DNA of 64,000 nucleotides from Minisyncoccota bacterium (GTDB lineage: Bacteria; Patescibacteriota; Minisyncoccia; UBA6257; 2-01-FULL-56-20). A program made the position numbers and the translations under genes. Shown piece after piece: positions 1 to 64,000 of this stretch. The stretch lies in assembly GCA_035541435.1 (NCBI GenBank), contig DATKNL010000010.1, positions 30,250 to 94,249 on the forward strand, read 5' to 3'. Numbering within the stretch: the stretch's first letter is position 1; the number at the start of each line of letters is the position of its first letter. The notes beneath the pieces are model-generated. The model was given only the letters and a program-made list of their open reading frames with translations. It did no database searches and was not told where the DNA came from.

Positions 1-689
1 TTCATCACCTCGCGCTCGACGGCGCCGTCCTTCAGGTAATAGACGCGGTGCGCGTAGGGCAGGAGCTTCGCGTCGTGCGTGACGAGGATGACCGTCTTCT
101 GGTCCTTCATGTTGATCTCCTCGAGCGTGCCCATGACCTGGTCCGACGAGATGCTGTCGAGGTTGCCGACCGGCTCGTCGGCGAACAGGATCTCGGGGTC
201 GTTCACGAGCGACCGCGCGACGGCCACGCGCTGCATCTGTCCGCCCGACAGGTTCGTGCCGAGCTTGTGCGCGTGCTGGTCGACGCCGAACCGCTTGAGG
301 AGCGCCATCGCCTGCTTGTCGCGCTCGCTCTTCGAAAGGCCGGCGAAGATGAGCGGCAGCGCGACGTTGTCGAGCACGGTGAGCGACGGGATGAGGTTGA
401 ACGACTGATAGATGATGCCGACCGTGCTCTGCTGGAACTTCACCATCTGCCGCCAGTCGTACTTATAGGGGTTCTCGCCCTTGATGAGCACCTCGCCCGA
501 CGACGGCGCCAGGATGCCGAGCAGCGAATAGAGCAGCGTCGACTTGCCGCAGCCCGACGGGCCGAACAGGATGATATACTCGCGCGGATAGATCTCGAGG
601 CTTTCGCCGCGGAGGGCGTAATATTCGTTCGCCTTCCCCTCGTTATAGACGATCTTTAAATTGTTGACGCGGATGATGGGCTCGATCAT
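1..689 (-). CDS. ABC transporter ATP-binding protein (MacB/LolD/FtsE-like), 3' end runs off window start
   Basis: Minus-strand ATG (revcomp of 687-689) gives MIEPIIRVNNLKIVY...ILFGPSGCGKSTLL (Walker A)...LSGGQMQRVAVARSLVNDPEILFADEPVGNLD (ABC signature and Walker B)...VILVTHD (H-loop). Absent from the ORF track because no stop codon falls inside the window. Confidence 0.85.
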   Translation of the reverse strand, partial: MIEPIIRVNNLKIVYNEGKANEYYALRGESLEIYPREYIILFGPSGCGKSTLLYSLLGILAPSSGEVLIKGENPYKYDWRQMVKFQQSTVGIIYQSFNLIPSLTVLDNVALPLIFAGLSKSERDKQAMALLKRFGVDQHAHKLGTNLSGGQMQRVAVARSLVNDPEILFADEPVGNLDSISSDQVMGTLEEINMKDQKTVILVTHDAKLLPYAHRVYYLKDGAVEREVM

Positions 690-693
690 GGCA

Positions 694-2172
694 TTATTTC
701 TTCTTGCCGCCGGCGGCGTTCAGCCAGCCGAACGTCCCTTGGAAGTTGTCGAGGATGATGTCGACGATGCTCTTCTGCTGCTCGGGCGTGAGGAGCACGA
801 AATCCTCGGAGCTCGTCGTGTTGCCGTCGACGTCGGTGCAGGTCACCCAGTACTTATAGACGGTCGCCGGCGCGAAGTTCGTGATCACGCTCACGTGCTT
901 CGTGAGCGGCGCGCTTTCGGGCGACGACGTCACGCTGCCCGCATCCTTCTTCACGACGCCCTCGATATAGGACAGGTAGCAGGTCGCCGGGACGTCGGTC
1001 ATCCACGAGACGACCGTCTGCACGGTCGTGTCCTGGCCGGGATAGAGCGTCGAGTCGTTGTTCACCTGCGAGATGACCGGCGGGAAGATGTTCTTCGTCG
1101 TCACGAAATAGATCGGGTCGCTCACCACGCGGTCGCCCGCCTGGTTCTCGGCCGTCACGACCGCGGAATAGCGCGTCTGGAAGGTGAGGTTCGTGAGCTG
1201 CAGGATGTGCGTCACGAGGAAGGACGGGTCGCCGGTCGAGAGCGCCTTGCGGTTCGCCATGTTGGTATAGGTCACCGTTCCGGCCGACGGCACCGGCGTC
1301 CCCCAGCTGATCGTCGCCTCGTGCTCGCCGACCTTCACGACGTGCGGGTTGATGATCTGCGGCAGGACCGACTTCGTCGTGAACGTAAGGTCGCCGCTCT
1401 CGCCCGCCGATCCGATCGGGCCCTTCGAGGCCACCTTGTAATGGTATTGCGTCGCGGGCGACAGGCCATAGAGCGTAACCGTATGCGTCTTCGTGCTCGC
1501 GTTCGGGTCCTGCTCCTCGCGGGCATAGGGATTCGACGCAGCGGAATTGTACTCCGCCGCCGAAGCGACGAAGACCTCGCCGTCGGCATCCTGGTCGGTC
1601 GTCCAGCTCACCGTCGCCTGGTCCGTCTGGATGTCGATCTGCGGATTGCCGAGGATCTCGGGCGGCCCGATCTCCTTTTCGGCCTGCGCGTTCAGGGCCT
1701 GGGCGACCGTCTGGAGCGCCGTCGGGCTCGTGATCTGCTGGATCGCCGCGATGCTCTTCTCAGCGAGCTGCTGCTGCTGCGGATTCGTGATCTTCGAAAG
1801 GTCGACCGTGCTCGAGGTCGTGAACGTATAGTCGCCCGATACCTGCTGGTTGCCATCGGCGTCGGTCGAGCGGATGCGATAGAAATAGGTCGTCGCCGGA
1901 TCGAGGCCGAGCACCGTGATGGAGTGCGTCTTCGCGGGCGGCTCCTCGTTGCGGATGCCGCAATAGTTCGTGTCGAGGCTCACGTCGATGTCGCTGTCGG
2001 TCTTCGTGTTCGTCGTCCAGGTGATGACGCTCGACGTCGGCGTGAGCTCGGTCACGGCGACGTCCGAGACCGTCGGCGCCGCCGTCTGCGCGAACGCGCG
2101 CCCGATCGCGTGCGCCGCGACAAGGAGCGCCCCCACGAGGATCATAAGGCCGGCAACACGACGAGCACGCAT
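694..2172 (-). CDS. Secreted protein with four fibronectin type III-like repeats
   Basis: Track ORF 694..2367. Real start judged to be the internal ATG at 2172 (MRARRVAGLMILVGALLVAAHA signal peptide, AGGG 6 nt upstream). The longer start would overlap the upstream gene by about 170 bp. Four ~95-aa repeats of type ...TWTTNTKTD...TTYFYRIRSTDADGN / TVSWTTDQDADG...TQYHYKV / TISWGTPVPS...TRYSAVV / VVSWMTDVPA...TVYKYWVTCTDVDGN. Confidence 0.7.
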   Translation of the reverse strand: MRARRVAGLMILVGALLVAAHAIGRAFAQTAAPTVSDVAVTELTPTSSVITWTTNTKTDSDIDVSLDTNYCGIRNEEPPAKTHSITVLGLDPATTYFYRIRSTDADGNQQVSGDYTFTTSSTVDLSKITNPQQQQLAEKSIAAIQQITSPTALQTVAQALNAQAEKEIGPPEILGNPQIDIQTDQATVSWTTDQDADGEVFVASAAEYNSAASNPYAREEQDPNASTKTHTVTLYGLSPATQYHYKVASKGPIGSAGESGDLTFTTKSVLPQIINPHVVKVGEHEATISWGTPVPSAGTVTYTNMANRKALSTGDPSFLVTHILQLTNLTFQTRYSAVVTAENQAGDRVVSDPIYFVTTKNIFPPVISQVNNDSTLYPGQDTTVQTVVSWMTDVPATCYLSYIEGVVKKDAGSVTSSPESAPLTKHVSVITNFAPATVYKYWVTCTDVDGNTTSSEDFVLLTPEQQKSIVDIILDNFQGTFGWLNAAGGKKK

Positions 2173-2194
2173 TATCCCTATTGTATCACGCACC

Positions 2195-4789
2195 CTAGGG
2201 CCACGGCAGCGAATTGACCACGCCGACGAACGAGTTGCCGCCGGTATAGGTGGTCGCCATCTGTCCCGACGGGATCGCGATCCCCCAATAGAACGCGGAC
2301 GTCTGCGCGACCGCGGTCGACGTCGGCTTCGGCAGGTTGATCGCGACGGTCGATCCGGGATTCGCAAGGAGCGTCGTGCCCGACGCGTACGGGACCGACG
2401 CCGTCGCGAAGTGCTGCTGCCCGACGGGGATGCTGAACGAGCCGCTCGTCATGTTCGTGCCATAGACGCGCACGTTCATCGACGTGTTGCCGGTCGCCTT
2501 GATGGTCGCCGTCGCGGTGAGCGTTGACATGCTCTGCCCGGTGATGAAGCTTCCGTAATTGATCGTCGACGTGGTCTCGAAGGCGAGGAGCGAAAGGAGC
2601 GGTACGCCGCTCGACGTCGCCACGGCCCCGGTTCCCACCGTGTCCGTCGCGTCGATGAGCGTGCTCCACGAATCGCCCGCCCACGGCGTCCCCGAATCGG
2701 TCGGCTGCGCGAAGTACCAGAGCGGATAGTCGCACTCGACCGTGCACGAGTTGCCGGCGCACGAGTCGATCGCGCAGTTCGATCCGCTGCCGACGTAGCA
2801 GTTGTTGTTGTCAGCCGCACAGTTCGGACCGAGGCTCGTGCGATAGGCGACGCCGGTGATCGAATAGATGTCGGCCGAACCGTTCGAGTCGGTCACCGTG
2901 CCGGTCGCGACGATGGTGGTCGTCGTCCCCTCGATGAGCGTGATGCTCGCGCCATGGTTCAGCGACACGTTCGTGACGGTCGGCGCCGCGTCGACCTGGG
3001 TCTCGACGACGTTCGTATAGGAATCGAGCAGGCTCCCGTCTCCCTTCACGACCCTGAAACAGAAGGTCTGTCCGGCCGACCCGCTGTTGTTGATCAGCGA
3101 AAAGTCCCACTTGCCGTCCTGGTTCGCGAAGATCTTCGCGGTGTCGTTCGAGAACGGGTTCTGCTCTATATAGGTCTCATTGTCGATGACATTCGTGCCG
3201 TCCGTCGGATCCTGGGCGTTCGCGGTGAGCGCCGCGCCGTTCGCCGGCGTCGGGTTGTTATAAAAGCTGACCGCGCTCGAGGTCGCCGTCCCCACGTCGG
3301 CATAGGTCTCGCCCGAGAATCCCGTGTCGCACCCGCCCGCCGTGCTCGTCGCATATTGCAGCTTGAACGACTGGCCGCTGATGTCGATGCCGGTGCCGGC
3401 GACCGAGACGAGCACGCGCAGGCGGAACGGCTTGCCGGCAAGCGGGACGAGCGAGGTCGCGTTCTGCGTATCGAACGGCGTCCCGACCTGAGTGCCGTCG
3501 AGGTCCTGAAAGACGCGGTAGCCGGCCTCGGTGAACGTGTTCGGCGTGAAGACCGTGATCGTCGTGCCGTTCAGCGAATCGGCGTTCACGTCGACCCAGG
3601 TCGCATAGAGGCGGTACTGCGACATGCCGTCGATGCGGGCGCCATAGATGTTCGTCGTCGTCTGGTTGACCGGACCCTGCCGCGCTCCCCACGCGCTCAT
3701 GCTGGTGCTCGTCGAGATCTTGTAATAGACGTTCGCGGTGTTCGCCGTGCCGGGCGTCGTGCGGCCGCTATAGACGACGTAGACGTTCCCCGTGTTGAGG
3801 TCCAGGCCGATCTTCGCGCCGGTGAGGCCGAGCGTCGAACTCGTCTCGACGTCGGAGTCGCGCGTCCACGTGCTCGACGCCGGCGAATAGGTCCAGGTGC
3901 GGATCGCGCCCGTTCCCGCCGAGAGCGTCGCGACGTTGCAGGCCGACGCCATATAGATGAAGTTCGTCGAGTGGTTGACGGCCGTGCCGAAATGGCCGTC
4001 ATAGGTCGTATTCGGCGGGCAGTTGCTGTCGATCGTCGCCCAGCCGGCATCCCAGGTCGACGAGGCCACGTGCCACACCTTCGATTCGAGCAGGTTGCTC
4101 GCGATCACGAACCGGATGTTGAGGATGTTGCCGCTCGGCAGCGGGTTCAGGATCATCCAGTCGTTCGCGTTCGTCCCCCACGTGGTCGACGTTCCGACCT
4201 CGAGCCAGGTGCTTGTCGTCGTGCAGTTCGTCGAGCACGAGAGCACGTACGAATCCGCGGAGTTATAGACGCCCGCATACAGCCGCCCGTTCGTCCCCTC
4301 GGTCAGGGCGTCGACGGTCGCGCCGGCCGTGAAGGTTCCTCCTTGGGAAGCCGCCGAGATGTCGACAATCGATGTCAGCGTGTCGTTCGAGGTGTCGAGC
4401 CGGTCATACCAGAGGTCGTCGTTGCGGCTGTCGATCGTCGCGATGTGGACATAGGTGCCGGTCGAGTTGCCCGGCGTCCACCGGTCATACCAGACGGCGA
4501 CGCGGATGCAGGTCGTGTTCGGACCGACCGCCACCGCCGCGCTCCAGGTCGTGCCGCCGTCGGTCGTCTTCGAATAGACGCAGTTGTTCGACGAGTCGCG
4601 ATAAAAGGCATAGCCCGTCGAGCTCGTCGTGAAGACGTTCGTGAACGCCGTGCCGTTGTTCGAGTTGCTGTTCGTCGTGACGGCCGAGTCGATGACCGTC
4701 GAGGTCACCGCCCGCGCTCCATGCGGCAGGAACAGGCACAACGCACCGGCGAAGGCGGCGGCAAGGGCGATGAGGGTCGGTCGTCTCAT
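2195..4789 (-). CDS. Large secreted Asp-box (BNR)-containing protein, probable beta-propeller, sialidase-like fold
   Basis: 864-aa ORF with signal peptide MRRPTLIALAAAFAGALCLFLPHGARA. Asp-box motif SKTTDGGTTWS. Thr/Ser/Asn-rich, no TM; ends NSLPWP. Confidence 0.6.
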   Translation of the reverse strand: MRRPTLIALAAAFAGALCLFLPHGARAVTSTVIDSAVTTNSNSNNGTAFTNVFTTSSTGYAFYRDSSNNCVYSKTTDGGTTWSAAVAVGPNTTCIRVAVWYDRWTPGNSTGTYVHIATIDSRNDDLWYDRLDTSNDTLTSIVDISAASQGGTFTAGATVDALTEGTNGRLYAGVYNSADSYVLSCSTNCTTTSTWLEVGTSTTWGTNANDWMILNPLPSGNILNIRFVIASNLLESKVWHVASSTWDAGWATIDSNCPPNTTYDGHFGTAVNHSTNFIYMASACNVATLSAGTGAIRTWTYSPASSTWTRDSDVETSSTLGLTGAKIGLDLNTGNVYVVYSGRTTPGTANTANVYYKISTSTSMSAWGARQGPVNQTTTNIYGARIDGMSQYRLYATWVDVNADSLNGTTITVFTPNTFTEAGYRVFQDLDGTQVGTPFDTQNATSLVPLAGKPFRLRVLVSVAGTGIDISGQSFKLQYATSTAGGCDTGFSGETYADVGTATSSAVSFYNNPTPANGAALTANAQDPTDGTNVIDNETYIEQNPFSNDTAKIFANQDGKWDFSLINNSGSAGQTFCFRVVKGDGSLLDSYTNVVETQVDAAPTVTNVSLNHGASITLIEGTTTTIVATGTVTDSNGSADIYSITGVAYRTSLGPNCAADNNNCYVGSGSNCAIDSCAGNSCTVECDYPLWYFAQPTDSGTPWAGDSWSTLIDATDTVGTGAVATSSGVPLLSLLAFETTSTINYGSFITGQSMSTLTATATIKATGNTSMNVRVYGTNMTSGSFSIPVGQQHFATASVPYASGTTLLANPGSTVAINLPKPTSTAVAQTSAFYWGIAIPSGQMATTYTGGNSFVGVVNSLPWP

Positions 4790-4846
4790 GATGAAGAAAG
4801 CCGAACGGGTCCGGTTTCTTCAATTATATCCCACGTTCGCGCACCC

Positions 4847-6772
4847 TTATTGCACAACGAGGTTCAGCTGGCACCCCGTCGAGCGGAGCGATGCGTCGTC
4901 CTGGCGTTCGCGATAGATGACGAGCAGGCTGTATGATCCGCGCGCCGCCCGCGCCGACGCCGAAAGCGTCGCCGTCACGGTGCTTGTCGCGTCGGTCACG
5001 GGGCCGGGCACAAGGGACGACGACACGCCGGGCGGAAGCGATCCGAGCCGCACGCTGTAGAGCGGATGCTGATAGCCGTTCGGCAGGGACGGCGCGGACG
5101 CGCCGGGCTTCACCGTCGTGGACGGCGTCGTGAGCCCCGAAAAGAGCTCGATGGCATAGCTCGCGCTCGTGCCGCGCGCGACCGTCTGCGAGAACGGCGC
5201 GGCGACGCACTGCTGGTGCGCCCCCTGCTGGAAGACGTCGGCCTGCGGGATGGCGGGCTGCTGCAGGATGTCCTGCGGCGGAATGTCGGTGGCGGTCGTG
5301 TCCGGCTGCCCCGTCGCATCCGGCGATGACGCGGCGGTGTCGGCCGCAACCGACCCGTCGGCCGCCGACGATTGATCGGCGGGCGGCGTGATCGTCGTCG
5401 TCCCTTCGGGCGTGTCGACATAGGAAACCTCGACGCCGGCCGCATCAAGATAGACCTTCGGCGCGTCGGACGTGCCAAGCCCCACGAACGCGACCTGCAG
5501 GTGCGCGAGCTCGTCCCACGACGAGATCGGGATCGGATAGCGTCCCGACTGCCAGTTGTCGTCGTGGATGTTCACGAGGGGCTGCCAGGTCGTGCCATCC
5601 GTCGAATAGACGAGGCCGAGGAAGTCGCCCGGCGTGCTCGACGGCAGGATGATGTTCTGGAATACCGACGTGTTCACGGTGATGGGCGCGGGCGGCGTCG
5701 CGGTCGTCGGAACCCCTTCGGTCGTCGTCGCCATGAGCGCCGTCGACGAATCGGCCACGGCGGCGGCGCTCGTCGCATCGGCGTACGCCTTTTGGGGCAT
5801 CAGTTCGAAAAGCCACGACGTTGGCGACGAAGGTGGCGGCGGGGTTGCGTCGGGCGCAGGCGTAGCGGGCGCGGGTGTCGGCACCGGCGTCGGTTCGGGC
5901 GATGGCAAGGGCGTCGGCTCCGGTGCGGGCGCAGGCGGAGGAGGCGTTTCCGAAGATGATGACGACACGGTATCCGACGATGGTGCGATCAAAGGAGCAG
6001 ATGCATCGGTGGACGAAGCGGTGCCGCCATCGGACGCGGGCGCCGCAGGCGAAGGCGAGGTCGACGTCGCACCGTCGGATGGCGCAGGGACCGTCGACGT
6101 GGCCGCCGTCGACGAAGCCGCATCGTCGGTGCTCGAAGCCGCCGTCACGTCGGACGTCGAAACCGGTGCCGCCGAAGCGCCACCGCCCCCTCCTCCGCTC
6201 GCGGGCGCGGCCTGGGGCAGGTCGACATACCACGAGAGCACGAGCGTGGCGGATTGGAAGTTCTTTCCCGCGAGGTCGCTGATCGGGACGTCACCCGAAA
6301 AGTTGCCGCAGAACATCTGCTGCGTCCCGGTCGAAAAGACGGCCGAATTGAGCCCGGTGAACGACGAGCCGGGCGATCCCGCGGCGACCTCGGGCCTGCC
6401 GAGCGCATTCTGCACGTTGTCCCAGCTGCCAAGGCACGATGACGGATAGAAATCGACGGTCGTCGCGAATCCCACGAGCAGGAACCGCACGAAAAGCCCC
6501 AATATGAAAACGGCGGCGAACGCGATGAGCGGCCGGCGGTACGTCACGGCGAACTTCTTCGCCGCGCGGCGGCTCACCTCGAACTCGACATGCAGGATCA
6601 GCTCACGGAGCATCACGGTCTTCGGCGCCGCACCGGTCCTGATGTCGATAAGGTGCGAGTCGGGACGGCGGCCGCGCTTGCGGCGCGAGAGCGCGAGCGC
6701 GCGGTCCCGAAGCGTCCGCACGCGGGCCGCAAGGCGTTCCTTCACCCGGGCGATCCGTTCCCGCATGGTCAC
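4847..6772 (-). CDS. Membrane-anchored protein with long Pro/Thr/Ser/Ala-rich low-complexity linker
   Basis: 641-aa ORF. Basic N-terminus then one TM (LIAFAAVFILGLFVRFLLVGFA). PAPEPTPLPSPEPTPVPTPAPATPAPDATPPPP linker and Ala/Ser/Thr tracts. 4-bp overlap with the upstream gene at 6769-6772. Confidence 0.55.
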   Translation of the reverse strand: MTMRERIARVKERLAARVRTLRDRALALSRRKRGRRPDSHLIDIRTGAAPKTVMLRELILHVEFEVSRRAAKKFAVTYRRPLIAFAAVFILGLFVRFLLVGFATTVDFYPSSCLGSWDNVQNALGRPEVAAGSPGSSFTGLNSAVFSTGTQQMFCGNFSGDVPISDLAGKNFQSATLVLSWYVDLPQAAPASGGGGGGASAAPVSTSDVTAASSTDDAASSTAATSTVPAPSDGATSTSPSPAAPASDGGTASSTDASAPLIAPSSDTVSSSSSETPPPPAPAPEPTPLPSPEPTPVPTPAPATPAPDATPPPPSSPTSWLFELMPQKAYADATSAAAVADSSTALMATTTEGVPTTATPPAPITVNTSVFQNIILPSSTPGDFLGLVYSTDGTTWQPLVNIHDDNWQSGRYPIPISSWDELAHLQVAFVGLGTSDAPKVYLDAAGVEVSYVDTPEGTTTITPPADQSSAADGSVAADTAASSPDATGQPDTTATDIPPQDILQQPAIPQADVFQQGAHQQCVAAPFSQTVARGTSASYAIELFSGLTTPSTTVKPGASAPSLPNGYQHPLYSVRLGSLPPGVSSSLVPGPVTDATSTVTATLSASARAARGSYSLLVIYRERQDDASLRSTGCQLNLVVQ

Positions 6773-8601
6773 TCCGAGGCAAGCGCCTTATCGACGTCGT
6801 CGATCTCTTTCTGGATGGTCGTTTCGGAAATCGCGAGCGCGTTGCGCATGGTGTCGAGCACGCGTTCGGGTTCGAGCCGCTGCTCGCCCTGCGCCTGAAG
6901 CGCCCCGCCCTCCATGTGGCTAATCTGGTCGTCGACTTCCTCGCGGAGCGTCTCGAAGACCACCCGGGTCTTCACGCGCGCTTCGGCGTTCTCGCGTTTC
7001 GCCAGCGCGACCTGGATGTCGAGGATCTTCTTCTTATAGAAGCCGAAGGTCACGAGGCCGCTGATCACGGCGACGAGGAGCACGATGAGCGCCCAGCCGA
7101 AGCGGTCGAGGAACGGCGCGGGAATCACGTCCATGAACGCCTTGGCGGTCGTGCTCGCGAACGCGCCCTGCGTGGTGACCATCGAGACGACGAGCGTGTA
7201 CTTGCCGGTCGAGAGGCCGCTCTCGACGGCATAGAGCCAGTGGCCGGTCTCGTCGGCGGTCATCTTGCCCTCGCTCATCACCTTGCCCGTGCCGTCGTTC
7301 ACGTCGACGGTCACGTTCGAGCCGCTATCGGCGACGCCCTCGAGGACGATCGGCGATTTCTCGATGACGGCCGCGGGGAAGTTCGTGATCTCAGGCTGGG
7401 AGACGCCCGATATGTCGAACTCGGCGTCGGCTTCGGTGCTGTTGCCCGCCTTGTCGACCGCGAGGACCGCGACCGTGTGCTTGCCCGGCAGGAGCGGCGC
7501 CGCGGTATAGGCGCCGTTCTTCACGTCGGACAGGGCGACCGTCGTCGAGGCCGTCCCATCGAACACCACGAGGTAATGATCGATGCCCGAAACCGTGTCA
7601 GTCGCATTGAAGAGCAGGACGGTGCGTCCGGAGATGCCGGCACCGGGCTGCGCGGTCACCGTAAAGGGCTGCGGCGGCGTCACGTCGATCTGCACCTGCA
7701 TGGTGACCGGGTCGCTCCAGTTGCCCAGAGCGTCCTCGAACCGGACATGGAAATAGGACAGGCCCTCGGCGACGTTCGAATACTGCTTCGACGAGATGAG
7801 GCCCTGCGATGTCCGCTTCGGATAGGTCGACGGGTTCGTGTCGAGCACCGCGTTCACGCCGGCGATGTCGGGGGTGAGCTGCCAGGTGAAGTTCGGATTC
7901 GCGCTCGCGTACCACTTCGTGGGATCAGGATGCGTAGGAGATGCGATCGTTACGCTCGGCGTGAAGCCGGAAGGAGCCGCGCCGCCCGCCGATCCGTCGC
8001 CGCCCGAGGAGCCGGCCGCAGCTCCAGACGAGCCGCCGCCGCCCGATGAACCGCCGGAGCCGCCGGACGAACCCTTCGACGATCCCGACGATGAACCGGC
8101 GCCGGCCGATCCGCTCACCGTGAACGATCCCTTCGTCGTTCCCGAAAGCACGTTCGTTCCCTGTCCGTCCGCCGCAAGCGCGTCAGCCGACGCGAACGCC
8201 AGATCGGTCGATCCCGCCTTGAGCGCCTTGAAGGTCACGTCGCAGATGTCGCCCGCGCTGCCGGTATAGGCTTCGGTACTGCCGCCGCTGAACGAAACCG
8301 ATCCGTCGGTGTTCGAAAACGACGGGTCCTTCACCCACAGGTTGAAGACCGAATTCCCCTTTGAAATGCTCTGCACCGCGAGCACGGTCGGGTCGAACGT
8401 CAGCTTGCCGTCCGCGGCGTTCACCCCGATGCCGCCGCCGCTGTCGAGCATGATGCTCACGGTGAACGTGCCGCCGACCGCATAGGTCCCGCTGGACGGC
8501 GTGACCGACATCGCGGCCGCGCCCGCGCCGAAGCTGCCCGCCGGGAAGGCGAGCGTCACAAGGCCGAACGCGGCAAGGGCGATGACGAGGCTATTTTTCA
8601 T
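6769..8601 (-). CDS. Surface protein with N-terminal cohesin-like domain, Gly/Ser linker, Ig-like region, C-terminal TM anchor and coiled-coil tail
   Basis: Track ORF 6769..8766. Start assigned to ATG at 8601 (MKNSLVIALAAFGLVTLAFPAGSFGA signal peptide). Cohesin-like module TFTVSIMLDSGGGIGVNAADGKLTFDPTVLAVQSISKGNSVFNLWV...DICDVTFKALKAGSTDLAF. GSSSGSSKGSSGGSGGSSGGGGSSG linker. C-terminal TM WALIVLLVAVISGLVTFGFYKKK, then a charged helical tail. Confidence 0.6.
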   Translation of the reverse strand: MKNSLVIALAAFGLVTLAFPAGSFGAGAAAMSVTPSSGTYAVGGTFTVSIMLDSGGGIGVNAADGKLTFDPTVLAVQSISKGNSVFNLWVKDPSFSNTDGSVSFSGGSTEAYTGSAGDICDVTFKALKAGSTDLAFASADALAADGQGTNVLSGTTKGSFTVSGSAGAGSSSGSSKGSSGGSGGSSGGGGSSGAAAGSSGGDGSAGGAAPSGFTPSVTIASPTHPDPTKWYASANPNFTWQLTPDIAGVNAVLDTNPSTYPKRTSQGLISSKQYSNVAEGLSYFHVRFEDALGNWSDPVTMQVQIDVTPPQPFTVTAQPGAGISGRTVLLFNATDTVSGIDHYLVVFDGTASTTVALSDVKNGAYTAAPLLPGKHTVAVLAVDKAGNSTEADAEFDISGVSQPEITNFPAAVIEKSPIVLEGVADSGSNVTVDVNDGTGKVMSEGKMTADETGHWLYAVESGLSTGKYTLVVSMVTTQGAFASTTAKAFMDVIPAPFLDRFGWALIVLLVAVISGLVTFGFYKKKILDIQVALAKRENAEARVKTRVVFETLREEVDDQISHMEGGALQAQGEQRLEPERVLDTMRNALAISETTIQKEIDDVDKALASE

Positions 8602-9184
8602 CCAGGGCTTTGACCGCCAGCTTTTTGCCGGCGCCGGGCTTCTTCGACGGCAGCACGACGACAAGCACGCCCTTCTCGGAAACGGCGCTCGCCTCGCTCG
8701 GATCGAACGCGGCGGGGAGATAGACTTTGCGATACAGGGTCCGCCATTTGATTTCCTGCTTGGCATAACGGCCCTTCTCGTCGTTGCCCTCGGGGGCGCC
8801 CGGGATGGGCGGGAGCGTCGGGCGCTTCTGCGTCACCTGGACGGTGACCGTGTTCGCCTCCTCGTCGATCACGAGATCGACGTCCTCTTTCGCGACGCCG
8901 CCGATCTGAAAGAAAAGCACCATGCGCGCATCGGATTGGAAGAGGTCGACATCGAGCGGCTCGGCGCCTTCGGGAAGCTGCTCCTTCGGCGGCTCCTGGG
9001 ATGCGGCCTGCGCGGCCGCGGCGTTCGCGTTCGCGGCGGCAGCCGGTGCGCCCGCGGGTGCGGGGACGGCGACGCGCTCGCCGGTTCCCTTGAACGAGAC
9101 GCTTTTCGCCGGCGCCTGCGCGGGTTCCGGCGGCGCGTCAACCTCGTTCAGCCTGCTCGACAGTTTTTGATAGAACGAAAGCAT
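8591..9184 (-). CDS. Hsp20/alpha-crystallin family small heat-shock protein
   Basis: 197 aa. Alpha-crystallin domain ...DVDLFQSDARMVLFFQIGGVAKEDVDLVIDEEANTVTVQV...YAKQEIKWRTLYRKVYLPAAFDPSEASAVSEKGVLVVVLPSKKP. Last 11 nt overlap the start of the cohesin gene. Confidence 0.8.
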   Translation of the reverse strand: MLSFYQKLSSRLNEVDAPPEPAQAPAKSVSFKGTGERVAVPAPAGAPAAAANANAAAAQAASQEPPKEQLPEGAEPLDVDLFQSDARMVLFFQIGGVAKEDVDLVIDEEANTVTVQVTQKRPTLPPIPGAPEGNDEKGRYAKQEIKWRTLYRKVYLPAAFDPSEASAVSEKGVLVVVLPSKKPGAGKKLAVKALDEK

Positions 9185-9213
9185 ACCCGTGATACCTTAA
9201 GTATATCAGATCG

Positions 9214-10944
9214 TCACCCCGTCCAATGGAACAGGAGGATCGAAAAATCTGTCAGATTGACCGTCCCGTCGCCGTTGAAGTCGGTTCCCGCGAAATCGGT
9301 GTTCCAATGGAAGAGCAGAATCGAAAAGTCGACGAGGTTCACCTTGCCGTCGCCGTTCACGTCGCCGATCAGACCCTTTGACGACGGATTCTTGCCGACG
9401 CCGAGATAGGCGGGGTTCGAATAGTTGCTGCTCCCGAAGCCCGCGAGCTCCGCGCGCGCCTTCACAAGGTAGGTGTCGACAGCGAATCCCTTCGTCGCGA
9501 GGTCGACGCTCCACGCACCCGCGCCGTTCGCGAGCGTCGTCGTCGTGACCGGATTCTGCGCGTTCGTCTGGCTGATGACGGCGAGCGTGACGAGCGAAAG
9601 CGGCGGCGCCGAACCCGCGATGATGACGTCCGACCCCGGCGATACCGTGCTCGTGGCGAGCGAGAGGCCGGGCGGCAGCAGGATGTTCGTCACGCTGTTC
9701 GTCGTGCCGAGCACCACCGTGAGCGTCGTCGTGTACGACGCGATCGCATCGCCCGCCGCATCCTCCTCGACGATCGTAAATGAATAGGTGCCTTGCGGAA
9801 GGGCCGGGATCGACACCGAAAAGATGCCGCCATCGCCCACCCGCGCCGTCATGATCTGTTTGCCGTCCTGCAGGATGCTGAGCGGCGTGCCCGGGACGCC
9901 GAGTCCTTTCAGGATGAGGCTCGGCTGCGGCGGCGGTGCCGGAAACGTGTCGCCGCCCCCGCCGCTCCCGCCACCCGTGCCGGGAAGCGCGACCGGACCG
10001 CCGCCCGTGCCGCCGCCCAGTCCCGTTCCCGTCGGATCGCCCGCCTTGAACTCGATCACGTAATCATTTGGATTCACGTTGCCGACGAAATCCATGCAGC
10101 GCACATAGATGTCATAGGTCGTCCCCTTCGCGAACGGTCCCATGAAGTTCGCGGTATGGAACGTACCGATCGACGTGTGCGCGAACCCGTTCGGCATCGC
10201 GTCATAGGCGACGCCCGACGACGTCGCATAACGGCACGTCGAATAGACGTCGGTGTTCACCGAGAGCAGCACGCCGTTCACGTTCGACGGGATCGTTCCC
10301 GACGGCATGCCGTTCGAAATGACCGCGGGGTTCACGCGGTCCTGGTTCACGTCGACGCCGACCGCCGGCAGGACGGCGGTCATCGCCGCGCCCTCGTCGA
10401 GCGGCGCGCCGCCGGCGTCATAGGTGTTCAAAAGGATGCGATAGGAGCCGGTCGAGCTCGGGTTCGTGATCTGGTCGATACCCTGGCCGCCGAAGGTCGC
10501 ATTCTGCCCGAGAAGGATCCGCACGTAGGAATTGGCCGGGATGCCGCCCCCCGACGAGAGCGTGACCGTCATCGGCCCCGTCGGCGCGCCGGCCGAAAAG
10601 CCGTCATGGGCCGCGTCGGGCGCCGCCGCAAGCGAACGGTCCGTGAAGTTGCCGATGGGCGACGTGGGCGATACGGCGATGTCCGCATCGCCGAAATCGA
10701 ACGAGGGATCGATCGAGAACGCATCGCCTTCGAACGTGATCACGATCGTGCCCGACGCCGGGATGCCGCTCGGGACGCCGAACACGATGCGGTGGTCCGC
10801 AACGGTCGACGGGCGCGAATCGGTCACGGTGTCGCTCACGAACGTGAGCCGCGCCGCGTGCGCGCCGTGCGCAAGCGCTAAAAAAACGGCTGCCGCAAGA
10901 CAGGTCGCCGTTACCGCGCGCGCTCGCCAGGTCGGGGTGTGCAC
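9214..10944 (-). CDS. Secreted protein with C-terminal tandem dockerin (type I) repeats
   Basis: Signal peptide MHTPTWRARAVTATCLAAAVFLALAHGAHA. C-terminus GDVNGDGKVNLVDFSILLFHWNTDFAGTDFNGDGTVNLTDFSILLFHWTG is a canonical duplicated Ca-binding dockerin segment. Gly-rich linker GGGTGGGPVALPGTGGGSGGGGD. N-terminal module VSDTVTDSRPSTVADHRIVF is shared with the gene at 12562-13680. Confidence 0.7.
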   Translation of the reverse strand: MHTPTWRARAVTATCLAAAVFLALAHGAHAARLTFVSDTVTDSRPSTVADHRIVFGVPSGIPASGTIVITFEGDAFSIDPSFDFGDADIAVSPTSPIGNFTDRSLAAAPDAAHDGFSAGAPTGPMTVTLSSGGGIPANSYVRILLGQNATFGGQGIDQITNPSSTGSYRILLNTYDAGGAPLDEGAAMTAVLPAVGVDVNQDRVNPAVISNGMPSGTIPSNVNGVLLSVNTDVYSTCRYATSSGVAYDAMPNGFAHTSIGTFHTANFMGPFAKGTTYDIYVRCMDFVGNVNPNDYVIEFKAGDPTGTGLGGGTGGGPVALPGTGGGSGGGGDTFPAPPPQPSLILKGLGVPGTPLSILQDGKQIMTARVGDGGIFSVSIPALPQGTYSFTIVEEDAAGDAIASYTTTLTVVLGTTNSVTNILLPPGLSLATSTVSPGSDVIIAGSAPPLSLVTLAVISQTNAQNPVTTTTLANGAGAWSVDLATKGFAVDTYLVKARAELAGFGSSNYSNPAYLGVGKNPSSKGLIGDVNGDGKVNLVDFSILLFHWNTDFAGTDFNGDGTVNLTDFSILLFHWTG

Positions 10945-10973
10945 GCTTTCATTTTACCACTCCTTCCGCGCCG

Positions 10974-11390
10974 TCAGGCGCCGCCGCCCGCCGCGGGTCC
11001 GCGGTCCTCATCGTGATTCGCCTCGCGCTCCGAACGTCGCCAGTCGAAATAGAAGTTGAGGCCGACGAGCAGCGCAAGGATGCCGACGATGACGATGAGA
11101 TAGCGCATGAGCGGCGACGATGCGGCCGCGCTCGAAGCCGCCGTGTCCGAGGCGAGCGCCTCCTTTTGCGCCTCGAGGTCGGCCTGCTCCATCTCGAGCT
11201 GGGTCTGCTTCGCATCGAGCTGGGCGTTCAGCGTGTTGTAGGGGTTCGGCTCGATGCCAAGCGTCACGCCGACCTGGGCGAGCATGCGTCCGGCCGTCGA
11301 CGACTCAAGCGCGCGGCTGCCGACGAAGCCGACGGCGATCAGTCCGATCGCCGCCATGCTGATGAAGACTCCGATGGCCTTGCGGAGCAT
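10974..11390 (-). CDS. Small membrane protein (two TM helices flanking a coiled-coil segment)
   Basis: 138 aa. TM1 IGVFISMAAIGLIAVGFVG, central QLDAKQTQLEMEQADLEAQKEALAS, TM2 YLIVIVGILALLVGLNFYF. 1-nt TGATG overlap with the upstream gene. Confidence 0.45.
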   Translation of the reverse strand: MLRKAIGVFISMAAIGLIAVGFVGSRALESSTAGRMLAQVGVTLGIEPNPYNTLNAQLDAKQTQLEMEQADLEAQKEALASDTAASSAAASSPLMRYLIVIVGILALLVGLNFYFDWRRSEREANHDEDRGPAAGGGA

Positions 11391-12508
11391 CAGCCAAAGA
11401 AGAAGAACAGGACGAGCAGGAAGACGATGGCGAAGATGGCGGTCGCGATAAGGATGAAGACGAGGCGCGAGAACGGCAGGCGGTCTTCGGCGAGGAACCG
11501 CTCCTCGGCCGAGGCGCCGCGGTCAGGGCGGCCCGACGTCATCGCGGCGACCCTGCGGCGCACATAGGCGCGCACGGACCAGACAAAGATGAGGACGAAG
11601 AACAGGATGCTCCCGAGGACGGCGATGATCGGGACGACCGGGATGATCCAGAACGAGACTTCGCGCGAGACCGTCTTCTGTCCCTGATCGCCGTAGGTGA
11701 GCGACATCACGGCGTCGAAACGGCCCATCATGAATCCGGTCCCCGTCCAATGCGCGGTGAAGCTGCGGTCGGTTCCCGGGAAGATCGCGGCGTTGCCGTC
11801 GTTCATGATCGCCTCGCCAACCTTCTGGCCGAACATGTTCATGATGTCGATCGGGCCGCGCGGACGAAGCAGCACGTTGCCGTCGTTGTGCGCGATCGCC
11901 GTAAACGTCACGTCGGGCGCCTGATAGAGCCCCTTGTCGGTGCTGAATTCCTGGATCTGCGCGTCTTCGGTCGCCTCGCCCGCGATGCGGAGGTCGATGA
12001 GCGATCCGACCTCATAGCCGATGCCCGTTCCCGTGAAGGCCGGCCGCTTGGCGCCGAGCGTCACGAAGATCGCGCCATAATGGCCGCCCGGAGCCGCGGT
12101 CTTCGGGACCGTGATCGTGAAGGGAACGACGGCGCTGCCGTTCGCGGGAATGGTGATGACGGGATTCGCGATCGAAACCCACGAGCTCAGGCCGTATTCG
12201 GGGACCGATGACGACGTGAAGACCGGCTGTCCGGTCGCCGTCATGTCCGATATGTTCTCGACGGTCACCGTGAACTGCTTCGCCGTCGGATCAGGGTTCG
12301 TCACCGTGATCGACGTCGAGAACGTGTCGCCCGGGTTGACGAGCTGCTCAAAAAGCGCTGGCTGGACTTTGATACCCGTTCCGACCGTCTGCGTTTGTGC
12401 GTGGGCAAGGGGGAGCGCGACCGCTGCGACGATGGCAATCGCCATCAGTCCTTTCAACGCGTTTTTCATGGTTTGCTTCATCGTATCACGAGAGTTCCCG
12501 GTCGACAA
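11390..12508 (-). CDS. Cell-surface protein, DUF916/CscA-like: signal peptide, ~250-aa domain, C-terminal TM anchor and charged tail (paralog 1 of 3)
   Basis: 372 aa. Signal ...AIAIVAAVALPLAHAQT. Motifs PGGHYGAIFV, NDGNVLLRPRGPI, TDRSFTAHWTGTG. C-terminal TM IIPVVPIIAVLGSILFFVLIFVW then basic tail. Same architecture and motifs as 13797-14912 and 14909-15949. Confidence 0.6.
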   Translation of the reverse strand: MSTGNSRDTMKQTMKNALKGLMAIAIVAAVALPLAHAQTQTVGTGIKVQPALFEQLVNPGDTFSTSITVTNPDPTAKQFTVTVENISDMTATGQPVFTSSSVPEYGLSSWVSIANPVITIPANGSAVVPFTITVPKTAAPGGHYGAIFVTLGAKRPAFTGTGIGYEVGSLIDLRIAGEATEDAQIQEFSTDKGLYQAPDVTFTAIAHNDGNVLLRPRGPIDIMNMFGQKVGEAIMNDGNAAIFPGTDRSFTAHWTGTGFMMGRFDAVMSLTYGDQGQKTVSREVSFWIIPVVPIIAVLGSILFFVLIFVWSVRAYVRRRVAAMTSGRPDRGASAEERFLAEDRLPFSRLVFILIATAIFAIVFLLVLFFFFG

Positions 12509-12561
12509 TGCACATGATCCAGCAAAAAACCCCGAGGATTCGGGGTTTTTCGGCGTCTTCC

Positions 12562-13680
12562 TTAGAAGACCGGGGTTGCGACGTAGATGAGGTTATTCGT
12601 GTAATCGTTGGCCGCAGGTTGCAGCGGGCTGATTTCGATGCGGAAGGCGACTTTCGCCGCGCCTACGTTCTGCGTCACGCCGTCAGCCGGACCGGTCCAG
12701 GCGAAGACCGTGAGCGTCGATGTCGGCTGGAAGCTGCCGGCGTAGAGCGGGGTCGACGTTCCGAAGGCCAGGGTGCCGCTTGCGTCGTCGCTCGTGATGC
12801 CGAAGTGGCCATAGGTGTTCGGGTTGTTGATCGTATTGGCCGGAGCCGCCCATGAGCTCGGAACGCTCGTCGCGTTCGCGTCGCGGAAGAGGTGGATCTT
12901 GAACCCTGTCTGGCTCGTGAGATCCTGGTCCTCATGCACCGTCACGGCGAACCCGTTCGCGGCGTTGGTCGTCACGTTCAGCTGTTGGCCAAGTTCGGCA
13001 TGGGTGTTTGGCGCGATCGTCCCGAATGGCAGCGACGTCGTCGCGGAGGCCCCGGTCGTCGTCGCCCCGTTGCCAAGCGTCGTGCTCGTCGCCAGGCCGC
13101 CGACGGTGAAGGTGAAGGTCGTCGCGACCGCCGCGGTCACGTTCACGCCGTTCACGATGGCTACGCGGGTATCGGCCGAGTTGAGCTGGGTTCCGTTGAT
13201 CCTGATGATATAGGAACCGGTACTCGTCGGATTCGTGATCTTGTTGTTGAGGACCTGCAGGGTGATCGTACCGGCGTTCACGGTGTTTCCTGCACAGACC
13301 GTAAACGTCAGCGCGTTCGTGCTGGTTGTCATGCTCACGCGGTTCGATCCCGCGCTGCAGCTGCTCACAATCGACATGCCGGTCGACGTCACATCGGCTA
13401 AGCCGACCGTTTGGACGCCGGTAAAGAGGCTGCCCGTCGGGTCGAAGGTATAAACGATGGTCTGCGTGGCGGTCGTGGAGGTCGAGTTCGTATAGACGAT
13501 CGTGTGATTCGCGGCAAAACCGGGGCGCGAATCGGACAACGTGTCGCTCACCTGGGTGAGGTTTACGGCATGCGCGACCGAAATGGCATGCAGCAGGGTC
13601 GTCCACGCGAGAATGCTGATCACCAACCCGGCGGCAACGGCGACCGTCAAATCTTTCTTGAGATACTTTTGGGAAACCAT
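12562..13680 (-). CDS. Thr-rich secreted protein, paralogous to 15949-17277, possible WxL-like surface protein
   Basis: Track ORF 12562..13731. Start chosen at ATG 13680 (MVSQKYLKKDLTVAVAAGLVISILAWTTLLHAISVAHA signal peptide); 13731 is the alternative. N-terminal VSDTLSDSRPGFAANHTIVY module shared with the dockerin protein. C-terminus ...LIYVATPVF parallels ...VVYVATPSY of the 15949 gene. Confidence 0.5.
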   Translation of the reverse strand: MVSQKYLKKDLTVAVAAGLVISILAWTTLLHAISVAHAVNLTQVSDTLSDSRPGFAANHTIVYTNSTSTTATQTIVYTFDPTGSLFTGVQTVGLADVTSTGMSIVSSCSAGSNRVSMTTSTNALTFTVCAGNTVNAGTITLQVLNNKITNPTSTGSYIIRINGTQLNSADTRVAIVNGVNVTAAVATTFTFTVGGLATSTTLGNGATTTGASATTSLPFGTIAPNTHAELGQQLNVTTNAANGFAVTVHEDQDLTSQTGFKIHLFRDANATSVPSSWAAPANTINNPNTYGHFGITSDDASGTLAFGTSTPLYAGSFQPTSTLTVFAWTGPADGVTQNVGAAKVAFRIEISPLQPAANDYTNNLIYVATPVF

Positions 13681-13796
13681 GTCTTTTGGGGAAAACGTAA
13701 GGACCTTTTTGGTTCTGTTCTTACCATTCATTATCTAAACAGATTGTAAACACCGCAAGGACCACTTATCCACAAGCCGTCAAGGGTCTTTCCCGA

Positions 13797-14912
13797 TCAC
13801 CGTCGTTTTCTCAGATCAACGACGTCGGAGGACTCCTCTTTATTATGTTTTTCATGCGGCGCGACCGCTTCCTGAGGCGACGGATGAGCCGGGGGCGGAA
13901 CGGGCGGAATGCCGGCGAGGCCGCCCCACTGCCCCATTTCCCGCATGAGGGTCCTCTTTATATAACGTCGCACGAAGATCACGAAGCAGACGATGACCGC
14001 AAGGAACCCGCCGACGTCCTCAACGACCTTCTTCCACGGCAGAACCCAGAACGTGATCGTCTGCGAAACCGTCTTCGACTGATCGCTCCCATAGGCAAGG
14101 GTGACGACCGCCGTATATTCGCCGATCCCCCACAGCGTCATCGGACCCTGCCACTCCGCGCCGAACCTTCTCGTGCTCGAAGGGAGGACGTAGCCGAGGT
14201 CGCGTCCCTGGTTGATGCTCACGCGCCCGGCTTCGTGGCCGAGCATCGTGTAGACCTCGATCTGTCCCGCGGGACGCAGGTGAACATTGCCGTCGTTCGC
14301 GAACCTGATCGTGAAGTTCACGTCGGGATCCGCATACCACGACCGGTCGGACGAGAATTCCTGGATGGCGCCCGATTCCTTCACGTCGCCCGACACGCTC
14401 ACGAAGATGAGCGCCGAGATATAGCTGCTCACGCCGACGAACGATCCGTTGCCTGACTTCGCCGCAGGCGGCGTGCCGATGAGGATCGCTGCGTAATGGC
14501 CGCCGGGCGACGCGTCCTTCGGGACGGTGACCGAAAACGGGACGTCGGCCGCCGTCCCCGGCGGGACGGTGACGGACGGCTCGCGGACCGTGATCCAGTT
14601 CGCAAGCTGATCGGTGTCGTTCGCGATGTTCGCAAGCGGCACGAACGTGCCGTGCCCCTGGTCGTCGGACGGCGCGAACCCGGCCGTGACGGCCCGCACG
14701 GTGAGACTCGACGTGTTCGTGTTCACGACCCTGATCGAACTCGACCACGAGTCGCCCGGACTCACGTTCAGCGTAAAGAACGGCGGCGTGATCGTGAGCG
14801 AAGTCGCGCCTTCGGATTGCGCGTGCGAGAGGAGCGGAGCGGCGCACGCTGCCGCCAGGGTGACGGCCGCGCACGATGCGAATATTTTTTTCACGGTCGA
14901 CGTCGTATTCAT
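13797..14912 (-). CDS. Cell-surface protein, DUF916/CscA-like (paralog 2 of 3)
   Basis: Start set at ATG 14912 (MNTTSTVKKIFASCAAVTLAAACAAPLLSHAQS signal). This gives an ATGA overlap with the stop of the upstream paralog, whereas the track's longer ORF would overlap it by 230 bp. Motifs PGGHYAAILI, NDGNVHLRPAGQIEVY, RRFGAEWQG. C-terminal TM FLAVIVCFVIFV plus a Pro-rich tail. Confidence 0.6.
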   Translation of the reverse strand: MNTTSTVKKIFASCAAVTLAAACAAPLLSHAQSEGATSLTITPPFFTLNVSPGDSWSSSIRVVNTNTSSLTVRAVTAGFAPSDDQGHGTFVPLANIANDTDQLANWITVREPSVTVPPGTAADVPFSVTVPKDASPGGHYAAILIGTPPAAKSGNGSFVGVSSYISALIFVSVSGDVKESGAIQEFSSDRSWYADPDVNFTIRFANDGNVHLRPAGQIEVYTMLGHEAGRVSINQGRDLGYVLPSSTRRFGAEWQGPMTLWGIGEYTAVVTLAYGSDQSKTVSQTITFWVLPWKKVVEDVGGFLAVIVCFVIFVRRYIKRTLMREMGQWGGLAGIPPVPPPAHPSPQEAVAPHEKHNKEESSDVVDLRKRR

Positions 14913-15949
14913 ATTCGTGTTCGTGTGCGCGATGTCCGATGCGCATAGGGAGGCCGCGGCGGTTCCGCATCGCGCGGCCCGCGAAGATCGACCACATCCC
15001 TGCGCTTCATGAGATGGGCGATCACGCTCTTCCGCCGATGGTGGCGCTTCAGATAGGACCGGTGCAGCGCGACCGCAACGATGATGACGAGCGCGAGCAG
15101 TCCCGCAAAGAGCGCGAGAAGTTTCTGCCACGGCATCACCCACACGAGCGCCGTATCCGCGAGCTGCGCATCGCGCGCGCCATAGGTCGCTTCGAGGCTC
15201 GCCTTATATTCGCCCATCCCCGAACCGCCGCCGTCCCATCGCGCGGTGAACGTCTTCGTGTCGCCCGGCGCGATCGCGACGCCCGAAGGGTTCGCGGGGA
15301 CCGATCCGAGCTCGTGCCCGATGTTGTCATAAAAGATGACCGATCCCGCGGGTGTCGTCACGACCGTGCCGTCGTTCCGGATCTGATAGCTTATGACGAC
15401 GGGAAATCCCGATGAAAAGCGCTTTTCGGGGCCGAATTGCACGAGCTGCAGGTCCTCTTTTGCATCCGAGGCAACGGTGAAGTTGACGAGCGTTTGCGGG
15501 GCTCCCGTGAGATGCTGCTCGGCTTCGTCCCTCGTGGAACCCTCGACGAAGGCGATGACCGCATGATAGTCGCCGGCGGTCGCATACGGGTTCACATTGA
15601 TCTCGACCGGCACCGTTTTCGATTCGCCCGGCGCGAAGATCATGGCCCCGCGCGTGACGCTGATCCAGTCGGCGAGCAGCGCGGGACGGTCCGATGTCGA
15701 GGGATCGGTGAACGGCTGGCTGCCGTCGGCCGTGAGCTCGTAGACCGACGCGAAGACGTTCACCTGATGATCGGTGACGTTCGTCACGGTGAGCGAATAG
15801 TCGGATATGTCGTGCGGCAATCCGTGGGCGTCGATCACCGCGGGCGTAACGGTGAGATCGGGAGCCGCATGGGCGACGGCGGCGCCCGCTCCGGGCAGGA
15901 TGCCGCTCGTCATGACCGCGACCGCGATTGCGATGAGGACGTTCTTCAT
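14909..15949 (-). CDS. Cell-surface protein, DUF916/CscA-like (paralog 3 of 3)
   Basis: Start set at ATG 15949 (MKNVLIAIAVAVMTSGILPGAGAAVAHA signal), with a 1-nt TGATG overlap with the upstream gene. Motifs AGDYHAVIAF, NDGTVVTTPAGSVIFYD, TKTFTARWDGGG. C-terminal TM LLALFAGLLALVIIVAVAL plus a basic tail. Confidence 0.6.
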   Translation of the reverse strand: MKNVLIAIAVAVMTSGILPGAGAAVAHAAPDLTVTPAVIDAHGLPHDISDYSLTVTNVTDHQVNVFASVYELTADGSQPFTDPSTSDRPALLADWISVTRGAMIFAPGESKTVPVEINVNPYATAGDYHAVIAFVEGSTRDEAEQHLTGAPQTLVNFTVASDAKEDLQLVQFGPEKRFSSGFPVVISYQIRNDGTVVTTPAGSVIFYDNIGHELGSVPANPSGVAIAPGDTKTFTARWDGGGSGMGEYKASLEATYGARDAQLADTALVWVMPWQKLLALFAGLLALVIIVAVALHRSYLKRHHRRKSVIAHLMKRRDVVDLRGPRDAEPPRPPYAHRTSRTRTRI

Positions 15950-17277
15950 CAGTATGATGGCGTCGCGACGTAGACGACATTGTCGCCATAGGAACCGTTC
16001 ACCTGGGTCGCGCCCGCCTGGATGCGATAGACGACGTCCACCGTGCTGCTCGACACCGGCACCGATCCATAGCCGATCTCGGCGGGCGTCGACGTGAGCG
16101 CCGCATAGGTGTCGTTCGCCGCGAAGCGCGTCGAGCCGCCGGCGAGCACCGGACTGCCCGGATGATAGCCGTAGCATGCGGTCGACGTCGCAAGGCATGC
16201 GCTCGTCCACGGCAGCGGGCTCACGTTCGTTCCCGCGACGCCGGGAATCGAATGCCCCTGCCCATCGGTGAGTGGCGAATCCTGATAGGCATAGATCTCA
16301 TAGCCGTTGCCTGCGTTCGTCGTGATCGAGAGCCGCTGCGCGCCCGCGACGCTCGTCGCGATGACGAGCGTTCCGAACGAGATCGAGGTCGCCGTCGTCG
16401 AGACGCCGGTCACGACGCCGTTCGTGCTCGTCCCTTGCGGGAGGCCGCTCACGCTGAACGTGAGCGCCGCGCCGGCGGTGAGCAGGCTCGGATAGGATGA
16501 CGTGGCATAGAGCGGCGCCGGCACGCCGGTGTCCGCATAGACGGGCCTGAAGAAATAGGTCGTGCCCGCGCTCGGCGCGATCCCCTGGACGGTGAATTCG
16601 AATTCCGCGGTGCTGCTCGCCGCCTGGGTGAACGTGCTCGTGCTCGTGCCCGACGTGTTGTGCGTGCCGCAGCCCGTGCCCGAGCCGGCCGCGCACGGCC
16701 CGCTCGTCGAGAGCACCGTCGACGATACGACGGCGTTGTCCGTGCCGCCCCCGGCGACCGACGCGTAGCACCACGTCGACGACGCCACGCAGCTGCCGAT
16801 GTCCGTCACGGCCGAGACGGCGGCGGAAAAATCGGAATAGGTCGAGTATTGCAGCGCGTACTTCACGTTGTCGGCGCCGACGCCGCCCGTCTCGCGGATG
16901 TCGATCCGCAGCTTGATCGCCTGGTTCGAGGCGATGTTCGACGGCGCGACGTTTTCTGCGGCAAGGGGACTCACGGGCTTCTCGTCGGCAGCGTCGCTGT
17001 ACCATCGCCATGCGTAGGACCGCGGCGCGAAGTCCGCATAGTTCTCCGGTCCCGCGTGATCAAGAAAGCTCGCGCTCGAGGCGTTCCCATTCACGAACGG
17101 CGTCGCGCCGCTCAGGACCTGGAAGTCCGTCGACGAGGACGATCCCGAAAAGAATCCGACATACGAATCCTCGACAAGAAAATGCGTGCTCGAAGCGATG
17201 TCGGCGCGCGACAGGAACGGAGCGGCAAGCGCAAGCACCGCCGCAGCTCCGAGTATGCCGAGCGTCCGCCGTGTCAT
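15949..17277 (-). CDS. Thr/Ser-rich secreted protein, paralog of 12562-13680
   Basis: 442 aa. Signal MTRRTLGILGAAAVLALAAPFLSRA. Ser/Thr/Gly/Ala-rich. C-terminal ...YRIQAGATQVNGSYGDNVVYVATPSY. Confidence 0.55.
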   Translation of the reverse strand: MTRRTLGILGAAAVLALAAPFLSRADIASSTHFLVEDSYVGFFSGSSSSTDFQVLSGATPFVNGNASSASFLDHAGPENYADFAPRSYAWRWYSDAADEKPVSPLAAENVAPSNIASNQAIKLRIDIRETGGVGADNVKYALQYSTYSDFSAAVSAVTDIGSCVASSTWCYASVAGGGTDNAVVSSTVLSTSGPCAAGSGTGCGTHNTSGTSTSTFTQAASSTAEFEFTVQGIAPSAGTTYFFRPVYADTGVPAPLYATSSYPSLLTAGAALTFSVSGLPQGTSTNGVVTGVSTTATSISFGTLVIATSVAGAQRLSITTNAGNGYEIYAYQDSPLTDGQGHSIPGVAGTNVSPLPWTSACLATSTACYGYHPGSPVLAGGSTRFAANDTYAALTSTPAEIGYGSVPVSSSTVDVVYRIQAGATQVNGSYGDNVVYVATPSY

Positions 17278-17280
17278 GGG

Positions 17281-17784
17281 CTAGTGGGAAAGGCTCTTGA
17301 TGGCCGCGACGACGGCGCTGTCAGGACGGAGCGTTTCCCAGAAGAAGATCTGTCCCATCGGGATCACCATCGCGTCCGTCGGACCGTGAATCTCGCTCCC
17401 CAGGCGCACCAGCTTGAGATTCGACTGGTCGGTTGCCCCCGAAAGGTCCTGCGCGTTGGGCGCGACCTGCAGATAATAGACGTCCGTCAGCGTGACCGTC
17501 GACGAGAACGGCACGTGAGAAAAATGCCCGAAATAGACCTGGTTGTTCGTGAGGAACACCGCCTGCCAGCTCGAGCGCGCCGCCGCATACGAGGAAAGTC
17601 CCCACGCGGCCACAGCGATCACGACGATCACGAGGAACCACTTGACGAACGTCCGCATGCCGCGGGGCCTGACGCTCCCGGGCCTCGGCGGCACATGCGG
17701 CGTCCCCGTCGGACCGGGCGCGCCATTCAGATTGAGTGTTGTGTTAGCCATGAAAATGATGATTGGGTTTGGTGTCTGGATCAA
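17281..17784 (-). CDS. Small single-pass membrane protein, hypothetical
   Basis: 167 aa. Pro/Gly-rich N-terminus, TM FLVIVVIAVAAWGLSSYAA, then a ~100-aa C-terminal domain. Start uncertain; alternatives are M at 17784 or 17751. Confidence 0.4.
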   Translation of the reverse strand: MIQTPNPIIIFMANTTLNLNGAPGPTGTPHVPPRPGSVRPRGMRTFVKWFLVIVVIAVAAWGLSSYAAARSSWQAVFLTNNQVYFGHFSHVPFSSTVTLTDVYYLQVAPNAQDLSGATDQSNLKLVRLGSEIHGPTDAMVIPMGQIFFWETLRPDSAVVAAIKSLSH

Positions 17785-17794
17785 TTCCTCGGGC

Positions 17795-18967
17795 TCATGG
17801 CGTTACCGATGCCGGATCCACGGGCGGCACGGATGTCGCGTCGACGTCCGGCGGCGGAGCCGTCGACGAGGCCGTCGTATCGATGGATGCGCCCAGGTCC
17901 TGCACGTCCGGCGCTGACGCCGCAGATGACGCCGCGTCAGGCGTGGTCGAGGCGTCGGCTGACGGGGCAGCGACATCCGCGGCCGCGGGGGTCGTCGCGT
18001 CAGGCGAAACGTCAGACGTCACGTCGGGAACCGCCGCGGGTGCCGGCGCTGCCGGAACGACGACTCCCGTGCCGCCTGAAAATCCCCCGCCGGACGATTC
18101 CCCGCCCGACGCCGGGGCGGCCGCATAGGTCTGGATGATGAGCCAGTCGAAAGCGACCGGTTGCGACTGCGGAGTCACGACGCCCACATGGAACCCGACG
18201 CCATCCAGTTTCTGCGTCACGGTGAGCGGCGCCTGCGATTCGGTCGTCGGCGTTATGAAAATCTTCGACGACGACGCGACCGCGGTGTTCGCAATGAAGA
18301 TGTCGCCCGCGCCGGTCGCGAGCACCGCCTCGCCGGTCAGCTGGTTCTCGCCGTGCGGCAGCGTGAGCGATCCGCCGGGAAGGATCGCGAGGTTTTTTGC
18401 GAACACGTTCACGGCCGCGACGACCGTCGCCTTCACGGAATTCGCGACCACCGTCGCGAAGGACTGCACGGCATCGCCCGCGTCGGCGACGATGCCGAAG
18501 AACTGGGCGATGGCCGCGTCGAGCAGCGACATGTCGTCGGGCGCCGCCGCAACGGACGAGGTGTCGATCGCGATCGTCGCCGTCGCGGTGACGACCGGGA
18601 CCGGCTCGGCGAAGATCACCGGCTGCACGGGCGCCACGCCCTGCGCGGCCACGGACGGAATCGGATTGCCCGCGGAATCCTCGTCATAGGCCTGCACGTC
18701 GAACGTCCCGCCCTGGCGGTCCGCATCGGGCACCTCGATCGCATAGGCGTATCCCCCATTCGCGCATTCCGGATCGCTGCTCCCCCAGATCGATCCGTCC
18801 GTCGCGTTCCTTATGACGACGAGCACGAACCGCGACGAGCACGAGCCCGCGATCGAAAGCATTCCCGATCCGGCATCGAACGAGACTGCGGAGGTCGCTG
18901 CGCGGATGGCGGCGGCAGGCGCGATGAGTGCCGCTGCGGCGGCGAGGATGGCGATGAATTTTTTCAT
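17795..18967 (-). CDS. Secreted hypothetical protein, Ala/Thr/Pro/Asp-rich C-terminus
   Basis: Track ORF 17795..18994. Start placed at ATG 18967 (MKKFIAILAAAAALIAPAAAIRA signal peptide), 2 bp after the stop of the upstream gene. Confidence 0.5.
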   Translation of the reverse strand: MKKFIAILAAAAALIAPAAAIRAATSAVSFDAGSGMLSIAGSCSSRFVLVVIRNATDGSIWGSSDPECANGGYAYAIEVPDADRQGGTFDVQAYDEDSAGNPIPSVAAQGVAPVQPVIFAEPVPVVTATATIAIDTSSVAAAPDDMSLLDAAIAQFFGIVADAGDAVQSFATVVANSVKATVVAAVNVFAKNLAILPGGSLTLPHGENQLTGEAVLATGAGDIFIANTAVASSSKIFITPTTESQAPLTVTQKLDGVGFHVGVVTPQSQPVAFDWLIIQTYAAAPASGGESSGGGFSGGTGVVVPAAPAPAAVPDVTSDVSPDATTPAAADVAAPSADASTTPDAASSAASAPDVQDLGASIDTTASSTAPPPDVDATSVPPVDPASVTP

Positions 18968-18968
18968 G

Positions 18969-21359
18969 TTATTCGCGACTTCCCAGATAGACATAGGCGA
19001 TGCGGTGGACGGCCGCGGCGGTCGTGAGCGTCGTCACGGTATTGAACACGCCGAGGTTCGTCGCGCTGCTCGGGATGTTGGTAGACTTCACCGTCTTCAC
19101 ATAAGCCCCGCCATTCGTCGCAACCTCGCAGGTGAGCTGCCCCGGCGTCGACGCATCGAGGAGGATGTCGTAATAGGTGCTCGTCGTCACGGTGACGCCG
19201 GTGTTCACATAGCTGATCGACGTGCCGTCGCCCGACCCGCACTGCCAGGTGGTGTCGTTGGCCGACGTCGAATAGCGGAGGCCGATGAAGACCGTCGTCG
19301 ACGCGCTCGTCGTCGCATCGGTCCCCATGAGCGCAACGGAGCTCAGCGCCACCCAGATGCGGCGGCTCGCGATCGACGTGTCGGTCCTGATTCGCGTCGC
19401 AAACCGCGGCGTATAGCGCGCCTCGGTCTGCGTGAACGCCTGCGTCTCACCGCCCGCGGCGCCGTTCGTCGCGCCGGTCGTCCACTGCACGTAGAAATCC
19501 TCGGCCTGCGCGCTTGCGGCGGCGGTTCCCGTCGCCGTCGGTGCGACCATGTTCACGTTCGTGAGCGTCGTCGCCGTCGTGCCGAGCGGGGCCCAATAGC
19601 CCCAACGCTTCTCGAAGAAGATCGGCTGCCAATCCATGTTGGTCGGCACGCAGTCATACCATGTGCCACCCTGGTCGCAGCGGAAGGAGCCCGTGCTCGA
19701 GCTGTAATACATCGCGCCGTTGAAGCCGGTCGGATCGCCGGCGTCGGCCTTCACGTCGAGGCCGAGCAGCGTCGGCACCGTTCCCGCGGCGCCGTTGTCG
19801 CCGATCTTGATCTTGTTGTTGAGCGTATCGGCCTGAAAAAGCGTATTGGTGCCGCTGGCATTCTCAATGAGGAACGCGGCCGACGTGTCGTTCGACGGCT
19901 GAAAGACCGCATTGCCGGAACTGTTGATCGCAAAGACCGTCGACGAGGCGTCGTTCACCTGGAACGCGTTCCCCGTGCCGAAATTCTGCACGATGAGCGC
20001 CGATCCCGCCACGTTTGCGCCGGCATAGATCGAAACCGTGCTCGTCGACTGCGTCGAGGTCGGCGTGTTCACGATGGCAAGCGCCGTTCCCGTGGCGTTC
20101 TGCGTGAGAAAGAGGCCCGTCCCGGCGGCATTCTGCAGGATGGTCATGCCGCCCGTGACCGACGGGCTCGTGAGTGCGGGCGAGGTGAGCGTCTTGTTGG
20201 CAAGCGTCTGCGAAAAGTTCGCGAGCGCGACCGTGTCGGTTCCCGTCCCGAAATCAGGGATGGTGAGCGCCTCGCCGATCGTCGGATTCCAGCTCAGCGT
20301 TCCCGTCGCGCCCGTCCCCCGGAACACGAACTGGCTCGAGGTCGCCGTCGCCTGCAGCATGCTGCCGATCACGCTGCTCGCCGCGCGAAAGATGCCGCTC
20401 GACGCGATGAACGTGTTTGCGGAAAAGAACTGGATCGCACCCGTTCCGCCGCCGCCCTGAAGCGTGAGCGTGTTCGATCCCGTCGCGTTGATCTGCGGAT
20501 TCGCGTCGCCGAGCATGAGGCTGCCGTTCGCAAGTACGGGGATCTGGCTGCCGGTCGCGTTCTGCGACGGCGTGAACCCGCCGACCGAATATGAATTGAT
20601 GGCGTAGCCCGAAGCCACGATCCGGGGACGGGGCGCAAGGTGCTCGAACACCTCGCTTCCGCCCGTGCAGCTCGGATCGACCTTGGTCGCCACTGAGACA
20701 TCGAGATAGCTCGTGTCGTTGCTTTGGAAGTCATAGGTCAGGGCGTCGCCGCCGGCGCTTGTGTCGCCGATCCCCACGTTGAACACCCCGTTCTGGACGT
20801 TCACGGTCATGATCGACGCCGTTGCGGCCGGCCACAGCTGGGAACCGCCCGACGAGGCGTTGAAAATGGAGAAGCGAAAGCAATATGCGGTTCCAGCGCC
20901 GCCAAGCAGGTTGCCTCCTGAATCGAATAGGCGGCCCTGATAGCTCAGGATCTTGGGAACCCCCACAGCCGCATGGGCCACCGGGGCCTGCATGATGTTC
21001 GCGATGAGCGCGTAAAGAAGGAATAGGCAAAAAGCCACAAGGAGGGCTATGAATATATAGAGGAGTTTTCTCGTGAACCCGATCAGCCGCTCTTCGGTCG
21101 TGTTGGCGGCAATCCACCGGCGGGTCCGGGCACGAATCCCCGTAATCCTGCCCATTTTGCCAGCCGGAGACTTGCTCATGGACAGATAAGCATTCAGGGC
21201 CTCTTCGGTCGTCATCCAGGCCACGTTCAGATAGATCTGCTTGCCCTCCAATTTGCCCTTCCTTATGAGCTGTCCGAGGTAGTCCTGGCTGTATCCCGAG
21301 ATTTTAGACGCCTCCTTGAGGGTTATGTATTTTTTGCCGCTTTTTTCGATATTTTCCAT
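18969..21359 (-). CDS. Large membrane-anchored protein with N-terminal cytoplasmic MerR/excisionase-type HTH, one TM and ~650-aa Thr/Gly/Ser/Ala-rich extracytoplasmic region
   Basis: 796 aa. N-terminal KYITLKEASKISGYSQDYLGQLIRKGKLEGKQIYL (HTH_17-like). TM LLYIFIALLVAFCLFLLYALIA. Downstream low-complexity region with many NxT/S sites. First gene after the AT-rich divergent promoter region at 21360-21549. Confidence 0.6.
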   Translation of the reverse strand: MENIEKSGKKYITLKEASKISGYSQDYLGQLIRKGKLEGKQIYLNVAWMTTEEALNAYLSMSKSPAGKMGRITGIRARTRRWIAANTTEERLIGFTRKLLYIFIALLVAFCLFLLYALIANIMQAPVAHAAVGVPKILSYQGRLFDSGGNLLGGAGTAYCFRFSIFNASSGGSQLWPAATASIMTVNVQNGVFNVGIGDTSAGGDALTYDFQSNDTSYLDVSVATKVDPSCTGGSEVFEHLAPRPRIVASGYAINSYSVGGFTPSQNATGSQIPVLANGSLMLGDANPQINATGSNTLTLQGGGGTGAIQFFSANTFIASSGIFRAASSVIGSMLQATATSSQFVFRGTGATGTLSWNPTIGEALTIPDFGTGTDTVALANFSQTLANKTLTSPALTSPSVTGGMTILQNAAGTGLFLTQNATGTALAIVNTPTSTQSTSTVSIYAGANVAGSALIVQNFGTGNAFQVNDASSTVFAINSSGNAVFQPSNDTSAAFLIENASGTNTLFQADTLNNKIKIGDNGAAGTVPTLLGLDVKADAGDPTGFNGAMYYSSSTGSFRCDQGGTWYDCVPTNMDWQPIFFEKRWGYWAPLGTTATTLTNVNMVAPTATGTAAASAQAEDFYVQWTTGATNGAAGGETQAFTQTEARYTPRFATRIRTDTSIASRRIWVALSSVALMGTDATTSASTTVFIGLRYSTSANDTTWQCGSGDGTSISYVNTGVTVTTSTYYDILLDASTPGQLTCEVATNGGAYVKTVKSTNIPSSATNLGVFNTVTTLTTAAAVHRIAYVYLGSRE

Positions 21360-21549
21360 ATCTCGGGGGTCGATATTTCACAAAACTCGGGCTCCGATAT
21401 TTACGTATTCATTATATAAAATGGCGCATTTGACTAACTGTGGATAAGAATTTTTAATAGGATAATTTTGAGCAAAATAGGCAATAGTTTTTGACAGAAC
21501 GCCCGCCCTCCTATAGAAAGAAGGGAGCTACTATCTCACGGAGGTTCTC
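21360..21549. promoter_or_regulatory. AT-rich divergent promoter region between the surface-protein array (-) and the YeiH-like gene (+)
   Basis: AT content is about twice that of flanking DNA. Plus strand: TTGACA (21491-21496), 15-nt spacer, TATAGA, GGAGG SD 6 nt before ATG 21550. Minus strand carries TATATAAT. Direct repeat CGATATTT(C/A)AC twice. TGTGGATAA (21439-21447) is a perfect DnaA-box 9-mer. Confidence 0.4.
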
Positions 21550-21649
21550 ATGAACCAAATCGGCGTTCCCGCATCCCGGCTGTCCACCGACTGGTGGGCG
21601 GTCATTGCGGCCTTTGCGGCAACCATCCTCATAAAACTGGGGGTGCTCC

Positions 21650-22690
21650 ATGTCGGCTGGTAGGCTGATGAGGGTTTTTCCCGGCGTCGCCCTGATGTTC
21701 GGCATCGGCATCCTCGGAAAGCTCATCGAGCAGTCGATCGACGTTATCGGCAAGGCGCACGGCTGGCACCTGCCGAAAATCGAATATGTCCTCTGGGCGA
21801 TCCTGCTCGGGCTCCTCATAAGGAACCTCCGCGTCGTCCCCCGGATGTGTGACCCGGGAATCGCAACCTATGATTTCTGGCTCAAAGCCGGCATCGTCCT
21901 CCTCGGAACGCGCTTCCTGCTCGGCGATATCGCCAAGCTCGGACCGCTCGTTCTTGCGCTGGTGGTCATCGAAATCCTCTTTTCGATCGCCGTCATGACG
22001 CTCATCGGACGCTGGTTCGGCCTCGGCGGCAAACTGACGTCCCTCCTGGCCGTCGGATCCGGCATCTGCGGAGTTTCGGCCATCATCGCAACCGAAGGCG
22101 CGATCGAAGCCGAAGAAAAGGATGCGGCCCTTGCCATCGCCGTGATCCTTGCGGTCGGGGCGGTGGCGCTCTTCCTTTTCCCGTTCTTCGGACACGTCTT
22201 GCACATGCCGGACCAGTGGTTCGGGGTATGGGCTGGCCTCGCCGTCGACAACACGGCCGAAGCCACGGCAGCGGGAGCGATCTTCTCGGATGCCGCGGCG
22301 AAGACCGCGGTGCTCGTGAAGACCACCCGCAATGCGATGATCGGATTCGTCGTCCTCGCCTATGCGGTCTATTGGGCGAACAAGGGCATGGCGAAACGGA
22401 TCGAGCGTCGGGGACGGTTCCTGTGGGAAAAGTTCCCCAAGTTCGTGCTCGGCTTTCTCGCGGTTTCGGTCGCCGCAAGCGCGCACGCATTCAGCAAGGG
22501 CGAGCTCGCAAGCCTAGCAAACCTCTCGAGGTGGGCGTTCCTCATCACCTTCGCCGGCGTCGGCCTTCGGACCGACATCCGCGCGATGATGAAGCAGGGA
22601 ACGCGGCCCCTGCTCGTCGGCCTGCTCGGCGAACTCCTGATAGCCGCCTCGACCCTCACGATGGTCGCGGTGGCGTCGGCCTTCGCCTGA
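21650..22690 (+). CDS. YeiH/UPF0324 family membrane protein (putative sulfate exporter family); probable N-terminal segment at 21550-21663 is in a different frame
   Basis: 346 aa, multi-TM, alignable by eye to E. coli YeiH from about residue 35. A hydrophobic 37-aa ORF (MNQIGVPASRLSTDWWAVIAAFAATILIKLGVLHVGW) with a strong SD starts at 21550, is in frame -1 relative to the main ORF and ends at 21663, next to a G5 run. Confidence 0.7.
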   Translation: MSAGRLMRVFPGVALMFGIGILGKLIEQSIDVIGKAHGWHLPKIEYVLWAILLGLLIRNLRVVPRMCDPGIATYDFWLKAGIVLLGTRFLLGDIAKLGPLVLALVVIEILFSIAVMTLIGRWFGLGGKLTSLLAVGSGICGVSAIIATEGAIEAEEKDAALAIAVILAVGAVALFLFPFFGHVLHMPDQWFGVWAGLAVDNTAEATAAGAIFSDAAAKTAVLVKTTRNAMIGFVVLAYAVYWANKGMAKRIERRGRFLWEKFPKFVLGFLAVSVAASAHAFSKGELASLANLSRWAFLITFAGVGLRTDIRAMMKQGTRPLLVGLLGELLIAASTLTMVAVASAFA

Positions 22691-22715
22691 CAGCGGCGAT
22701 GCCGCTCACCTGACT

Positions 22716-22750
22716 CCAGCAGACGCCTCACGGCTCTGCTGGATTTTTTA
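22716..22750 (+). terminator. Rho-independent terminator after the YeiH-like gene
   Basis: CCAGCAGA-cgcctcacggc-TCTGCTGG stem-loop followed by ATTTTTTATTT, 25 nt after the stop at 22690. Confidence 0.6.
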
Positions 22751-22752
22751 TT

Positions 22753-23103
22753 TCAGACGTTCCCGATCGAAAGGATGACGAGTGCGATGACGCCGAGAAC
22801 GACCCCGACCGTCTGCGTAACGCTCAGACTCTCTTTGAAGATGATGAGGCCGATGAATAGGAATCCGGCGATCGAAAGAAGATCCCACAAGAGGGACGTC
22901 ACCACCAAACCGTTCTTGAGAAGCGATGGAATATAGAAAAAGGCCGACGCGACGTATCCGGCGAAGGCGAGGATGAGCCACAACGGCTCGCGCCCGACGG
23001 ACCAGGTCTTTGCGCTGTAATCGCCAAGGATCACGCCGCACGCGCTCAAGGCGATCAGCGCCCACATCGGAAGCGCGGGAAGGATGTCCGTGAAAAGGTC
23101 CAT
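22753..23103 (-). CDS. Small 4-TM membrane protein, SMR/DMT-superfamily-like
   Basis: 116 aa, four hydrophobic helices (WALIALSACGVILG, LWLILAFAGYVASAFFY, LVVTSLLWDLLSIAGFLFIGLIIF, VGVVLGVIALVILSIG). Size and topology match EmrE/YnfA-type proteins. Confidence 0.5.
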   Translation of the reverse strand: MDLFTDILPALPMWALIALSACGVILGDYSAKTWSVGREPLWLILAFAGYVASAFFYIPSLLKNGLVVTSLLWDLLSIAGFLFIGLIIFKESLSVTQTVGVVLGVIALVILSIGNV

Positions 23104-23157
23104 TGTCTAAATTCTACCCTATTCAGCCAAGAAGGATCTCCCCTCCGCCGTTTGATT

Positions 23158-23288
23158 CCTCGCACACATCCTGCATGAGCATGAAAAGGGATTCTCGGAG
23201 GCGCGCAGGCGCCGAGAGCATAGGCGGCCGGTCAGCAGACCGGAACGCCGTCCCTTTTCATGCTCATGTAGGATGTGCCCTCGCGAGG
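23158..23288. repeat. Imperfect ~34-bp inverted repeat (arms 23158-23191 and 23251-23288) separated by a 59-nt GC-rich loop; the right arm overlaps the 3' end and trailer of tRNA-Arg
   Basis: Arm1 CCTCGCACACATCCTGCATGAGCATGAAAAGGGA. Reverse complement of arm2 is CCTCGCGAGGGCACATCCTACATGAGCATGAAAAGGGA. The 26-nt core has 1 mismatch. Confidence 0.6.
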
Positions 23289-23347
23289 AATTGAACCTCG
23301 ATCTTCTCCTTCGGAGGGAGATGTCCTATCCGTTGAACGACGGGGGC
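23276..23347 (-). tRNA. tRNA-Arg (anticodon CCG)
   Basis: Manual fold of the minus strand: GCCCCCG-TC-GTTC-AACGGATA-GGAC-A-TCTCC-CTCCGAA-GGAGA-AGAT-CGAGG-TTCAATT-CCTCG-CGAGGGC-A. Has U8, a 7-nt anticodon loop with U33 and CCG at 34-36, a TTCAATT T-loop, and one C-A mismatch in the acceptor stem. CCA is not encoded. Confidence 0.7.
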
Positions 23348-23363
23348 AGCTGCCGGACGCTCA

Positions 23364-24482
23364 CTATCTTACTATAAAGGAATAGACGGAGTAAACCGCC
23401 GCCACGATGAACAGGGCCGCCACGGCATCGAGCAGGAATTTCACGGCAGGGCGGAGCCTCAGCGAATGCCGGCCGACCGAGACGATGATCAGATATTGCA
23501 GGCTGAGGAATCCGCCGCCGACGAGGCCAACGATCGAGAGAAAGTTGTTGAATCCCGCGAGGACAAGCAGCGGTGGCACGAAAACGAGGATCCCGCGCGA
23601 AAGGACCGGCGGCCAGCGAAGATCCTTCTCGAGGGCATTCTTGATTTCCCGCGAGATGGGCAGATAGACGGTCGCGACCGCAAGCAAGCCGAGCGCGGCA
23701 AGCATGTCTTTTTTCCAAAGGGGCCACCCGGCGAGCCCCGAAGCGGTGTCGGGCGCGATGGCCGCCCCGCCCGAGGAACCGATGATGCCGGCGGCAAACA
23801 TGGCATAAAGGAGCGCGGCGAACAGGGTCCCTCCGGCCAGCGCGCGCCACGGCGAACGGGTTCGGTCGTGCCGCTTGCGCGCCTCATAGGCCGGCTCGAT
23901 GCTCGTCCAGCCCGCAAGCGAAAAAAGGACGGCGCCGAATGGCAAAAAGAGATTCGCTCCGTTCACCGCCGCCACGCCCCTGAAGACGACGTTCGGCCAT
24001 GCCGAAACGAAGATGATCAGGATGATGAACGACGTGCAGGCGATCCCCACGAGTTCAAGCTCCCGGATTTCACGGTCGCTCGCAAGCGCGATGCACGAAA
24101 TGAAGATCCAAAACCCGGTGAACGCATAGGCGAACGTCGCCTGCGGAACCGCAAGACGGATGAACTGGGCGCCGAGGACGAGATAGGCGAGCAGCGTAAG
24201 AAGAAGCCCGATCACGATGGCGACGAAGCCGATCCAGAATCCGGGCGCACCGAACCGGTCGCGGGCAAGCCCAAGCAGCCGTTTTTTCTCGCCCTCGCCT
24301 TCGAGCGTCTTCAGATAGACGACATGGGCGACGCTCACGAGCACCGCAAGTACCGCAAGATAGGCGAGGCTCACGAGCCACCCGGCCTGGAAAAAGACAT
24401 AGGGAAGCGCGAACACCCCGTCGCCGACCGTCGCCGCTGCGACAATCCCGGCGATTTCAAAGAATGGCATTTGGCGCTTCAT
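23364..24482 (-). CDS. Polytopic membrane transporter, APC-superfamily-like permease (about 11 TM)
   Basis: 372 aa, hydrophobic throughout with Gly-rich helices typical of amino acid/polyamine permeases. No soluble domain. Confidence 0.5.
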   Translation of the reverse strand: MKRQMPFFEIAGIVAAATVGDGVFALPYVFFQAGWLVSLAYLAVLAVLVSVAHVVYLKTLEGEGEKKRLLGLARDRFGAPGFWIGFVAIVIGLLLTLLAYLVLGAQFIRLAVPQATFAYAFTGFWIFISCIALASDREIRELELVGIACTSFIILIIFVSAWPNVVFRGVAAVNGANLFLPFGAVLFSLAGWTSIEPAYEARKRHDRTRSPWRALAGGTLFAALLYAMFAAGIIGSSGGAAIAPDTASGLAGWPLWKKDMLAALGLLAVATVYLPISREIKNALEKDLRWPPVLSRGILVFVPPLLVLAGFNNFLSIVGLVGGGFLSLQYLIIVSVGRHSLRLRPAVKFLLDAVAALFIVAAVYSVYSFIVR

Positions 24483-24494
24483 GCCTGCCGTGGA

Positions 24495-24866
24495 TTATTC
24501 CGTCCGATACACCAGGTCGCCTTCGCGCACACGCTTTTTCACCTTGATGCCGATCTGCTTTCCCTTCGGGGCGACCTTCACCGGCTTGCGGTCGTACTGC
24601 ATCGACTTAGCCTCGTCGGCGAAATCGGTCGTCGCTCCTTTATAATGCAGCTTCGCCCCCGCCGGGACCTTCGTCTTGAACCGCACGATGGCCACTTTTA
24701 TATGGGTGAAGAAATGCGTGACGGTTCCGATAGGCTTCTCGGCGCCTTTCGCTTTTGCAACCTTCTTTGCCTTGGTCGCTGCGGGCTTCTTCTTCACCCG
24801 AGAAACGCGCGATTTCTTCTTCGCGCCCACCTTCTTTTTAGATTTTTTTAATGGCTTCTTCTTCAT
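24495..24866 (-). CDS. Lys-rich (histone H1-like) protein with C-terminal EF-Tu domain-2-like beta-barrel
   Basis: 123 aa. N-terminal KKKPLKKSKKKVGAKKKSRVSRVKKKPAATKAKKVAKAKG. C-terminal IGTVTHFFTHIKVAIVRF...GKQIGIKVKKRVREGDLVY resembles the translation-protein beta-barrel. Confidence 0.5.
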   Translation of the reverse strand: MKKKPLKKSKKKVGAKKKSRVSRVKKKPAATKAKKVAKAKGAEKPIGTVTHFFTHIKVAIVRFKTKVPAGAKLHYKGATTDFADEAKSMQYDRKPVKVAPKGKQIGIKVKKRVREGDLVYRTE

Positions 24867-24884
24867 AATGACAAAGCGGTCCGC

Positions 24885-25538
24885 CTAGCCATGCAACCGG
24901 TGATCAGACAGATGCATGTCGGCCTGGCTCACCTCCTTGTCGTCGGCCTCGACCATGTCGATCACCCGTTCAAGCAGCTTCTTCGGATCGTCATCGAAGA
25001 TGACCCGGCCCATGCCGCGATGCGCGTTCTTGAGGATGCCTTCGAGCTCGTCGCTTGCGCCGCCCGTCCCCGTGAGGACGCCCTGGGGCTTCTTGTCCTC
25101 GAAGGCGATTGTGAATTCGTTGAGCGTCCCGATGCGGCCATAGATCGTGATGATCGCGTCGGCGGCCCGGGTAAGCAGCAGGTTGCGTCCCGAATAATCG
25201 AAGCCGGTATATATGATGAGGTCGTGATAATCGAGCGGAAGGTGATAGGTCTTCACGTGGGCGAGCTTCGAGGCGGCCGGCGAAAGGCCGATCACGATAC
25301 CGCCCGCATCCTTCGCGCCCTTTGCCGCCCAATAGGGAATTCCCGTCGTGGCCCCCGTAATGAGCACCATGCCCCGAAGCGCGATGAGCGCCCCGACTTC
25401 CATTGCCTTCCTCACCGTGTCGGGCGGGCAATATTCCGTCTCGGCCGAGCCCGAGATGCAGATTTTGTACTTCAGATAGCTTGATGAAAGCTGCTCGAGG
25501 GTCTTTAAGGGATCGTTCTCGGTCGTTTCTTGTTGCAT
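24885..25538 (-). CDS. TIGR00725/LOG-family Rossmann-fold protein (lysine-decarboxylase-like)
   Basis: Motifs ITGATTGIPYWAAKGA and IYGRIGTLNEF. The track ORF starts at TTG 25619; the ATG at 25538 (MQQETTEND) is the alternative chosen here. Confidence 0.55.
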   Translation of the reverse strand: MQQETTENDPLKTLEQLSSSYLKYKICISGSAETEYCPPDTVRKAMEVGALIALRGMVLITGATTGIPYWAAKGAKDAGGIVIGLSPAASKLAHVKTYHLPLDYHDLIIYTGFDYSGRNLLLTRAADAIITIYGRIGTLNEFTIAFEDKKPQGVLTGTGGASDELEGILKNAHRGMGRVIFDDDPKKLLERVIDMVEADDKEVSQADMHLSDHRLHG

Positions 25539-25575
25539 AGGACTATGATAGCGCACTTCAGAGAGGTCCGAAAGC

Positions 25576-26922
25576 TCACAATTCCACGCTTTCGCCTGTT
25601 TTTGGCGCTTCGGCCGCAACGTTGAACTCTTCCGTGATCTTTGCCGCGAGCGTCGCGCTCGACTGCGGCTCGCCCTGAACGACGAACACCTTTTTCAGGG
25701 TGGTTTTCATGTGCCCGACCCATGAGAGAAGCCGGGGCTGGTCCGCGTGCGCCGAATAGCCCGGGATATTCACCTTGCGGCACCGGACCGGAATGGTCTC
25801 ACCAAAGATTTTCACCTCGTGGGCACCCTCAAGAAGGGTCCTGCCGAGCGAACCCTGGGCCTGATAGCCGACGAAGATGATTTCGCTCTTCGGATCGGAA
25901 AGATAGCGCTGTTCGTGATGCAGGATGCGCCCGCCGTTCGACATGCCCGAACCCGCGATGATGATCTTCGGCGGCGGGACGTCGTTGATCTCCTTCGACT
26001 GCTCGGTCGTGAGGGTGAGCCGCAACCCGGGAAAGTTCAGGATGTCGTCGCCTGATGCGGCGATGTGCCGCGTTTCCTGATTGAAGTAGTTTTCGTGCTT
26101 CTTATAGACGGCCGTCAGCTTGATCGCAAGCGGGCTGTCGATGAAGACGGGCACGCGCGGGATCCGCTTTTCTTCGAAAAGCTGATGAAGATGATACAGG
26201 AGCTCCTGGGTGCGTTCCATCGCGAACGTCGGGATCATCAGCACGCCGCCGGCCTTCACGGTGTCGTCAACCGCCCGTTCAAGCATCTCGCGACGCTGAT
26301 CGACGTTCTTATGGACGCGGTCCCCGTAGGTCGACTCGATGATGCAGTAATCGGCGGCATCGAGCGTTTCGGTCGGCTTGATGATCGGCGCGGGCGAATT
26401 GCCGAGGTCCCCCGAAAACACGACCGTCTTGCCCTCGGCCTGGACGCGCACGATGGCGGAACCGAGGATGTGCCCCGCGTCGAACAGGTCGACGGCGAAT
26501 TCGCCGACGGACACCCGCTCGTGATAATCGAGACCGCGCCACCGGCTCATGACGTGTTCGATGTCCTGGTCGCCATAGAGCGGCTCGCGGTGCTCGCGCT
26601 CAGCCTCCTTCGAAAGCAGGTGCTCCGAATCAAGCAGCATGAGTTCCGCGAAATCACGAGTCGCCCCGGTGGAATAGATTGTCCCCTTGAATCCGGCCTT
26701 GACGAGACTCGGCAGGCGGCCGATATGGTCGAGATGCGAATGCGTTATGAAAACGGCGTCGACCTGCTCGACGGGATAGGGAAAGGGATCGAAGTTCTCC
26801 CGTTCGGCATAATGGCTTCCCTGGTGAAGGCCGCAATCCACCATGATCTTCGTCCCGCCCGCCTCTAGTATGTAATTCGCCCCAGTCGCCTCGCCGGTGC
26901 CTCCATAAAAGGTAAGTTTCAT
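25576..26922 (-). CDS. MBL-fold beta-CASP family hydrolase (RNA-metabolising metallo-beta-lactamase)
   Basis: 448 aa. HSHLDHIG zinc motif (motif 2), downstream D and H motifs (GHILGSA, PGYSAHAD). Overall layout is that of beta-CASP ribonucleases. Confidence 0.75.
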   Translation of the reverse strand: MKLTFYGGTGEATGANYILEAGGTKIMVDCGLHQGSHYAERENFDPFPYPVEQVDAVFITHSHLDHIGRLPSLVKAGFKGTIYSTGATRDFAELMLLDSEHLLSKEAEREHREPLYGDQDIEHVMSRWRGLDYHERVSVGEFAVDLFDAGHILGSAIVRVQAEGKTVVFSGDLGNSPAPIIKPTETLDAADYCIIESTYGDRVHKNVDQRREMLERAVDDTVKAGGVLMIPTFAMERTQELLYHLHQLFEEKRIPRVPVFIDSPLAIKLTAVYKKHENYFNQETRHIAASGDDILNFPGLRLTLTTEQSKEINDVPPPKIIIAGSGMSNGGRILHHEQRYLSDPKSEIIFVGYQAQGSLGRTLLEGAHEVKIFGETIPVRCRKVNIPGYSAHADQPRLLSWVGHMKTTLKKVFVVQGEPQSSATLAAKITEEFNVAAEAPKTGESVEL

Positions 26923-26956
26923 ATCCTTCTATTATAAGGGGTCGGCCGACAGATCC

Positions 26957-28255
26957 TCAATTCGCCCGGCCGGCCCTCCTCGCAAGCTCCTCCTCGAAGA
27001 CGGCGCTCTCATTCCAGGGCACGCTTGTCCCGTTCGCCCCGTGGATCGATTCCTCGCTCCCTTTGCCGGTCCCGATTACGACATCGCCCTCGCGCATGCC
27101 AGCGACGGCCGCCCTGATTGCCTCGCGACGATCGTCGACCACATGTACCGGCACCTTGCGGGCGCCGTCCATACCGGCAACGATCTCGCGCATGATCGCG
27201 CGGGGATCCTCGTCGTAAGGGTCCTCGTTCGTGACGAAAATCTCATCGCAGTAGCGCGTTGCGATCTCGCCCATCGCCGGGCGCTTCCAGCGGTCCCGGC
27301 CGCCGCCGGCCGAGCTCAACACGCAGATCAGCCGGGGATGCTCATGAAGCGCGTCAGGGACCGGCCGCGCGGCCCGATAGGCGGCTTCGAGCGATTCGGG
27401 CGTATGGGCATAATCGACGACGGCCGTGAAGGCGCCGCGCCGTACGAACTCCATCCTGCCGGGAACACCTCGGAATTCGGCGAGTGCCCGATCGATGGCC
27501 TCCTCTTTTATTCCGCATGCCTTGGCGAGAGCGATGGCCGCCGCAGCGTTTTCTTTGTTGAAGTCACTCAGCACGAACTCCTGTGGGCCGTCCGTCCGCT
27601 CGAAGCTGCGGACCGCGCCCTCGTCGAGGCGCGAATATGAAACCGACCCTTCCTTCATGACGGCCCCGCCGCCGCGCGACGCTCGTTCAAGCGCTTCGCG
27701 ATAAAAATCGTACTCCTTGTCGTCCCGGTTCAGAAAGACCCTGCCGCCGCGGCGCGCGACATATAAGAGGAATTCGAGCTTGGCGGCCCGATAGTTCTCA
27801 TAGGAACCGTGCCAATCGATGTGCTCGGGAGCGAGGTTCGTGAGGGTCGCAAAATCCCATTCGATGAACCGGTGCCGGTGCAGGGCGACGCCCTGCGACG
27901 TGACCTCGACGAGCGCATAGCGGCACCCGGCGCGGCGCGCGCCCGAAAAGAATTTTTGGATGAAACCGCGACCCGGCATGGAATTGCCGGTTCGGTTCTT
28001 GCGCGTCTCGTCGCCGACCTTCACCCGAAGCGACGACAGGAGCGCGGTCCTTTCGCCGCCTGCCTCAAGCATCGCGTTCAGAAGTTCGAGGGTCGTCGTT
28101 TTTCCCTTCGTTCCCGTGACGCCGATCACGATGAGGCCCCGCCCGGGATGCCCGTGCCGCACCGATCCGAGCCACGCCCAGGCATAATGATAAGCGCCAC
28201 GAATGCCCGGCATGCTCGCGACGGCGCCCGAAATGCGTGATTTGAACGACGGCAT
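26957..28255 (-). CDS. murE: Mur ligase family protein, MurE-like (peptidoglycan precursor synthesis)
   Basis: GVTGTKGKTTT P-loop. LVEVTSQGVALHRHRFIEWDFATLTNLAPEHIDWHGSYENYRAAK and DYAHTPESL match Mur ligase central and C-terminal domain motifs. N-terminal domain short or absent. Confidence 0.6.
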   Translation of the reverse strand: MPSFKSRISGAVASMPGIRGAYHYAWAWLGSVRHGHPGRGLIVIGVTGTKGKTTTLELLNAMLEAGGERTALLSSLRVKVGDETRKNRTGNSMPGRGFIQKFFSGARRAGCRYALVEVTSQGVALHRHRFIEWDFATLTNLAPEHIDWHGSYENYRAAKLEFLLYVARRGGRVFLNRDDKEYDFYREALERASRGGGAVMKEGSVSYSRLDEGAVRSFERTDGPQEFVLSDFNKENAAAAIALAKACGIKEEAIDRALAEFRGVPGRMEFVRRGAFTAVVDYAHTPESLEAAYRAARPVPDALHEHPRLICVLSSAGGGRDRWKRPAMGEIATRYCDEIFVTNEDPYDEDPRAIMREIVAGMDGARKVPVHVVDDRREAIRAAVAGMREGDVVIGTGKGSEESIHGANGTSVPWNESAVFEEELARRAGRAN

Positions 28256-28273
28256 GCTGCGTTGTAGCGGCGG

Positions 28274-28852
28274 TTATTTTTTGCTGAGCACGGCGAGCGC
28301 CGCCTTGAGGCGCGCCTCGGTCCCGCTCACGCCGGCGTCGACTTTCTGCAGCGCGGCCCGCGCCTCGTCGCGGCGGTACCCGAGGCTGACGAGCGCCTCG
28401 ACGAGGTCCGCGTCGGTCTGCATCTTCTCGACCACCAGCCCCGACTTCGCCGACTGCACCTTCGTGCGCAGTTCGACGATGACCCGTTCGGCCGTCTTGC
28501 GACCGATGCCCGACGCGCGCGTGAGGAGGTCGGGACGGCCCTCTTTGATGGCAGCCGAAAGCTCGTTGAGCGGCGCAACGTCGAGGATGGAAAGCGCCGA
28601 CTTCGGACCGACGCCCGAAACCGAAATGAGCATTTCAAAAAAGATCAGCTCCTCGTTCGACAGGAAGCCGTACAGGTCGAGGGCGTCCTCGCGCACATAT
28701 AAATGAGTGAAGAACGTCATCTCGCTGCCGATGGGCCGGAGCGATTCGACCGTCCGCTGGCTGGCGAAGATCCTCAATCCAAACCCGCCGACTTCAATAA
28801 CGGCCGTATGGCTCCCCTTGAACGCCAACTTCCCCGTCACGCTTGCAATCAT
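28274..28852 (-). CDS. ruvA: Holliday junction DNA helicase subunit RuvA
   Basis: MIASVTGKL...LISVSGVGPKSALSILD...GIGRKTAERVIVEL HhH motifs; C-terminal domain LVSLGY. Confidence 0.9.
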   Translation of the reverse strand: MIASVTGKLAFKGSHTAVIEVGGFGLRIFASQRTVESLRPIGSEMTFFTHLYVREDALDLYGFLSNEELIFFEMLISVSGVGPKSALSILDVAPLNELSAAIKEGRPDLLTRASGIGRKTAERVIVELRTKVQSAKSGLVVEKMQTDADLVEALVSLGYRRDEARAALQKVDAGVSGTEARLKAALAVLSKK

Positions 28853-28924
28853 GCTGTTATTATACGCCTGCCGAAAAAGAAATGCCCCGCCTGCATGAAG
28901 CAGCGGGGCGCACGATGAATCCGT

Positions 28925-29173
28925 TCAATTGACCTTCTTTTTGGGATCCTCCCAGGGCCGCTTCGAGATGGCTTTCGCCGGATGCGCCGCGGCATAATCC
29001 CACACGAACCGAACCGCCTTCGCGAGACCGCGGTCCCGGCTGAAGGTTTCTTTGAATTCGGCGGTTGAGGTTGCTTCGTCAAAAACAGACCCCGCAATGT
29101 CGCTGCATCGTCTTCGCAGCTCGGTCCAAAAACCGTCGTCTTCCTCGAGAAGCACCGGTTCTCGCTTTTTCAT
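28925..29173 (-). CDS. Hypothetical small protein
   Basis: 82-aa ORF between ruvA and rpsT with no recognisable motif. Confidence 0.35.
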   Translation of the reverse strand: MKKREPVLLEEDDGFWTELRRRCSDIAGSVFDEATSTAEFKETFSRDRGLAKAVRFVWDYAAAHPAKAISKRPWEDPKKKVN

Positions 29174-29245
29174 GCCCTATTCTCCTTGAAAATGGTAAAG
29201 CCGCGGTGATTTTAGCAAAGCGGCGGCCCACTGTCCAGCGGACCC

Positions 29246-29274
29246 TTGTCAAACCGGCCTGGTTCGGCTATGCT
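29246..29274 (+). promoter_or_regulatory. Sigma70-like promoter for rpsT (TTGTCA, 17-nt spacer, TATGCT); transcript predicted to be near-leaderless
   Basis: The -10 element ends 7 nt before ATG 29282. No SD sequence is possible in the space. Confidence 0.4.
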
Positions 29275-29281
29275 AACCCCA

Positions 29282-29539
29282 ATGCCTATCACATCATCCG
29301 CCAAGAAAGCCTTGCGTCAGAACCGCACGCGCCGCGCGCGCAACGTCAAACGGCGCGAGGGCTACAAGAAGCTTGTGGTGAAATATCGCAAGCTCGTGGC
29401 CGCAAAAAGTACCGAGGAAGCCACGAAACTGATGCCACTCGTCTTCAAGGCACTCGACAAAGCCGCAAAGACGAAAGTCATCGAGAAAAACAAGGCGTCC
29501 CGGCTGAAGAGCCGCCTTTCGAAGCTCGTCAAAGCCTAA
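29282..29539 (+). CDS. rpsT: 30S ribosomal protein S20
   Basis: MPITSSAKKALRQNRTRRARN...KNKASRLKSRLSKLVKA matches the bS20 consensus. Track ORF begins at 29246; the start chosen is ATG 29282. Confidence 0.85.
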   Translation: MPITSSAKKALRQNRTRRARNVKRREGYKKLVVKYRKLVAAKSTEEATKLMPLVFKALDKAAKTKVIEKNKASRLKSRLSKLVKA

Positions 29540-29544
29540 AAAAT

Positions 29545-29573
29545 CGCCCGAGCAGGGCGGTTTTTTTATTTCA
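29545..29573. terminator. Rho-independent terminator between convergent rpsT (+) and holA (-)
   Basis: AAAAAATCGCCCGAGCAGGGCGGTTTTTTTATTT: stem CGCCC/GGGCG flanked by an A-run and a T-run, so it can act in both directions. Confidence 0.6.
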
Positions 29574-29588
29574 TAGCTGAGACCGCGC

Positions 29589-30368
29589 CTATCCGAGCGC
29601 GAAATCCACCAGCACTTCTTCGTATTCCAACCGGCCCGACTTGATCGCGACGTCATATTGCGCCACGAGCGGCATCCTGCTGCCGGCCTGTGCTGCGACG
29701 ATGTTGAAGATCTTCGCGGCCGGATCGTTGATCGCGAAAAGCGTCTCGAGGGCCGTCAGGCGGTTGCGGACATCGAATCCCTTCAGTCCCTGGATGAGCG
29801 CCCAGTAATTCGGTGCGGCGGCAAGTCCCATGTCGTCAAGATCGCTTTTTGCGATGACGGCCTTGAACGAGGCGAGCTTGTCGAGTTCGGTTATGACGGC
29901 CCAGGTCTGCCCCTCATAGACCGAGGCAAGGAACGCAGCCGCCGAAGGTTCGAGGACGAGGTCGCGCTTTTTCGCTTCGCCGTTCACGAATTTCACGAAT
30001 TCGGCACCGGCGGGCACTTCGAACTTCTGCGAGAGGACCGGCTCGTCGAGAAGGAACGCAAGCGCCTTTAGGGGCTTGTCCCGTTCCGCCACGAGCACCT
30101 GCAGTCCCTTCGCCGCAACGACCGGCTTCAGAGCCTCTTTCAGTTTTTCGGGCTGCGCCTCGAAGGCGTTCTCGATCACCGCGAGTTTCGCCGTCTCAAA
30201 CATCGGCTGATTGCGGACGAACGCGCCGAACGAATCGAACGCGTCCTTCGACGCGAGATCGAAAAAGCCCAGCCCCAGATCGGAGCGCTTCTTTCGGAAC
30301 TCCGCGATGATGTCCTTTTTCTTCTGTTCGCGCCGGTAGTCGTCCGGCCCGTAAAGGAAGATGATCAT
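29589..30368 (-). CDS. holA: DNA polymerase III delta subunit-like (HolA), compact form
   Basis: N-terminus MIIFLYGPDDYRREQKKKDIIAEFRKK is typical of HolA. Length is 259 aa. Assignment by motif only. Confidence 0.5.
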   Translation of the reverse strand: MIIFLYGPDDYRREQKKKDIIAEFRKKRSDLGLGFFDLASKDAFDSFGAFVRNQPMFETAKLAVIENAFEAQPEKLKEALKPVVAAKGLQVLVAERDKPLKALAFLLDEPVLSQKFEVPAGAEFVKFVNGEAKKRDLVLEPSAAAFLASVYEGQTWAVITELDKLASFKAVIAKSDLDDMGLAAAPNYWALIQGLKGFDVRNRLTALETLFAINDPAAKIFNIVAAQAGSRMPLVAQYDVAIKSGRLEYEEVLVDFALG

Positions 30369-30390
30369 GAAAAAATCCGCGGCGCGCCGA

Positions 30391-32097
30391 TTACCTGCGC
30401 GCGAACGCCTTGCCGAAAATCGCGACGCCGGCCTTCGCTGAAACCGATGCGCGCGCCGACGCCGCCTTCATGAACTCGCGGAACAGCGGATTCGGCTTCA
30501 AGGGGTGCGAGGTGAATTCGGGATGGAACTGCGACCCCATGAAAAACGGGTGGCTTTCGCGGGGCAGCTCCATGACCTCCATAAGGCGCCGGTCGGGCGA
30601 CCGGCCCGAGAACGTCATGCCGGATTTTTCGATTTTTTTAATGAATGCGGGGTTAACCTCATAGCGATGCCTGTGGCGTTCCGAGATGCGGGTCGTGCCA
30701 TAGGCGGCTTCTGCCATGGTCCCTTTGGCAAGCACCGCCGGATAGGCCCCCAGGCGCATGGTTCCCCCGTAATTCCTGTCTTCCATAAGCTTTTTCTGCT
30801 CGGGGAGGATGTCGATTACCGGGAACCTGGTCTTCGGATCGATTTCGGTCGTGTTGGCGCCCTTCATCTTGAGCACGTTGCGGGCGAATTCGACGACGGC
30901 AAGCTGCATGCCGTAGCAGAGGCCGAGATACGGAATCTTGTTTTCGCGGCAATACCGGATCGCGTTCAGTTTGCCCTCGACGCCGCGGGCGCCGAAGCCG
31001 CCGGGCACGATGACGCCGTCGAGCTGCTCGAGATCCCGCAGGGACGCGGTGCTCCGTTCGAACTCCTCGGAATCAAGCCACCGGATTTCGGGACGCACGC
31101 CCCAATAGGATGCCGCGTGTTTGATCGATTCGATGACCGAGATATAGGAATCGGCGAGGATGAACTTTCCCGTCGAGAAATATTTCCCCACGATGCCGAT
31201 CTTCACGGTCTCGCGCGCGTTGCGGATGCGGTCGGCGAGCACGCGCCATTCCTTGAGGTCCTTCTTCGGCGGACGGATCTTGAGCTTCTCGAGGACCGAG
31301 TTGCCGAGGTTGTCCTTTTCGAAATTGATCGGCACGTCGTACAGGCTCGCGGCGTCCGGCGCCGAAATCACGTCCTTCGCGCGCAGGCTGCAGTTGAACG
31401 CGATCTTCTCCTTTCGCTTTTCGTCGAGCGCATATTTTGCGCGCGCAAGGATGATGTCGGGTTGCAGGCCGACCGAGTTCAGGGCCCGCACCGCATGCTG
31501 CGTCGGCTTGGTCTTCAGCTCGTTCTCGTCGCTCACGATCGGCAGATGGCTCACGAGGATGAGCGCGATGTCCTCGGGATGCTTGATGCGCATCATGCGG
31601 ACCGCCTCGAGGAACAGGATGTTCTCATATTCGCCCACCGTTCCGCCGATCTCGATCATCGTGACGTCGGCTTTCGAAAGCGCCGCCGCGTTCTCGATCC
31701 GTCGGATCACCTCGAGCGGGATGTAGGGCACGACGCTCACCGATCGGCCGCCATATCCCATGCCGCGCTCGCGTTCGATGACGGTCTTATAGATGCTGCC
31801 GGTCGTCATATAGTTCGCCGCCGAGAGGTTGCGGTCCAGGAACCGCTCATAGTTGCCCATGTCCTGGTCGCATTCCGTTCCGTCGTTCAAAACAAAAACC
31901 TCACCGTGCTCGGTGGGGTTCATCGTGCCCGCATCCACGTTCACATAGGGATCGATTTTGATCGCGGTGACCTCGAAACCGCGGGACTGGAGGATCTTGC
32001 CGATCGACGCCGATGCGATCCCCTTGCCGACGCCCGACATGACGCCTCCGACAACGAAAACGTATTTGCGGTTTCGGCGGGGCTTCTTCATCCACAT
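30391..32097 (-). CDS. pyrG: CTP synthase
   Basis: KYVFVVGGVMSGVGKGIASASIG N-terminus. C-terminal glutamine amidotransferase domain GLCYGMQLAVVEFARN...GSQFHPEF. Confidence 0.9.
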   Translation of the reverse strand: MWMKKPRRNRKYVFVVGGVMSGVGKGIASASIGKILQSRGFEVTAIKIDPYVNVDAGTMNPTEHGEVFVLNDGTECDQDMGNYERFLDRNLSAANYMTTGSIYKTVIERERGMGYGGRSVSVVPYIPLEVIRRIENAAALSKADVTMIEIGGTVGEYENILFLEAVRMMRIKHPEDIALILVSHLPIVSDENELKTKPTQHAVRALNSVGLQPDIILARAKYALDEKRKEKIAFNCSLRAKDVISAPDAASLYDVPINFEKDNLGNSVLEKLKIRPPKKDLKEWRVLADRIRNARETVKIGIVGKYFSTGKFILADSYISVIESIKHAASYWGVRPEIRWLDSEEFERSTASLRDLEQLDGVIVPGGFGARGVEGKLNAIRYCRENKIPYLGLCYGMQLAVVEFARNVLKMKGANTTEIDPKTRFPVIDILPEQKKLMEDRNYGGTMRLGAYPAVLAKGTMAEAAYGTTRISERHRHRYEVNPAFIKKIEKSGMTFSGRSPDRRLMEVMELPRESHPFFMGSQFHPEFTSHPLKPNPLFREFMKAASARASVSAKAGVAIFGKAFARR

Positions 32098-32121
32098 CAG
32101 TCTACTCCAAACCTGCGCAAC

Positions 32122-33444
32122 TTAAAAGAGGGTTTCGATGCTCACTTCGTGCTTGGGGATGAGGCTCGGGTCCGTCGGGAGGGCGAACGATACCGTCGTG
32201 CCCCGGTTGAGTTCCGATTCGACCCAGATTTCGCCGCCATGGGCCGCGATGATGCTTTTCGTGATGAAGAGGCCGAGCCCCGAACCCTCCGTCTGGAGCT
32301 TCATGGCGTTGTCGGCCCTATAGAACTTGGTAAACAGCTTCTCGACCGACTCCGGCGGGATGCCGATGCCCGTGTCCTTGACCGAAACCACGAGGAACGG
32401 CTTCCCCTGCATGGCGTCGACCTTCACGACGACCTCGCCGTTCTCGACGTTATAGCGGATGGCGTTCTCGAGGATATTCACAAGCGCAAGCGAAAGGCGG
32501 CGGGGGTCTACCATTACCCGGGGAAGGGCCGCCTGGGGGGCGTCGAAATAGATCTTGACCCCCGCCTTGTTGGCGGCGGGCAGCACGTTTGCCAAAACGG
32601 ACTGGATGAACGGCGCCAAGTCGGTCTCTTCGAACTTATAGCCGAACTGCCCGTCTTCCATTTTCGCGATATTGAGCAGGTCTTCGATCCGGCGAAGCAG
32701 GTTCTGCGAGGCCGCGAAGGTGTTGTCGACGATGACCTTGTTGGTTTCGCCGAGCGACGGGTCCGACGCCAGGGTCTGCAGCGCCCAGTTGATGTCCGTA
32801 ACCGGTCCCCGCAGCTGATGCGACGCGACCGTGATGAACTCGCTCCGGGACCTCAGGGCGAGGATCTGGGCCGTCCGGTCGCGGATGATCTTCAGGAATC
32901 CGGCGGCGTTCCCATGGTCGTCGGTCACCGGAGCCGTCGTCACCCTGAACTCGAACTGCGGGTCCGTGAACGAGACGTCGACCACCTGGGGCACGACGTT
33001 CTCCCCCGAACGCGCGATCACGCGGGGGGCAAGCGAGGGGAAGATGACCTGCGTCAGGGTCTTCCATCCGTCCCGCTCGACGTCCTGCGGCGTGAACTTG
33101 TGGCCGAGCGCGTCCTTCGCCGCGATCTTGAACAGGCGCTCGGCAGCGGGATTGAAGAACGTCGCCCGAAAATCCGGGTCGTAGACGATGAGCGCATCCT
33201 CGACGCTCGCAAGGATGCTCTTGAGTTCGCCCCGCTCGACGCTCGTGCCGTGATCGATGGATGCCGCTCGATAGGTCGCGGCGAAAACCAGGATCATGAC
33301 GGCCGCAAGCAGGCCTATCTCGATCCACGAGACAGGAGCGGCGAGAAAGATCGCCGCGATTACGATCGACGCGGCGACGGCCGCAAGAAGCAGCCAGGCG
33401 ACCCTGAACTCAGGCCAGGCGAAGATATTCCTCAGGCTTCCCAT
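32122..33444 (-). CDS. Sensor histidine kinase (2 TM, PAS-like, HisKA, HATPase_c)
   Basis: H-box ASHQLRGPVTDINWAL. N, G1 and G2 boxes NILENAIRYN, VKDTGIGI, GSGLGLFITKSII. No adjacent response regulator. Confidence 0.8.
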   Translation of the reverse strand: MGSLRNIFAWPEFRVAWLLLAAVAASIVIAAIFLAAPVSWIEIGLLAAVMILVFAATYRAASIDHGTSVERGELKSILASVEDALIVYDPDFRATFFNPAAERLFKIAAKDALGHKFTPQDVERDGWKTLTQVIFPSLAPRVIARSGENVVPQVVDVSFTDPQFEFRVTTAPVTDDHGNAAGFLKIIRDRTAQILALRSRSEFITVASHQLRGPVTDINWALQTLASDPSLGETNKVIVDNTFAASQNLLRRIEDLLNIAKMEDGQFGYKFEETDLAPFIQSVLANVLPAANKAGVKIYFDAPQAALPRVMVDPRRLSLALVNILENAIRYNVENGEVVVKVDAMQGKPFLVVSVKDTGIGIPPESVEKLFTKFYRADNAMKLQTEGSGLGLFITKSIIAAHGGEIWVESELNRGTTVSFALPTDPSLIPKHEVSIETLF

Positions 33445-33459
33445 GCCCTAATGATACCA

Positions 33460-34404
33460 TCAGAAAAGTGTGCCCTGGTTGTCGGGCGCCTTCTTTCGCT
33501 TGGGCTCCTTGGGCGGCTTTCGCGTCGGCGTTTCGGGCGTCGATGCCGCGAGAAACCGCTTAAGCAGCGAATCGAACCCCATTTCCATGAAATAATCGGG
33601 CACGCCCGAGGGGTTTTCGGGCGAGGCAAGCTCTTTTAACGATGGCATCGCAACCGGAACGTGCCGTTCAAGCGTCACCAGGGCTTCCGAAAGCTCGGCG
33701 TCTTTTTTAAAGGGGCCATAGCGCGCGGCAAGTTTGGGATCCTCGTGCAGCCGCTCGAACATTGCCTTCACCGTCCCGAACCGCTTGACGAGCTCGAGCG
33801 CGGTCTTCGGACCGATGCCGGGAACGCCCTTGATGTTGTCGGACGTGTCGCCCACGAGGGCCTTATAGTCGATCAGTCGGGACGGCGCGAGGCCGTATTT
33901 CGCGATGACGGCCTGCTCGTCATAGATCGTCGTATCGCTTACGCCCTTGTTGAACGTCTTCACCACCACGCGGTCGCCTTCGACGAGCTGGAGGGTGTCG
34001 CGATCCCCGGTCAGGATCACCACTTGAAGGTCGGGCTCCGTCTTGAACGCTTCGGCAAACGTGGCGATCAGATCGTCCGCCTCATAGCCAGGCACCTCGA
34101 ACGTTTTCACGCCGAACGCCTCGAACAGGTTGTGCGTCTCGATGATCTGCTTCACGAGTTCGTCGGCTGCAGGAGGGCGCTGGGCCTTGTATGCCGCATA
34201 CTGCTTGTCGCGAAAGGTCGGTTCCGGCCGGTCGAACAGCGCAGCGACATAATCGGGTCTCTCTTCGCGCCACAGCTTGATGAGGATGCTCGCGATGCCG
34301 TAGATGGCGCCCGACGGCCGCCCATCGGGCGTCGTGAGCGGCGGCAGCGCGTGAAAGGACCGATGGATGATCGAGTTCGCGTCGATAAGCAGCAGCTTCT
34401 TCAT
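33460..34404 (-). CDS. Standalone 5'-3' exonuclease (Pol I N-terminal/FEN domain, no polymerase domain)
   Basis: Starts MKKLLLIDANSIIHRSFHAL at ATG 34404, giving an ATGA overlap with the tsaE stop. Motifs GYEADDLIATFA, ILTGDRDTLQL, VGDTSDNIKGVPGIGPKTA (H3TH). The track's longer N-terminal extension is a shadow. Confidence 0.85.
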   Translation of the reverse strand: MKKLLLIDANSIIHRSFHALPPLTTPDGRPSGAIYGIASILIKLWREERPDYVAALFDRPEPTFRDKQYAAYKAQRPPAADELVKQIIETHNLFEAFGVKTFEVPGYEADDLIATFAEAFKTEPDLQVVILTGDRDTLQLVEGDRVVVKTFNKGVSDTTIYDEQAVIAKYGLAPSRLIDYKALVGDTSDNIKGVPGIGPKTALELVKRFGTVKAMFERLHEDPKLAARYGPFKKDAELSEALVTLERHVPVAMPSLKELASPENPSGVPDYFMEMGFDSLLKRFLAASTPETPTRKPPKEPKRKKAPDNQGTLF

Positions 34405-34889
34405 GCCGTTCGGTGGCGCGTCGTGATGATGCGCTCGTTTTCCTTCGCGCCGTGGCTGAACGCGATCCATCGCGCGTTCCGCGGAAGCACGCCTTTCAGA
34501 CGTTCCGGCCACTCGACGAATACGATGTTGCCCGGTTCCTCGAGCATGGACCAGAAACCGATGGGTCCGAGATGCCGGCCGTCCTTCTTGCTTGCGGCCT
34601 TGAGGCGATAGGCGTCCATATGGAAAACATTTTTAAAATGCGGGTCCTTCTTCGCGGGAAGACGATAGCGCCTGATGACGACGAAGGTCGGGCTCTGTAC
34701 GCGCTTCCTCACGCCGAAGCCGGAAAGAAATCCCTGGACGAACGTCGTCTTGCCGGATCCGAGCATTCCTTCAAGCGCGAAAACGATCGGAGACGGTTTT
34801 GGGCCCTCCTTGCGTATGGCCCGGGCAAGCGCCTTACCGAAATCCTTCGTCTCCTTCGATGATGAGCTGGTGAATTTTTTTGTCTGCAT
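34401..34889 (-). CDS. tsaE: tRNA t6A37 biosynthesis ATPase TsaE (YjeE)
   Basis: Internal start MQTKKF... at 34889. ALEGMLGSGKTTFVQGF P-loop, DAYRL, IVFVEWPERL. Track ORF 34401..35183 has a spurious N-terminal extension. Confidence 0.8.
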   Translation of the reverse strand: MQTKKFTSSSSKETKDFGKALARAIRKEGPKPSPIVFALEGMLGSGKTTFVQGFLSGFGVRKRVQSPTFVVIRRYRLPAKKDPHFKNVFHMDAYRLKAASKKDGRHLGPIGFWSMLEEPGNIVFVEWPERLKGVLPRNARWIAFSHGAKENERIITTRHRTA

Positions 34890-35406
34890 GGGCGAGATAG
34901 GACCATCCGGCAAGCACGGCGGTCGCGAGAGCGACGGCAAGGCCGAACGCCTGAAGAAACCCGAACGAAGGATTGAGTGCGACGCCGAACGGATAATGCC
35001 CCACGGCAACGACGTCATCGATCGTCTGGTTGGGTGCTCCCGGCGTCGGATCGACGAACGCAAAATGCTGCGTGTCGGCTGTTCCGTAATCGGTACGGGA
35101 AAAGCTCTTTCCTTCGGGCGCAGGCCCGACAAAGGCTCCGTGATCGACGAGCGCCCCTCCGGGACCATATAACCATAATCCACCGTCCGAATTTTTCAAT
35201 GACAGCTTCGTGCTGGTTTTTGAAAACAGCGCATAACCGGACGGGCCCACAAAAACCGCTTCAATCACGTGAGGCTTTGCCCTGCCCCCGGTCCAAAGCG
35301 ACCATCCGGCCAGGCTCACCGACGAGCTGCCCGAATTGAAAAGTTCGACAAATTCGCCGTCATCCCTACCCTGGGGATTCGGATACCATTCATTTATATA
35401 GACCAC
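34834..35406 (-). CDS. Lamin-tail-domain (LTD) protein with C-terminal TM
   Basis: INEWYPNPQGRDDGEFVELFNSGSSSVSLAGWSL is the LTD signature. C-terminal TM LQAFGLAVALATAVLAGWSYL. Its 3' end overlaps the predicted tsaE start by about 56 nt. Confidence 0.6.
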   Translation of the reverse strand: MVYINEWYPNPQGRDDGEFVELFNSGSSSVSLAGWSLWTGGRAKPHVIEAVFVGPSGYALFSKTSTKLSLKNSDGGLWLYGPGGALVDHGAFVGPAPEGKSFSRTDYGTADTQHFAFVDPTPGAPNQTIDDVVAVGHYPFGVALNPSFGFLQAFGLAVALATAVLAGWSYLAHADKKIHQLIIEGDEGFR

Positions 35407-35449
35407 GAGCCCATCCTATCCCGGGCGTGATTAAACCCTCATTAAATAT

Positions 35450-36481
35450 CTAAAGAAGCTCGCCCTCGCCCCTGATTTTCAGGTGCTTATAGGCTGCCGG
35501 CAATACGATGCGGCCCGCGGACGAACGCTGCAGGAACCCGAGCGTCATGAGGAAGGGCTCATAGATGTCCTCGATGACCCCCTTGTCCTCGGAAAGCGCC
35601 GCCGAAAGCGTGTTGATGCCGACCGGTCCTCCGTGAAACTTCTCGATGATCGTCATGAGCAGGCGCCGGTCCTGGGGTTCGAGCCCCGCCTCGTCGATCT
35701 CGAGCATCTCGAGCGTCCGCAGGGCGGCCTCTTCGTCGATGCGCCTCGTGCCGTGCACCTCGGCGAAATCGCGCGCGCGCCGAAGCAGTCGGTTCGCCAC
35801 GCGCGGCGTGCCGCGGGAAGCGCGTGCGAGAATGCGGATCGCCTCGGGCGAGAAATCGATCCCGAGAATCTTCGCCGACCGCTCGAGGATCCGCTTGATG
35901 TCGTCGATGTCGTAATAGTTGAGGCGCAGCGTCGCGCCGAACCGCGACCGAAGCGGCTGCGAAAGCAGGTTCTCGCGCGTCGTCGCCGCGATGAGGGTGA
36001 AGGGCGGCAGGTCGAGGGAAAGCGTGCGCGCCGAGGGACCCTTGCCGACGACGAGGTGGAGCTTGCGCGCCTCCATGGCCGGATAGAGCACCTCTTCGAT
36101 CATCGGGTTCACGCGATGCGCCTCGTCGATGAATAAGATCTCCCCCGGCGAAAGGTTGGTCAGGATCGCGGCGAGGTCGCCGGTCTTTTCAAGCGCAGGA
36201 CCCGACGTCGTCTTGATGAGGCCGCCGAGTTCGCTCGCGACAAGATAGGCGAGCGTCGTTTTGCCAAGCCCTGCGGGACCGGAGAAAAGAAGATGGTCGG
36301 CAACCTCGCCGCGGTTCTTGGCGGCTTCGAGGATGACCTTGAGGTTGTTCTTGATCTTTTCCTGGCCGACATAGTCATCCCATTCGGTCGGCCGCAGGGT
36401 GAGGTCGATATTCTGGTCGTCGCTACCTGGTTGGTCCTTCGGTTTGCTCATAAAACAAGGCTTCTGGAGGGCACTTGACAA
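35450..36481 (-). CDS. ruvB: Holliday junction DNA helicase RuvB
   Basis: LRPTEWDDYVGQEKIK...LLFSGPAGLGKTTLAYLVASE (Walker A)...LFIDEAHRV. Track start is TTG; an ATG 30 nt downstream (MSKPKDQ) is possible. Confidence 0.9.
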   Translation of the reverse strand: MSSALQKPCFMSKPKDQPGSDDQNIDLTLRPTEWDDYVGQEKIKNNLKVILEAAKNRGEVADHLLFSGPAGLGKTTLAYLVASELGGLIKTTSGPALEKTGDLAAILTNLSPGEILFIDEAHRVNPMIEEVLYPAMEARKLHLVVGKGPSARTLSLDLPPFTLIAATTRENLLSQPLRSRFGATLRLNYYDIDDIKRILERSAKILGIDFSPEAIRILARASRGTPRVANRLLRRARDFAEVHGTRRIDEEAALRTLEMLEIDEAGLEPQDRRLLMTIIEKFHGGPVGINTLSAALSEDKGVIEDIYEPFLMTLGFLQRSSAGRIVLPAAYKHLKIRGEGELL

Positions 36482-36502
36482 TAAATTGTATGTATGCTAT
36501 CA
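36474..36502 (+). promoter_or_regulatory. Consensus sigma70 promoter (TTGACA, 17-nt spacer, TATCAT) reading rightward into a ~190-bp gene-free AT-rich region
   Basis: Perfect -35, 5 of 6 at -10. No plus-strand CDS downstream before 38506. May drive a small RNA or be fortuitous. Coordinates ±1. Confidence 0.35.
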
Positions 36503-36697
36503 TCTGTACCTGAAGTAGCTGATTTAAATCTGGGGGCGGGAATTATTTCTAAAAATTTTCAGGACGAACCGGTTTCGGCTGGTTCTATCCTTTGAGTAAT
36601 TCTAACCTCTTTTATCTTTCGATAGAAGAGATCTATATCCTTTCGCGAGGAATTGCCCCCAGGTTTAAGCCAACTACTTTTTTTGTTGTTAAAACGG

Positions 36698-38383
36698 CTA
36701 CCACGCGATCTCGCCGGTCACATCCTCGACTTCGCTCCAGGTCGTGATTCCTTGAAGGACCTTGAGGATGCCGTCCTGCTGCATCGTCACCATCTCCTGC
36801 CTGTCCGCAAGCTCGCGCAACGCCACCTCCGACGCCTCTTTGAGAATCGTCTTCTCAAGTTCGGGGCCGCCTTCAAGAAATTCGAAAATGCCGATCCGTC
36901 CCTTATAGCCTAGGCCGCCACACTCGCCGCATCCGACGGCCTCATACATTTCATACGCCTGAAACGGGGATTTGTCCACCCTCTTCGGAAGGCGCGCGAG
37001 GAAATTCTTAATTTTCGCCTCAAGCGCCGCATCGGGCGTCTTCTTTTTCTTACACGTTTTGCAGAGCACCCGCACGAGCCGCTGCGCGATGACGAGCGAA
37101 AGCGCCGGCCCGATGCTTACCGGCTTCACGCCGAGATTGATGAGGCGCGGAACCGCGCCCACGGCGTCGTTCGTGTGCAGTGTCGAGAGCACGAGGTGTC
37201 CGGTGAGCGCCGCCTGCAAGGCGATGTCGGCCGTATCAAGATCGCGGACCTCGCCCACGAGGATCACGTCCGGATCCTGGCGCACGATCGCGCGGAGCCC
37301 GTTCGCGAACGTATAGCCCGATTCCCCGTCGACCTGCGTCTGCTCGATGCCTTCGATGCGGTATTCGATCGGATCCTCGAGCGTGATGATCTTGATTTCG
37401 GGCTTGTTGATGGTCCTCAGGAACGCATAGAGCGTCGTCGTCTTGCCCGAACCCGTGGGCCCCGTGTTCAGGATCAGCCCGTTCGGGCGGGCGAGCTGCC
37501 GCTTCACGATATCGAGGCTGTCGGGGCGGAGCCCAAGATCGGCGATGGCAACCGTGGTCGCCGACGGGTCGAGGATGCGCATGACGATCGTCTCGCCGAA
37601 TTCGGCCGGGATCACCGAAACGCGCATCTCAACCTCCTTGCCCCCGAGCTCGATGGTGAACCGCCCGTCCTGCGCCGCGTCGCGGACGTTCAGCTTGAGT
37701 CCCGAAAGCAGCTTGATGCGCGACACGAATGCGCGGTACGTCTCAAGCGGCAAGCCGTCGAAGATGTCGTGCAGCAGGCCGTCGATGCGAAATCGGATCT
37801 TCGCCTTCTTTTCCTCGGCTTCGGTATGGACATCTGATGCGCGCATGCCCAAAGCCCCGGCAAGGATGATCTCGATCAGCGCGACTGGTGAGATGCGCGC
37901 CGGATCGTGGCTTGCGATCTCCTTGCCGATCGCATCGGTCGACGACAGGCGCTTGCGCAGGTCCTCGAGCCGGTCCTTCGAAATCTTCACCGTGCCGGTG
38001 ATCGCCTCGGCTTCCGGCCGCACGAACTGATAGAACCGCAACGCGGCCTCGAGGCTCGACGGGGAGATGACGACCTGCTTCACCGAATATTTCTTCCCTT
38101 CGAGGTCGCTCACAACCTTCTTCGCGGTTTCGAGGGACGGATTCACGACGCCGAGCGCGATCTTCGTTCCCTTTATTTCGATCGCAACCGCTTTCGCGTT
38201 GCGCGCGTCTTCTTCGGGGACGGCCCGGACGGCGTCAAGGGAAACGGGAACGGTGGCGAGGTTCGCATATGAAAGCCCGAGCTGGGCCGCAAGCCGTTCC
38301 GCGGCGCGCTCCTCGCCGTCACGGCGGAGTTTCACGATCCGCTCCTGAAGCTCATTCGGCTGTAAATCGTGCATTGCTATCAT
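36698..38383 (-). CDS. pilB: Type IV pilus/type II secretion assembly ATPase (PilB/GspE family)
   Basis: N-terminal GspE_N-like region. LILNTGPTGSGKTTTLYAFL Walker A. VRQDPDVILVGEVRD. C-terminal tetracysteine CKTCKKKK...CGECGGLGYKGRIG. Confidence 0.85.
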   Translation of the reverse strand: MIAMHDLQPNELQERIVKLRRDGEERAAERLAAQLGLSYANLATVPVSLDAVRAVPEEDARNAKAVAIEIKGTKIALGVVNPSLETAKKVVSDLEGKKYSVKQVVISPSSLEAALRFYQFVRPEAEAITGTVKISKDRLEDLRKRLSSTDAIGKEIASHDPARISPVALIEIILAGALGMRASDVHTEAEEKKAKIRFRIDGLLHDIFDGLPLETYRAFVSRIKLLSGLKLNVRDAAQDGRFTIELGGKEVEMRVSVIPAEFGETIVMRILDPSATTVAIADLGLRPDSLDIVKRQLARPNGLILNTGPTGSGKTTTLYAFLRTINKPEIKIITLEDPIEYRIEGIEQTQVDGESGYTFANGLRAIVRQDPDVILVGEVRDLDTADIALQAALTGHLVLSTLHTNDAVGAVPRLINLGVKPVSIGPALSLVIAQRLVRVLCKTCKKKKTPDAALEAKIKNFLARLPKRVDKSPFQAYEMYEAVGCGECGGLGYKGRIGIFEFLEGGPELEKTILKEASEVALRELADRQEMVTMQQDGILKVLQGITTWSEVEDVTGEIAW

Positions 38384-38417
38384 TGTAGCCCCGAAAAAGC
38401 GGCATTTCCATGGGATA

Positions 38418-38447
38418 TTGACAATGAGGTTAATTTTGTGCTAAAAT
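38418..38447 (+). promoter_or_regulatory. Sigma70-like promoter (TTGACA, 18-nt spacer, TGcTAAAAT extended -10) for the 38506 gene
   Basis: Followed by a GC palindrome GCGCCGCCGGCGC and a strong SD AAGGGAG 6 nt before ATG 38506. Confidence 0.5.
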
Positions 38448-38505
38448 ATAACCGTTCTTTACCACTATTATTGGCACCTGCGCCGCCGGCGCGAAGGGAG
38501 AAACC

Positions 38506-39213
38506 ATGAAACCGTTCACGTATTACGCCGTCCGCTTTTTCTTTTTCCTTGTCACGCCGGGAATCTTCACGTCGATTCCGGCAATGACGCAGAACATCGT
38601 CACCTATCCGGCCCCGTCGAAGGAGAAGCACGCCGCCATGCCGGATTTCAAAAATGCGGCATTCGGAATCAACTTCACGGGAGCGGCCGCCGAAAAGATG
38701 CAGCAGATCCTTCAGGGAAAGAAGGTCGGCGCGAGAAAATTCAACGTCGACAGCAATCGGTGCCCGTCAAACCCGTCATCCCCCCTCGTCTGCGTTTCCT
38801 ATTCCATAAGACAGGGAGGCGCGATTTTCGGATATGGCACCGCGTTCAGTTCAGGCAGGCGCGGCGGCATAGGCTCGACGAGCTCGATGAGCGGCAACCT
38901 TGTCGTGGTCGAACTCAAGGTCGAACTGCTGCAGCCGAACCGCGATCCCGTGCTCCTCGGCAGCTGCGACGCAGAGAACGCTGCCGGATATGGCGGCGAT
39001 TCGACCTATAGCTACGACCGCCACGGGTCAGGATCGTTCAGTTCGTACGGTCAGACACCCCTGGGCCTCGCGGCCGGCGTCGCTCTCGGGAAATGCATGA
39101 GCCGTCAGTTCGGAGACAACTTCGGAAAAGCGGTCTTCGACTCCGCAGCCCATCCCCGATGGTATCCCGGCGCTTACGAGGCCGTGAAGGCTGCGTTTCC
39201 CGAATCGAAATGA
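38506..39213 (+). CDS. Secreted Gly/Ser-rich hypothetical protein
   Basis: 235 aa. N-terminal hydrophobic signal FFFFLVTPGIFTSIPA. Strong SD and promoter upstream, terminator downstream. Confidence 0.6.
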   Translation: MKPFTYYAVRFFFFLVTPGIFTSIPAMTQNIVTYPAPSKEKHAAMPDFKNAAFGINFTGAAAEKMQQILQGKKVGARKFNVDSNRCPSNPSSPLVCVSYSIRQGGAIFGYGTAFSSGRRGGIGSTSSMSGNLVVVELKVELLQPNRDPVLLGSCDAENAAGYGGDSTYSYDRHGSGSFSSYGQTPLGLAAGVALGKCMSRQFGDNFGKAVFDSAAHPRWYPGAYEAVKAAFPESK

Positions 39214-39232
39214 AGGCATTCGAAAGAATCCA

Positions 39233-39262
39233 CCCGTCGCACCTGCGGCGGGCTTTTTTTTC
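39233..39262 (+). terminator. Rho-independent terminator after the 38506-39213 gene
   Basis: CCCGTCGC-acc-TGCGGCGGG stem followed by CTTTTTTTTTCTC. Confidence 0.55.
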
Positions 39263-39299
39263 TCGGTTTCCGGATTATAATTCAAGCGAAACCACCACC

Positions 39300-39836
39300 A
39301 TGTCAGGACACTCGCATTGGGCCGGCATCAAGCACAAAAAGGAGGTCACCGACAAGAAGCGCGGGAAGGTCTTTTCGAAGCTGCTCGCAGCCATTTCGGC
39401 GGCGGCGAAAACCGAGCAGAATCCCGACTTCAACCCGCGCCTCCGTACGGCGGTCACGAAGGCGAGGGCCGCAAGCGTTCCGGCGGACACCATCGAGCGG
39501 GCCATCAAGAAAGCGTCCGAAGCCAAGGCGATGGACGAGCTGCTCTTCGAAGCCTATGGTCCCGGCGGCTCGGCCATCATGATCGAGGCCCTTTCCGACA
39601 ACCGCAACCGGACCATTCAGGAGATCAAGCTGATCCTCAAGGAACACAACGGGAAGTGGGCCGAATCAGGCAGCGTCCAATGGGCCTTTGAAAAGACAGC
39701 CGAGGGGTGGAACGCGAAATTCCCCCAAGACCTTCCGGAAGCGGAACGGAATCAGCTCATCAACCTGCTTGAGGCTATTGATGACAATGACGACGTGCAG
39801 GAGGTCTACACGAATGCGAATTTAACCGAAATTTAA
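39300..39836 (+). CDS. yebC: YebC/PmpR family transcriptional regulator (short, 178 aa)
   Basis: MSGHSHWAGIKHKKEVTDKKRGKVFSKL...EAYGPGGSAIMIEALSDNRNRT...DDVQEVYTNANL are the hallmark YebC motifs. The track ORF's N-terminal extension overlaps the previous gene, so ATG 39300 was chosen. Confidence 0.8.
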   Translation: MSGHSHWAGIKHKKEVTDKKRGKVFSKLLAAISAAAKTEQNPDFNPRLRTAVTKARAASVPADTIERAIKKASEAKAMDELLFEAYGPGGSAIMIEALSDNRNRTIQEIKLILKEHNGKWAESGSVQWAFEKTAEGWNAKFPQDLPEAERNQLINLLEAIDDNDDVQEVYTNANLTEI

Positions 39837-39858
39837 TCATCGTTCGCCTATCCTTATC

Positions 39859-40338
39859 ATGATCGCTCTCGGCATCGATCCAGGCACGCGACGAGTCGGC
39901 TTCGGGGTCGTCAGGCAGGAAGGCAACGAAGCCCGCCTCATCAAAGCCGACATCGTGCCCGTTTCAAGCTCGAACGACGTCGACGCGCTTTTCGAGATCA
40001 AGGCGTGCATCGACGGACTGATCCGGCGTCACAAACCCGACGTCATAGCGGTCGAAAAGCTTTTCTTCTCGAAAAACCGGACGACGGCGATCGCCGTAGC
40101 GCAGGCCCGCGGGGTCATCCTGCTTGCCGCACGCGAGGGCGGCGTACGCATCAGGGAATACGGACCGAACGAAGTGAAGATCGGCGTCACGGGTTATGGC
40201 GCAGCCGACAAGAAGGCGGTGCTTAAAATGGTGCGCCTCATCCTCAAAAAACCGGCCCTTTCAGTGATCGATGATGCGAGTGACGCACTCGCGCTCGCGA
40301 TCATCGCATGCGGCGACCGCACTTATCCACATCCGTAA
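39859..40338 (+). CDS. ruvC: Crossover junction endodeoxyribonuclease RuvC
   Basis: MIALGIDPGTRRVGFGVV...VIAVEKLFF...DDASDALALAI catalytic acidic residues. Confidence 0.9.
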   Translation: MIALGIDPGTRRVGFGVVRQEGNEARLIKADIVPVSSSNDVDALFEIKACIDGLIRRHKPDVIAVEKLFFSKNRTTAIAVAQARGVILLAAREGGVRIREYGPNEVKIGVTGYGAADKKAVLKMVRLILKKPALSVIDDASDALALAIIACGDRTYPHP

Positions 40339-40366
40339 TTGACACGCATCGAGACTTCCCTATACT
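40339..40366 (+). promoter_or_regulatory. Sigma70-like promoter (TTGACA, 16-nt spacer, TATACT)
   Basis: Immediately after the ruvC stop. Precedes the small acidic ORF at 40408. TTATCCACA (40323-40331) lies just upstream. Confidence 0.4.
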
Positions 40367-40407
40367 GATTTTAAAAATTAACGAAAAGGTCGCGATCAAC
40401 AATCATC

Positions 40408-40569
40408 ATGACGACGGAATTATTCAGGCTCGCGCTCGAGTTTCGCGGATTAAGCGACGAAGACAGCGATGACACCGGAGTGGACGACATCGAGGAACTC
40501 GACGGCGAAGAGGAGGGTGCCGAGGAGCTTGGCGTTGAAGAAGAAGCCGACCCTCTTATCGAAGGTTAG
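40408..40569 (+). CDS. Small highly acidic protein (53 aa), hypothetical
   Basis: MTTELFRLALEFRGLSDEDSDDTGVDDIEELDGEEEGAEELGVEEEADPLIEG. Below the ORF-track size cutoff. Own promoter upstream and a candidate hairpin plus T-run downstream (about 40586-40615). Confidence 0.3.
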   Translation: MTTELFRLALEFRGLSDEDSDDTGVDDIEELDGEEEGAEELGVEEEADPLIEG

Positions 40570-40647
40570 GATTCCCTGCGTTTGAAATAAAAAACGGCGC
40601 TTGTCGCTGTTTTTTATTGTAAAACGCGGTAAAATGAGGCTTGGGTC

Positions 40648-42816
40648 ATGCCTTCGCACTATCCCATAAAAGCCCGACGTTCGTGGTCTCGTATCGCGGC
40701 AGTCATAGGCATCGTCATCGCGGGAGCCATCGGCATCCTTCTCGTTGCCATCCTTTATTTTGCGAGTACGGTTCCGACCATCCAGGAAATCTCGAGCCAG
40801 CAGATCAGCCAGTCCACCAAAATCTATGACCGCACCGGGGCGGTCCTTTTATATCAGATCAGCAACGGCCCGACACGAACGGTCGTTTCATATGATCAGA
40901 TTCCGCAATCCCTCAAGGATGCGACCGTCGAACTGGAAGATGAGAATTTTTATAACGAACCCGGTTTCGACTGGAAGGGGATCGTTCGAGCCGTCTATGA
41001 AGACATCGTCCACCACTCTTTCGTTCAGGGCGGCTCAACCATCACGCAGCAGCTCGCGCGGACCGCATTCCTCACCCTCGATCAGACCCTTAGCCGAAAG
41101 CTCAAAGAGTTCGTCCTGGCGGTAAAGCTGAACAACTATTATTCAAAGGATCAGATTCTCGCCCTCTACCTGAACGAGGTCCCTTATGGTCCGAATATCG
41201 CAGGGGTCGAGGCGGCGAGCGAGGCTTATTTCGGGGTTCCGGTGACCCAGATCAACCTTGCCCAGGCGGCGCTCCTCGCATCGCTTCCCCAAGCACCCTC
41301 CTATTATTCGCCGTGGGGCAGTCACACCGACGAGCTGTTCGCCAGGCAGAAATTCACCCTGCAGAAGATGTATGCCGCGGGGAAAATCACCAAGCAGCAG
41401 CTGAATGACGCGTTGGCCTATAAGATCACCTTCCAACCCCAGTCCGCGAGCGGCATCGGCGGCGGCATCAAGGCGCCGCACTTCGTCATGGCCGTCGAGC
41501 AGTACCTCTATCAGAAATATGGCGAGAACATGGTTGACCGCGGCGGTCTCAAGGTCGTGACGACCCTCAATTGGCCGATGCAGCAGGCGGCCGAAACCGC
41601 GGTTGCCCAGGGTGTGGCCCGCGACAAGCAGCTCTACGACTCGAACAACGGCGCGCTTGTGGCGCAGGATCCGGTCACCGGCCAGGTTCTCGCGCTTGTA
41701 GGATCGGCCGACTATTTCGACACGTCGAACGAGGGCAACTTCGACGTCGCGACCCAGGGCCTCCGCCAGCCGGGATCGTCGCTTAAGCCGTTCGTCTATA
41801 TGACCGGCTTCCAGATGGGCTACACGCCCGATACGATCCTCTTCGACGTCCCCACCGAGTTCAGCACCGATCCCTCGTGTCCGACCATTCCGAACTTCAC
41901 AACGGCATCCAATGCGAAATGCTTCCACCCCCAGGATTTCGAGGGGACGTTTGCGGGCCCGATGACGATCCGCAACGCGCTCGCCCAATCAGTCAACGTC
42001 CCGGCCGTACAGATGCTTTATCTTGTGGGCGAGCAGACGGCGCTTCAGAACGTCGCCAACTTCGGAATCACGACCCTCACCCAACCGAACCAATACGGCC
42101 TCTCGCTCGTGCTTGGCGGCGGCGCCGTCCACCTTATCGACCTCACTGAGGCTTATTCGGTTCTTGCCGACGATGGCACGAAACACAACCAGACGATGGT
42201 GCTGCAGGTCCAGGACAACAACGGCAACACCCTCGAATCCTACGGCGACCAGACGTCCGCGGTCGCCGACACCCAATCGGTTCGCCTGGTGAACGACATC
42301 CTTTCCGACCCGAACGCTCGCGCGCCGCTCTTCCAGGCCAGCCAAAACCTCACCGTGTTCCCCGGCTATGACGTAGCGCTCAAGACGGGTACCTCGAACG
42401 ATTATCGCGACGCGTGGGCCATGGGATACACGCCATCGATCGTCGTCGGCGTCTGGGCGGGAAGAAACGACAACGTACCCATGAAGAAAAACGGCTCAAG
42501 CATCCTTGCGGCCGTTCCGATTTGGAGCGCATTCATGCAGCAGGCCCTCCCCATGGTGCCCAACACCACATTCACGCCGCCCGACCCGCCGTCGGAACCG
42601 AAACCGATCCTTGCCGGACAGGCCTTCGTCAACGGGCAGGTTCATTCGATCCTTTATTACGTCAACAAAACCGATCCGCTCGGACCGCCGCCCGCGAACC
42701 CGGCGAGCGATCCCCAGTTTCACAACTGGGAAACCGATCTTCAGGCGTGGGTCTCGAGAAATCCCGGCATACTCCAGCAGCAGGGCCCGGGTTCGAGCAC
42801 CAGCACGCAGGGATAG
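40648..42816 (+). CDS. Class A penicillin-binding protein (PBP1A; GT51 transglycosylase plus transpeptidase)
   Basis: N-terminal TM, GT51 motifs EDENFYNEPGFDW and GGSTITQQLAR. Transpeptidase SxxK (GSSLKP), SxN-like, KTGT (ALKTGTSNDYRDAWAMGY). Confidence 0.85.
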   Translation: MPSHYPIKARRSWSRIAAVIGIVIAGAIGILLVAILYFASTVPTIQEISSQQISQSTKIYDRTGAVLLYQISNGPTRTVVSYDQIPQSLKDATVELEDENFYNEPGFDWKGIVRAVYEDIVHHSFVQGGSTITQQLARTAFLTLDQTLSRKLKEFVLAVKLNNYYSKDQILALYLNEVPYGPNIAGVEAASEAYFGVPVTQINLAQAALLASLPQAPSYYSPWGSHTDELFARQKFTLQKMYAAGKITKQQLNDALAYKITFQPQSASGIGGGIKAPHFVMAVEQYLYQKYGENMVDRGGLKVVTTLNWPMQQAAETAVAQGVARDKQLYDSNNGALVAQDPVTGQVLALVGSADYFDTSNEGNFDVATQGLRQPGSSLKPFVYMTGFQMGYTPDTILFDVPTEFSTDPSCPTIPNFTTASNAKCFHPQDFEGTFAGPMTIRNALAQSVNVPAVQMLYLVGEQTALQNVANFGITTLTQPNQYGLSLVLGGGAVHLIDLTEAYSVLADDGTKHNQTMVLQVQDNNGNTLESYGDQTSAVADTQSVRLVNDILSDPNARAPLFQASQNLTVFPGYDVALKTGTSNDYRDAWAMGYTPSIVVGVWAGRNDNVPMKKNGSSILAAVPIWSAFMQQALPMVPNTTFTPPDPPSEPKPILAGQAFVNGQVHSILYYVNKTDPLGPPPANPASDPQFHNWETDLQAWVSRNPGILQQQGPGSSTSTQG

Positions 42817-42819
42817 CCC

Positions 42820-43932
42820 CTAGGACTTCAGGATGGGTTTTAAAACGTAGAAATACGACGTATCGCTTGTCGATCTGATGAGCGCGGGGTTCGCGTCCTC
42901 CCGAAGGCCAAGAAAGATGCTGTCTGTCTTGATGGCTTTCAGAGGGTCGGCGAGATAGCGCCAGTTGAAGTGCGTTTCAATCATCTCACCTTTTATCTTG
43001 GCGGGGAGGGTGTAGACGTTCTCACCAAGCGCCTGATCTGCGGAACTCATCTCGATGGCTTTCTTATTCTGGTGCACTTTGATCTTAATCTCGCTGTTTT
43101 TTTGGCCAAAGATCCCCGACAGCTTCACGGCGTTTGCCAATTCCTCCTTTTCAACCGCTATTTCCGTGGAAAATTCATGAGGAATAATCGCTGAATAGTC
43201 GGGGAATGATCCGTCGATGAGGCGTGAAACCAATTCGGTTTTTTCGGTTTTAAAAAGAATCTGGTTCTCATCCATGGTGATCCTCACCAATTCCTCGTCC
43301 TTAAGGATCCTCGAGGCTTCCAGGCCTGTTTTAAGCGGAACCAGGACCTTAAAGGGATCCATATTCTTTGCGGTAAAAAGACTGGAGGATAGGGTCTTTT
43401 CAGCCAGCCTAAAACCGTCGGTCGACGCCATCTTCAGGTTTTCAATCGAAAAATCGAAAAAGATGCTGTTCAGTTCGGGTCGTAAGTCGGAAAACTGCGA
43501 AGCTACGGTTACCTGCTGGATCGCCTCCTTGAGGAAAATGCCCTTTATTTCCAAATAGCCGCCCCCGGTTTTTATCTTCGGCGTGATCGGAAAGTCATCA
43601 GCCGGCATGCCGTTTATTGTGGCACTATAATTGTCGGTCGTGATTTCGATGTTGTTTCCCTTTTTCTCGAAGTTGAGGCGGTCGCTCTGAATGCTCCCGA
43701 TGACACCCGATAAAAGGTTGAGTGGCGCCGTTGTCTTGCCGTTCTCGATGACCTTTCCGACGACGGCGTGATTGATCGCGATCTCAAGATTGGTCGCTGA
43801 AAAAGATATTCCCTTGTCGTTCGTCTCGATGAGGATGTTTTTAAGTATGGGAAGGTTCTGATTTTCTCCCGTCGCCCTCTCGATGACCGACAAGGCTTCT
43901 TTGATATTCGATCGGATCGCGATAAATTTCAT
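42820..43932 (-). CDS. dnaN: DNA polymerase III beta sliding clamp
   Basis: 370 aa, MKFIAIRSNIKEALSVIERATGENQNLPILKNILIE. Three-domain length. Directly downstream of dnaA. Confidence 0.9.
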   Translation of the reverse strand: MKFIAIRSNIKEALSVIERATGENQNLPILKNILIETNDKGISFSATNLEIAINHAVVGKVIENGKTTAPLNLLSGVIGSIQSDRLNFEKKGNNIEITTDNYSATINGMPADDFPITPKIKTGGGYLEIKGIFLKEAIQQVTVASQFSDLRPELNSIFFDFSIENLKMASTDGFRLAEKTLSSSLFTAKNMDPFKVLVPLKTGLEASRILKDEELVRITMDENQILFKTEKTELVSRLIDGSFPDYSAIIPHEFSTEIAVEKEELANAVKLSGIFGQKNSEIKIKVHQNKKAIEMSSADQALGENVYTLPAKIKGEMIETHFNWRYLADPLKAIKTDSIFLGLREDANPALIRSTSDTSYFYVLKPILKS

Positions 43933-44069
43933 TTCAGTAATCTTAATATATCAAAGATATAAAGAAATTTATTTTTATTATGACTATTAGGGACTGCGTT
44001 GTGGGGATAATTTCGAAACGACTGATTTTTAAAGATTAAGATCTGATTTTTTTCTCACGCATCCTGTTA
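43933..44069. other. AT-rich dnaA-dnaN intergenic region: candidate DNA unwinding element / oriC
   Basis: 137 bp at about 75% AT inside GC-rich DNA. Near-consensus DnaA boxes TGGGGATAA (revcomp TTATCCCCA, 44002-44010) and TTATCAACT. More boxes lie upstream of dnaA at 45504-45522. Confidence 0.45.
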
Positions 44070-45461
44070 TCAACTCTTGAATATCATATCCTTAATCATT
44101 AATATCTTCTGATTCAACCCTGGATTTCTATTGACCTCATGACTGATCTTTTCATAAGAATGGATCGCGGTGGTGTGATCCCTCCCCAATTTTTCACCAA
44201 TATACGGATAGGAAAGTTCCGAGATATCCCGAAGAAGATAGATGGCGATCTGCCGCGGCTCGACAATTTCTTTGCGCCGATTGTGACTCATAAGATCCTC
44301 GACGGAGATATTGAAGAATTCCGCGACCGTCTTGAGAATCTGTGCGTCGCTGACCCGCTTGGTGAGGTTTTGAGTCGATTTTTCAATGATTTCCGCGGCA
44401 ATATCCTCGGTGATCTCAGTCTGCTTCCGCTCTTCGTAGAATAGGATTTTTTTAAGGATGCCCTCGAGTTCGCGGATGTTCTTGCGGAGCTTTTTAGCGA
44501 TGATATCGATGACGGGGTCGCTAAGCTGCCGGTTCGTTTCCTGAAGTTTTGCCTTGATGATGGCGACCCGCGTTTCAAATTCCGGATAGGCGATGTCGGC
44601 GATAAGGCCGCCCTCAAAACGGGAGCGAAGCCGCTCTTCGAGGGTTGGAATCGACTGTGGGGGCCGATCAGAGGATATGATGATCTGCTTGTTCCCCTCA
44701 TAAAGGGCGTTGAAGGTGTGGAAGAATTCCTCTTCGGTCTTGTCTTTGCCGCCGATGAACTGAATGTCGTCGATGATCAGCACGTCGACATCGCGGTATT
44801 TCTTCTTGATGCTCTCGATGCGGTCGTTTCTGATGCCCCAGACGATATCGCGGGTGTATTGCTCGGATGCGACATATTTCGGACGGACCCTTCGCTGGTG
44901 TTTGACGAGGATTTCGTTGCCGATCGCCTGAATCAGGTGCGTCTTACCAAGGCCAACCCCTCCATAAATGAAGAACGGGTTGTATTTTTTGCCGATATTC
45001 TCGACGATGGCGCTTGCGGCTGCGAACGCGAGCTCGTTCGATGGGCCGACCACGAACGAAGCGAGGGTATATTTCGGGTTAAGGTTCGTTTCAGGGTCCG
45101 TTTTGAAGTCGAGGTCCATGACCTCGGCCTTTGCGAGCGTCGCGGTCGTGTTTTGAGGGACTGCGCGGGCTACGGCGGCCGCCTTGGCTCCGACGACGAA
45201 CTCGATCTTCTTCACCGAACTGTCCAGATTCCGCAGGATGCCGAGAAGATTCTTCTGGTATTTGTTCTCAACCCACTCTTTTGCGAAATTATTCGGCAGG
45301 GCGACATAGAGCGTGCCCTCCTTCTTGTCGATAAGCCTGCTGTTCTTCACCCAGGCAACGAAATGCGCTTTCGAAAGTTGGACTTCCATCTCACCAAGTG
45401 TCGATTGCCACATTTGATCAAGGTCCATGGTGAAATGATTCTTGTTTGGTTCATTATTCAT
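44070..45461 (-). CDS. dnaA: Chromosomal replication initiator DnaA
   Basis: Start at ATG 45461 ([10 protein letters not shown]). [23 protein letters not shown] Walker [15 protein letters not shown]-terminal DNA-binding domain ...[19 protein letters not shown]. Confidence 0.9.
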
Positions 45462-45593
45462 CGAAACACTTGTTCTTGTCAAAGCGACGACGGAAATCGT
45501 TTTGTGGATTATGTGTGCATAAGCCGTTTTGACCGTCGCGGAGCGATCCGGTCGGGGGTTGCTTTTCTTTCCGAACCTGGTACCATCATAGGC

Positions 45594-45728
45594 ATGTCGC
45601 TTACGTATAACCCCAAAAAGAAAAAGCGCCGCCGAACGCACGGTTTTTTAAATCGACAACGGACGGCAACGGGGCGAAAAGTCCTTTCGCGTCGCCGCGC
45701 GAAGGGCCGAAAGAAGCTGACGGTCTAG
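45594..45728 (+). CDS. rpmH: 50S ribosomal protein L34
   Basis: [44 protein letters not shown] matches the bL34 consensus. Lies within the longer track ORF 44718..45728. Confidence 0.85.
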
Positions 45729-45739
45729 GGGTGATCATC

Positions 45740-46033
45740 ATGACGCGCTTGCCGCGTACGGAATTCAGGGCGCGGGGGTATCAATCGCTTCATACCAGCT
45801 ATTTCTCGCTGAAAAAGAAGCAAAACGGAAGGAGCGATGTGCGGATCGGCGTCGTTGTTCCGAAAGGCGTGCATAAGACGGCTGTTCGAAGGAATTTCTG
45901 GAAGCGCCAGGCGCGGACGGCGGTTCCCCAGCGGATCTGGCGGGGGTATGACCTCATCATCGCGCTGCGTCCCGCGGTGAACGACCTTACGAGACGGCAG
46001 TTCAGGGACATGATTGCGAAAATAACTCCATGA
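45740..46033 (+). CDS. rnpA: RNase P protein component
   Basis: Basic ~98-aa protein (VVPKGVHKTAVRRNFWKRQAR) immediately after rpmH. ATGA overlap with yidC. The track starts at GTG 45731. Confidence 0.75.
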   Translation: MTRLPRTEFRARGYQSLHTSYFSLKKKQNGRSDVRIGVVVPKGVHKTAVRRNFWKRQARTAVPQRIWRGYDLIIALRPAVNDLTRRQFRDMIAKITP

Positions 46034-46737
46034 ATTGGTACCAAGTCATTTTTTATCAGCCGGTTCTCAATCTGCTGATCTATGTTTATGACACGATTGC
46101 GCTCCACAGCCTCGGATTCGCCATCATTCTCGTCACCATCCTCATCAGGGTGGTTCTTTTTCCCTTCTTTCACCGCGGTGCGAAGCAGCAGATGCTTATG
46201 CAGCGCATCCAGCCGCACGTGAAGAAGATTCAAGAGACGCACAAGGACGACATTCAGAAGCAGTCCGCGGCGCTCATGGCGCTTTACAAGGAGCACGGCA
46301 TCAATCCGTTCTCGAGCTTTCTGCTGCTCATCATCCAGATTCCCATCATGATCGCCCTGTATTGGGCCGTGCGCTCGGGGCTTGGCACGGGACACATCAC
46401 GGGCCTTTATTCGTTCGTGCCGGTTCCAAGCGGCATCAACACGGTCTTTCTCGGCATCGTCAACCTGGCGAATCCCAGCCTGATCCTGCTGCTCGTCGCC
46501 GCAGCCGCCCAATACGCCCAGGCGCGGCTTGCCATCTATAAGCCGCCGCAAGGCCACGTCCTTTCGCCCGCCGAGCGGATGGCCCGGCAGATGTCCTTCA
46601 TCGGCCCCCTGATCACCCTCGTCATCTTCTATAGCCTTCCCGCCGCCGTGGCGCTCTATTGGATAACCACCTCGGTCTTCGCAAGCATCCAGCAGGTGTT
46701 CGTCAACCGCACGCTTCGGGAGAAATACGGATCGTAG
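46030..46737 (+). CDS. yidC: Membrane protein insertase YidC/Oxa1 (short form)
   Basis: 235 aa. ILIRVVLFPFFHRGAKQQMLMQRIQPHVKKIQETHKDD...LYKEHGINPFSSFLLLIIQIPIMIALYWAV is the conserved YidC core. Confidence 0.85.
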   Translation: MNWYQVIFYQPVLNLLIYVYDTIALHSLGFAIILVTILIRVVLFPFFHRGAKQQMLMQRIQPHVKKIQETHKDDIQKQSAALMALYKEHGINPFSSFLLLIIQIPIMIALYWAVRSGLGTGHITGLYSFVPVPSGINTVFLGIVNLANPSLILLLVAAAAQYAQARLAIYKPPQGHVLSPAERMARQMSFIGPLITLVIFYSLPAAVALYWITTSVFASIQQVFVNRTLREKYGS

Positions 46738-46813
46738 CGCGGGCGAAAAGGCGCCTTATGCGGCTGCGGGCGCTTGATTTTGTGTGGAAAATATGGAATA
46801 GTAACCAGCATAT

Positions 46814-47317
46814 ATGGATTGGGAGACCTTCATCAAAACCACGTTCGACCTCATCGGGTTCAAGGATTACCGTCTGGAAGTGAAGCCGCAGGAAAAGCAC
46901 GCGTCGCTTTTCATCTATGAGGACCAGAACCTCATGCGCGAAAGCCTGCCCTCGATCGTCGAAAGCATCAACCACCTGATTCAGATGGTTGCCAAGAAGC
47001 ACGCGACCGAGACGATCTTTCTCGACGTGAACAACTATCGGCAGGAGCGCGAGAACCTTATCGCGGAACTCGCACGCGCGGCCGCCAAAAAGGCGCTTGC
47101 GACAAAAGAAGAGGTGTCGCTTCCCGCAATGAACTCCTACGAACGCCGCCTGGTGCACGTCGAGCTCGCCATCCATCCCGAAGTGCGAACCGAAAGCATG
47201 GGGATGGGCAAGGAGCGCTACGTTGTCATCAAGCCGATTACGGACGGATCAGAAAAAGGAAGCCCGGCCGTTCCCGCATCCGAGACCGACACCGAAGCCG
47301 AACCGGGAACGGAATAG
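46814..47317 (+). CDS. jag: Jag/KhpB RNA-binding protein (KH plus R3H)
   Basis: R3H motif NSYERRLVHVELA. Canonical position after yidC. Confidence 0.8.
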   Translation: MDWETFIKTTFDLIGFKDYRLEVKPQEKHASLFIYEDQNLMRESLPSIVESINHLIQMVAKKHATETIFLDVNNYRQERENLIAELARAAAKKALATKEEVSLPAMNSYERRLVHVELAIHPEVRTESMGMGKERYVVIKPITDGSEKGSPAVPASETDTEAEPGTE

Positions 47318-47335
47318 GCAGCGAATTTTTTGGAG

Positions 47336-48565
47336 CTATGGCTGTACGGCGAACCCGTACAGCTTTTTTGTATACCGATCGATGAAATAGATCTCGGTCC
47401 CGGCAACTTTCATGTCGGAAACGTCGACATGCTGGCTGGGATCGCTCCAAAGCACGTCGATGGCCCCGGTTGCCGTGTTGATGCGATAGATGTCGTCCGA
47501 GGTGAACAGCGCCCGCTCGTTATAGTCGTCGGGAAGGCTCGCGGAATTCCATGCGGCCGCATCCCGAGGAATGCCGCAATACAGGGCAAGGTAGGAAACG
47601 GTCGACGTTCCCGATGCCGTGTTCGCCTGGGCGAAGGCGCATTTCGAGGGCAGGGTCGCAAGGTTCAGGGCTTCAAGCGTCGAACCCGAAGCGTTGACGA
47701 GCCGGAGCGATCCGCCTTGGCCGGACTGCGTCGCGGCAAAAAGAAGGCCCGTGGCGCCGCTCCAAAGCGCTTCAGCCCCCGGCGTTTCGGTGACTACCGG
47801 GGACAGGGTCCCCTGCGCATTGTCGAACATGGTGATGGATCCGGCATCGAGGAAGCTTGGCCGGTCAGCAAGGGCGAACTTTCCCGAGGACACCCACTGA
47901 AGCGCGAGGTCGTTCGCATGCAGCGCAAGAAGCTGCGAGGTCTTACCCGTCGACGCATCCATGATCGAAAGCTGCTCGGTGCCGGTCGATGCCGCCGTGA
48001 GGTATGCGACGCGGTTGTCGGTCGGCGACCACGAGGGCGAGAGCATCTTCTGCGTAAGCGGGGTCCATTTCGCCGTCGCGACATCAAAGAGGTCGGTCTG
48101 AGGCGCCGACGGGTTGCCGAAGGCGATGAGCGCCTTCTTGCCGGTCGCAGAAAACGATCCGCCAACGACGTCGCTTGCCGTCGAAGAGCTGATCACCGAG
48201 ACCTTGCCGCCTGAAACCTGGCCGATGATGCCGTTCGTTTCGATCACGAGCGCCGAACCGCTTGCCGTGGGAAGATATTCGAGGATGGGATCGTTCGCCA
48301 ACGGTCCGAAACTGCCCGCCACGGCACCGGTTGCGGGAGTCCCGGCGTTGCCGGTCGTTCCCGTCGCGGTGCCGCCGGCCTGACCATTGCCGGTCGATGC
48401 CCCCTGTGATCCTCCGCCGGTGGCGGCCGGCAGCGATCCCGTCTGCCCTCCTGACGGTTTGGGCGCGATGTTCTGCAGTGAGAAGCTCTTCCAGAAATAA
48501 AGGATGAGCACGGCGAGGATGGCGACGGCGACAACGGCGATGACGATTGAAAGATAGCGTTTCAT
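47336..48565 (-). CDS. Membrane-anchored TolB/PD40-like beta-propeller protein (last gene of the T4SS-like operon)
   Basis: N-terminal TM IVIAVVAVAILAVLILYFW, Gly/Thr linker, PD40-like repeat SPSWSPTDNRVAYL. 1-bp gap to the upstream pilin-like gene. Confidence 0.55.
   Translation of the reverse strand: MKRYLSIVIAVVAVAILAVLILYFWKSFSLQNIAPKPSGGQTGSLPAATGGGSQGASTGNGQAGGTATGTTGNAGTPATGAVAGSFGPLANDPILEYLPTASGSALVIETNGIIGQVSGGKVSVISSSTASDVVGGSFSATGKKALIAFGNPSAPQTDLFDVATAKWTPLTQKMLSPSWSPTDNRVAYLTAASTGTEQLSIMDASTGKTSQLLALHANDLALQWVSSGKFALADRPSFLDAGSITMFDNAQGTLSPVVTETPGAEALWSGATGLLFAATQSGQGGSLRLVNASGSTLEALNLATLPSKCAFAQANTASGTSTVSYLALYCGIPRDAAAWNSASLPDDYNERALFTSDDIYRINTATGAIDVLWSDPSQHVDVSDMKVAGTEIYFIDRYTKKLYGFAVQP
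47341..47370 (+). terminator. Rho-independent terminator for jag, lying inside the 3' end of the convergent PD40 gene
   Basis: GCTGTACGG-cgaac-CCGTACAGC followed by TTTTTTG. On the minus strand the same bases encode ...KKLYGFAVQP. Confidence 0.6.
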
Positions 48566-48566
48566 A

Positions 48567-49295
48567 TTATTGGCAGAGATAGTGCACGGTTTGGGGTGTC
48601 GTTCCCTGGGTGGCGACGTTCACGCAATGCAGGTTGGGCGCACAGGTTCCATAATGGCTGTTCGGCGGATCGCCGCCGCAGGTGTAGTCGGCCGGATTGG
48701 TCGAATGGCAGGCATAGCTCGGATGGGCGTAGTCGCCGTCGTTCGCGCAGATCTGGCCCTGGGGGCATTGTCCCGTCGAGCGCCCGCCGCAAAATACGGC
48801 GCCTGCCGCGTTTTCGCAGCTTCCATTCGTGCAGACGGTTCCCTGGGGGCAGGCCGCCGAGCATCCGCCGCCTTGCTGGTTTCCGCTTGTTGAAATTCCC
48901 TGGAGCGAGGGGAGGTTGAGCGTGGTGAGCGCCGGATCGATCGTGCTTAGGATGAGATAGGCTCCCGCGAGCAGCGCGACGCCGAGGATGGCGCCCCAAA
49001 GCCATTCCTTCGCCTCGCTCTGCATCGACGGATTGCCGCCGGAAGACATATACTTGATGCCGCCGAAGACCATGGCGCCGAACGCGGCAAGGCCGCCGAT
49101 CGCGAGGGCAAACTGATAGAAACTTTTAATGAAGCTTCCGGGATTGCAGTCCGAAGAGTTGGGGTTGGCGCACGAATCCGTTGCGCCGTTGATGGAGGGG
49201 AGGGAAACCGAGATGGCCGCGGCGCGCACCGATCCGGGAACGGTGACCGCCGCCATCAGGGCGGCGACCGAAAAGATGATGGATAGCGCCTTCAT
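48567..49295 (-). CDS. VirB2/TrbC-like pilin candidate with Cys-rich C-terminal extension
   Basis: Signal MKALSIIFSVAALMAAVTVPGSVRA. Two hydrophobic helices separated by a short polar loop (FIKSFYQFALAIGGLAAFGAMVFGG-IKYMSSGGNPSMQSEAKE-WLWGAILGVALLAGAYLILSTI), as in T4SS pilins. A ~110-aa C-terminal domain with 12 Cys follows (CPQGTVCTNGSCENAAGAVFCGG...). Confidence 0.5.
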   Translation of the reverse strand: MKALSIIFSVAALMAAVTVPGSVRAAAISVSLPSINGATDSCANPNSSDCNPGSFIKSFYQFALAIGGLAAFGAMVFGGIKYMSSGGNPSMQSEAKEWLWGAILGVALLAGAYLILSTIDPALTTLNLPSLQGISTSGNQQGGGCSAACPQGTVCTNGSCENAAGAVFCGGRSTGQCPQGQICANDGDYAHPSYACHSTNPADYTCGGDPPNSHYGTCAPNLHCVNVATQGTTPQTVHYLCQ

Positions 49296-49299
49296 CGGA

Positions 49300-50013
49300 T
49301 TATAAGGAGGGCTGATAAGTCAGATTTTCCGAAGCCGATGCCTGGGTCGAATCGCCGCCATTCGAAACCTGGACCGACGCGCTGATGGCGGTTCCTGCCG
49401 CGGTGCCTTTCGGCAGGGTGACCTGCGCCGTCATCGGATTCTCGGCGTTGCCACCGGTCTGGCCGTTGATGTTCCAGAAATAGCTAAGATTGTCCGATGA
49501 CGAGGTGTTGAAGAAATAGGGAATGGCGGCAAGCACGAAGGGATTCGCTGAAAATTGTCCGTTCGGATAGGGCGCCTCGATCACGGCCTTCGGACCCGCC
49601 ATGGGGATCGTGATCGAATGGATGAGGAACGAGCCGTTGTAGTTCGGAAGGTCGACTTCGAGCGTCATCGAGCCCGGAGCCTGGCCGAACGGCGGGAACG
49701 AGATGGTTTGCGCGCCGACGCCGCCGCCCAGCAGCGTGCCATTCAGATACCAATAGATCGTCTGACCCGAAAGGTTTGCAAGCGTCCCGTTGGCCCTGAG
49801 AAGCTCGATCGACGCCGTGATGCGGGATCCATAGGTCGGCAGCGCCTTGCCCGGATAGTTGGGCGGAACATAGCTGCCATTCGCCTTCCAGGTGATGAGG
49901 AACTGCGGCCCGGTTGCCGCATCGGCGCGCGATGCCGAAACGAAGAAGCCGCAGGCCGCGGCAATAAGAAGAGCGGCGACGCCAAACATGAACGCTAAAG
50001 TGCGGTTCGCCAT
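49300..50013 (-). CDS. Secreted hypothetical protein (T4SS-like operon)
   Basis: Start at ATG 50013 (MANRTLAFMFGVAALLIAAACGFFVSASRADA signal). The track's upstream extension is Arg-rich shadow. Several NGS/NGT sequons. Confidence 0.45.
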   Translation of the reverse strand: MANRTLAFMFGVAALLIAAACGFFVSASRADAATGPQFLITWKANGSYVPPNYPGKALPTYGSRITASIELLRANGTLANLSGQTIYWYLNGTLLGGGVGAQTISFPPFGQAPGSMTLEVDLPNYNGSFLIHSITIPMAGPKAVIEAPYPNGQFSANPFVLAAIPYFFNTSSSDNLSYFWNINGQTGGNAENPMTAQVTLPKGTAAGTAISASVQVSNGGDSTQASASENLTYQPSL

Positions 50014-50047
50014 ATCCGTACCTTTATTGTACCAAATGAAATCGCGA

Positions 50048-50713
50048 TCAGGGTGCGGGACGATTCTCGTTCCCGGGCTTTTCGGGTTCCGGCATCTGCT
50101 CGAACTCCTCTTCCTGCGCGACCTCGACCGGATTCCGCTCCTCGGGAGGCGTGAGCGCCTCTTCGGCGGCGCGTTCCCGCTCGTCCGATTCGTTTTCCTG
50201 GTCGTCCCCCTGTTCGTCTTGCTGTGCGACGCCCCGTTGTCCGCGCCTCGCTCCGGCCGGCCGCGCGCCTTCGGCGGCCTGGACGGTCTGCTGCTCGGCC
50301 GTTTCGGCGAGCTTTTCCGTGGCGGCATTCTCGGCGGCTCCTTCGGCGGCAGCCAATTCCCCGCCTCCTTCGAGCGCCGCTCCCTTTCTAATAATCTTAC
50401 TGGCTAAAGATTTCGGATTATTGGCGGCACGAATTCCGATGAGGACGGCAGCCGTGCGGCCGGGGATGAAGAACAGCTGGAGGACATCGTCGATGAATTG
50501 CAGGATCGCCGGCCAGCCGAATCCGACTTTGATGACGAAGACGCTGGTGAAAAATCCGTCGAACAGCAAGTTGATCGGCTCCATGATGGCTTCGCCGGGC
50601 AGGCCGACGACGCTTGCGGCGAACAGGTCGAATACGACCTCGAGCGCGTCGTTTGCAACCGCGAGCAGGATCAGGGCGACGATCCAGAGGGTGTCGAAGG
50701 GTTTTTCTTCCAT
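50048..50713 (-). CDS. Membrane protein with acidic C-terminal tail (T4SS-like operon)
   Basis: 221 aa. TMs LWIVALILLAVA and FFTSVFVIKVGFGWPAIL. Glu-rich C-terminal tail. Confidence 0.45.
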   Translation of the reverse strand: MEEKPFDTLWIVALILLAVANDALEVVFDLFAASVVGLPGEAIMEPINLLFDGFFTSVFVIKVGFGWPAILQFIDDVLQLFFIPGRTAAVLIGIRAANNPKSLASKIIRKGAALEGGGELAAAEGAAENAATEKLAETAEQQTVQAAEGARPAGARRGQRGVAQQDEQGDDQENESDERERAAEEALTPPEERNPVEVAQEEEFEQMPEPEKPGNENRPAP

Positions 50714-50729
50714 AGCTCGCAGCCGTTAA

Positions 50730-52463
50730 CTAGAGTCCCTGCGCCTTTTCCTCGAGCAGCTGTTCGGGATTCGTCGTGATGATCTGGTCCTCGAAATAGG
50801 AGGGGACGATCTGGATCGCGACGTGCCGCTTGCCGGCGAAGAAGATGCCGGTGCCCACTTCGGCCCCGAGCAGGAAGTTCTTTTCGGCCTCGGTGAGGTC
50901 GAACGCCTTTGCGACGATGTCGATCGTCGCCGGCGCCTGCTTGAGGAGCAGCTGGATCGACGAGTTCGTGATGATCGGCCGGCCGAGGGGCGCGCGCAGG
51001 AAGTCCTCGACGTCCTGCGTGATGGTCGAGATGCCGAGATAATATTTGCGGGCGCGCTTCACGAGGTCGTGCAGGAATTTGGCGCTGTCGTCGTTCTTCA
51101 TCATGATCCATGCCTCGTCGATGAAGAGCAGGCGCTTGGCAAGCTTCGCGCGGATCAGGCTCCAGATGAAGTTCAGCACGAGGAACATGCCGATCGGGCG
51201 CAGCTCCTCTTCGAGGTCGCGGATCGAGAAGACGATGAGGCGGTTCGTGACGTCGATGTTCGTCGGCTGGTTGAGGAATCCTGCAAAGCTCCCCTTGGTG
51301 TATTTATAGAGCTTCTCGGCGAGGTCCTTGCCGCCTTCCATGCCGCGGAGGACGGTCTCGAGGTCGCCCAAGAGCGGCGGTTCCTTGCCGGCGAAGTCCC
51401 CGTCGGCCACGATGTCGCGCGACGCATAGGTCTCGGTGATCGCCCGGTCAAGGAGCGCGTCCTCTTCGGGGGTGAGCGCGCCGAGCATCAGCTTGAGGAG
51501 GCTTGCGAGCGTCACGACATGCGACCGCAGCACGTCCGACGGCGATTCGTTCTCGGGGATCAGCGGTACGTCGAACGGGTTGATGTGCTCGTGGGACGAG
51601 AGCGAGATGTTGAACATGCTGCCGCCGAACGTCTTCGCCAGGCGCTCGTATTCGTTTTCCGGATCGATCACGAGCACCATGTCGACGCCCGCCATGAGCG
51701 AGCGGATGATCTCGAGCTTCGTCGTGTACGATTTTCCGGCGCCCGATTTCGCGAAGACCACCTGGTTCGCGTTCTCGAGCGAGAAGCGGTCGAAGATGAC
51801 GAGGTTGTTGTTGTGCAGGTTGATGCCGTACATGATCCCTTCGTTCGACGAGAGGTCCTCCGAGACGAACGGGAAGAACGACGAGATCGGCCCCGTGTTC
51901 ATCGGCGTGTAGATCTGCAGCTTGTCGGCGTCGAGCGGCAGGACCGAGAACAGCCCTTCGAGCTGGCTGAAGAGCGCCGGCTTCAGATAGATGAGCTTCG
52001 CCTCCATCATGCTCGTGAGCTTGCTTTCGAGCTTGACGAGCTCGTCCTCGTTGTCGGCATAGATCGTGATATAGACGCCCGTGTCGAAGAGCTTCTCTTC
52101 GGACTGCTGCAGCGAGTCGCGCAGGTTCTCGATGTCCTGGACGGCGGTCTCGAGCATCGGGTTCCTCACGAGCCCCTTCTCCTGCTCGTCGGCGATCTGC
52201 GATTCGAGTTGCCCGGCCTTCTTCCTCAGGTTTTTGAGCGCCACGCCGGTATCGATCGGATTCACATAGATCGAGACGTCGAACAGGTTCGGCAGGTTGA
52301 TGAGCGGCTCGAACCATCCGGTCGAAAGGTAGCGCGGATAGGACAGCACGAAGAACGTCTTCGCGAGCTTGTCGCCGATCTTCAGGTAGTTCGGAAAGAC
52401 CTGCGCGCCGGCGGGGGCGATGATCTTCTTGATATCCTTGAAATTGGCCGATTCTTCGGGCAT
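50730..52463 (-). CDS. VirB4/TraE/PrgJ-family T4SS ATPase, ATPase (C-terminal) portion
   Basis: Walker A FAKSGAGKSYTTK, Walker B LLFIDEAWIMM. Conserved VirB4 central region YPRYLSTGWFEPLINLPNLFDVSIY. Confidence 0.8.
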   Translation of the reverse strand: MPEESANFKDIKKIIAPAGAQVFPNYLKIGDKLAKTFFVLSYPRYLSTGWFEPLINLPNLFDVSIYVNPIDTGVALKNLRKKAGQLESQIADEQEKGLVRNPMLETAVQDIENLRDSLQQSEEKLFDTGVYITIYADNEDELVKLESKLTSMMEAKLIYLKPALFSQLEGLFSVLPLDADKLQIYTPMNTGPISSFFPFVSEDLSSNEGIMYGINLHNNNLVIFDRFSLENANQVVFAKSGAGKSYTTKLEIIRSLMAGVDMVLVIDPENEYERLAKTFGGSMFNISLSSHEHINPFDVPLIPENESPSDVLRSHVVTLASLLKLMLGALTPEEDALLDRAITETYASRDIVADGDFAGKEPPLLGDLETVLRGMEGGKDLAEKLYKYTKGSFAGFLNQPTNIDVTNRLIVFSIRDLEEELRPIGMFLVLNFIWSLIRAKLAKRLLFIDEAWIMMKNDDSAKFLHDLVKRARKYYLGISTITQDVEDFLRAPLGRPIITNSSIQLLLKQAPATIDIVAKAFDLTEAEKNFLLGAEVGTGIFFAGKRHVAIQIVPSYFEDQIITTNPEQLLEEKAQGL

Positions 52464-52475
52464 GGCTCCTCTATA

Positions 52476-53174
52476 TTATTGCTGATCGGCGCGGGCGGCC
52501 GCGGCTCCCGTTCCCCGTTCGACGGTCTGGGGATTATAGAAATTATAGAAAAGCTCGACGAGCTCCTGGTTGCCGAGCGCCGTCGCCTCAAGCCCGATGG
52601 CAAGGAGGCCGGTGACGGCCTGGTTGACCCGCTGGTTCAGTTGGCCGACGTTCTCTTTGAAGTCTTGCTCGGCCTGTTCTTCCGATCCCGCAGCAGCGGC
52701 GGGTCCGTTTTTTTTGCCGCCGCCGAAGAGCCCGCCCAGGATGCCCTGGCTTGCGCTCTTGATGACCGATCCCAGGGGATAGAACGGGACGACGACCAGG
52801 AACATCTTTTCCATGATCGCGTTCTTTGCGACGAATCCCTTGATGAACTCGGCGTATTCGTCGATCTGGCTCTGGAGGATCGGCGACGTCTCAACCTGCT
52901 TGCGGCGCATAAGGGTCTCGACGTACTTGTCGATGTTCACCTTGCGGGAATGGATCAGGACCTGCAACGGGAAGTCGATGGAGTTCAGAAAGGTCTGATA
53001 GGTCTGGGTGATGATCGTCTGTTCGGTTTCGGACTTCAGCGCGAAGTTCACTCCGCCAACCAGGATGATCTGGCGAAGGCTGCCGTCCTTAAGGACGACC
53101 ACGTCGTCGCGGATTTCCTTGATGTCGACGAGGTCGAGCGAGCTGCCGGTATCCTGCCGTGAAGGTGCCGCCAT
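52476..53174 (-). CDS. VirB4-family N-terminal domain encoded as a separate ORF
   Basis: LDLVDIKEIRDDVVVLKDGSLRQIILVGGVNFALKSETEQTIITQTYQTFLNSIDFPLQVLIHSRKVN matches the N-terminal region of Gram-positive VirB4 homologues. Ends at TAA 12 nt before the ATPase ORF, which is in a different frame. Confidence 0.55.
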   Translation of the reverse strand: MAAPSRQDTGSSLDLVDIKEIRDDVVVLKDGSLRQIILVGGVNFALKSETEQTIITQTYQTFLNSIDFPLQVLIHSRKVNIDKYVETLMRRKQVETSPILQSQIDEYAEFIKGFVAKNAIMEKMFLVVVPFYPLGSVIKSASQGILGGLFGGGKKNGPAAAAGSEEQAEQDFKENVGQLNQRVNQAVTGLLAIGLEATALGNQELVELFYNFYNPQTVERGTGAAAARADQQ

Positions 53175-53230
53175 GTCCTTATTTTACAATGGAATCGCGA
53201 ATCCGGCGAAGCGCCGGCCGGCCCTGGACC

Positions 53231-53815
53231 TCAGCGGTAATCGACGCGCCGCGCCGCCGCACGGTCCCCCGTCGGACGGGTGAAAATGTGATAGCGCTCG
53301 TTCATTTTGCGCTCAAGGAACTGCCGGTCCGAGGTCTTCTTGGTCGCCTCGCCCGTCTGGACGCTTTGCAGCTTCTTATGAAGCGACGATCCGGCGATGA
53401 TATCGGCGATCTGGTCCAGTGAGATGCCCTTTTCCTTTTTCTCGGCGACTACCGGCGCCGGCGTTGCTTTGGGCGGGAGGACGGCCCGCGAAGATGACGG
53501 CGGTGCGGATTTTTTCTGCGGAAGCGAAACCGTCGGATGCTCGGGCTGCCAGACGTAGGTCTGGGGCTTCCAATAATAGCTCACGGCGGCAAGCACGACC
53601 TGCGGCAGCGGCCGGCCCTCGATCTTCACGAACGAAAGCGCGAGCGACGACCCGATGAGGACGACTGCGGCGATGATGAAAAGCCAGAACGAAACGAAGA
53701 AATAAAAGAAGGCGCTTATGAAGCACGCGACGCCCACGAAGGCGAATTGGCGCAACGAGAGCGGACCTATGACTTTGTCGTCGGTCTCGATGAATTGCGG
53801 GACCTGAAACTGCAT
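53231..53815 (-). CDS. PrgI/VirB3-like small membrane protein
   Basis: MQFQVPQFIETDDKVIGPLSLRQFAFVGVACFISAFFYFFVSFWLFIIAAVVLIGSSL: N-terminal motif plus a TM hairpin as in PrgI-family proteins. Position immediately upstream of VirB4. Confidence 0.5.
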   Translation of the reverse strand: MQFQVPQFIETDDKVIGPLSLRQFAFVGVACFISAFFYFFVSFWLFIIAAVVLIGSSLALSFVKIEGRPLPQVVLAAVSYYWKPQTYVWQPEHPTVSLPQKKSAPPSSSRAVLPPKATPAPVVAEKKEKGISLDQIADIIAGSSLHKKLQSVQTGEATKKTSDRQFLERKMNERYHIFTRPTGDRAAARRVDYR

Positions 53816-53818
53816 CCC

Positions 53819-55612
53819 TTAAGTATAGTCCTTCCGGATCGGCTTTGAAGGGCCGGCGGCCGGATTGGTCAGCTTCGGTTGGGGCGTCGGAGGGGCCGGC
53901 GGCTTCGGTGTCGCGGTCGGCGCCGCGGGCGCAACCGGTGTCGCAGGTGCGACGGGTGTTGGCATTGCGGCCGTCGCGGGCGCGTGCGGTGGTGTGGCAG
54001 GTGCCACGGGCGCCGTGGGTGCGACGGGTGCGGTCGGTGCCGCACTCGTCATTTTCGCAGCACCTGGCATGACAGTCGGCTTCGGCGGCATGGGTGGCAG
54101 CGGGGGGAGGGGCGAGACGGGCGTAGCTGGCGGCGTAAAGGTGGGCGCAGGTGCGGTCGTCGCCTTAGGCGACGTCGATTGCGGCGGCGTGGGACCCGAA
54201 GGTTGCGATGCCGGCGGCGGCGTGGGGCCTGCGGGACGTTCGGTGACTCCGATCGTGGCGACGGGCACCTTCGGCGCGTTCGACGTCGAGGCGGCCGAAG
54301 GCACGCCAGATGTCCCCGGCTTTGCCGTCGTCATTTCGGTAACCGTCCGCTCGCCCGGCATGGGCGGCGTCTCTTTGAAATTGCTGTAATGCGGCAGCTT
54401 GGTCGTGCCGGAAGCCGGCTTCGCGGATGCGCCCGCAAGCGATCCGAGTTCGAGGACGGCCGCCTTCACGACATCCTTCGGCTTGATTTCTTCGAGCGAG
54501 ATTTCCGCGCCGCCGCCCGGACGCGCAAGATGGAAATCGTTCTTCGCGCCGATCGACGAGAATTCCGCATCGTGATGCAGCATGACGGGAGGCGGTGCGG
54601 CTGCAGCCGGCTGAGCGTCCGATGGCGATGATGACGACGGGTGCGCGTCCGATGACGAGGTCATCTTCGACCAGCCAGGCTGCGAGAAGGGTGACGCTTT
54701 CGGCGCCGCGGGAGCCGGCATCGCGGCCTGCGGTGCGCCCTTTGCGGTCGACGACAGCGCCGCTGCCGCCTCGGAAATCGATGCGGGCTTTGCCGGCGGG
54801 GTCGCAGGCGATGCCGGCGTCGACGGCTTGGATGATGACGTCGACATGAGCGACGATGCCGTTACGAACGAAGGCTTCGTTCCCGTCGACGGCGAAGGGC
54901 TTGCGGCTGGCTGTCCGCCGCTTCCCGCGATGGATGAGAGCACGGCAGAGACCGGTTTTGCGGCAGGTCCCGCGGCAACGGCATGTTGATTGCCCTGCTG
55001 CATTCCCTGCGGCTGTCCCGCCCCACCGCTACTGCCTCCCTGAGGTTTCGGCGGCATCGCGGGCGATCCGCTGATCTGACTGAGCACGGTTTTGCCGGCA
55101 TCAAGGGTCGCGGTGGTCACGGTGACGGACGGTTTGGGTGCGGGCGTGGTCGCGGGCGCCGCCTTGCCCGGGATAAGCGACGCGGTCTGCGTCGACATGG
55201 GGACGGCGTCGTGGACGATGTCGTTCATCATGCGGGGTGCCGGATGCGCGCCATTCCCTGCAAGAGGACTCGCGACCGGTACGGCGCCGGCCGGATTGTA
55301 GATCTTGTCGATCTCCTGTCGGATCGGAGCGAACAATCTTTCGTTCAGGGCGTTTTGAATATCGCCCGACGTCTTCGCGTCGAGCGCGATTTGTGTGACA
55401 AGTTCTGCTGCGAGGTCTTCGGGGTGAAGGAATCCCATCAGGACCCATCCGACAAGCTTGGCGACTACATAAATTTTTTCTTCGGGAACGTTTTCTCGCT
55501 GGCAGGTCTTCCAAACGAAATCAGAACCGGCTTCCGAGACGAGGGCTTCTCGCAGGACATCGGGGAGGGCGTCCCACCGCTCCAGGGCTTGGTTTGTGCT
55601 GATTGTCGTCAT
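53819..55612 (-). CDS. Protein with ~130-aa N-terminal globular domain and ~460-aa Pro/Ala/Thr/Ser-rich disordered region (T4SS-like operon)
   Basis: No signal peptide or TM. Repeats such as APTAPVAPTAPVAPATP. The DNA carries imperfect GGTGCGACGGGTG-type repeats around 53900-54050. Confidence 0.5.
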   Translation of the reverse strand: MTTISTNQALERWDALPDVLREALVSEAGSDFVWKTCQRENVPEEKIYVVAKLVGWVLMGFLHPEDLAAELVTQIALDAKTSGDIQNALNERLFAPIRQEIDKIYNPAGAVPVASPLAGNGAHPAPRMMNDIVHDAVPMSTQTASLIPGKAAPATTPAPKPSVTVTTATLDAGKTVLSQISGSPAMPPKPQGGSSGGAGQPQGMQQGNQHAVAAGPAAKPVSAVLSSIAGSGGQPAASPSPSTGTKPSFVTASSLMSTSSSKPSTPASPATPPAKPASISEAAAALSSTAKGAPQAAMPAPAAPKASPFSQPGWSKMTSSSDAHPSSSSPSDAQPAAAAPPPVMLHHDAEFSSIGAKNDFHLARPGGGAEISLEEIKPKDVVKAAVLELGSLAGASAKPASGTTKLPHYSNFKETPPMPGERTVTEMTTAKPGTSGVPSAASTSNAPKVPVATIGVTERPAGPTPPPASQPSGPTPPQSTSPKATTAPAPTFTPPATPVSPLPPLPPMPPKPTVMPGAAKMTSAAPTAPVAPTAPVAPATPPHAPATAAMPTPVAPATPVAPAAPTATPKPPAPPTPQPKLTNPAAGPSKPIRKDYT

Positions 55613-55615
55613 GAT

Positions 55616-57928
55616 CTATGAGTGAGCGCCACCTTCGACGGCAGAGGCGGGAGGCGCAGATGTTGTACCCGTTCCGGGATCCTGAAGGACAGCGTTGTAG
55701 TCGAAGGCCTGTTTCCTGGCGCGGCGTGCCGTTTCGAGATTCTCCTCTTCCCGGGTCATCGTTTGCCTGAGCGCATCCTGCTCCTTCTTGAGAATTTCGA
55801 TCTGAGCTTTCCCGGCGTCGATCTGGGTTTGGATGGCCTTCTTGTCGGCCTCGCTTTCGGTTTGGGCAATTTGCTTGGTGAGTCTTTCGATCTGATTTTC
55901 CTGTTCCTTGATAGCCTGGGCCTTTTCCGCGCTCTTAACGAAGAACGCCCGTTGAGACATTTCCGTTTGGATGACGTCGTCATAGACTCGGTTAAACGTC
56001 TGAAGCTGAGCCCCCTTCAGTTTAGAGATGGCGCTTGCGGGAAGATGAGGTTGGCGCAGGGCCATGTTTTTAAGCAACGACCGAGTTTTGAAGTCGTCCT
56101 TCCCGAAAACGTCATTGACGTTTGCCTTAGCGATGTCGCTCTTCAACAGCTTGTCGACGAATTTGCCCGATTCCTCGTCGATCTTGGGCTGCGCCTTGGT
56201 GCGAACATTCTCGAATTCACGAATTGCCGCCTCGATAGCTTGGGCATTTCCTGATTTCTTGGCGTTGGAAACCTTGGCTTCTGCTTCGATAACGGGCTGC
56301 ATGGCTGCGCGCATCTCGGCGTTGTTACCGATGGCCTTGTCGGCCTCTTCCTGGTCGTGCTTCCATCCATATCGCTCGATGGCTGGCCGGTTGGCATCCA
56401 TCCATGCGCCAACTGTCTGGTTGCGTACCATGGTGTCCGGCGCGAGCTTACCCTTTTCGCGAAGTTTCGAGATGTGCGCCAGGGTTTCCTCCATGCTCAT
56501 CCTCCCCTTCAGGGCCTCCTTGATCGATTCGGGGTTGTCAGAGACATGTTTTTTTGCCTCTTCGACCATCTTGCTGTTCGTGATATAAGGTTCCATGGCG
56601 CGGCCTGCCTTGTTGGCTACGGTGCCGATCAGAGGAATCTTGGCGAGCGTCTGGTTTGATTTGAGCCCTTTCGATAATTTGTCTGCTGCCGGTTTCCCGA
56701 TCCGGACAGCCGCTTTTTTGGTCTGCTTCGCGGCGAATCCCTTCACCTGGCCGCCGGCCCATTTCGCGCCGCTCACGACCGCTTCGGATCCTCCGAGCGA
56801 GAGGGCCTGCGCGGCAAAGAGGCCGCCGAGCGCGAGGCCGACGAGCACGATGTCGTTGAGGGCCTGCTGCGTCCATCCGCCATGCGCGGTGCTTGCGGCG
56901 CTTGCAGCATAGGGGTTGTTCGGGTTTTGCACGGCAGCCGCATCGATGTTCGCAGCCGGAACGGTCGGTGATCCGTTGAGCGCGACCGCCGAAAGCATGG
57001 CGACATACAGGAAGAACGTCACGAGCGCGGGAAAAAGCGCCCATTTGATGAACAGCCCCCACCACTTCGCGAAATAATCGAACTTCGGGAAGATCCATGT
57101 GAGCCAGGCAAGTGGCAATACGATGAGAAGGAATACGAGATAGACATAGCGAACGACGAGCATGATGCCGACGATGAGCAGGGTGAAGACGACGATGCCC
57201 AGAAAGATCGTCGAAAAGAAACCGGCGGTGACGGCCTGCATGAACGTCGTCGCCCCCGAAGAGTCGTTGCCTTTCGTCATATTGGCGGCAGCATTGCATA
57301 CGAGCGCCGTTTCAGGATCCAGATCGCAGTCATTCGAAGCCTGCTGGGTGTTGCCGGCCGTCTGGGCGGGAACAATGTCCGGAGGAGCCTGGAATTTCGA
57401 TACTCCGAAGTCGGTGGCCATAAGCGTTGCAACGTTATTGTCCCCTCCCATGGCACCAACGAAATAATTCGAAAGATTATCGGCCAAGCCGACGATCGGT
57501 CCCGTTATGACAAGCCCGAAATTGACAAGGATCGCCATGAGGACGAGCTTCCACAGGGATTGCTTGATGCCATAGCTTTCGCTGCGCAGGATGGTCGCGA
57601 TCGCTATGATGATGATCCCAAGGACGAATCCGAGGTTCGCGATGGCGAGTGCTATCGAAAACCCCTGTTGGACCGTGGCGGAGTTGAACGCGCTTTCGTC
57701 AAGGTGAATGCCGAGGTTGATGATCTGCGCACTCAGGTCGACAAGCAGAAAGAGGAAGCTGTTGATGGCGGTGCTTATGAAAAGCACGGCGCTCGTAACC
57801 GGACTGGTGTACCAGTTGACCATGCTCGGGTTCGAACTTGCCGCCCATGTTCCGCGCGGAAGGGCGATCATCGTTCCCGTCAGGGCGGTCAGGATCAGGC
57901 CGGCTTTCTTGGTGAAAAACTTCTTCAT
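55616..57928 (-). CDS. VirB6/TrbL-like polytopic T4SS membrane protein with long C-terminal coiled-coil region
   Basis: Signal peptide plus at least 6 TMs (FLFLLVDLSAQIINLGI, GFVLGIIIIAIATIL, LVLMAILVNFGLVITGPIVGL, FFSTIFLGIVVFTLLIVGIMLVV, VFLLIVLPLAWLTWIFP, WALFPALVTFFLYVAMLSAVAL). A ~380-aa hydrophilic Lys/Glu/Gln-rich tail follows. Confidence 0.6.
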   Translation of the reverse strand: MKKFFTKKAGLILTALTGTMIALPRGTWAASSNPSMVNWYTSPVTSAVLFISTAINSFLFLLVDLSAQIINLGIHLDESAFNSATVQQGFSIALAIANLGFVLGIIIIAIATILRSESYGIKQSLWKLVLMAILVNFGLVITGPIVGLADNLSNYFVGAMGGDNNVATLMATDFGVSKFQAPPDIVPAQTAGNTQQASNDCDLDPETALVCNAAANMTKGNDSSGATTFMQAVTAGFFSTIFLGIVVFTLLIVGIMLVVRYVYLVFLLIVLPLAWLTWIFPKFDYFAKWWGLFIKWALFPALVTFFLYVAMLSAVALNGSPTVPAANIDAAAVQNPNNPYAASAASTAHGGWTQQALNDIVLVGLALGGLFAAQALSLGGSEAVVSGAKWAGGQVKGFAAKQTKKAAVRIGKPAADKLSKGLKSNQTLAKIPLIGTVANKAGRAMEPYITNSKMVEEAKKHVSDNPESIKEALKGRMSMEETLAHISKLREKGKLAPDTMVRNQTVGAWMDANRPAIERYGWKHDQEEADKAIGNNAEMRAAMQPVIEAEAKVSNAKKSGNAQAIEAAIREFENVRTKAQPKIDEESGKFVDKLLKSDIAKANVNDVFGKDDFKTRSLLKNMALRQPHLPASAISKLKGAQLQTFNRVYDDVIQTEMSQRAFFVKSAEKAQAIKEQENQIERLTKQIAQTESEADKKAIQTQIDAGKAQIEILKKEQDALRQTMTREEENLETARRARKQAFDYNAVLQDPGTGTTSAPPASAVEGGAHS

Positions 57929-57929
57929 C

Positions 57930-60065
57930 TCATTGCGTGACGATCACAGTGCAGGTTGCCGGCGTGTCACCTGTCGTGTCGCTCAGGGTCACCGTATAGG
58001 TTCCCGGTGCGACGAATGCGTGACTGAAGACGTAGCCGGTGGCCGTCGATCCGTCAGAAGACGCCCACGAATAATTGACCGTGCCGTTCGCGCCGGACTT
58101 CCCGCCGTTCGCCGATACGAAGATCGAAACGGAGCTCGAGGTGTTTTGCGCGGTCGGATTGCACGAGAGAGGAATGACGGGCGCCGTCGCTCCCCCGCTT
58201 TGGATCGACGAGGGGTTCGTTCCCGAGAGGCCGCTGTTGATCGCCTGAGTCGCGGTGTTTACCGCGAGGCTCGAGAGGCTGTTGAGCAGCGAGTCGGTGA
58301 GGGCGTTCAGCAGGCCGGCGATGTCATCGGCCGACGTGATGAGCTTGATCGGCGAATCGAGGATCGAGCTCAGGCTGTATCCGGTTGTGATGCCCGGGGT
58401 CGTGGTCTTCGGTTCCGACCCGTCGGCGCAGCTTCCGCCGTTCGAGACATAGACAGGGGTGTCGCCGGCATTGCACGATCCGCCGTTCGGATAGGCGTTC
58501 GCTCCCGACGGCGTTCGGCATTCGAGATGATAGCCGCTTTTCGGATCGCTCCCGTCCGCGCAGACGCCGTCACCCGTAAATCCCTGCGATGACGTGAGCT
58601 GCGTCGTTGCGGCGAGCTGCGCGTTCCGCGCATTCTGATCGGCGATCTGCGCCTGAAAATAAAGGCTTTGATAATAGTTGTTGACAGGAAGGGCGTTCAC
58701 GCCGAACGCGAGCCATCCGCCGTTCGAGAAATTCTGATAGAACTGGCTGAGCGAATAGCCGCCAAGCGCCGCAGTGAACGTCCCCGCGCAATAGTTGTTG
58801 CCCGCGTTCACGTTATAGAACGTGCTCAGCGTGACCTGGATCTGCGGAAGGATTGATGGATTCACGCAGGCGAAGTTGCTGTTCAGATAGTTGAGCGCCC
58901 CCTGGGTATAGGACTGCACGAGCGCAACGCCCCACTGCTGAACGAACCGCGGCGCGCCGCTGCCTTGGATCCATTTGAGCACGTGCTGTTGGACGAGGGC
59001 GGTGAGGGCGTTTTTAAGAATCTGCAAAATGATGTCGTTCACATGCTGCAAGACGATCTCCGCGAATACGCTGGGGTCGAACGTGATGTCGCCGAGTCCG
59101 AAGATCGCGTGCGCCGTGTGGATGCCGAGGATGTTGTCGACGAAGGAAATCGAAGCCGATACGTCCTCGTTCGAATTCTTGCCGAAGTACAATCCGACCT
59201 GGCTCGCCTTCTGCATCTGAAGCTGCAGGTTCTGGAGCGCCGCCTGATATTTCGCCTGCTCCTCTTTGAAGATGATGCCCGTCTTCACCGGGTCGGCATT
59301 CGCGCCTTCCGCGAGCTGAAGGGAATTCTTTTCATACACGAGCATCATTACGAGGCTCTTATGGAAATCGGCAAGCTGGCTCGGAACGCGCAACGCGAGA
59401 ACGTCGCCGAGCGATCCTTGAATCTGCGTATTGATCGCCGCCATCTGGCCCGGATCGGTTCCGAGCGAATCGACGGCCTCGCTGAGGTTCGTCGAAACGA
59501 AATGCTTGGTGAGGACGTCGTTCAGCGCCTTCCCGTATTGCGCGATGTCATCGCCGCTTGACGAGGTGGCGATCCTGATCGGCTGCATGTTCGCCTCAAG
59601 GGTCCAGTCGGGAATCTGCAGGCCCGCCGTCGCCGTCGCGTTCGCCACCTGCATGGCGATGGCGTTGATGTCCGGTTGGGCGAGGTTCGGATTCCCGTTC
59701 GCGTCAGGCGTCGCGCCGTTCGGATTCGCCGATATCACGCCGTCCAGATAGGTTTCGGCGAGCGCATTCGTGAGATTGCTGTCATCCGAAAGAGAAATGC
59801 TCGTGGTGGGAACGTCGTCCGAAATCACCTCGACGCCGTTTGCCACTGCGACGGCGGGAAGGAACGCGTTCTGATTCTGCAGGGGCGTCTGGGTGGGCGA
59901 CTGTGACTCTTGTGATCCGGCTTGTCCATTTGCGGCCAGCGTGCCGGATGAGTCTGTTCCGGCGACCGACCCCGAGCCCCCGATATTCATCACAAGGACT
60001 GCCGATACGCTCGCAGCGGCAGCCAAAATCAAGAAACCGGTGATCAATTTCTTGACATCGATCAT
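57930..60065 (-). CDS. Large secreted/surface protein, first gene of the T4SS-like operon
   Basis: 711 aa, signal/anchor ITGFLILAAAASVSAVLVM. Gln/Asn/Ser/Thr-rich. Cys-containing region (CADGSDPKSGYHLECRTPSGANAYPNGGSCNAGDTPVYVSNGGSCADGSEPK). C-terminal beta-rich domain. Confidence 0.5.
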   Translation of the reverse strand: MIDVKKLITGFLILAAAASVSAVLVMNIGGSGSVAGTDSSGTLAANGQAGSQESQSPTQTPLQNQNAFLPAVAVANGVEVISDDVPTTSISLSDDSNLTNALAETYLDGVISANPNGATPDANGNPNLAQPDINAIAMQVANATATAGLQIPDWTLEANMQPIRIATSSSGDDIAQYGKALNDVLTKHFVSTNLSEAVDSLGTDPGQMAAINTQIQGSLGDVLALRVPSQLADFHKSLVMMLVYEKNSLQLAEGANADPVKTGIIFKEEQAKYQAALQNLQLQMQKASQVGLYFGKNSNEDVSASISFVDNILGIHTAHAIFGLGDITFDPSVFAEIVLQHVNDIILQILKNALTALVQQHVLKWIQGSGAPRFVQQWGVALVQSYTQGALNYLNSNFACVNPSILPQIQVTLSTFYNVNAGNNYCAGTFTAALGGYSLSQFYQNFSNGGWLAFGVNALPVNNYYQSLYFQAQIADQNARNAQLAATTQLTSSQGFTGDGVCADGSDPKSGYHLECRTPSGANAYPNGGSCNAGDTPVYVSNGGSCADGSEPKTTTPGITTGYSLSSILDSPIKLITSADDIAGLLNALTDSLLNSLSSLAVNTATQAINSGLSGTNPSSIQSGGATAPVIPLSCNPTAQNTSSSVSIFVSANGGKSGANGTVNYSWASSDGSTATGYVFSHAFVAPGTYTVTLSDTTGDTPATCTVIVTQ

Positions 60066-60163
60066 TTACCTCTATTATAGCTCTGACTTCCTCTTCTGTA
60101 TTAGGGCTTTATCCACACAAAACGCTTATTTTTCCGATCATTCCGAATGTCCGGGCGCTGAAA

Positions 60164-60934
60164 TCAGAAAAAAAGTTTTGCGATCGTGGCAACGTTGTCG
60201 ATTGCAAGGTCCTGCGGCCGCTCCGAGGCGTTGATTCCTGCTTGGGCGAGCGTTTTTTCGATAAATTCGCGCGATTTGTCGGCGTGAGCCGCCACGTTGT
60301 TGAGAATCGTCTTGCGCGGTTGCGAGAAAACGGCCCTGACGGCGGAATAATACCGATCCTGACCGACGTCGCCATCGTTTTCCCTGAGCGCGAGAAGGAC
60401 AACGGCCGAATCAACCTCGGGCGGCGGCGAAAAATCGCCTTTCGGAACCCGTGCGATGATCGTCGCATCGGCCCAGAACTGCACGCTTGCCGCGAGCCGA
60501 TTCATGTGCGGAGGCTTGGCCGAGAGGCGTTCGGCGACCTCGTCCTGCACCATGAGGATGGTCCGTTCCGGCTTGTGCGGAAGCTCGCTCACGAGGCGCA
60601 GGAGCTTCCCGGTGATGTAATAAGGGATGTTGCCGACGAGCTTCCATGAGGCCCCGCCCATTTCGCTGACGGCAGAAGGAAGAAGCCTGAGGGCGTCGCC
60701 TTCCTTGACGGTCACCGCGGGGAGGTCGCGTACGAGTGCGGCGGCAAGCCGCGCGTCCTTTTCGAGGACCGTGATATTCGCCGCACCCGCCGATGCTTTG
60801 ACGATGCGGCGCGTGAGCTCGCCGTGTCCCGATCCGATTTCGATCACGGCATCCCCCGCTCCGACGCCAAGCGCGGACGCGATCTTGTCCGCGACCGCGG
60901 CGTTGCGAAGGAAGTGTTGGCCAAGTCGTTTCAT
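60164..60934 (-). CDS. rsmA: 16S rRNA (adenine1518/1519-N6)-dimethyltransferase RsmA/KsgA
   Basis: Start at ATG 60934 (MKRLGQHFLRN). SAM motif VIEIGSGHGELT; NIPYYIT. Confidence 0.85.
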   Translation of the reverse strand: MKRLGQHFLRNAAVADKIASALGVGAGDAVIEIGSGHGELTRRIVKASAGAANITVLEKDARLAAALVRDLPAVTVKEGDALRLLPSAVSEMGGASWKLVGNIPYYITGKLLRLVSELPHKPERTILMVQDEVAERLSAKPPHMNRLAASVQFWADATIIARVPKGDFSPPPEVDSAVVLLALRENDGDVGQDRYYSAVRAVFSQPRKTILNNVAAHADKSREFIEKTLAQAGINASERPQDLAIDNVATIAKLFF

Positions 60935-60935
60935 A

Positions 60936-62930
60936 TCAGTCGAGAAATACGGAACGCTCTTCGAACCCCTCAGATTCGTCGAAACCATCGGAGTCGCCCG
61001 CGCCGAGGCCGCGCCGGCCGCGGGTGCCGTCACCATCATCATACGACGAGGCGCTCCCCGCGGCGAACGTGACGCAGTCCTCGGGAATTTCCGAAATGAA
61101 CCGCGACGGGATTCCATAAAAGCTGATTGCGAGGTTCTTCCGCGCCCGCGTCATTGCGACATACATCAGTCGCCGCTCCTCTTCGAGCGACGCGTCGTCG
61201 TCGAGCGAGCGGCCGTGCGGCAGGAGTCCCTCGGCGGCTCCCGCGATGAAGACCGTATCGAACTCGAGTCCTTTCGCAAGATGAATGGTCATAAGGCTCA
61301 CTTCCTCCCCCCGGTTTTTCTGTTCGTTCACGTCGTCGGTCGCCTGAAGCAGGCTGAGCTTTTCGAGGAAGTCCGGCAGCGATTCGAATTCTCCGGCAAA
61401 CGCAACGAGTTCCGCTATGTTCTCTTCGCGCTCGTCGGAGTTGATGAAGTTATCTTCAAGATATTCGACGTAGTTGAACGTTTCAAGAAAAAGCTTGAGC
61501 GCGTCGACGGGTTTGATCGCGGGACCGCCGTCGTCCGCGGCGGTCGGGCCGCCCTGGAAGGCCGATTTTATAAGCCTTGCGCGGAATTCGGCGAATCGGC
61601 GCTTCGTGAGGTTTTTCTCAAGCCGGTCCTTCGCGACCTCGTCCTTGTCGTTCGAGATGTAGCGCAATGCGGCCATCGCATCTTTCACTTCGCGCCGTTC
61701 ATAGAACTTGAGGCCGCCGAAAATGCGATAGGGAATGTCGCGACGGATGAGCGCCTGTTCGATCGCGCGCGACTGCGCGTTCGTGCGATAGAGGATGGCG
61801 ATCTCTTCGGCCGCATCCTGCCGTTCGCCGCGGTTCCCCTGCTCCTCGCGCCGCAGGTCGTCGCGTACCCGCCGCTTGCCGATCTCCTGCGCGATCCATT
61901 CCGCCTCTTCGTTCTCGCCCCAGGCCTCGAAGAGCGCGATGCGCTCGCCGTCGGGATTCTTGGTCCAGAGGTTCTTCGGCGTGCGGAACGAGTTGTTCTT
62001 CACGACGCCGGCCGCCGCGCGGATGATCGTCCCGGTCGAGCGGTAGTTCTCTTCCAAAAAATGCACCGAGGCGCCCTTCCAGACCTTGTCGAAGTCGAGG
62101 AACGTCTTGATGTTCGCGTAGCGCCAGCTATAGATCGTCTGCTCGTCATCGCCTACGACGCTCAGGTTGCGATGCCCTTCGGCGAGAAGCGTGATGAACT
62201 CGCACTGCTTCGGGTTGATGTCCTGATATTCGTCGACCAGGATCGCGTCGAACATCGATTGATATTTTCTGAGCACGTTCGGATGCTGCCTGAAGATCGC
62301 GACCGGCTTCTCGATCAGGTCGTCAAAGTCGAACGCGTTATTGCGCGCGAGTGCCGCCTCGTAGTGCTCGTAAACCTTCACGACATTCCTCGAGGTCCCA
62401 TCGGTTGCGGCCCGCAGCTCGTCGATGGCTCCGTCTTTGTTCTTGATCTCGGAAATCCTCTGCCCGAAAAACGCCGGCGTCTCCTTCTTGTTCAGCCGCT
62501 GCCGGTTGCCGAATGCCCCGTCCTCTTTCGGGGGCTTGGGCAGGACCGCCTTGACCGCCTTTTTGAGCAGGTCGAACGAATCGTGATCGTCAAAGATGGC
62601 GAAATTCGGACTGCGGCCAAGAAGCCGGCACTCCTTTCTGAGGATCCTCGCGCCCAGGGAGTGAAAGGTGCTGATCAGGGGTCCCGGAATGCTCACCCGG
62701 TTCGCCATCTCCTTTGCCGCCTTGTTCGTGAAAGTGATGGCACAGATTCGTTCGGGGCTCATCCCTGACTCGATAAGATGGACGATCCGGCTCGTGAGCG
62801 TCTTGGTTTTCCCGGTCCCAGCGCCGGCCACTATTAAAAGAGGCCCGTTTTTAGCCTTCGCTGCGGCTGACTGGGCCGGATTCATGGGGAAAATCGGTGG
62901 ATTTGCCCTATTTTGATTGCTGCTCGTCAT
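60936..62930 (-). CDS. pcrA: ATP-dependent DNA helicase PcrA/UvrD family
   Basis: GPLLIVAGAGTGKTKTLTSRI (motif I), ILVDEYQD (motif II), FTVTFSKAAKEM-type motif Ia, C-terminal VAMTRARKNL (motif VI). Confidence 0.9.
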   Translation of the reverse strand: MTSSNQNRANPPIFPMNPAQSAAAKAKNGPLLIVAGAGTGKTKTLTSRIVHLIESGMSPERICAITFTNKAAKEMANRVSIPGPLISTFHSLGARILRKECRLLGRSPNFAIFDDHDSFDLLKKAVKAVLPKPPKEDGAFGNRQRLNKKETPAFFGQRISEIKNKDGAIDELRAATDGTSRNVVKVYEHYEAALARNNAFDFDDLIEKPVAIFRQHPNVLRKYQSMFDAILVDEYQDINPKQCEFITLLAEGHRNLSVVGDDEQTIYSWRYANIKTFLDFDKVWKGASVHFLEENYRSTGTIIRAAAGVVKNNSFRTPKNLWTKNPDGERIALFEAWGENEEAEWIAQEIGKRRVRDDLRREEQGNRGERQDAAEEIAILYRTNAQSRAIEQALIRRDIPYRIFGGLKFYERREVKDAMAALRYISNDKDEVAKDRLEKNLTKRRFAEFRARLIKSAFQGGPTAADDGGPAIKPVDALKLFLETFNYVEYLEDNFINSDEREENIAELVAFAGEFESLPDFLEKLSLLQATDDVNEQKNRGEEVSLMTIHLAKGLEFDTVFIAGAAEGLLPHGRSLDDDASLEEERRLMYVAMTRARKNLAISFYGIPSRFISEIPEDCVTFAAGSASSYDDGDGTRGRRGLGAGDSDGFDESEGFEERSVFLD

Positions 62931-62995
62931 TGTGGTAACATAACCATATTAGTACCCTAGTCGTAAAAGTTAAAAGTAGGTATAAACCACTTTCA

Positions 62996-64000
62996 GTGGC
63001 TGTTTTTTTGGTTGGGACCCTGTTCGTGACCCGGTTCGCATTTCTGCCTCAGACGGGAACAGTCGTTGAGCGGGGCGTTTTCGGCGGTCCTTCGGCTGAT
63101 CCTTCCGCGGCTTCCGGCATCCTGATTGCCACCGCCCAGGGAGCTGAAACGGGCGCATTGACCGATCAGGGGCTCGCCACGTTCGTGTCCGACGCCGACG
63201 TCTCAGGATCAAGCGGGCAATTGGCGCCGGCTCAGATGCCTGCGGACATCGTCGATCAGGGAGCCCTTCAGGATCCCGGCCAGCCGATCGGTCCTTCGGT
63301 TGCCAGGACGGGTTTGATAGATTACACGGTTCGGAACGGCGACAGCCTTTCGAAAATTGCTTCCTATTTCGGGGTTTCGGTTCAAACGATCCTCAGTGCC
63401 AATCCCGGCATCAAGGCGGGATCCCTCAAGGCGGGAGTCGACCTCAAGATTTTGCCGACGAGCGGCGTCATTTACGAGACGAAGCCCGGCGACACCCTCG
63501 CTTCGATCGCGGCAGCGTTCGGGATTCCTCAAGACAAAATAACGCAGTTCAACGCTTCTGTAAATTTCAACTCACTTGAATCTGGGCAGTCGATCGTGGT
63601 TCCGGGAGGAACTGACAGCGCGATCACCACGACGCAGGCAGGCGGTCCCGTCCTTCCGAACTTTGATAAAAACTTTATCATGCCGACGGTCGGCTATAAC
63701 TGGGGTATCCTCCATCACGAGAACGCCGTCGATATCGCCAACTCCTGCGGCACGCCGGTTGACGCGGCCGCCTCAGGCATCGTCGTTCCCGACCCCGACG
63801 AATCGAATCAGATCGGAGGATGGAATGGCGGTTATGGAAACTTCGTCCTTATCCAGCATGCGTTCGGGAACAACATCGAAACCCGATATGCCCACCTCGA
63901 GAAAGTTCTCGTGCAGATCGGCGACTATGTGACGCAGGGCCAGGAAATCGGCCTCATGGGAGAAACCGGTGATGCGACGGGGTGCCATCTGCATTTCGAA
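62996..64000 (+). CDS. LysM-LysM-M23 peptidoglycan endopeptidase, 3' end runs off window
   Basis: Manual in-frame translation from GTG 62996: hydrophobic anchor VAVFLVGTLFVTRFAFL; LysM 1 IDYTVRNGDSLSKIASYFGVSVQTILSANP; LysM 2 IYETKPGDTLASIAAAFGIPQDKITQFN; M23 HHENAVDIA...GGYGNFVLIQHAFGN...GETGDATGCHLHFE. Absent from the ORF track because there is no stop in the window. ATG 63236 is an alternative start. Confidence 0.7.
   Translation, partial: MAVFLVGTLFVTRFAFLPQTGTVVERGVFGGPSADPSAASGILIATAQGAETGALTDQGLATFVSDADVSGSSGQLAPAQMPADIVDQGALQDPGQPIGPSVARTGLIDYTVRNGDSLSKIASYFGVSVQTILSANPGIKAGSLKAGVDLKILPTSGVIYETKPGDTLASIAAAFGIPQDKITQFNASVNFNSLESGQSIVVPGGTDSAITTTQAGGPVLPNFDKNFIMPTVGYNWGILHHENAVDIANSCGTPVDAAASGIVVPDPDESNQIGGWNGGYGNFVLIQHAFGNNIETRYAHLEKVLVQIGDYVTQGQEIGLMGETGDATGCHLHFE

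Follow-up and report, generated by a model that had tools for sequence, protein, structure and literature searches.

What kind of surface structure is encoded by a row of genes in which membrane-anchored and secreted proteins alternate, in an ultra-small bacterium? Paceibacterota and other bacteria of the candidate phyla radiation have tiny cells, have mostly not been cultured and are believed to rely on other cells, and nearly all of their surface machinery is recorded as “hypothetical proteins”. The window analysed here, 64,000 nucleotides of one such genome, contains three membrane-anchored paralogs (labelled A1–A3), two secreted paralogs (B1 and B2) and a small transmembrane protein (sTM). 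A sequence-only reading of the window had proposed that these genes form a Csc-like complex. In Lactobacillales, Listeria and Bacillus, Csc/WxL clusters encode CscA, a WxLIP protein composed of DUF916, DUF3324 and a transmembrane segment (TM), together with the small WxL protein CscB, the large WxL protein CscC and the small LPxTG protein CscD. The analysis shows that the host is an ultra-small Paceibacterota bacterium carrying a conserved Csc-like surface-protein operon, in which the membrane-anchored half of the system is recognisable by homology and the secreted half shares a new C-terminal domain.

Gene Order and Conservation

All five A and B open reading frames are present where the sequence-only reading had placed them, on the minus strand. 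The operon begins with a large B and continues with A, A, small B, A, sTM and dockerin protein, frequently followed by genes for an HSP20 protein and a cohesin protein, and this order recurs across Paceibacterota. Both A and B genes were found in 70 of 83 loci from Paceibacterota genomes; the other 13 had B but lacked A inside the fetched flanks. In all 31 complete loci the A genes show position-specific orthology, A3 being the ortholog of position 1 and A1 that of position 3. An A gene directly follows the B2-type gene in 36 of 37 cases and the B1-type gene in 52 of 76.

The genes are also joined at their ends. The B2 stop codon overlaps the A3 start (TGATG), the end of A3 overlaps the start of A2 by ATGA, and the A1 stop overlaps the start of the sTM gene. 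These overlaps, which link B2-A3-A2 and A1-sTM, indicate that these genes are translationally coupled.

It could be argued that A and B are distinct surface proteins under common regulation, such as wall- or host-binding Ig-fold adhesins and an S-layer-like coat protein, which do not bind each other and alternate only through the history of the operon. Surface-protein genes cluster heavily in the window, lone B genes occur away from A genes, and the binding of A to B is something that we infer. The fixed gene order, the orthology by position, the near-constant succession of B2-type and A genes and the coupling of their codons all run against such independence, as does the homology of the A proteins to a family known to bind the adjoining secreted protein. 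This explanation is considered quite improbable.

Remote Homology of the A Proteins to WxLIP

The A3 gene (14909..15949, minus strand) encodes a WxLIP-like type I membrane protein of 346 amino acids, in which a signal peptide precedes two Ig-like domains, one TM and a basic tail. A2 (13797..14912, minus strand) is a WxLIP-like membrane protein of 371 amino acids with DVVDLR in its cytoplasmic tail. A1 (11390..12508, minus strand) is a further WxLIP-like membrane protein, 372 amino acids long when read from the TTG at 12508; the ATG at 12481 is the likelier start than this listed codon. A hydrophobicity scan revealed in each of the three an N-terminal signal-like hydrophobic segment and, near the C-terminus, a hydrophobic segment ahead of a charged tail, as the sequence-only reading had described. 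A1 deviates in having two C-terminal hydrophobic segments, as do A1-type proteins in 56 of 63 cases.

The paralogy that had been proposed for the three proteins is borne out by pairwise BLASTP: A1 and A2 share 34% identity over 293 amino acids (E 8e-57), with E 1e-26 for A1-A3 and 5e-24 for A2-A3. The motifs on which it was first based, PGGHYGAI/PGGHYAAI/AGDYHAVI and NDGNVLLRP/NDGNVHLRP/NDGTVVTTP, are likewise in place.

The assignment of these proteins to DUF916 is borderline at the level of Pfam. The DUF916/PGBD model PF06030 matches A2 just over its gathering cut-off (27.6 bits against 27.3) and A1 slightly under it (25.7 bits, with fn3_5 at 28.7 bits), and the Pfam scan gave no match of this model to A3. 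Within the A family, 35 of 53 members match PF06030 at E<=0.01, the best at 2.5e-7. The DUF3324 domain (PF11797, HBD), which had also been anticipated, was matched in neither A1-A3 nor the 53 homologs in the same scan. Profile-profile comparison settles the relationship more firmly. Using hhalign, the A family aligned with four Firmicutes WxLIP proteins over 256 columns, second domain included, with a probability of 96.8% and E 2.9e-10; the ectodomains alone gave 94.4% and E 8.8e-8 over 226 columns. When the A-family profile was compared with PDB sequences, the best match was EfmWxLIP1, in which the conserved YFDL is paired with PFFxL. Of the WxLIP motif NQIDKxxxYFDLK, the YFDL part alone has a counterpart in the A proteins (PP-F-F-x-L), and NQIDK is absent.

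Structure points in the same direction. In the AlphaFold2 (AF2) model of A2 (pLDDT 86.8), the second Ig domain spans residues 164-290 and a helix follows at 293-329. A Foldseek search with this model placed the Enterococcus faecium WxLIP chains 9i1y_A, 9i25_C and 9i1y_B at ranks 1-3 of 350,542 chains, with E values of 1.8e-11 to 4.2e-11 and TM-scores of only 0.37-0.51. The model also matches the chaperones of chaperone-usher systems almost as well (E 8e-10 to 1e-7), so that the presence of two Ig domains is not by itself specific. On the combined profile evidence, the A proteins are identified as remote homologs of CscA/WxLIP.

The B Proteins Share a New C-Terminal Domain

B2 (15949..17277, minus strand) is a secreted protein of 442 amino acids, the “large” or variable partner, with a signal peptide, an N-terminal part that varies between lineages and a C-terminal B domain ending in YVATPSY. 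Elsewhere this position is occupied by proteins of 430-2381 amino acids with the same C-terminal domain. B1 (12562..13680, minus strand) is the secreted “small” partner, 372 amino acids long, with a signal peptide, an N-terminal Ig module resembling BslA/YweA and a B domain ending in YVATPVF. Its longest open reading frame starts at 13731; the start used by NCBI and by the sequence-only reading is 13680.

The two proteins had been read as paralogs from their endings, and their similarity is indeed present, confined to the C-terminal ~190 amino acids (31% identity, BLASTP E 5e-12). The domain measures approximately 180-190 amino acids and ends no more than 3 residues from the C-terminus in 145 of 146 representatives. 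Its carriers come in small (~380 amino acids) and large (430-2381 amino acids) forms, with an overall range of ~340 to 2381. The family comprises at least 1450 clusters at 50% identity, is strictly C-terminal and has Phe or Tyr as its last residue, and no Pfam or NCBIfam model matches the B1 family; B2 likewise gave no Pfam match. It is a new, unannotated domain family common to secreted proteins.

It had been expected that these C-termini would carry WxL motifs. No Trp-x-Leu was found: its place is taken by N-G-[FY]-x-V and Y-[VI]-[ACV], with no Trp in 277 sequences, and TTNAxNG stands where WxL proteins have Asp-x-Arg-Gly (DxRG). The WxL model PF13731 gave 0 matches for B1, B2 and 57 homologs at E<=10. 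Comparison of the B domain with 120 PF13731 proteins by hhalign returned probabilities of 0.4-0.6% (P 0.09-0.14), reciprocal HMM searches between B and WxL reached 9.3 bits at most, and the solved WxL chain 9i25_A was not among the structural neighbours of B1 listed. By these sequence comparisons, the B proteins cannot be demonstrated as WxL proteins, nor can homology between the two domains. The proposal of a Csc-like complex is partly supported: its CscA component is borne out, and its WxL component cannot be demonstrated.

Could the B domain nonetheless be a bona fide, extremely diverged WxL domain, inherited from an ancestor shared with Bacillota or transferred from them? The cluster would then simply be a far-flung member of the Csc/WxL family. 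The Pfam WxL model also misses certain genuine Firmicutes partners, which use F or Y in place of W. The sizes are comparable, at about 185-190 amino acids for the B domain and 160-190 for WxL, and both domains are strictly C-terminal and occur in small and large proteins (PMC9772566; PMC1534035). The best local hhalign alignment places 'FGtL...Q.L.VtTNA.nGF.VtV' of B onto 'FG....IQVsD.RGT.aGW.vta' of WxL, and relaxed settings place the C-terminal 'DYt..l.YvATP' onto 'y.atiTWtLsd'. This reading is judged rather doubtful. As defined by Hassan et al., a WxL cluster has one or more WxLIP and, adjacent, two or more WxL proteins; the WxLIP part is present here three times, and B1 and B2 fail the WxL tests.

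In other respects the B domain is WxL-like, namely in its C-terminal position, its small and large or variable forms and its WxLIP-like gene neighbours. B1 and B2 sit in the right places for WxL partners although they fail the tests for them.

The Downstream Genes

The sTM gene (10974..11390, minus strand) encodes a small conserved bitopic or two-TM protein of 138 amino acids, with the motif VGVxPNPYNTLAxQL, a coiled-coil stretch and a C-terminal TM with LNFYxDWRR. Homologs are found in 55 loci. It takes the place of CscD, being similar in length (CscD has 90-140 amino acids, a signal peptide and an LPxTG sortase motif) and hydrophobic at both ends, but it lacks LPxTG; LPx[TSA]G occurs in 0 of 56 family members.

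The dockerin protein (9214..10944, minus strand) is secreted and 576 amino acids long, with a B1-type N-terminal module, Big_6/Big_13 Ig domains and a C-terminal type I dockerin (PF00404, 35.8 bits against a cut-off of 22.9, E 9e-9). The recurrence of the B1 module at its N-terminus, as earlier suspected, extends over 166 amino acids at 30% identity (E 5e-12). Homologs occur in 64 loci, with Dockerin_1 in 8 of 8 sampled. Embedded in the cluster is a gene for an HSP20 family small heat-shock protein (8591..9184, minus strand) with no evident signal peptide, which is also found in 24 other loci and in L001.

The cohesin protein (6769..8601, minus strand) is membrane-anchored and consists of a cohesin, Big_13, a TM and a coiled-coil tail. 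Its start is probably the ATG at 8601, although the open reading frame reaches 8766. The cohesin itself is clear (PF00963, 42 bits against 24.1, E 1.4e-10), so that the reported linkage to cohesin and dockerin is sound. Homologs are present in 34 loci, and in L001 the gene has the same position. It is presumed to be the receptor of the dockerin protein.

A Proposed Csc-Like Surface Complex

The reading preferred here, to which a probability of about 60% is assigned, is that the operon core encodes a Csc-like, non-covalent cell-surface complex whose partner domain has diverged or been replaced. A3, A2 and A1 are anciently diverged WxLIP-type proteins of the cytoplasmic membrane with a C-terminal TM anchor, and their two Ig-like ectodomains would catch the secreted B proteins by the B domain and keep them at the surface. 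The A protein would most likely bind by inserting a β-strand, the mode reported for WxLIP:WxL. There, AF2 predicts a hairpin strand that completes the sandwich of the WxL domain (PMC10599100), and the title of PDB entry 9i25 reads 'WxLIP ... bound to long WxL'. On the other side, the AF2 monomer model of B1, which is confident (pLDDT 92) and has no gaps, contains nothing that calls for a donated strand. The lack of demonstrable homology between the B domain and WxL, the chaperone-like fold of A2 and the 13 loci with B but no A inside the fetched flanks also count against the complex.

B2 would be the variable, adhesin-like “large” partner and B1 the uniform “small” one. B1 is probably made in excess, since a promoter-like site and a terminator of its own flank the gene. 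The former (13743..13772, minus strand; TGGATA-18-TACAAT) lies directly upstream of B1 and is a consensus match only; such sites are no more numerous in the region than expected from shuffled sequence. The terminator-like hairpin (12524..12550, minus strand) reads AACCCCGA-ATCC-TCGGGGTT then T6, 12 nt past the B1 stop. A hairpin with T-run follows 39% of B1-type genes, compared with 9-16% for other cluster genes. The dockerin protein would be a third secreted component, attached to the neighbouring membrane-anchored cohesin protein. The role of the whole may be the attachment of the ultra-small bacterium to hosts or particles.

A different prospect is that of a fibre. B1 would be the major subunit of a surface filament, assembled in the manner of TasA, chaperone-usher pili or the TLP-1 pond fibrils through donor-strand exchange, with B2 as tip or adhesin and the A proteins as membrane-tethered PapD-like chaperones or assembly platforms and not static anchors. 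The structural matches are to generic Ig-like folds with low TM-scores, and the sequence homology of the A proteins points to WxLIP and not to PapD-type chaperones. In its AF2 monomer model, B1 is complete and shows no free N-terminal extension. No usher, sortase or SipW-like gene was seen among the cluster proteins scanned. A fibre of this kind is unlikely.

A bolder version of anchoring, offered as an unlikely speculation, treats the A-B pair as a membrane-tethered chaperone-anchor machine. Through strand exchange, the WxLIP-type A proteins would complete the B subunits, hold them and perhaps also polymerise them, with B1 as abundant shaft or coat, B2 as variable tip adhesin and the cohesin-dockerin link as a third arm: a monoderm filament or anchoring machine not recognised before. 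If true, Paceibacterota would possess a lineage-wide attachment organelle, and WxLIP systems and chaperone-assisted pili would share one mechanistic principle.

For the Csc-like complex, no papers tying Patescibacteria to WxL or Csc systems were found in the literature searched, and an A-B surface assembly of this type has probably not been described before in the Paceibacterota lineage. Seven to nine “hypothetical proteins” are now placed in one conserved operon, and homology ties that operon to a Gram-positive system whose complex (WxLIP:WxL) has a known structure. Testable predictions follow as to which proteins bind which and which component is abundant. WxLIP-type anchoring would extend well beyond Bacillota, giving a handle on adhesin display in Paceibacterota cells.

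Comparison with Known Systems

The closest parallel is the Csc/WxL cluster. Both systems have a homologous membrane-anchored, two-Ig-domain WxLIP-type protein, adjoining secreted proteins that share a ~190-amino acid, strictly C-terminal domain in short and long variable forms, Sec export of all components, an operon layout and a small membrane protein. The differences are considerable. The present cluster belongs to Patescibacteria and not to Bacillota, and has three position-specific WxLIP paralogs in place of a single cscA. Its partner domain lacks W-x-L and D-x-R-G, and WxL was matched neither in sequence comparisons nor among the structural neighbours listed; its “small” partner B1 has an additional N-terminal Ig module. 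The small membrane protein is without LPxTG, and the operon also encodes a conserved protein with a dockerin and a membrane protein with a cohesin.

Chaperone-usher systems (PapD/Caf1M/CsuC and pilins) also place a two-Ig-domain protein beside genes for Ig-fold subunits, with strand complementation as the expected binding mode. The present system lacks both an outer membrane and an usher, its A proteins are tethered to the membrane and share homology with WxLIP instead of PapD, and the B model has no missing strand. No usher or PapD Pfam matches occurred in the cluster proteins scanned; the likeness of A2 to chaperones is at the fold level only. The TasA/TapA and BslA/YweA proteins of Bacillus subtilis differ in showing no sequence similarity, in the lack of SipW/TapA equivalents here and in their operon partners. 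With cellulosomes, the cluster shares a predicted cohesin-dockerin pair, both over Pfam cut-offs: the secreted protein bears a type I dockerin and the adjoining membrane-anchored protein a cohesin. In contrast to cellulosomes, it has no glycoside hydrolases and a single cohesin, and the pair shares its operon with a system for WxLIP-type anchoring.

Gene Order and Genomic Setting

The cluster lies on the minus strand and is transcribed in the order B2 (15949-17277, 442 aa), A3 (14909-15949, 346 aa), A2 (13797-14912, 371 aa), B1 (12562-13680, 372 aa), A1 (11390-12508, 372 aa), a small TM protein (10974-11390, 138 aa) and a dockerin protein (9214-10944, 576 aa). The sequence-only reading took the three A genes, which encode membrane-anchored proteins, and the two B genes, which encode secreted proteins, to be alternating sets of paralogs, and the ORFs and alignments confirm this. 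The A proteins can be aligned with each other over ~300 residues (BLASTP E-values of 8e-57 for A1/A2, 1e-26 for A1/A3 and 5e-24 for A2/A3). B1 and B2 resemble each other only over ~190 residues at the C-terminal end (31% identity, E 5e-12), termed here the B domain. The N-terminal module of B1 was also said to recur in the dockerin protein, and the N-terminus of the latter does resemble the initial ~140 residues of mature B1 (E 5e-12). Each A protein carries a signal-like segment at the N-terminus and a hydrophobic C-terminal segment followed by a basic tail, with A1 deviating in that it has two such hydrophobic segments. B1 and B2 possess a signal-like N-terminal segment only. Stop and start codons overlap at the B2-A3 (TGATG), A3-A2 (ATGA) and A1-small TM protein (TGATG) junctions.

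The G+C content of the window is ~60%, with neither a prophage nor a composition island in evidence. There is no RNA family match in the cluster region; a tRNA-Arg (CCG) at 23275-23347 (-) is the sole RNA gene detected in the 64-kb window. As B1 and A2 are identical to VMT99_02550 and VMT99_02555, both annotated as hypothetical proteins in the MAG of a “Candidatus Paceibacterota bacterium”, the host genome is that of a member of the candidate phyla radiation (Patescibacteria) and not of a Firmicute.

Conservation of the Operon

When one genome from each GTDB species was scanned by pattern, 242 B-encoding stretches were found. All of the loci fetched (79/79) originate from MAGs labelled Paceibacterota, Parcubacteria or Patescibacteria, including Kaiser-, Lloyd-, Harrison-, Sung- and Nomurabacteria; some are nominally labelled “Saccharibacteria”. 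Searches of all ORFs with A-family and B-domain HMMs found A and B together in 70 of 83 loci. The typical layout, on one strand, is large B, A, A, small B, A, (small TM) and a protein with the B1 N-terminal module. In each of the 31 complete B-A-A-B-A loci, the first, second and third A genes best match A3, A2 and A1, while the large and small B correspond to B2 and B1. Both sets of paralogs, the three A and the two B genes, are therefore old and position-specific. Where enough downstream sequence was available, an A gene lies directly downstream of 36/37 B2-type and 52/76 B1-type genes. The remaining B genes are lone copies, the first of tandem B1 duplicates, or part of a variant A...B arrangement.

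The neighbouring genes recur as well. Single-sequence searches retrieved the small TM protein in 55 loci, the dockerin-type protein in 64, the membrane-anchored cohesin protein in 34 and HSP20 in 24. A C-terminal Dockerin_1 domain is present in all eight downstream proteins sampled, and a 913-kb contig has an identical gene order from the HTH_17 gene through to the cohesin gene. The physical linkage to cohesin and dockerin, proposed from this one sequence, is therefore conserved and not a coincidence of this genome.

Neighbouring Genes

The small TM protein has hydrophobic N- and C-terminal segments and a coiled-coil stretch, and is without an LPxTG motif or family match. It contains an invariant-looking VGVxPNPYNTLAxQL motif, with LNFYxDWRR in the last TM segment, and in the 55 related loci its gene always has A1 on one side and the dockerin gene on the other. 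An HSP20/alpha-crystallin gene (8591-9184, -), with no evident signal peptide, resides between the dockerin and cohesin genes and overlaps the likely cohesin start; in comparison locus L001, two copies flank the cluster.

The surface-protein region to which the cluster belongs spans at least 20 kb. The flanks at 694-8766 (-) and 17281-18994 (-) are dense in large secreted or anchored hypothetical proteins. These include an Fn3/purple-acid-phosphatase-N repeat protein (694-2367, -), Thr/Ser/Pro-rich proteins of 864 and 641 aa without Pfam matches, and proteins of 399 and 167 aa. In a 796-aa ORF (18969-21359, -), an HTH_17-like N-terminal segment is followed by a TM segment at 91-128 and by extended Thr-rich sequence, which weakly matches (E 1.4e-4) the N-domain of mosaic adhesive trimer fibres from Bdellovibrio. 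Since the HTH part and the remainder are separate genes in L001, this ORF may be a fusion or contain a missed frameshift.

The A Proteins as Remote WxLIP/CscA Homologs

The sequence-only reading described the A proteins as DUF916/CscA-like. The Pfam results bear this out in part: PF06030 (DUF916, now “WxLIP_PGBD”) is matched by A2 at 27.6 bits (cut-off 27.3) and just under the cut-off by A1 (25.7), with no match for A3, and by 35/53 A-family members at E<=0.01. PF11797 was matched by none of the 53 members in the Pfam scan. A precomputed PF06030 label is already attached to a few A homologs.

The A-family profile was compared by hhalign with four WxLIP proteins known to be genuine, which are encoded on plasmids of Enterococcus, Listeria and Lactiplantibacillus. 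The probability was 96.8% (E 2.9e-10), and the 256 aligned columns take in the two Ig domains as well as the TM helix. With the signal peptide and TM helix removed, the probability was 94.4% (E 8.8e-8, 226 columns). The best PDB sequence match of the profile is EfmWxLIP1, placing the conserved YFDL on PFFxL, at an E-value of 0.26 that is not significant by itself. The AF2 model of A2 (pLDDT 86.8) comprises beta-sandwich domains at 39-146 and 164-290 and a long C-terminal helix at 293-329. In a Foldseek search of 350,542 PDB chains, the model's first three matches are E. faecium WxLIP (E ~2e-11), in the free form 9i1y and in 9i25 (“bound to long WxL”), followed by chaperone-usher chaperones such as CsuC, Caf1M and CfaA. 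These results support the A proteins as remote homologs of WxLIP/CscA.

That the A and B proteins are merely co-regulated, each acting independently at the surface, is quite unlikely given the fixed gene order, the translational coupling and the homology of the A proteins to a partner-binding family.

In A2 and A3, the tails predicted to be cytoplasmic (window 13797-13830 and 14909-14960, -) have a common [VIL][VIL]DLR motif, which reads DVVDLR in both. It occurs in 23/52 A2-type, 7/46 A3-type and 0/63 A1-type orthologs; A1-type proteins have the second hydrophobic C-terminal segment in its place. A LytR_C domain (PF13399) is found on some A2-type homologs. Such tail differences hint at a cytoplasmic or second extracellular interaction.

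The B-Domain Family

At E<=1e-3 the B-domain profile matches 1450 clusters of representative sequences (50% identity), and 235 remain at E<=1e-30; the taxonomy of the clusters looked up is given as “Patescibacteria group” and nothing finer. The 150 representative matches listed are close family members (all E<1e-47). In 145/146 listed proteins, no more than three residues separate the end of the domain from the C-terminus. The final residue is Phe in 230/277 domains and Tyr in 45/277, as part of a terminal motif, [VI]-[ACV]-T-P-x-[FY], that is nearly invariant. Recognition or burial of the free C-terminus itself is suggested by this. The domain is carried by uniform ~380-aa proteins (B1 type) and by B2-type proteins, which vary from 430 to 2381 aa and have N-terminal regions that match nothing in Pfam. 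In being strictly C-terminal, of similar size and present on small and large hosts, it is like the WxL domain, which is always C-terminal, 160-190 aa in length, and found on small and large proteins (PMC9772566; PMC1534035).

The claim that the B proteins are WxL proteins did not hold: they are not demonstrable members. B1 and B2 have zero Pfam or NCBIfam matches, 57 B1 homologs searched against Pfam at E<=10 gave none that is meaningful, PF13731 included, and the B-family profile has no PDB sequence match at E<=10. Weak matches to “choice-of-anchor T”, NEDD4_Bsd2, DUF945 and K1-lyase_C are far under the cut-offs and were dismissed as noise. The hhalign probability (in %) was 0.2 against eight WxL sequences and 0.08 against five small WxL proteins. 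A large WxL profile from 120 PF13731-positive proteins, compared with 131-277 B domains, gave a probability of 0.4-0.6% (P 0.09-0.14), and reciprocal hmmsearch (--max) reached at most ~9 bits.

The alignments are co-linear, with FGTL...QLVTTNAxNGFxVTV of B on FG...IQVsDxRGTxaGWxv of WxL, and the terminal DYTxxLxYVATP on yxatiTWtLsd. The positions equivalent to W-x-L are F/Y-x-V and Y-[VI]-[ACV], with Trp in 0/277 B domains, and TTNAxNG takes the place of DxRG. Homology based on this three-motif resemblance by eye is statistically unsupported and is not claimed.

The Pfam WxL model misses genuine partners, namely the large Listeria protein L005:6897-9362 and both L. plantarum partners in L006; a missing PF13731 match alone is thus weak evidence. 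The first motif of the missed Firmicutes partners (plasmid clusters L004-L007) is F-S-V, F-S-I or Y-T-I, not W-x-L. That the B domain is a true, extremely diverged WxL domain remains a minor possibility, as it passed none of the tests applied.

Structure and Expression of B1

The B1 model (pLDDT 92) consists of two beta-sandwich domains. Its best Foldseek matches are MSCRAMM adhesins, the TasA fibre (E 4e-4) and BslA. The WxL chain 9i25_A, part of the PDB set searched, is absent among the structural matches listed. In sequence searches this chain was retrieved by a small-WxL profile and not by phmmer with the C-terminal fragment of the E. mundtii large WxL protein.

A promoter-like site (13743-13772, -) is located 10-60 nt upstream of B1. 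A perfect intrinsic-terminator hairpin, AACCCCGA-ATCC-TCGGGGTT followed by T6 (12524-12550, -), lies 12 nt past the B1 stop, inside the operon. Across 83 loci, perfect hairpins of at least 5 bp with a T-run, no more than 110 nt downstream of the gene, follow 39% of B1-type genes vs 9-16% for the other six cluster genes. Judged from these signals, B1 may be produced in excess of the other components, which is usual for a major structural subunit.

The same signals, together with fold-level matches to chaperones, pilins, TasA and TLP-1, would suit a fibre in which B1 polymerises by donor-strand exchange and the A proteins serve as tethered chaperones. However, the B1 monomer model is complete and there is no usher, sortase or SipW-like gene among the cluster proteins scanned, which makes such a fibre unlikely.

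Proposed Surface Complex

WxLIP is a membrane-anchored protein of two Ig domains that binds the WxL domain of neighbouring secreted proteins, and AF2 predicts that the WxL sandwich gains a strand from a WxLIP hairpin (PMC10599100). For the WxLIP-WxL complex, a crystal structure has been deposited (9i25). From the homology of the A proteins to WxLIP and the positional and architectural parallels of the B proteins, we infer that A binds B. A3, A2 and A1 would keep B2 and B1 on the cell surface by way of the B domain, probably by strand insertion. The sole low-confidence internal segment of the A2 model is the loop at 147-163, which, speculatively, is a candidate strand donor. The membrane-anchored cohesin protein would retain the dockerin protein, which bears the N-terminal module of B1. 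Collectively, the A, B, dockerin and cohesin proteins may form a multi-arm, non-covalent surface complex.

The variable large B protein suggests that this complex could have an adhesive role. Such a role is plausible for ultra-small bacteria living attached to other cells or particles.

Comparison with Csc/WxL Clusters

The system would work like a Csc/WxL cluster, and its A side belongs to the WxLIP family. The host phylum differs, being Patescibacteria; Firmicutes hold >91% of known WxL proteins, and no published link between Patescibacteria and WxL, Csc or DUF916 was found in the literature searched. The secreted partners differ in that they are without W-x-L motifs and did not pass the tests for the WxL family. 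The small membrane protein likewise does not qualify as CscD, with LPxTG in 0/56 members. Firmicutes clusters have a single cscA (PMC1534035), whereas three position-specific WxLIP paralogs are encoded here. In addition, the small partner carries an extra Ig module, and a cohesin-dockerin pair is integrated into the system.

Follow-up and report, generated by a model that had tools for sequence, protein, structure and literature searches.

A winged helix-turn-helix leader fused to a predicted fibre-type surface protein at the head of a Patescibacteria surface-protein array, with candidate twin operator palindromes

The stretch of DNA analysed here (the window, 64 kb), from a tiny bacterium of symbiotic type, carries on its reverse strand an ATG-initiated open reading frame of 796 codons plus a stop. 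The same gene is also called on an independent ENA contig of 158.7 kb. It heads an array of co-directional genes for secreted or membrane proteins, as the first-pass annotation had proposed. The encoded protein joins a helix-turn-helix (HTH) domain, a transmembrane (TM) helix and a large ectodomain; the features of the protein and of its upstream region are collected in Table 1. A second copy of the HTH-TM module was not found elsewhere in the 64-kb window.

Table 1. Features of the fused gene and its promoter region (positions in the window; residue numbers refer to the 796-aa protein).
Feature	Position	Strand	Basis
Whole ORF, HTH-TM leader protein fused to fibre-type surface protein	18969..21359	-	ORF call and fused homologues
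Winged HTH of MerR/excisionase (HTH_17) type, residues 11-62, β-α1-α2-β-hairpin-α3	21174..21329	-	Profile, AF2 and Foldseek
Basic juxtamembrane linker, residues 63-98, predicted helix 70-85	21066..21173	-	AF2 secondary structure
TM helix, residues 99-120, homologous to the TM helix of stand-alone HTH-TM proteins; replaces the h-region of the fibre signal peptide	21000..21065	-	Alignment
NIMQAPVAHA, residues 121-130, HTH-TM tail and retained signal-peptide c-region; predicted cut A130/A131	20970..20999	-	Alignment
Conserved cell-proximal fibre domain, residues 131-345, begins AVGVPKILSYQGRL	20325..20969	-	About 90 homologues
Shaft, residues 346-570, β-rich, ends D..K.D.GDPTG..GA.YY.S....FRC.....W..C.	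19650..20324	-	Conservation and BFVD
Predicted tip, residues 571-796, ConA-like lectin/glucanase-type β-sandwich	18972..19649	-	AF2, Foldseek and BFVD
Proximal 17-bp palindrome, ATATCGACCCCCGAGAT on the gene strand, abuts the ATG; candidate operator	21360..21376	.	Motif conservation
Distal 17-bp palindrome, ATATCGGAGCCCGAGTT on the gene strand; candidate operator	21384..21400	.	Motif; 24 nt start-to-start from the proximal copy
-10-like hexamer TATAAT, 10 nt upstream of the distal palindrome	21411..21416	-	Cross-locus comparison
DnaA-box-like 9-mer TTATCCACA, 22 nt upstream of the -10 box	21439..21447	-	Sequence

The HTH domain was assessed by sequence profiles and by structure prediction. Pfam HTH_17 (PF12728) scored 15.8 bits against the full protein (E 0.017) and 19.3 bits against residues 1–130 (E 0.0014), both below the curated cut-off of 27 bits, and TIGR01764 was also below its own (16.4 versus 28.8 bits). 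The same HTH_17 profile matched 52 of the 54 family members at E ≤ 0.1 (best E 8e-7), and three relatives exceeded the cut-off (P0223, 35.6 bits; P0229, 40.7 bits; P0339, 29.4 bits). The HTH_17-type motif that had been read at residues 12–45 thus stands at the level of the family and by its fold, with boundaries at residues 11–62, but not on the score of the query itself. In the AF2 model (block-mean pLDDT 83–95 across the domain) the order of elements is strand 11–13, helices 14–21 and 25–33, strands 39–43 and 47–51 and helix 52–62, which is that of a winged helix: strand, helix, turn, recognition helix, β-hairpin wing and helix. Foldseek searches with the model returned BldC, Xis, TraN, RacA, RdfS and MerR proteins (TM-scores of 0.6–0.8 on the target), superimposing with an rmsd of about 2 Å over about 50 residues. 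The alignment of the 54 members contains 18 invariant columns. The domain is a genuine winged helix of MerR/excisionase type on which purifying selection is very strong, and the suggestion that it might be a vestigial module was rejected because of these invariant columns. Sequence-specific DNA binding by the domain is indicated indirectly, by the palindromes next to its gene (see below). A sequence profile search of the PDB with the HTH-TM alignment gave nothing significant, its matches being noise from TM helices (GPCRs, gp41) and one marginal match to 6g1t (E 0.47). Neither RodZ_C nor Trans_reg_C matched, no RodZ or XRE family was significant, and HTH_3 was matched weakly by 7 of the 54 members.

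Past the linker, the protein contains a single strongly hydrophobic segment, LLYIFIALLVAFCLFLLYALIA (Kyte-Doolittle 3.0), in agreement with the one TM helix assigned at first reading. The 20 residues preceding this helix hold five K/R residues versus one after it. Moreover, about 90 homologues carry the fibre domain, here on the far side of the helix, behind a cleavable Sec signal peptide, and six conserved cysteines lie in the ectodomain. These sequence features place the N-terminus in the cytoplasm (N-in), where the first-pass annotation had also put the HTH. In divergent stand-alone members the tail past the TM helix is charged too, so the positive-inside rule by itself is ambiguous for those. 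Proteins that pair a DNA-binding domain with one or more TM segments are defined as transmembrane transcription regulators (PMC10269533), a definition that covers the present protein with its predicted DNA-binding domain.

The junction between the TM helix and the fibre retains the features of a signal-peptidase site. Small residues occupy positions −1 and −3 in all seven aligned fused proteins (the query, AHA/AVGVPK, and P0001–P0006, with VQA, VHA, VHA, AHA, AKA and AHA), and the AxA of the fused proteins is in register with the AxA/xxGVPK of unfused fibres. The TM helix of the HTH protein has taken the place of the fibre's signal-peptide core, with the AxA kept. A typical Sec signal peptide has a short n-region and an h-region of about 10–15 residues; the query has an n-region of 98 aa, an h-region of 22 aa (15–20 in the signal peptides of unfused fibres) and an AxA located 10 residues past the h-region. 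As the TM helix is long and the AxA is 10 residues away, cleavage may be inefficient. The retention of AxA in register nevertheless suggests that the HTH-TM and fibre parts may be cut apart, which could recreate both products of the normal split genes; signal peptidase I would probably cut after Ala130 of the fused form.

The ectodomain had been described as a 650-aa low-complexity region rich in Thr, Gly, Ser and Asn. It comprises 666 aa (residues 131–796) and is indeed biased in composition (T 14.3, A 12.2, G 11.3 and S 10.1%). The low-complexity label was rejected because of the entropy in 40-aa windows (3.2–4.0 bits) and the presence of conserved domains. The ectodomain also has six cysteines with conservation of 90% or more, up to invariance (C160, C231, C561, C570, C707 and C744), which we read as three probable disulphide pairs. 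The cell-proximal domain is shared with homologues in which it comes directly after an ordinary signal peptide and is followed by varied C-termini. NCBIfam Bdello_MAT_N (NF053851) matched residues 128–235 weakly (E 1.4e-4; 21.7 bits versus a cut-off of 60) and was matched by just 5 of 37 family members. The block-mean pLDDT of the AF2 model was 66–81 for residues 141–240. The shaft was modelled with low confidence as a monomer (mean pLDDT of the full-length model, 53), and in BFVD it matched, among others, tail-repeat and tropism-determinant proteins of phages. For the tip (block-mean pLDDT 58–88 over residues 651–760), the Foldseek matches in the PDB include the PL-14 alginate lyase (E 7e-5), SO2946, legume lectins, GH16 and galectin-8, and those in BFVD include ConA-like and SO2946-like phage proteins. 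The fibre homologues share residues ~130–345 and then diverge, their C-termini carrying Peptidase_S74 (5 of 37), LVIVD, YadA_head, Gly_rich_2 or Ig-like domains. Overall, the homologues, the models and the structural matches identify the ectodomain as an adhesin of fibre type whose tip resembles a lectin; the mosaic fibre would probably assemble as a trimer.

The joining of HTH and ectodomain in one protein, which the first-pass annotation had pointed out, is literally correct but rare, the two parts being separate genes in nearly all relatives. In 79 of the 80 species-level loci the HTH and TM helix form a stand-alone protein of 120–185 aa with a tail of merely 4–54 aa past the TM helix, and in relatives its gene is the first of a surface-protein operon. 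At the single split junction that was read (L001), the HTH-TM gene overlaps the fibre gene by 4 nt, and the fibre protein (P0011) has its own signal peptide. A search for homologues with the same fusion yielded seven full-length proteins that share the fused N-terminus: P0001–P0006, with 65–69% identity, and the more divergent P0015, which retains both hydrophobic segments and is topologically odd. In the tree the fused sequences cluster and the split forms are basal. The distribution of split and fused forms and the tree indicate that the 796-aa gene arose within one lineage by in-frame fusion of two neighbours, and that this state is derived and rare. The HTH family as a whole comprises 941 clusters (E ≤ 1e-10). 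Genes that follow the HTH-TM gene nearly always code for large secreted or membrane proteins, and in many lineages surface proteins of 500–4161 aa carry the HTH module as a fusion, frequently in two tandem copies.

In 73 of the 80 loci, the 250 nt that precede the HTH gene contain a 17-bp palindrome, ATCTCGA-N3-TCGAGAT. Its density is 116 matches in 27 kb of upstream regions versus 2 in 769 kb of flanks, an enrichment of about 1600-fold. The palindromes are usually paired, with a spacing of 31–32 or 24 nt, and the layout of the promoter is fixed: the gap between the −10 box and the palindrome is 4, 9–11 or 17–18 nt in related loci, and the proximal copy ends 0–8 nt before the ATG. The twin copies at 21360–21400 are the sole tandem pair in the 64-kb window. 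They provide a strong candidate DNA target within the promoter region (21360–21549) that had been put forward at first reading. A motif with one mismatch at 33317 was discarded as a second target, being solitary and inside an ORF of 1044 aa. In a reverse test on metagenomes, 21 of 120 exact palindromes immediately preceded a correctly oriented gene of the HTH family; the others, mostly on high-GC contigs without an HTH gene, we take to be chance matches. A simple sigma-70 scan of 18800–21700 gave no −35/−10 pair, and the −10 box was recognised solely by comparison across loci. The 17-bp palindrome at the promoter of the HTH operon is a new result of the present work.

On balance we lean, by a modest degree, towards the reading that the fused gene combines an HTH-TM operon leader with a fibre and that the tethered HTH autoregulates the surface array through the candidate palindromes. 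Residues 1 to ~128 (HTH, basic linker and C-terminal TM helix) represent a conserved leader of surface-protein operons in Patescibacteria (Minisyncoccota), and the remainder a mosaic, probably trimeric fibre-type adhesin made up of cell-proximal domain, shaft and ConA-like tip. Upon fusion, the stop codon of the first gene and the n- and h-regions of the fibre signal peptide would have been lost; the TM helix of the HTH protein would then act as the signal-anchor of the fibre, with the AHA/A site kept. The tethered HTH, probably as a dimer, would bind both palindromes, and this binding would result in autoregulation, most simply repression, of the whole array. The palindromes begin 4–18 nt past the −10 box and would thus overlap the start of transcription. 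Because the ratio of regulator to fibre is fixed, either by coupled or overlapping genes or by a single polypeptide, the level of the membrane regulator would report the amount of surface protein made. A factor other than the HTH protein could bind the palindromes.

The same association of palindrome and HTH gene would be expected if the HTH served as a tether between DNA and membrane, holding the operon near Sec and thereby aiding the co-transcriptional and co-translational export of very large surface proteins. The recurrent fusion of the module to such proteins and the nature of the downstream genes fit this idea, as does the presence among the structural matches of RacA, which anchors DNA at the cell pole. 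We nevertheless regard it as improbable: the candidate operator overlaps the transcription start, the classic position for a repressor, although tethering and regulation are compatible.

Slimmer still is the chance that the protein is a sensor of the ToxR/CadC type, in which an uncleaved ectodomain would perceive contact with host or envelope and signal through the TM helix to the HTH. This was the model of the first-pass annotation, in which a tethered transcription factor with a giant ectodomain could sense such contact and regulate the array from inside. The layout of a DNA-binding domain, one TM helix and an outside domain is that of a known class of transmembrane regulators (PMC10269533), fusions of the HTH to giant ectodomains recur, and a TM helix of 22 residues may resist signal peptidase. 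Yet the function of the HTH-TM part does not need an ectodomain, since it occurs on its own in all loci but one; in addition, AxA is conserved at the junction, and the ectodomain is an adhesin fibre of a kind common to about 90 proteins with plain signal peptides.

We attach a similarly low probability to the palindromes being RNA hairpins of the 5' UTR that act on translation or stability, with the HTH a protein-interaction module like that of RodZ, or an extension of the signal peptide for export targeting. The palindromes do sit downstream of the −10 box and ahead of the start codon, within the 5' UTR or where it begins, and the proximal copy is where a ribosome-binding site is expected. 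Symmetric double substitutions (8 of 36 palindrome copies with two mismatches) fit an RNA stem; covariation of the arms was discarded as a means to tell RNA from DNA because an operator for a dimer predicts symmetric changes as well. Against RNA hairpins, the first palindrome starts just 4 nt past the −10 box in 16 loci, which would leave the transcript without part of the left arm, and in near-consensus copies (at most one mismatch) most arm variants break the pairing, for instance 24 A.G at positions 3/15. Both orientations of the spacer are seen (67 C-rich, 43 G-rich), the 5' UTR in the window is not unusually stable (z = −1.0), and Rfam gave no match in the promoter or 5' UTR. It is also the sequence of the arms, beyond their pairing alone, that is conserved across orders, and where an invariant HTH neighbours an invariant palindrome, the simplest view is that the two are cognate.

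Finally, an artefact of assembly, sequencing or gene calling that merges two separate genes, as the split layout of most relatives and the two hydrophobic segments of P0015 might suggest, is hardly credible, given that the junction is equally clean and in frame, with a single TM helix and the AxA retained, in seven proteins (the query and P0001–P0006) of just 65–69% identity from JGI, ENA, NCBI and Logan assemblies, the occurrence of P0005 on 18 contigs and the recovery of the window gene on an independent contig.

Patescibacteria/CPR combine very small genomes and a small set of regulators with life attached to a host, for which they probably rely on surface proteins; to our knowledge, almost nothing is known about their gene regulation. 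A widely conserved candidate pair of regulator and operator with which operons for adhesins and surface proteins begin, consisting of one small domain and 41 bp of DNA, gives a testable entry into this subject and bears on the control of the attachment apparatus. It also offers a natural case of how a membrane-tethered factor may find a single target beside its own gene, and the fused form in the window is a Rosetta-stone link from regulator to fibre. The most far-reaching proposal is speculative, and we hold it to be unlikely: that the signal-anchor of the adhesin is itself a transcription factor, and that each fibre, once exported by Sec and cleaved, would leave a tethered HTH stub that binds the twin palindromes, so that the cell would count its fibres and throttle the array. 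In the split relatives the coupling of the genes would do the same, and the HTH-TM/palindrome pair would be a phylum-wide, dedicated cis-acting device for the control and tethering of surface proteins that are probably used for host attachment.

Literature searches on HTH_17 in CPR, on HTH/TM surface proteins of Patescibacteria and on giant CPR proteins with DNA-binding domains gave no account of the HTH-TM family, and the text of the survey of transmembrane transcription regulators makes no mention of HTH_17, MerR or Patescibacteria (PMC10269533). Several known systems resemble parts of the fused protein. On the fibre side, the mosaic adhesive trimers (MAT) of Bdellovibrio have a conserved domain after the signal peptide, mosaic C-terminal tips and, in a subset, an S74 chaperone (PMC10769870). 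The fibre family fits this layout, shared with phage tail fibres, of a β-rich domain behind the signal peptide and exchangeable tips (with S74 in some members), but the profile score of the query is far under the cut-off. The window fibre, moreover, lacks an S74 domain, and MAT fibres have plain signal peptides.

Among membrane proteins, ToxR, TcpP, CadC and BcrR combine a DNA-binding domain and a TM segment in one polypeptide, as is the case here, and single-pass forms are the commonest of such regulators (PMC10269533). The ToxR family, however, has an OmpR-type winged HTH and a periplasmic sensor, whereas the HTH described here is of the HTH_17 type and the protein that carries it usually leaves hardly any residues outside the cell. 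HigX of Caulobacter, a membrane factor of LytTR type, was considered as a relative and found to be unrelated. RodZ is likewise bitopic with a cytoplasmic HTH, but that HTH is of XRE type, and no XRE family was significant for the present one. RodZ also shows that an HTH so placed can bind a protein (MreB) rather than DNA, and we know of no conserved palindrome beside the rodZ gene.

The MerR family (MerR, CueR, BmrR, NmlR, CbpM) shares the N-terminal winged HTH followed by a long helix, as well as palindromic targets; structural alignments to CbpM and NmlR reach 90–113 columns. The coiled-coil dimerisation helix and effector domain of MerR are absent from the present protein, which has the basic linker and TM helix instead, and the MerR operator lies within a −35/−10 spacer of 19–20 bp, whereas the palindromes described here are downstream of the −10 box. 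With a DNA-binding module of the same fold and size, BldC, Xis and RdfS (of phage and ICE), TraN of pIP501 and the N-domain of RacA are closest in kind to the family. BldC and Xis bind direct repeats cooperatively, in contrast to the 7-3-7 inverted repeats that form the candidate sites of the HTH-TM proteins. RacA likewise couples DNA binding to an anchor at the membrane or pole, but it and the other four are soluble proteins, and none is tail-anchored at the head of a surface-protein operon as the HTH-TM family is.

ORF 18969..21359 (-) is a genuine gene with an ATG start and a product of 796 aa, and it is also called, identical, on an independent 158.7-kb metagenome contig. The nearest named relative of the protein comes from a Minisyncoccia (Patescibacteria/CPR) MAG. 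As the first-pass annotation had it, the ORF heads an array: co-directional genes for secreted and membrane proteins follow down to about position 700, in the same order as on related contigs. The second array gene, as listed, overlaps the end of the first; its start is more likely the ATG at 18967, which would yield a typical signal peptide (MKKFIAIL...) and lies one base past the first gene's stop codon, implying tight coupling of the two genes. Its weak lyase-domain match suggests another phage-tailspike-like element adjoining the fibre (residues 131–796 of the first gene product). Further downstream, the dockerin- and cohesin-bearing neighbours look like a cohesin-dockerin pair, by which surface proteins could be assembled at the membrane. 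Three proteins with borderline DUF916 likeness (Pfam scores of 27.2 and 25.7, cut-off 27.3) recall the layout of WxL surface-protein clusters of Gram-positive bacteria. Two paralogous secreted proteins gave no Pfam matches; their C-termini resemble each other (...NVVYVATPSY and ...NLIYVATPVF), and the shared motif may serve for sorting or anchoring.

Coordinates of the array genes and upstream elements in the window.
Feature	Position (strand)	Remark
First array gene	18969..21359 (-)	HTH, TM helix, fibre
Second array gene	17795-18994 (-)	K1 capsule-specific polysaccharide lyase C-terminal domain, E 2e-4, 22.2 vs 27 bits
Paralogous secreted proteins	15949-17277 (-); 12562-13731 (-)	
DUF916-like proteins	14909-16210 (-); 13797-15143 (-); 11390-12508 (-)	WxL-interacting protein / DUF916 peptidoglycan-binding domain likeness; C-terminal TM helix
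Dockerin protein	9214-10944 (-)	Dockerin_1 at C-terminus, E 9e-9
Cohesin protein	6769-8766 (-)	Cohesin, E 1.4e-10; C-terminal TM helix
Tandem palindrome pair	21360-21376 (proximal); 21384-21400 (distal)	Only one in window; 10 nt after TATAAT
TATAAT, -10-like hexamer	21411-21416	Upstream of distal palindrome
DnaA-box-like 9-mer TTATCCACA	21439-21447 (-); 13766-13774 (+); 40323-40331 (+); 60109-60117 (+)	

On the query alone, the Pfam HTH_17 profile stayed below its cut-off of 27 bits (15.8 bits for the full protein, 19.3 bits for residues 1–130), and TIGR01764 'excise' was likewise sub-threshold (16.4 bits). Among 54 aligned relatives of the 1–130 region, 18 columns of the segment YITLKEAxKxxGYxxDYxGQLIRKGKxxGKQxYxNVAWxTT are invariant, and outside this segment the sequence varies freely. 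HTH_17 matched 52 of these 54 proteins (best E 8e-7), and more remote relatives scored above its curated cut-off (35.6, 40.7 and 29.4 bits). The AF2 model built from the alignment has a strand (11–13), two helices (14–21 and 25–33), a hairpin (39–51) and a further helix (52–62), with block-mean pLDDT of 83–95. Its best structural matches in the PDB were BldC, mycobacteriophage Xis, TraN, RacA, RdfS and MerR-family proteins (TM-score 0.6–0.8, normalised to the target; rmsd ∼2 Å). The prediction of a winged HTH at residues 11–62 is therefore solid; the earlier HTH_17 call holds at the family level and by fold, not by the query's own Pfam score. The same three lines, invariant columns, family profile matches and fold, lead us to reject the alternative of a vestigial module.

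Residues 99–120 form one very hydrophobic helix, with five K/R in the 20 residues N-terminal of it and one after it. In some 90 homologues the domain behind the helix (AVGVPKILSYQGRL...) comes straight after a regular, cleavable Sec signal peptide, and six Cys of the ectodomain are either invariant or conserved to 90% or more. The HTH must thus be inside the cell and the ectodomain outside, in line with the original proposal, and this comparative argument is stronger than the K/R count.

The ectodomain had been described as low-complexity; its composition is biased, yet it is not low-complexity and contains conserved domains. Residues 131–345 are conserved family-wide, and the C-termini behind them differ among homologues (Peptidase_S74, LVIVD, YadA head, Gly-rich or Ig-like domains). 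For the C-terminal ∼225 residues of the query, the model shows a ConA-like lectin/glucanase-type beta-sandwich, whose PDB matches include PL-14 alginate lyase (E 7e-5), SO2946, legume lectins and galectin. A viral structure library returned phage tail-repeat, tropism-determinant and ConA-like fibre proteins (E down to 3e-9). The shaft region modelled poorly as a monomer. Bdellovibrio MAT fibres combine a constant cell-proximal domain with swapped tips (PMC10769870), and the query's fibre family follows the same logic; the MAT N-terminal domain itself weakly matched the conserved domain of the query (21.7 bits, cut-off 60).

Searched by themselves, residues 1–130 matched 189 proteins; of the 120 listed, almost all were 100–200 aa long. 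These stand-alone HTH-TM proteins consist of the HTH, a linker, one TM helix and a tail of 4–54 aa, and many of their genes share contigs with fibre homologues that have no HTH. At the split locus L001, the HTH-TM gene (P0124, 125 aa) overlaps the fibre gene (P0011, 699 aa) by 4 nt, and the fibre begins with its own signal peptide, MKKTIMIFTVILIVFAGALAERAFA followed by GVGVP. The HTH-TM protein is stand-alone in 79 of 80 species-representative genome loci and fused as in the window in one (L008, encoding P0005). The junction is clean: the fused proteins retain nearly the whole HTH-TM protein (up to ...ALIANIMQAP), and next come the final residues of the fibre signal peptide with its AxA site (AHA before A in the query; VQA, VHA, VHA, AHA, AKA and AHA in the six fused orthologues), whose register matches that of unfused fibres. 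Only the n- and h-regions of the fibre signal peptide were lost, so that the topology stays consistent. Seven independent and divergent sequences share this in-frame junction, which excludes an artefact. The fusion noted earlier is thus real as a single ORF, albeit rare. The fusion is the derived state: in a tree built from the mature regions, the fused proteins cluster together and the split forms are basal. This pattern fits one old fusion, kept while the sequences diverged to 65–69% identity. Cleavage after Ala130 would, we infer, give exactly the two normal split-gene products. The 22-aa h-region could hinder it; the rival model of the first-pass annotation has the uncleaved ectodomain acting as a sensor.

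Two other joined forms were observed. P0015 (L205 1882-4776; 964 aa, LVIVD repeats) is a more divergent fusion that keeps both the TM helix of the HTH protein and the fibre's signal-peptide core, with a charged 19-aa loop between them; by simple rules its fibre would therefore be inside the cell. It is possibly a read-through artefact. Its promoter and palindrome layout is that of the window, the palindrome abutting ATGGAAAAT. In P0179 (197 aa) the HTH and juxtamembrane region, without the TM helix, are joined directly to a C-terminal dockerin resembling that of the window's dockerin protein; a large deletion between the HTH and dockerin genes may have removed the array.

An exhaustive profile search extended the family to 5134 clusters at E≤1e-3 (941 at E≤1e-10). 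Among 137 newly returned top matches, 39 were proteins of 250–4161 aa, most of which carry the HTH twice in tandem, a TM helix near 150–220 and a giant ectodomain; the layout thus recurs in the phylum. Many such tandem-HTH proteins of Patescibacteria (P0223, P0228, P0245, P0285, P0325 and others; 500–4161 aa) have an ectodomain that starts with a conserved WQNPQNVQGxPDV...FSExNSAVY segment, and some bear MAM, MG2 or PKD domains. The gene immediately 3' of the HTH-TM gene encodes a fibre of the query's family in 36 of 80 genome loci; at most others its product is another protein, 330–1900 aa long, that bears a signal peptide or TM helix, and there the two genes often overlap by 4 nt.

An inverted repeat of 17 bp, ATCTCG-N5-CGAGAT, emerged when the upstream regions were aligned. 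Since A predominates at position 7 and T at position 11, each arm effectively comprises 7 nt and the centre 3 nt. If up to one mismatch is allowed, 73 of 80 loci carry the repeat in the interval [-250,+90] relative to the HTH gene (116 matches in 27 kb near HTH genes vs 2 in the remaining 769 kb, ∼1600-fold enrichment), usually in two copies spaced, start to start, by 31–32 nt (22 cases) or 24–25 nt (6 cases). The first copy is preceded by a -10-like hexamer at a distance of 4 nt (16 loci), 9–11 nt (24) or 17–18 nt (7), and these fixed distances place the palindromes over or closely behind the expected transcription start. The window's tandem pair, a candidate operator whose proximal copy abuts the ATG, falls in the region singled out earlier for binding assays. 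In an unbiased reverse test, the exact 17-mer ATCTCGACCCYCGAGAT was searched against metagenome contigs: 21 of 120 occurrences were directly upstream of an HTH-family gene, all in the correct orientation, and five of these genes encode tandem-HTH proteins. The other 99, mostly on high-GC contigs (mean GC 0.62 vs 0.45) with no HTH gene nearby, are taken to be chance matches. Separately, the perfect DnaA-box-like 9-mer occurs four times in the window (0.27 expected). TTRTCCACA, in either orientation (reverse complement GGGGATAAC/TGTGGATAA), precedes the -10 of the HTH gene by 21–22 or 29–30 nt at many related loci and is over-represented ∼6.5-fold across L001–L083 (69 vs 10.6 expected); it could be a site for DnaA or some other activator, or else a promoter element specific to the lineage.

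The HTH-TM part is best explained as a membrane-tethered autoregulator, and the position of the palindromes near the transcription start makes a repressor the simplest sign of regulation. The operon that it heads would be its sole or main target, and regulator and first surface protein would be made in a fixed ratio; in the window's lineage they are one polypeptide, probably split by signal peptidase. The palindromes could instead act as RNA, with a non-DNA role for the HTH, since the proximal copy occupies the expected ribosome-binding-site position. However, the arm sequence, beyond mere pairing, is conserved across orders; most single variants in copies with at most one mismatch break pairing (e.g., 24 A.G at positions 3/15); the spacer occurs in both orientations (67 C-rich, 43 G-rich); and at the 16 loci with the 4-nt distance the RNA would lack part of the left arm. 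Moreover, the stability of the window's 5' UTR is ordinary (z = -1.0), and an Rfam search of the promoter and 5' UTR gave no match. Double substitutions that keep the symmetry, seen in 8 of the 36 copies with two mismatches, are compatible with both readings. Overall, action as DNA is favoured. A mainly architectural role of the HTH, as a DNA-membrane tether, is a further rival to autoregulation.

In the searchable literature we found no description of a tail-anchored HTH_17-type leader-gene family in Patescibacteria surface-protein operons, of its conserved twin-palindrome partner, or of the repeated fusion of this family to fibres and very large surface proteins, in which a regulator's TM helix would serve as the signal-anchor of an adhesin; all three appear undescribed. 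The HTH fold itself is of a known type, and membrane-bound transcription regulators are a known and common class (PMC10269533).

Follow-up and report, generated by a model that had tools for sequence, protein, structure and literature searches.

What kind of element is the long palindrome that begins within the last bases of a tRNA-Arg(CCG) gene in a member of Candidatus Paceibacterota (CPR), and what might it do there? The palindrome lies in a 64-kb window (by which we mean the whole stretch of DNA that was analysed) of a metagenome-assembled genome, on ENA contig ena:ERZ27256510:k141_595828; the NCBI locus tag close to the site is VMT99_02600. A first-pass annotation of this one sequence had offered two answers, an unusual terminator or processing structure and a small MITE-like palindromic element, and had added a remark on tRNA-targeted integration. 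By comparing the locus with its counterparts in relatives, we were able to weigh these answers along with several others. We find that the palindrome forms a branched hairpin behind the tRNA, here named H1, which most likely serves to end or process the transcript; it is a modest curiosity and not a mobile repeat.

The tRNA that had been named from the letters alone is borne out by two programs: ARAGORN calls tRNA-Arg(CCG) at 23275-23347 on the minus strand, and the Rfam model RF00005 matches 23276-23347 with 58.5 bits against a threshold of 29. Both find it to be the sole tRNA of the window. CCA is not encoded, and the acceptor stem carries a C5:A68 mismatch that is unseen in the nine relatives compared. 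The stop codon of an amino-acid permease gene lies just 16 nt upstream, and tRNA and permease are therefore probably co-transcribed. The tRNA comes last in a conserved upstream string that runs through RuvA, a Mur ligase, a beta-CASP nuclease, an SLOG protein, a small open reading frame (ORF) and the permease. The first gene downstream is absent at the equivalent position in every relative examined; farther on, the window holds a YeiH-like gene on the other strand and then a long array of surface or secreted proteins. Searches of the window's flanking ORFs with Pfam and PHROGs found neither recombinase nor phage-like genes, and for the window the earlier statement on the lack of a nearby integrase is right. 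Nor does the tRNA 3' end recur as a direct copy within 23 kb downstream or 40 kb upstream, with up to 3-4 mismatches allowed over 21-22 nt; the tRNA-derived sequence relevant to such an attR-type direct copy is GTTCAATTCCTCGCGAGGGCA. The features of the locus, in the order of the minus-strand transcript, are as follows.

23364 to 24482, minus strand: amino-acid permease gene (Aa_trans), stop codon 16 nt before the tRNA
23276 to 23347, minus strand: tRNA-Arg(CCG), 72 nt, from ARAGORN and Rfam RF00005
23283 to 23296, minus strand: T-loop and T-stem 3' strand of the tRNA, GTTCAATTCCTCGC, forming an outer stem with 23150-23163
23251 to 23277, minus strand: proximal arm of stem P1, CACATCCTACATGAGCATGAAAAGGGA, its first 2 nt being the tRNA's last 2 nt
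23192 to 23250, minus strand: apex of 59 nt, 71% GC, from folds, alignment and pair counts
23223 to 23249, minus strand: hairpin P2, GGCG..CCGGTC-TGCT-GACCGG.CGCC
23193 to 23217, minus strand: hairpin P3, TCTC-GGCGC-CTGC-GCGCC-TCC-GAGA
23165 to 23191, minus strand: distal arm of stem P1, TCCCTTTTCATGCTCATGCAGGATGTG, with a U-rich tract at its start, directly after P3
23134 to 23163, minus strand: anti-tRNA block, GCGAGGAATCAAAC followed by GGCGGAGGGGAGATCC, an inverted, gapped pseudo-copy of the tRNA that is kept in a relative (L072)
22753 to 23103, minus strand: first downstream gene, 116 aa, without a family match

H1 begins at the last two bases of the tRNA and consists of a 27-bp stem, P1, and a 59-nt apex that holds two small GC-rich hairpins. 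The arms of P1, each 27 nt long, are complementary at 26 of 27 positions. Outside P1 lies a 4-nt bulge, the GAGG of the acceptor 3' strand (23279-23282), and beyond it an outer stem of 14 nt, 86% paired, joins the tRNA's T-arm to an inverted copy of itself across a spacer of 113 nt. The whole is a quasi-palindrome of about 210 bp, built around the tRNA 3' end with the apex at its centre. This anatomy amends what the first-pass annotation had described. The inverted repeat is real and so is the GC-rich loop of 59 nt; the nearly perfect arm of about 34 bp resolves into stem, bulge and outer stem, and just 2 nt of the tRNA, not its last 12, fall within the contiguous stem. The palindrome also extends farther out than had been claimed, with GGCGGAGGGGAGATCC at 23134-23149 complementary to the tRNA as well. 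An annotation made from one sequence could not have known of this wider reach of the inverted copy over the tRNA, or of the family to which H1 belongs.

The hairpin stands well apart from its background. It is by far the best local inverted repeat of the 64 kb, all others listed being at most 88% complementary, and an 18-nt core of the arm occurs at only two sites in the window, which are the arms themselves (chance expectation 0.03). The fold-stability check that had been proposed for the arm region places it far above shuffled sequences: a 231-nt stretch folds at -119.4 kcal/mol with z = -6.35, equalled by none of 200 shuffles, and a 156-nt stretch reaches z = -9.8. A near-perfect double strand of about 20 bp or more, such as an RNase III substrate offers, is present both here (27 bp with one mismatch) and in the relative L072 (28/28).

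Behind the distal arm comes the anti-tRNA block, which stops 30 nt short of the next gene's start codon. The sequence after the arm is conserved between the window (GAGGAATCAAACGGCGGAGGGG) and L072 (GATGGAATTGAACGACGGAGGGGG). The first half of this sequence can pair with the T-loop and T-stem 3' strand, of which it is the complement. For the second half there are two candidate partners, namely the anticodon-arm segment CCCTCCG and the acceptor 5' strand together with the D-arm. In L072, the reverse complement CCCTCCGTCGTTCAA fits the tRNA's CCCT-CGTCGTTCAA at 14 of 15 positions, and there the pairing with acceptor 5' strand and D-arm seems the more economical option. On that reading, the block would correspond to an entire tRNA in inverted orientation, from which the stretch between two GTTCAA motifs, one in the D-arm and one in the T-arm, is deleted. 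Neither the window nor L072 has a counterpart of the acceptor 3' strand G-run in its inverted copy. Unconstrained shuffles give the outer complementarity p values of about 0.07 in the window and about 0.03 in L072, which are weak alone; the stronger argument for the block, as the alignment suggests, is its conservation beside arms that have fully diverged. An extended hairpin that includes the block, and in which the tRNA is unfolded, is predicted to be more stable than the cloverleaf plus H1, by 22.4 kcal/mol in the window and by 18.7 kcal/mol in L072.

Homologues of H1 follow the same permease-tRNA-Arg pair on two other Paceibacterota contigs. One is complete (L072), with arms at 2139-2166 and 2226-2253 that are complementary at 28 of 28 positions around an apex of 59 nt; the other (L070) has the proximal arm and the apex, and its contig stops at the apex end. 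Window and L072 align without gaps over 113 columns, and conservation is distributed very unevenly among these columns. The apex is identical at 46 of 59 positions (78%), as compared with 66% identity for the adjacent permease coding sequence. The inner 12 nt of the arm are identical at 8 positions, and the outer 15 nt at 5, a random level of 33%. The inner 9-12 nt of the proximal arm, an A-tract GAAAAGGGA, are kept in L072 and L070, and the outer part is lineage-specific; GC content in the arms falls from 44% in the window to 36% in L072 and 31% in L070. A likeness of the arm to the anticodon arm of the tRNA is seen in L072 only (20 of 3000 shuffles), not in the window or L070.

Substitutions in H1 respect its pairs. 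Across the three sequences, the P2 stem reads CCGGTC/GACCGG in the window, GCGTTC/GAACGC in L072 and GCGACG/CGTCGC in L070, all clean compensatory changes, and P3b has changed in the same way from GGCGC/GCGCC to GGCAC/GTGCC; the 4-bp helix P3a finds no support for its pairing in L072. Over the 47 pairs of the whole structure, 95.7% of the cells are paired, and 17 pairs have changed on both sides with none changed on one side only, statistics that rest on two complete members and one partial. Such values were attained in 0 of 500 shuffles, and pairing in slid controls was 33-58%. The double changes in the outer arm are to be read as comparisons of sequences that may not be homologous position by position. 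When we attempted to assign a strand from G-U pairs, neither strand bore their signature. The conserved pattern of the apex is GACGGCGT ... GCGCCT ... CTCGG ... CCTCCGAGAA, and the apex seems to be under selection, the outer stem being free to vary yet kept in Watson-Crick pairing (28/28 in L072, 26/27 in the window).

A covariance model (R1) built from the two complete members, window and L072, recovers L070, which had been left out of the build, with 32 bits and E of about 1e-5; it finds no further match in the window or in eight other relatives. The spread of H1 is patchy: its carriers are not one another's closest relatives, and the nearer kin of L070, with 80-84% permease identity, are without it. 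All three members sit at one and the same locus. H1 is a small, previously undescribed, locus-bound family with three members known.

What function, then, might such a hairpin have behind a tRNA? H1 lies at the 3' end of a transcription unit, the tRNA beginning 16 nt past the permease stop, and at the equivalent place two relatives carry canonical terminators, which are simple, perfect palindromes of A-tract, GC-stem and U-tract (2661-2696 in L065, 5275-5308 in L068). H1 repeats this layout at a larger scale, with the GAAAAGGGA A-tract ahead of its GC-rich hairpins and the U-rich TCCCTTTTC right after P3. P3 itself has a predicted stability of -12.2 kcal/mol in the window and -9.5 kcal/mol in L072, and a U-rich tail stands behind it in both; in the window it is followed by AUCCCUUUUC and in L072 by an equivalent, in a branched hairpin and with the U-run interrupted. 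A scan for the consensus called no canonical terminator at H1, where the U-tract is broken (UCCCUUUUC) and the hairpin that precedes it is branched.

Our tentative reading, with a probability of roughly 0.4, is that H1 serves as an elaborated, terminator-like hairpin for 3'-end formation or processing, the stem of which is kept perfect by template switching or gene conversion at the level of DNA, a process that would also be the source of the inverted pseudo-tRNA. That an unusual terminator or processing structure might be at hand had already been suggested, and it is still the best-supported reading, with the function drawn from position, layout and the terminators of relatives. Anatomy, family and substitution pattern are observed here; termination, processing and an origin by template switching are what we infer. 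H1 would form the 3' end of the permease-tRNA transcription unit, and its layout would be that of an elaborated bidirectional intrinsic terminator, composed of an A-tract, GC-rich hairpins and a U-tract. Its long AU-rich perfect duplex would make a plausible RNase III-type substrate, and a cut there would separate the pre-tRNA from the downstream mRNA. The perfection of the stem would be maintained in the DNA and not by stepwise compensation in the RNA, the candidate processes being template switching during replication or gene conversion from arm to arm within the palindrome; the same process may have copied the tRNA in inverted orientation and may keep the copy similar to the selected tRNA. 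A stem that is saturated with changes yet paired, that has no one-sided changes and that bears no G-U signature points to such upkeep in the DNA. Published work documents that a single template-switching event can create a perfect stem and fix its pairing (PMC8794818). Several observations sit uneasily with this reading. A plain terminator needs neither a stem of 27-28 bp nor an anti-tRNA block, patchiness of the family is expected of a mobile or replaceable module no less than of repeated loss, and the covariation comes from very few sequences, two complete members and one partial.

The relatives also indicate that this tRNA is a place where genomes rearrange. At 10 of 10 loci with a permease homologue (65-84% identical among themselves), tRNA-Arg(CCG) comes directly after the permease. 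The downstream DNA differs in every relative from the shared GGGCAC at the tRNA end onward, and the tRNA is therefore a synteny break point. L065 holds a direct repeat of the tRNA 3' end, identical at 20 of 21 nt, 169 nt downstream; the direct copy in L072 lies 255 nt downstream, and beyond it come AT-rich DNA and an ORF that weakly matches an excisionase-type HTH_17 domain. In L068, a large serine recombinase adjoins the tRNA (Resolvase, Recombinase and Zn ribbon domains; phrog_95 integrase, E = 6e-62). L065 has no H1 but does have an anti-T piece. In this relative and in L072, the anti-T piece finds a partner in the T-arm copy that lies downstream in direct orientation, and the two together enclose a second multi-hairpin region. 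These second regions have the hairpin GGAACC-GAG-GGTTCC in common; the window is without a second unit. The presence of this unit in L065 and L072 shows that tRNA-derived pieces form stems in more than one arrangement. In L072, moreover, the anti-T piece and the direct copy share a 1-nt register shift relative to the tRNA.

The earlier remark on tRNA-targeted integration accordingly has some merit, the tRNA being clearly a hot spot of rearrangement or integration in relatives, and it remains a rival only. In that rival, the main one, which we consider doubtful, tRNA-Arg(CCG) would be the site-specific target of integrating elements that enter at its 3' end, and H1 with the anti-tRNA block would be their end module or a scar left by them. 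An element of this kind would supply its own copy of the tRNA 3' end with a terminator behind it, and in the window the remainder would have been lost or would lie outside. Conserved synteny upstream with different genes right after GGGCAC in each relative, the direct repeats of L065 and L072, the serine recombinase of L068 and the patchiness of H1 relative to the permease tree are all what such integration would leave behind. The C5:A68 mismatch is as expected from a recombined 3' part, and the best-preserved part of the inverted copy begins in the T-stem and T-loop, the usual boundary of tRNA attachment sites, as exemplified by the attB of Ms6, which lies in the T-loop (PMC1762012). [quoted passage not shown] A perfect yet hypervariable stem has no role in this scenario, and structure-preserving substitutions in the apex point to a function of H1's own. 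In a further rival, the site would be the footprint of an element that inserts as folded single-stranded DNA, like the CTX phage; inverted copies of the host target on either side of a spacer would fold into a forked hairpin that serves as the attachment site, and the hairpin would stay at one junction after integration. CTX phi is described as having a forked hairpin of about 150 bp, within which about 90 bp separate attP1 from the oppositely oriented attP2 (PMC3089051). Here the tRNA T-arm and its inverted copy flank the 113-nt spacer; pairing is perfect in the inner stem, imperfect in the outer one that derives from the host, and absent at the centre, where the acceptor 3' strand lies; L072 and L065 have the direct copy after a short "cargo," and the register shift common to both tRNA-derived pieces of L072 would fit as well. 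The geometry thus agrees surprisingly well, in form only, with inverted copies of a target flanking a spacer in a forked hairpin. Support from genes is lacking: no ssDNA-phage, Rep or tyrosine recombinase gene occurs in the window or the relatives' flanks, the "elements" of L065 and L072 measure just ~170-260 nt, the stem flanks meant for recombinase binding are hypervariable, and nothing comparable turned up in the viral, phage and plasmid collections searched. We regard this version as very improbable.

The conserved block invites a regulatory explanation as well, which we hold to be unlikely, although less so than the single-strand footprint. If transcription passed through H1, the block would act as a cis-encoded trap: by pairing with the tRNA, at its T-arm and at either its 5' or its anticodon region, it would lock the precursor in a giant hairpin, block maturation and tune the supply of tRNA-Arg(CCG). 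Such a trap would account for a block that is kept between the window and L072 although the neighbouring arms are saturated with changes, for the predicted advantage of the extended fold in both and for an acceptor 3' strand that is left unpaired in both. A tRNA, however, is the first to fold as transcription proceeds, and modifications and proteins then stabilise the fold; conservation of the block is accounted for equally well by gene conversion from the tRNA; the anti-T piece of L065, which has no H1, pairs with the direct copy downstream instead; and the shuffle tests of the outer complementarity are weak alone. We know of no mechanism of this anti-tRNA kind. The MITE-like element of the first-pass annotation, that is, a MITE- or REP-like mobile palindromic repeat inserted beside the tRNA, has a palindromic shape, a length of 113 bp and an intergenic position in its favour; the comparisons have made it exceedingly improbable. 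Exact and mismatched searches, a repeat finder and the covariance model all find a single copy in the 64 kb, and three of three known members occupy one locus. The arms are the least conserved part (5/15 in the outer portion) and the loop is the most conserved (46/59). A target-site duplication was not found: the GCGAGG that occurs on both sides comes from a palindrome within the tRNA, CCTCGCGAGG, together with the inverted T-stem copy, and with GCGAGG as the duplication the last bases of the tRNA would be missing from the pre-insertion site. That the hairpin might be a chance similarity or an artefact of assembly could be suspected from several contigs that break at its borders (L002, L003, L070, L071). 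The inverted-repeat and fold statistics speak against chance, however, and the independent assembly L003 has both arms including the T/C difference, as L002 has the apex and the distal arm. An artefact is unlikely because these independent assemblies of one organism agree and because in L072, from a different species, the architecture recurs around a stem of another sequence; of all the explanations weighed, this one is the least probable, and we give it next to no credence.

Searches for H1-like sequence elsewhere bear on the same question. The 18-nt arm core has at least 27 single matches in genome_contigs, matches at least 29 loci in metagenome_contigs and has at least one match in viral_contigs, without an inverted pair among them; 28 of the metagenome loci have a single match, and in one (L044) the arm core matches twice on the same strand, as direct copies at a distance of 203 nt. 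These matches are found in unrelated taxa and extend 0-3 nt past the seed, apart from two that extend 5 nt with a mismatch and one that extends 7 nt. They are at chance level, and the probe, taken from the hypervariable part, makes this a weak test that is silent on the size of the family. A loose apex motif gave more than 120 matches in the GC-rich DNA of viral contigs, and the covariance model, applied to 100 of them, reached at best 23 bits with E = 0.018, none of them convincing. BLAST of the element against phages and plasmids gave no match. With Rfam 15, only the tRNA reaches its gathering score, and permissive scans of the window and L065 returned chance-level matches to microRNAs and sRNAs. 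A hammerhead ribozyme was considered and rejected: the tRNA 3' end of L065 has CTGATGAG and a nearby GAAA, the spacing is unfit for stems I and III, the motif is absent from the window, and Rfam reports nothing. T-box, retron, tmRNA-like, SRP and integron attC elements were dropped as their defining genes or motifs are lacking and Rfam gives no match. An invertible switch was rejected on the grounds that the spacer is too short and that L002 breaks at the loop border, not at the arm mismatch as inversion predicts.

In its simplest reading, H1 would be a terminator of baroque form whose palindrome is sustained by errors of replication, and as such a variation on what is already known. If the terminator-like reading with its DNA-level upkeep is true, H1 would illustrate clearly how, in nature, the stem of a long functional hairpin can be replaced as a whole in the DNA with selection on sequence confined to the apex, and it would bear on how long RNA stems arise and stay paired. 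H1 is in addition a candidate structured element, small and confined to Paceibacterota, a group of CPR bacteria in which RNA biology has hardly been studied, and the comparison marks tRNA-Arg(CCG) as a hot spot of rearrangement in this group. The locus would be considerably more interesting if either of two less probable readings were true, the anti-tRNA trap or an attachment site in which a single-strand hairpin mimics a tRNA; with the trap, the supply of one tRNA would be tuned through the folding of its precursor, in a manner not described so far.

A comparison with known systems places H1 between several of them. With MITEs and REP/ERIC-type palindromes, it shares the form of a small, intergenic, imperfect palindrome in a transcribed spacer; unlike them, it is single-copy and locus-specific, and its conserved part is the loop, not the termini. 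The forked hairpin of the CTX phi attP(+) is alike in its inverted target copies, its spacer of about 100 nt and the unpaired central region in its stem; H1 differs in that it has no dif/Xer context or phage genes, that the target is a tRNA and that the stem flanks are hypervariable. The attL/attR repeats and gene-less scars at tRNA 3' ends, of the kind left by cis-mobilisable elements, resemble the locus in repeats that run from the T-arm on and in the synteny break, and the relatives add direct repeats and an integrase; the copy in the window is inverted, 59 nt away across a palindrome, and is accompanied by neither integrase nor direct repeat. RNase III processing stems that flank rRNA and tRNA offer the parallel of a 27-bp near-perfect duplex that starts from a mature RNA end; those stems bracket the mature RNA, whereas the stem of H1 lies wholly 3' of the tRNA. 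Hairpins made by template switching (quasipalindrome correction; Monttinen and Loytynoja 2022, PMC8794818) share with H1 a perfect reverse-complement copy, multi-base compensatory changes and the absence of G-U intermediates; they represent a mutational process and not a functional class, and the tract is here unusually long and includes a tRNA gene. Bidirectional Rho-independent terminators behind tRNA genes and operons, finally, are unlike H1 in that it has a 59-nt apex with two hairpins, a stem of 27-28 bp that reaches into the tRNA, a broken U-tract and an anti-tRNA block. They are like it in their place at the end of a unit, in their A-tract, GC hairpin and U-tract and in flanks that pair to extend the stem, and simple versions of such terminators occupy the same site in relatives.

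The ends of five short-read contigs coincide exactly with a border of the tRNA-Arg(CCG) or of the branched hairpin that lies 3' of it: two from other assemblies that carry all or part of the window's hairpin sequence (L002 and L003) and three from relatives (L069, L070, and L071). L002 starts at the first apex base and L070 ends at the last one, L003 starts 1 base past the tRNA, and L071 and L069 both end with the tRNA itself. These breaks were likely caused by interruptions of the assembly graph, either where tRNA sequence is shared or in the palindrome, and strain heterogeneity in the arms may be another cause.

The DNA downstream of the orthologous tRNA in three further relatives (L065, L068, and L072) holds the following features:

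L065, within 2661-2828, after the tRNA: perfect terminator hairpin of 16 bp
L065, 2707-2717: inverted T-arm piece, 3' of the terminator hairpin
L065, between the terminator hairpin and the direct repeat: perfect 11-bp stem enclosing a 60-nt multi-hairpin region
L065, 2808-2828: repeat of the tRNA 3' end in direct orientation, 20/21 nt
L068, 5328-6590, minus strand, directly downstream of the tRNA: large serine recombinase/integrase gene
L072, within 2254-2400: second structured unit, between the anti-tRNA block (an inverted, gapped pseudo-copy of the tRNA) and the direct copy listed next
L072, 2372-2393: copy of the tRNA 3' end in direct orientation
L072, 2594-3574, beyond that direct copy: AT-rich DNA, and an ORF that weakly matches HTH_17 (excisionase-type)

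The fold of the L065 stretch (2661-2828) has a z of -6.3, and the contig end of L068 falls inside its serine recombinase gene. Positions 2150-2166 (ATATCCCTCGAAAGAG) in one arm of the hairpin homologue in L072 are similar to the anticodon arm of the L072 tRNA (positions 25-42, ATCTCCCTCCGAAGGAG), a score that only 20 of 3000 shuffles equaled; the same comparison returned no such resemblance in the window or in L070.

A C5:A68 mismatch is present in the acceptor stem of the window tRNA-Arg (window 23343 and 23280, tRNA positions 5 and 68, respectively), and this pair is T:A or T:G in the tRNA of nine relatives. The mismatch could be the mark of a recombination that replaced the 3' part of the tRNA, or could have arisen by simple mutation.

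Upstream of the tRNA, the window has a conserved gene whose orthologues carry an extra Pfam match, Anti-Pycsar_Apyc1 (PF23023), in precomputed annotation:

Window, 25576-26922, minus strand: beta-CASP/RMMBL metallo-beta-lactamase gene

Window positions 1-21400 are occupied by a long co-directional array of large minus-strand ORFs with fn3, Big_13, cohesin, dockerin, and WxL-interacting domains, and several of the ORFs had no family match; GC content is 0.63 to 0.66 there and ~0.60 over the remaining window.

An exact 25-nt match to the window arm and 3 apex bases was found at 481-505 of L010, a contig of an unrelated Bacteroidia metagenome-assembled genome (MAG). It lies in coding-looking DNA and has no hairpin partner. 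We judged it a chance match. The simple terminator-like form used elsewhere in the window's genome is exemplified by an ordinary palindrome with an A-tract and a U-tract:

Window, 40581-40623: terminator-like hairpin with 19-nt arms, 84% complementary
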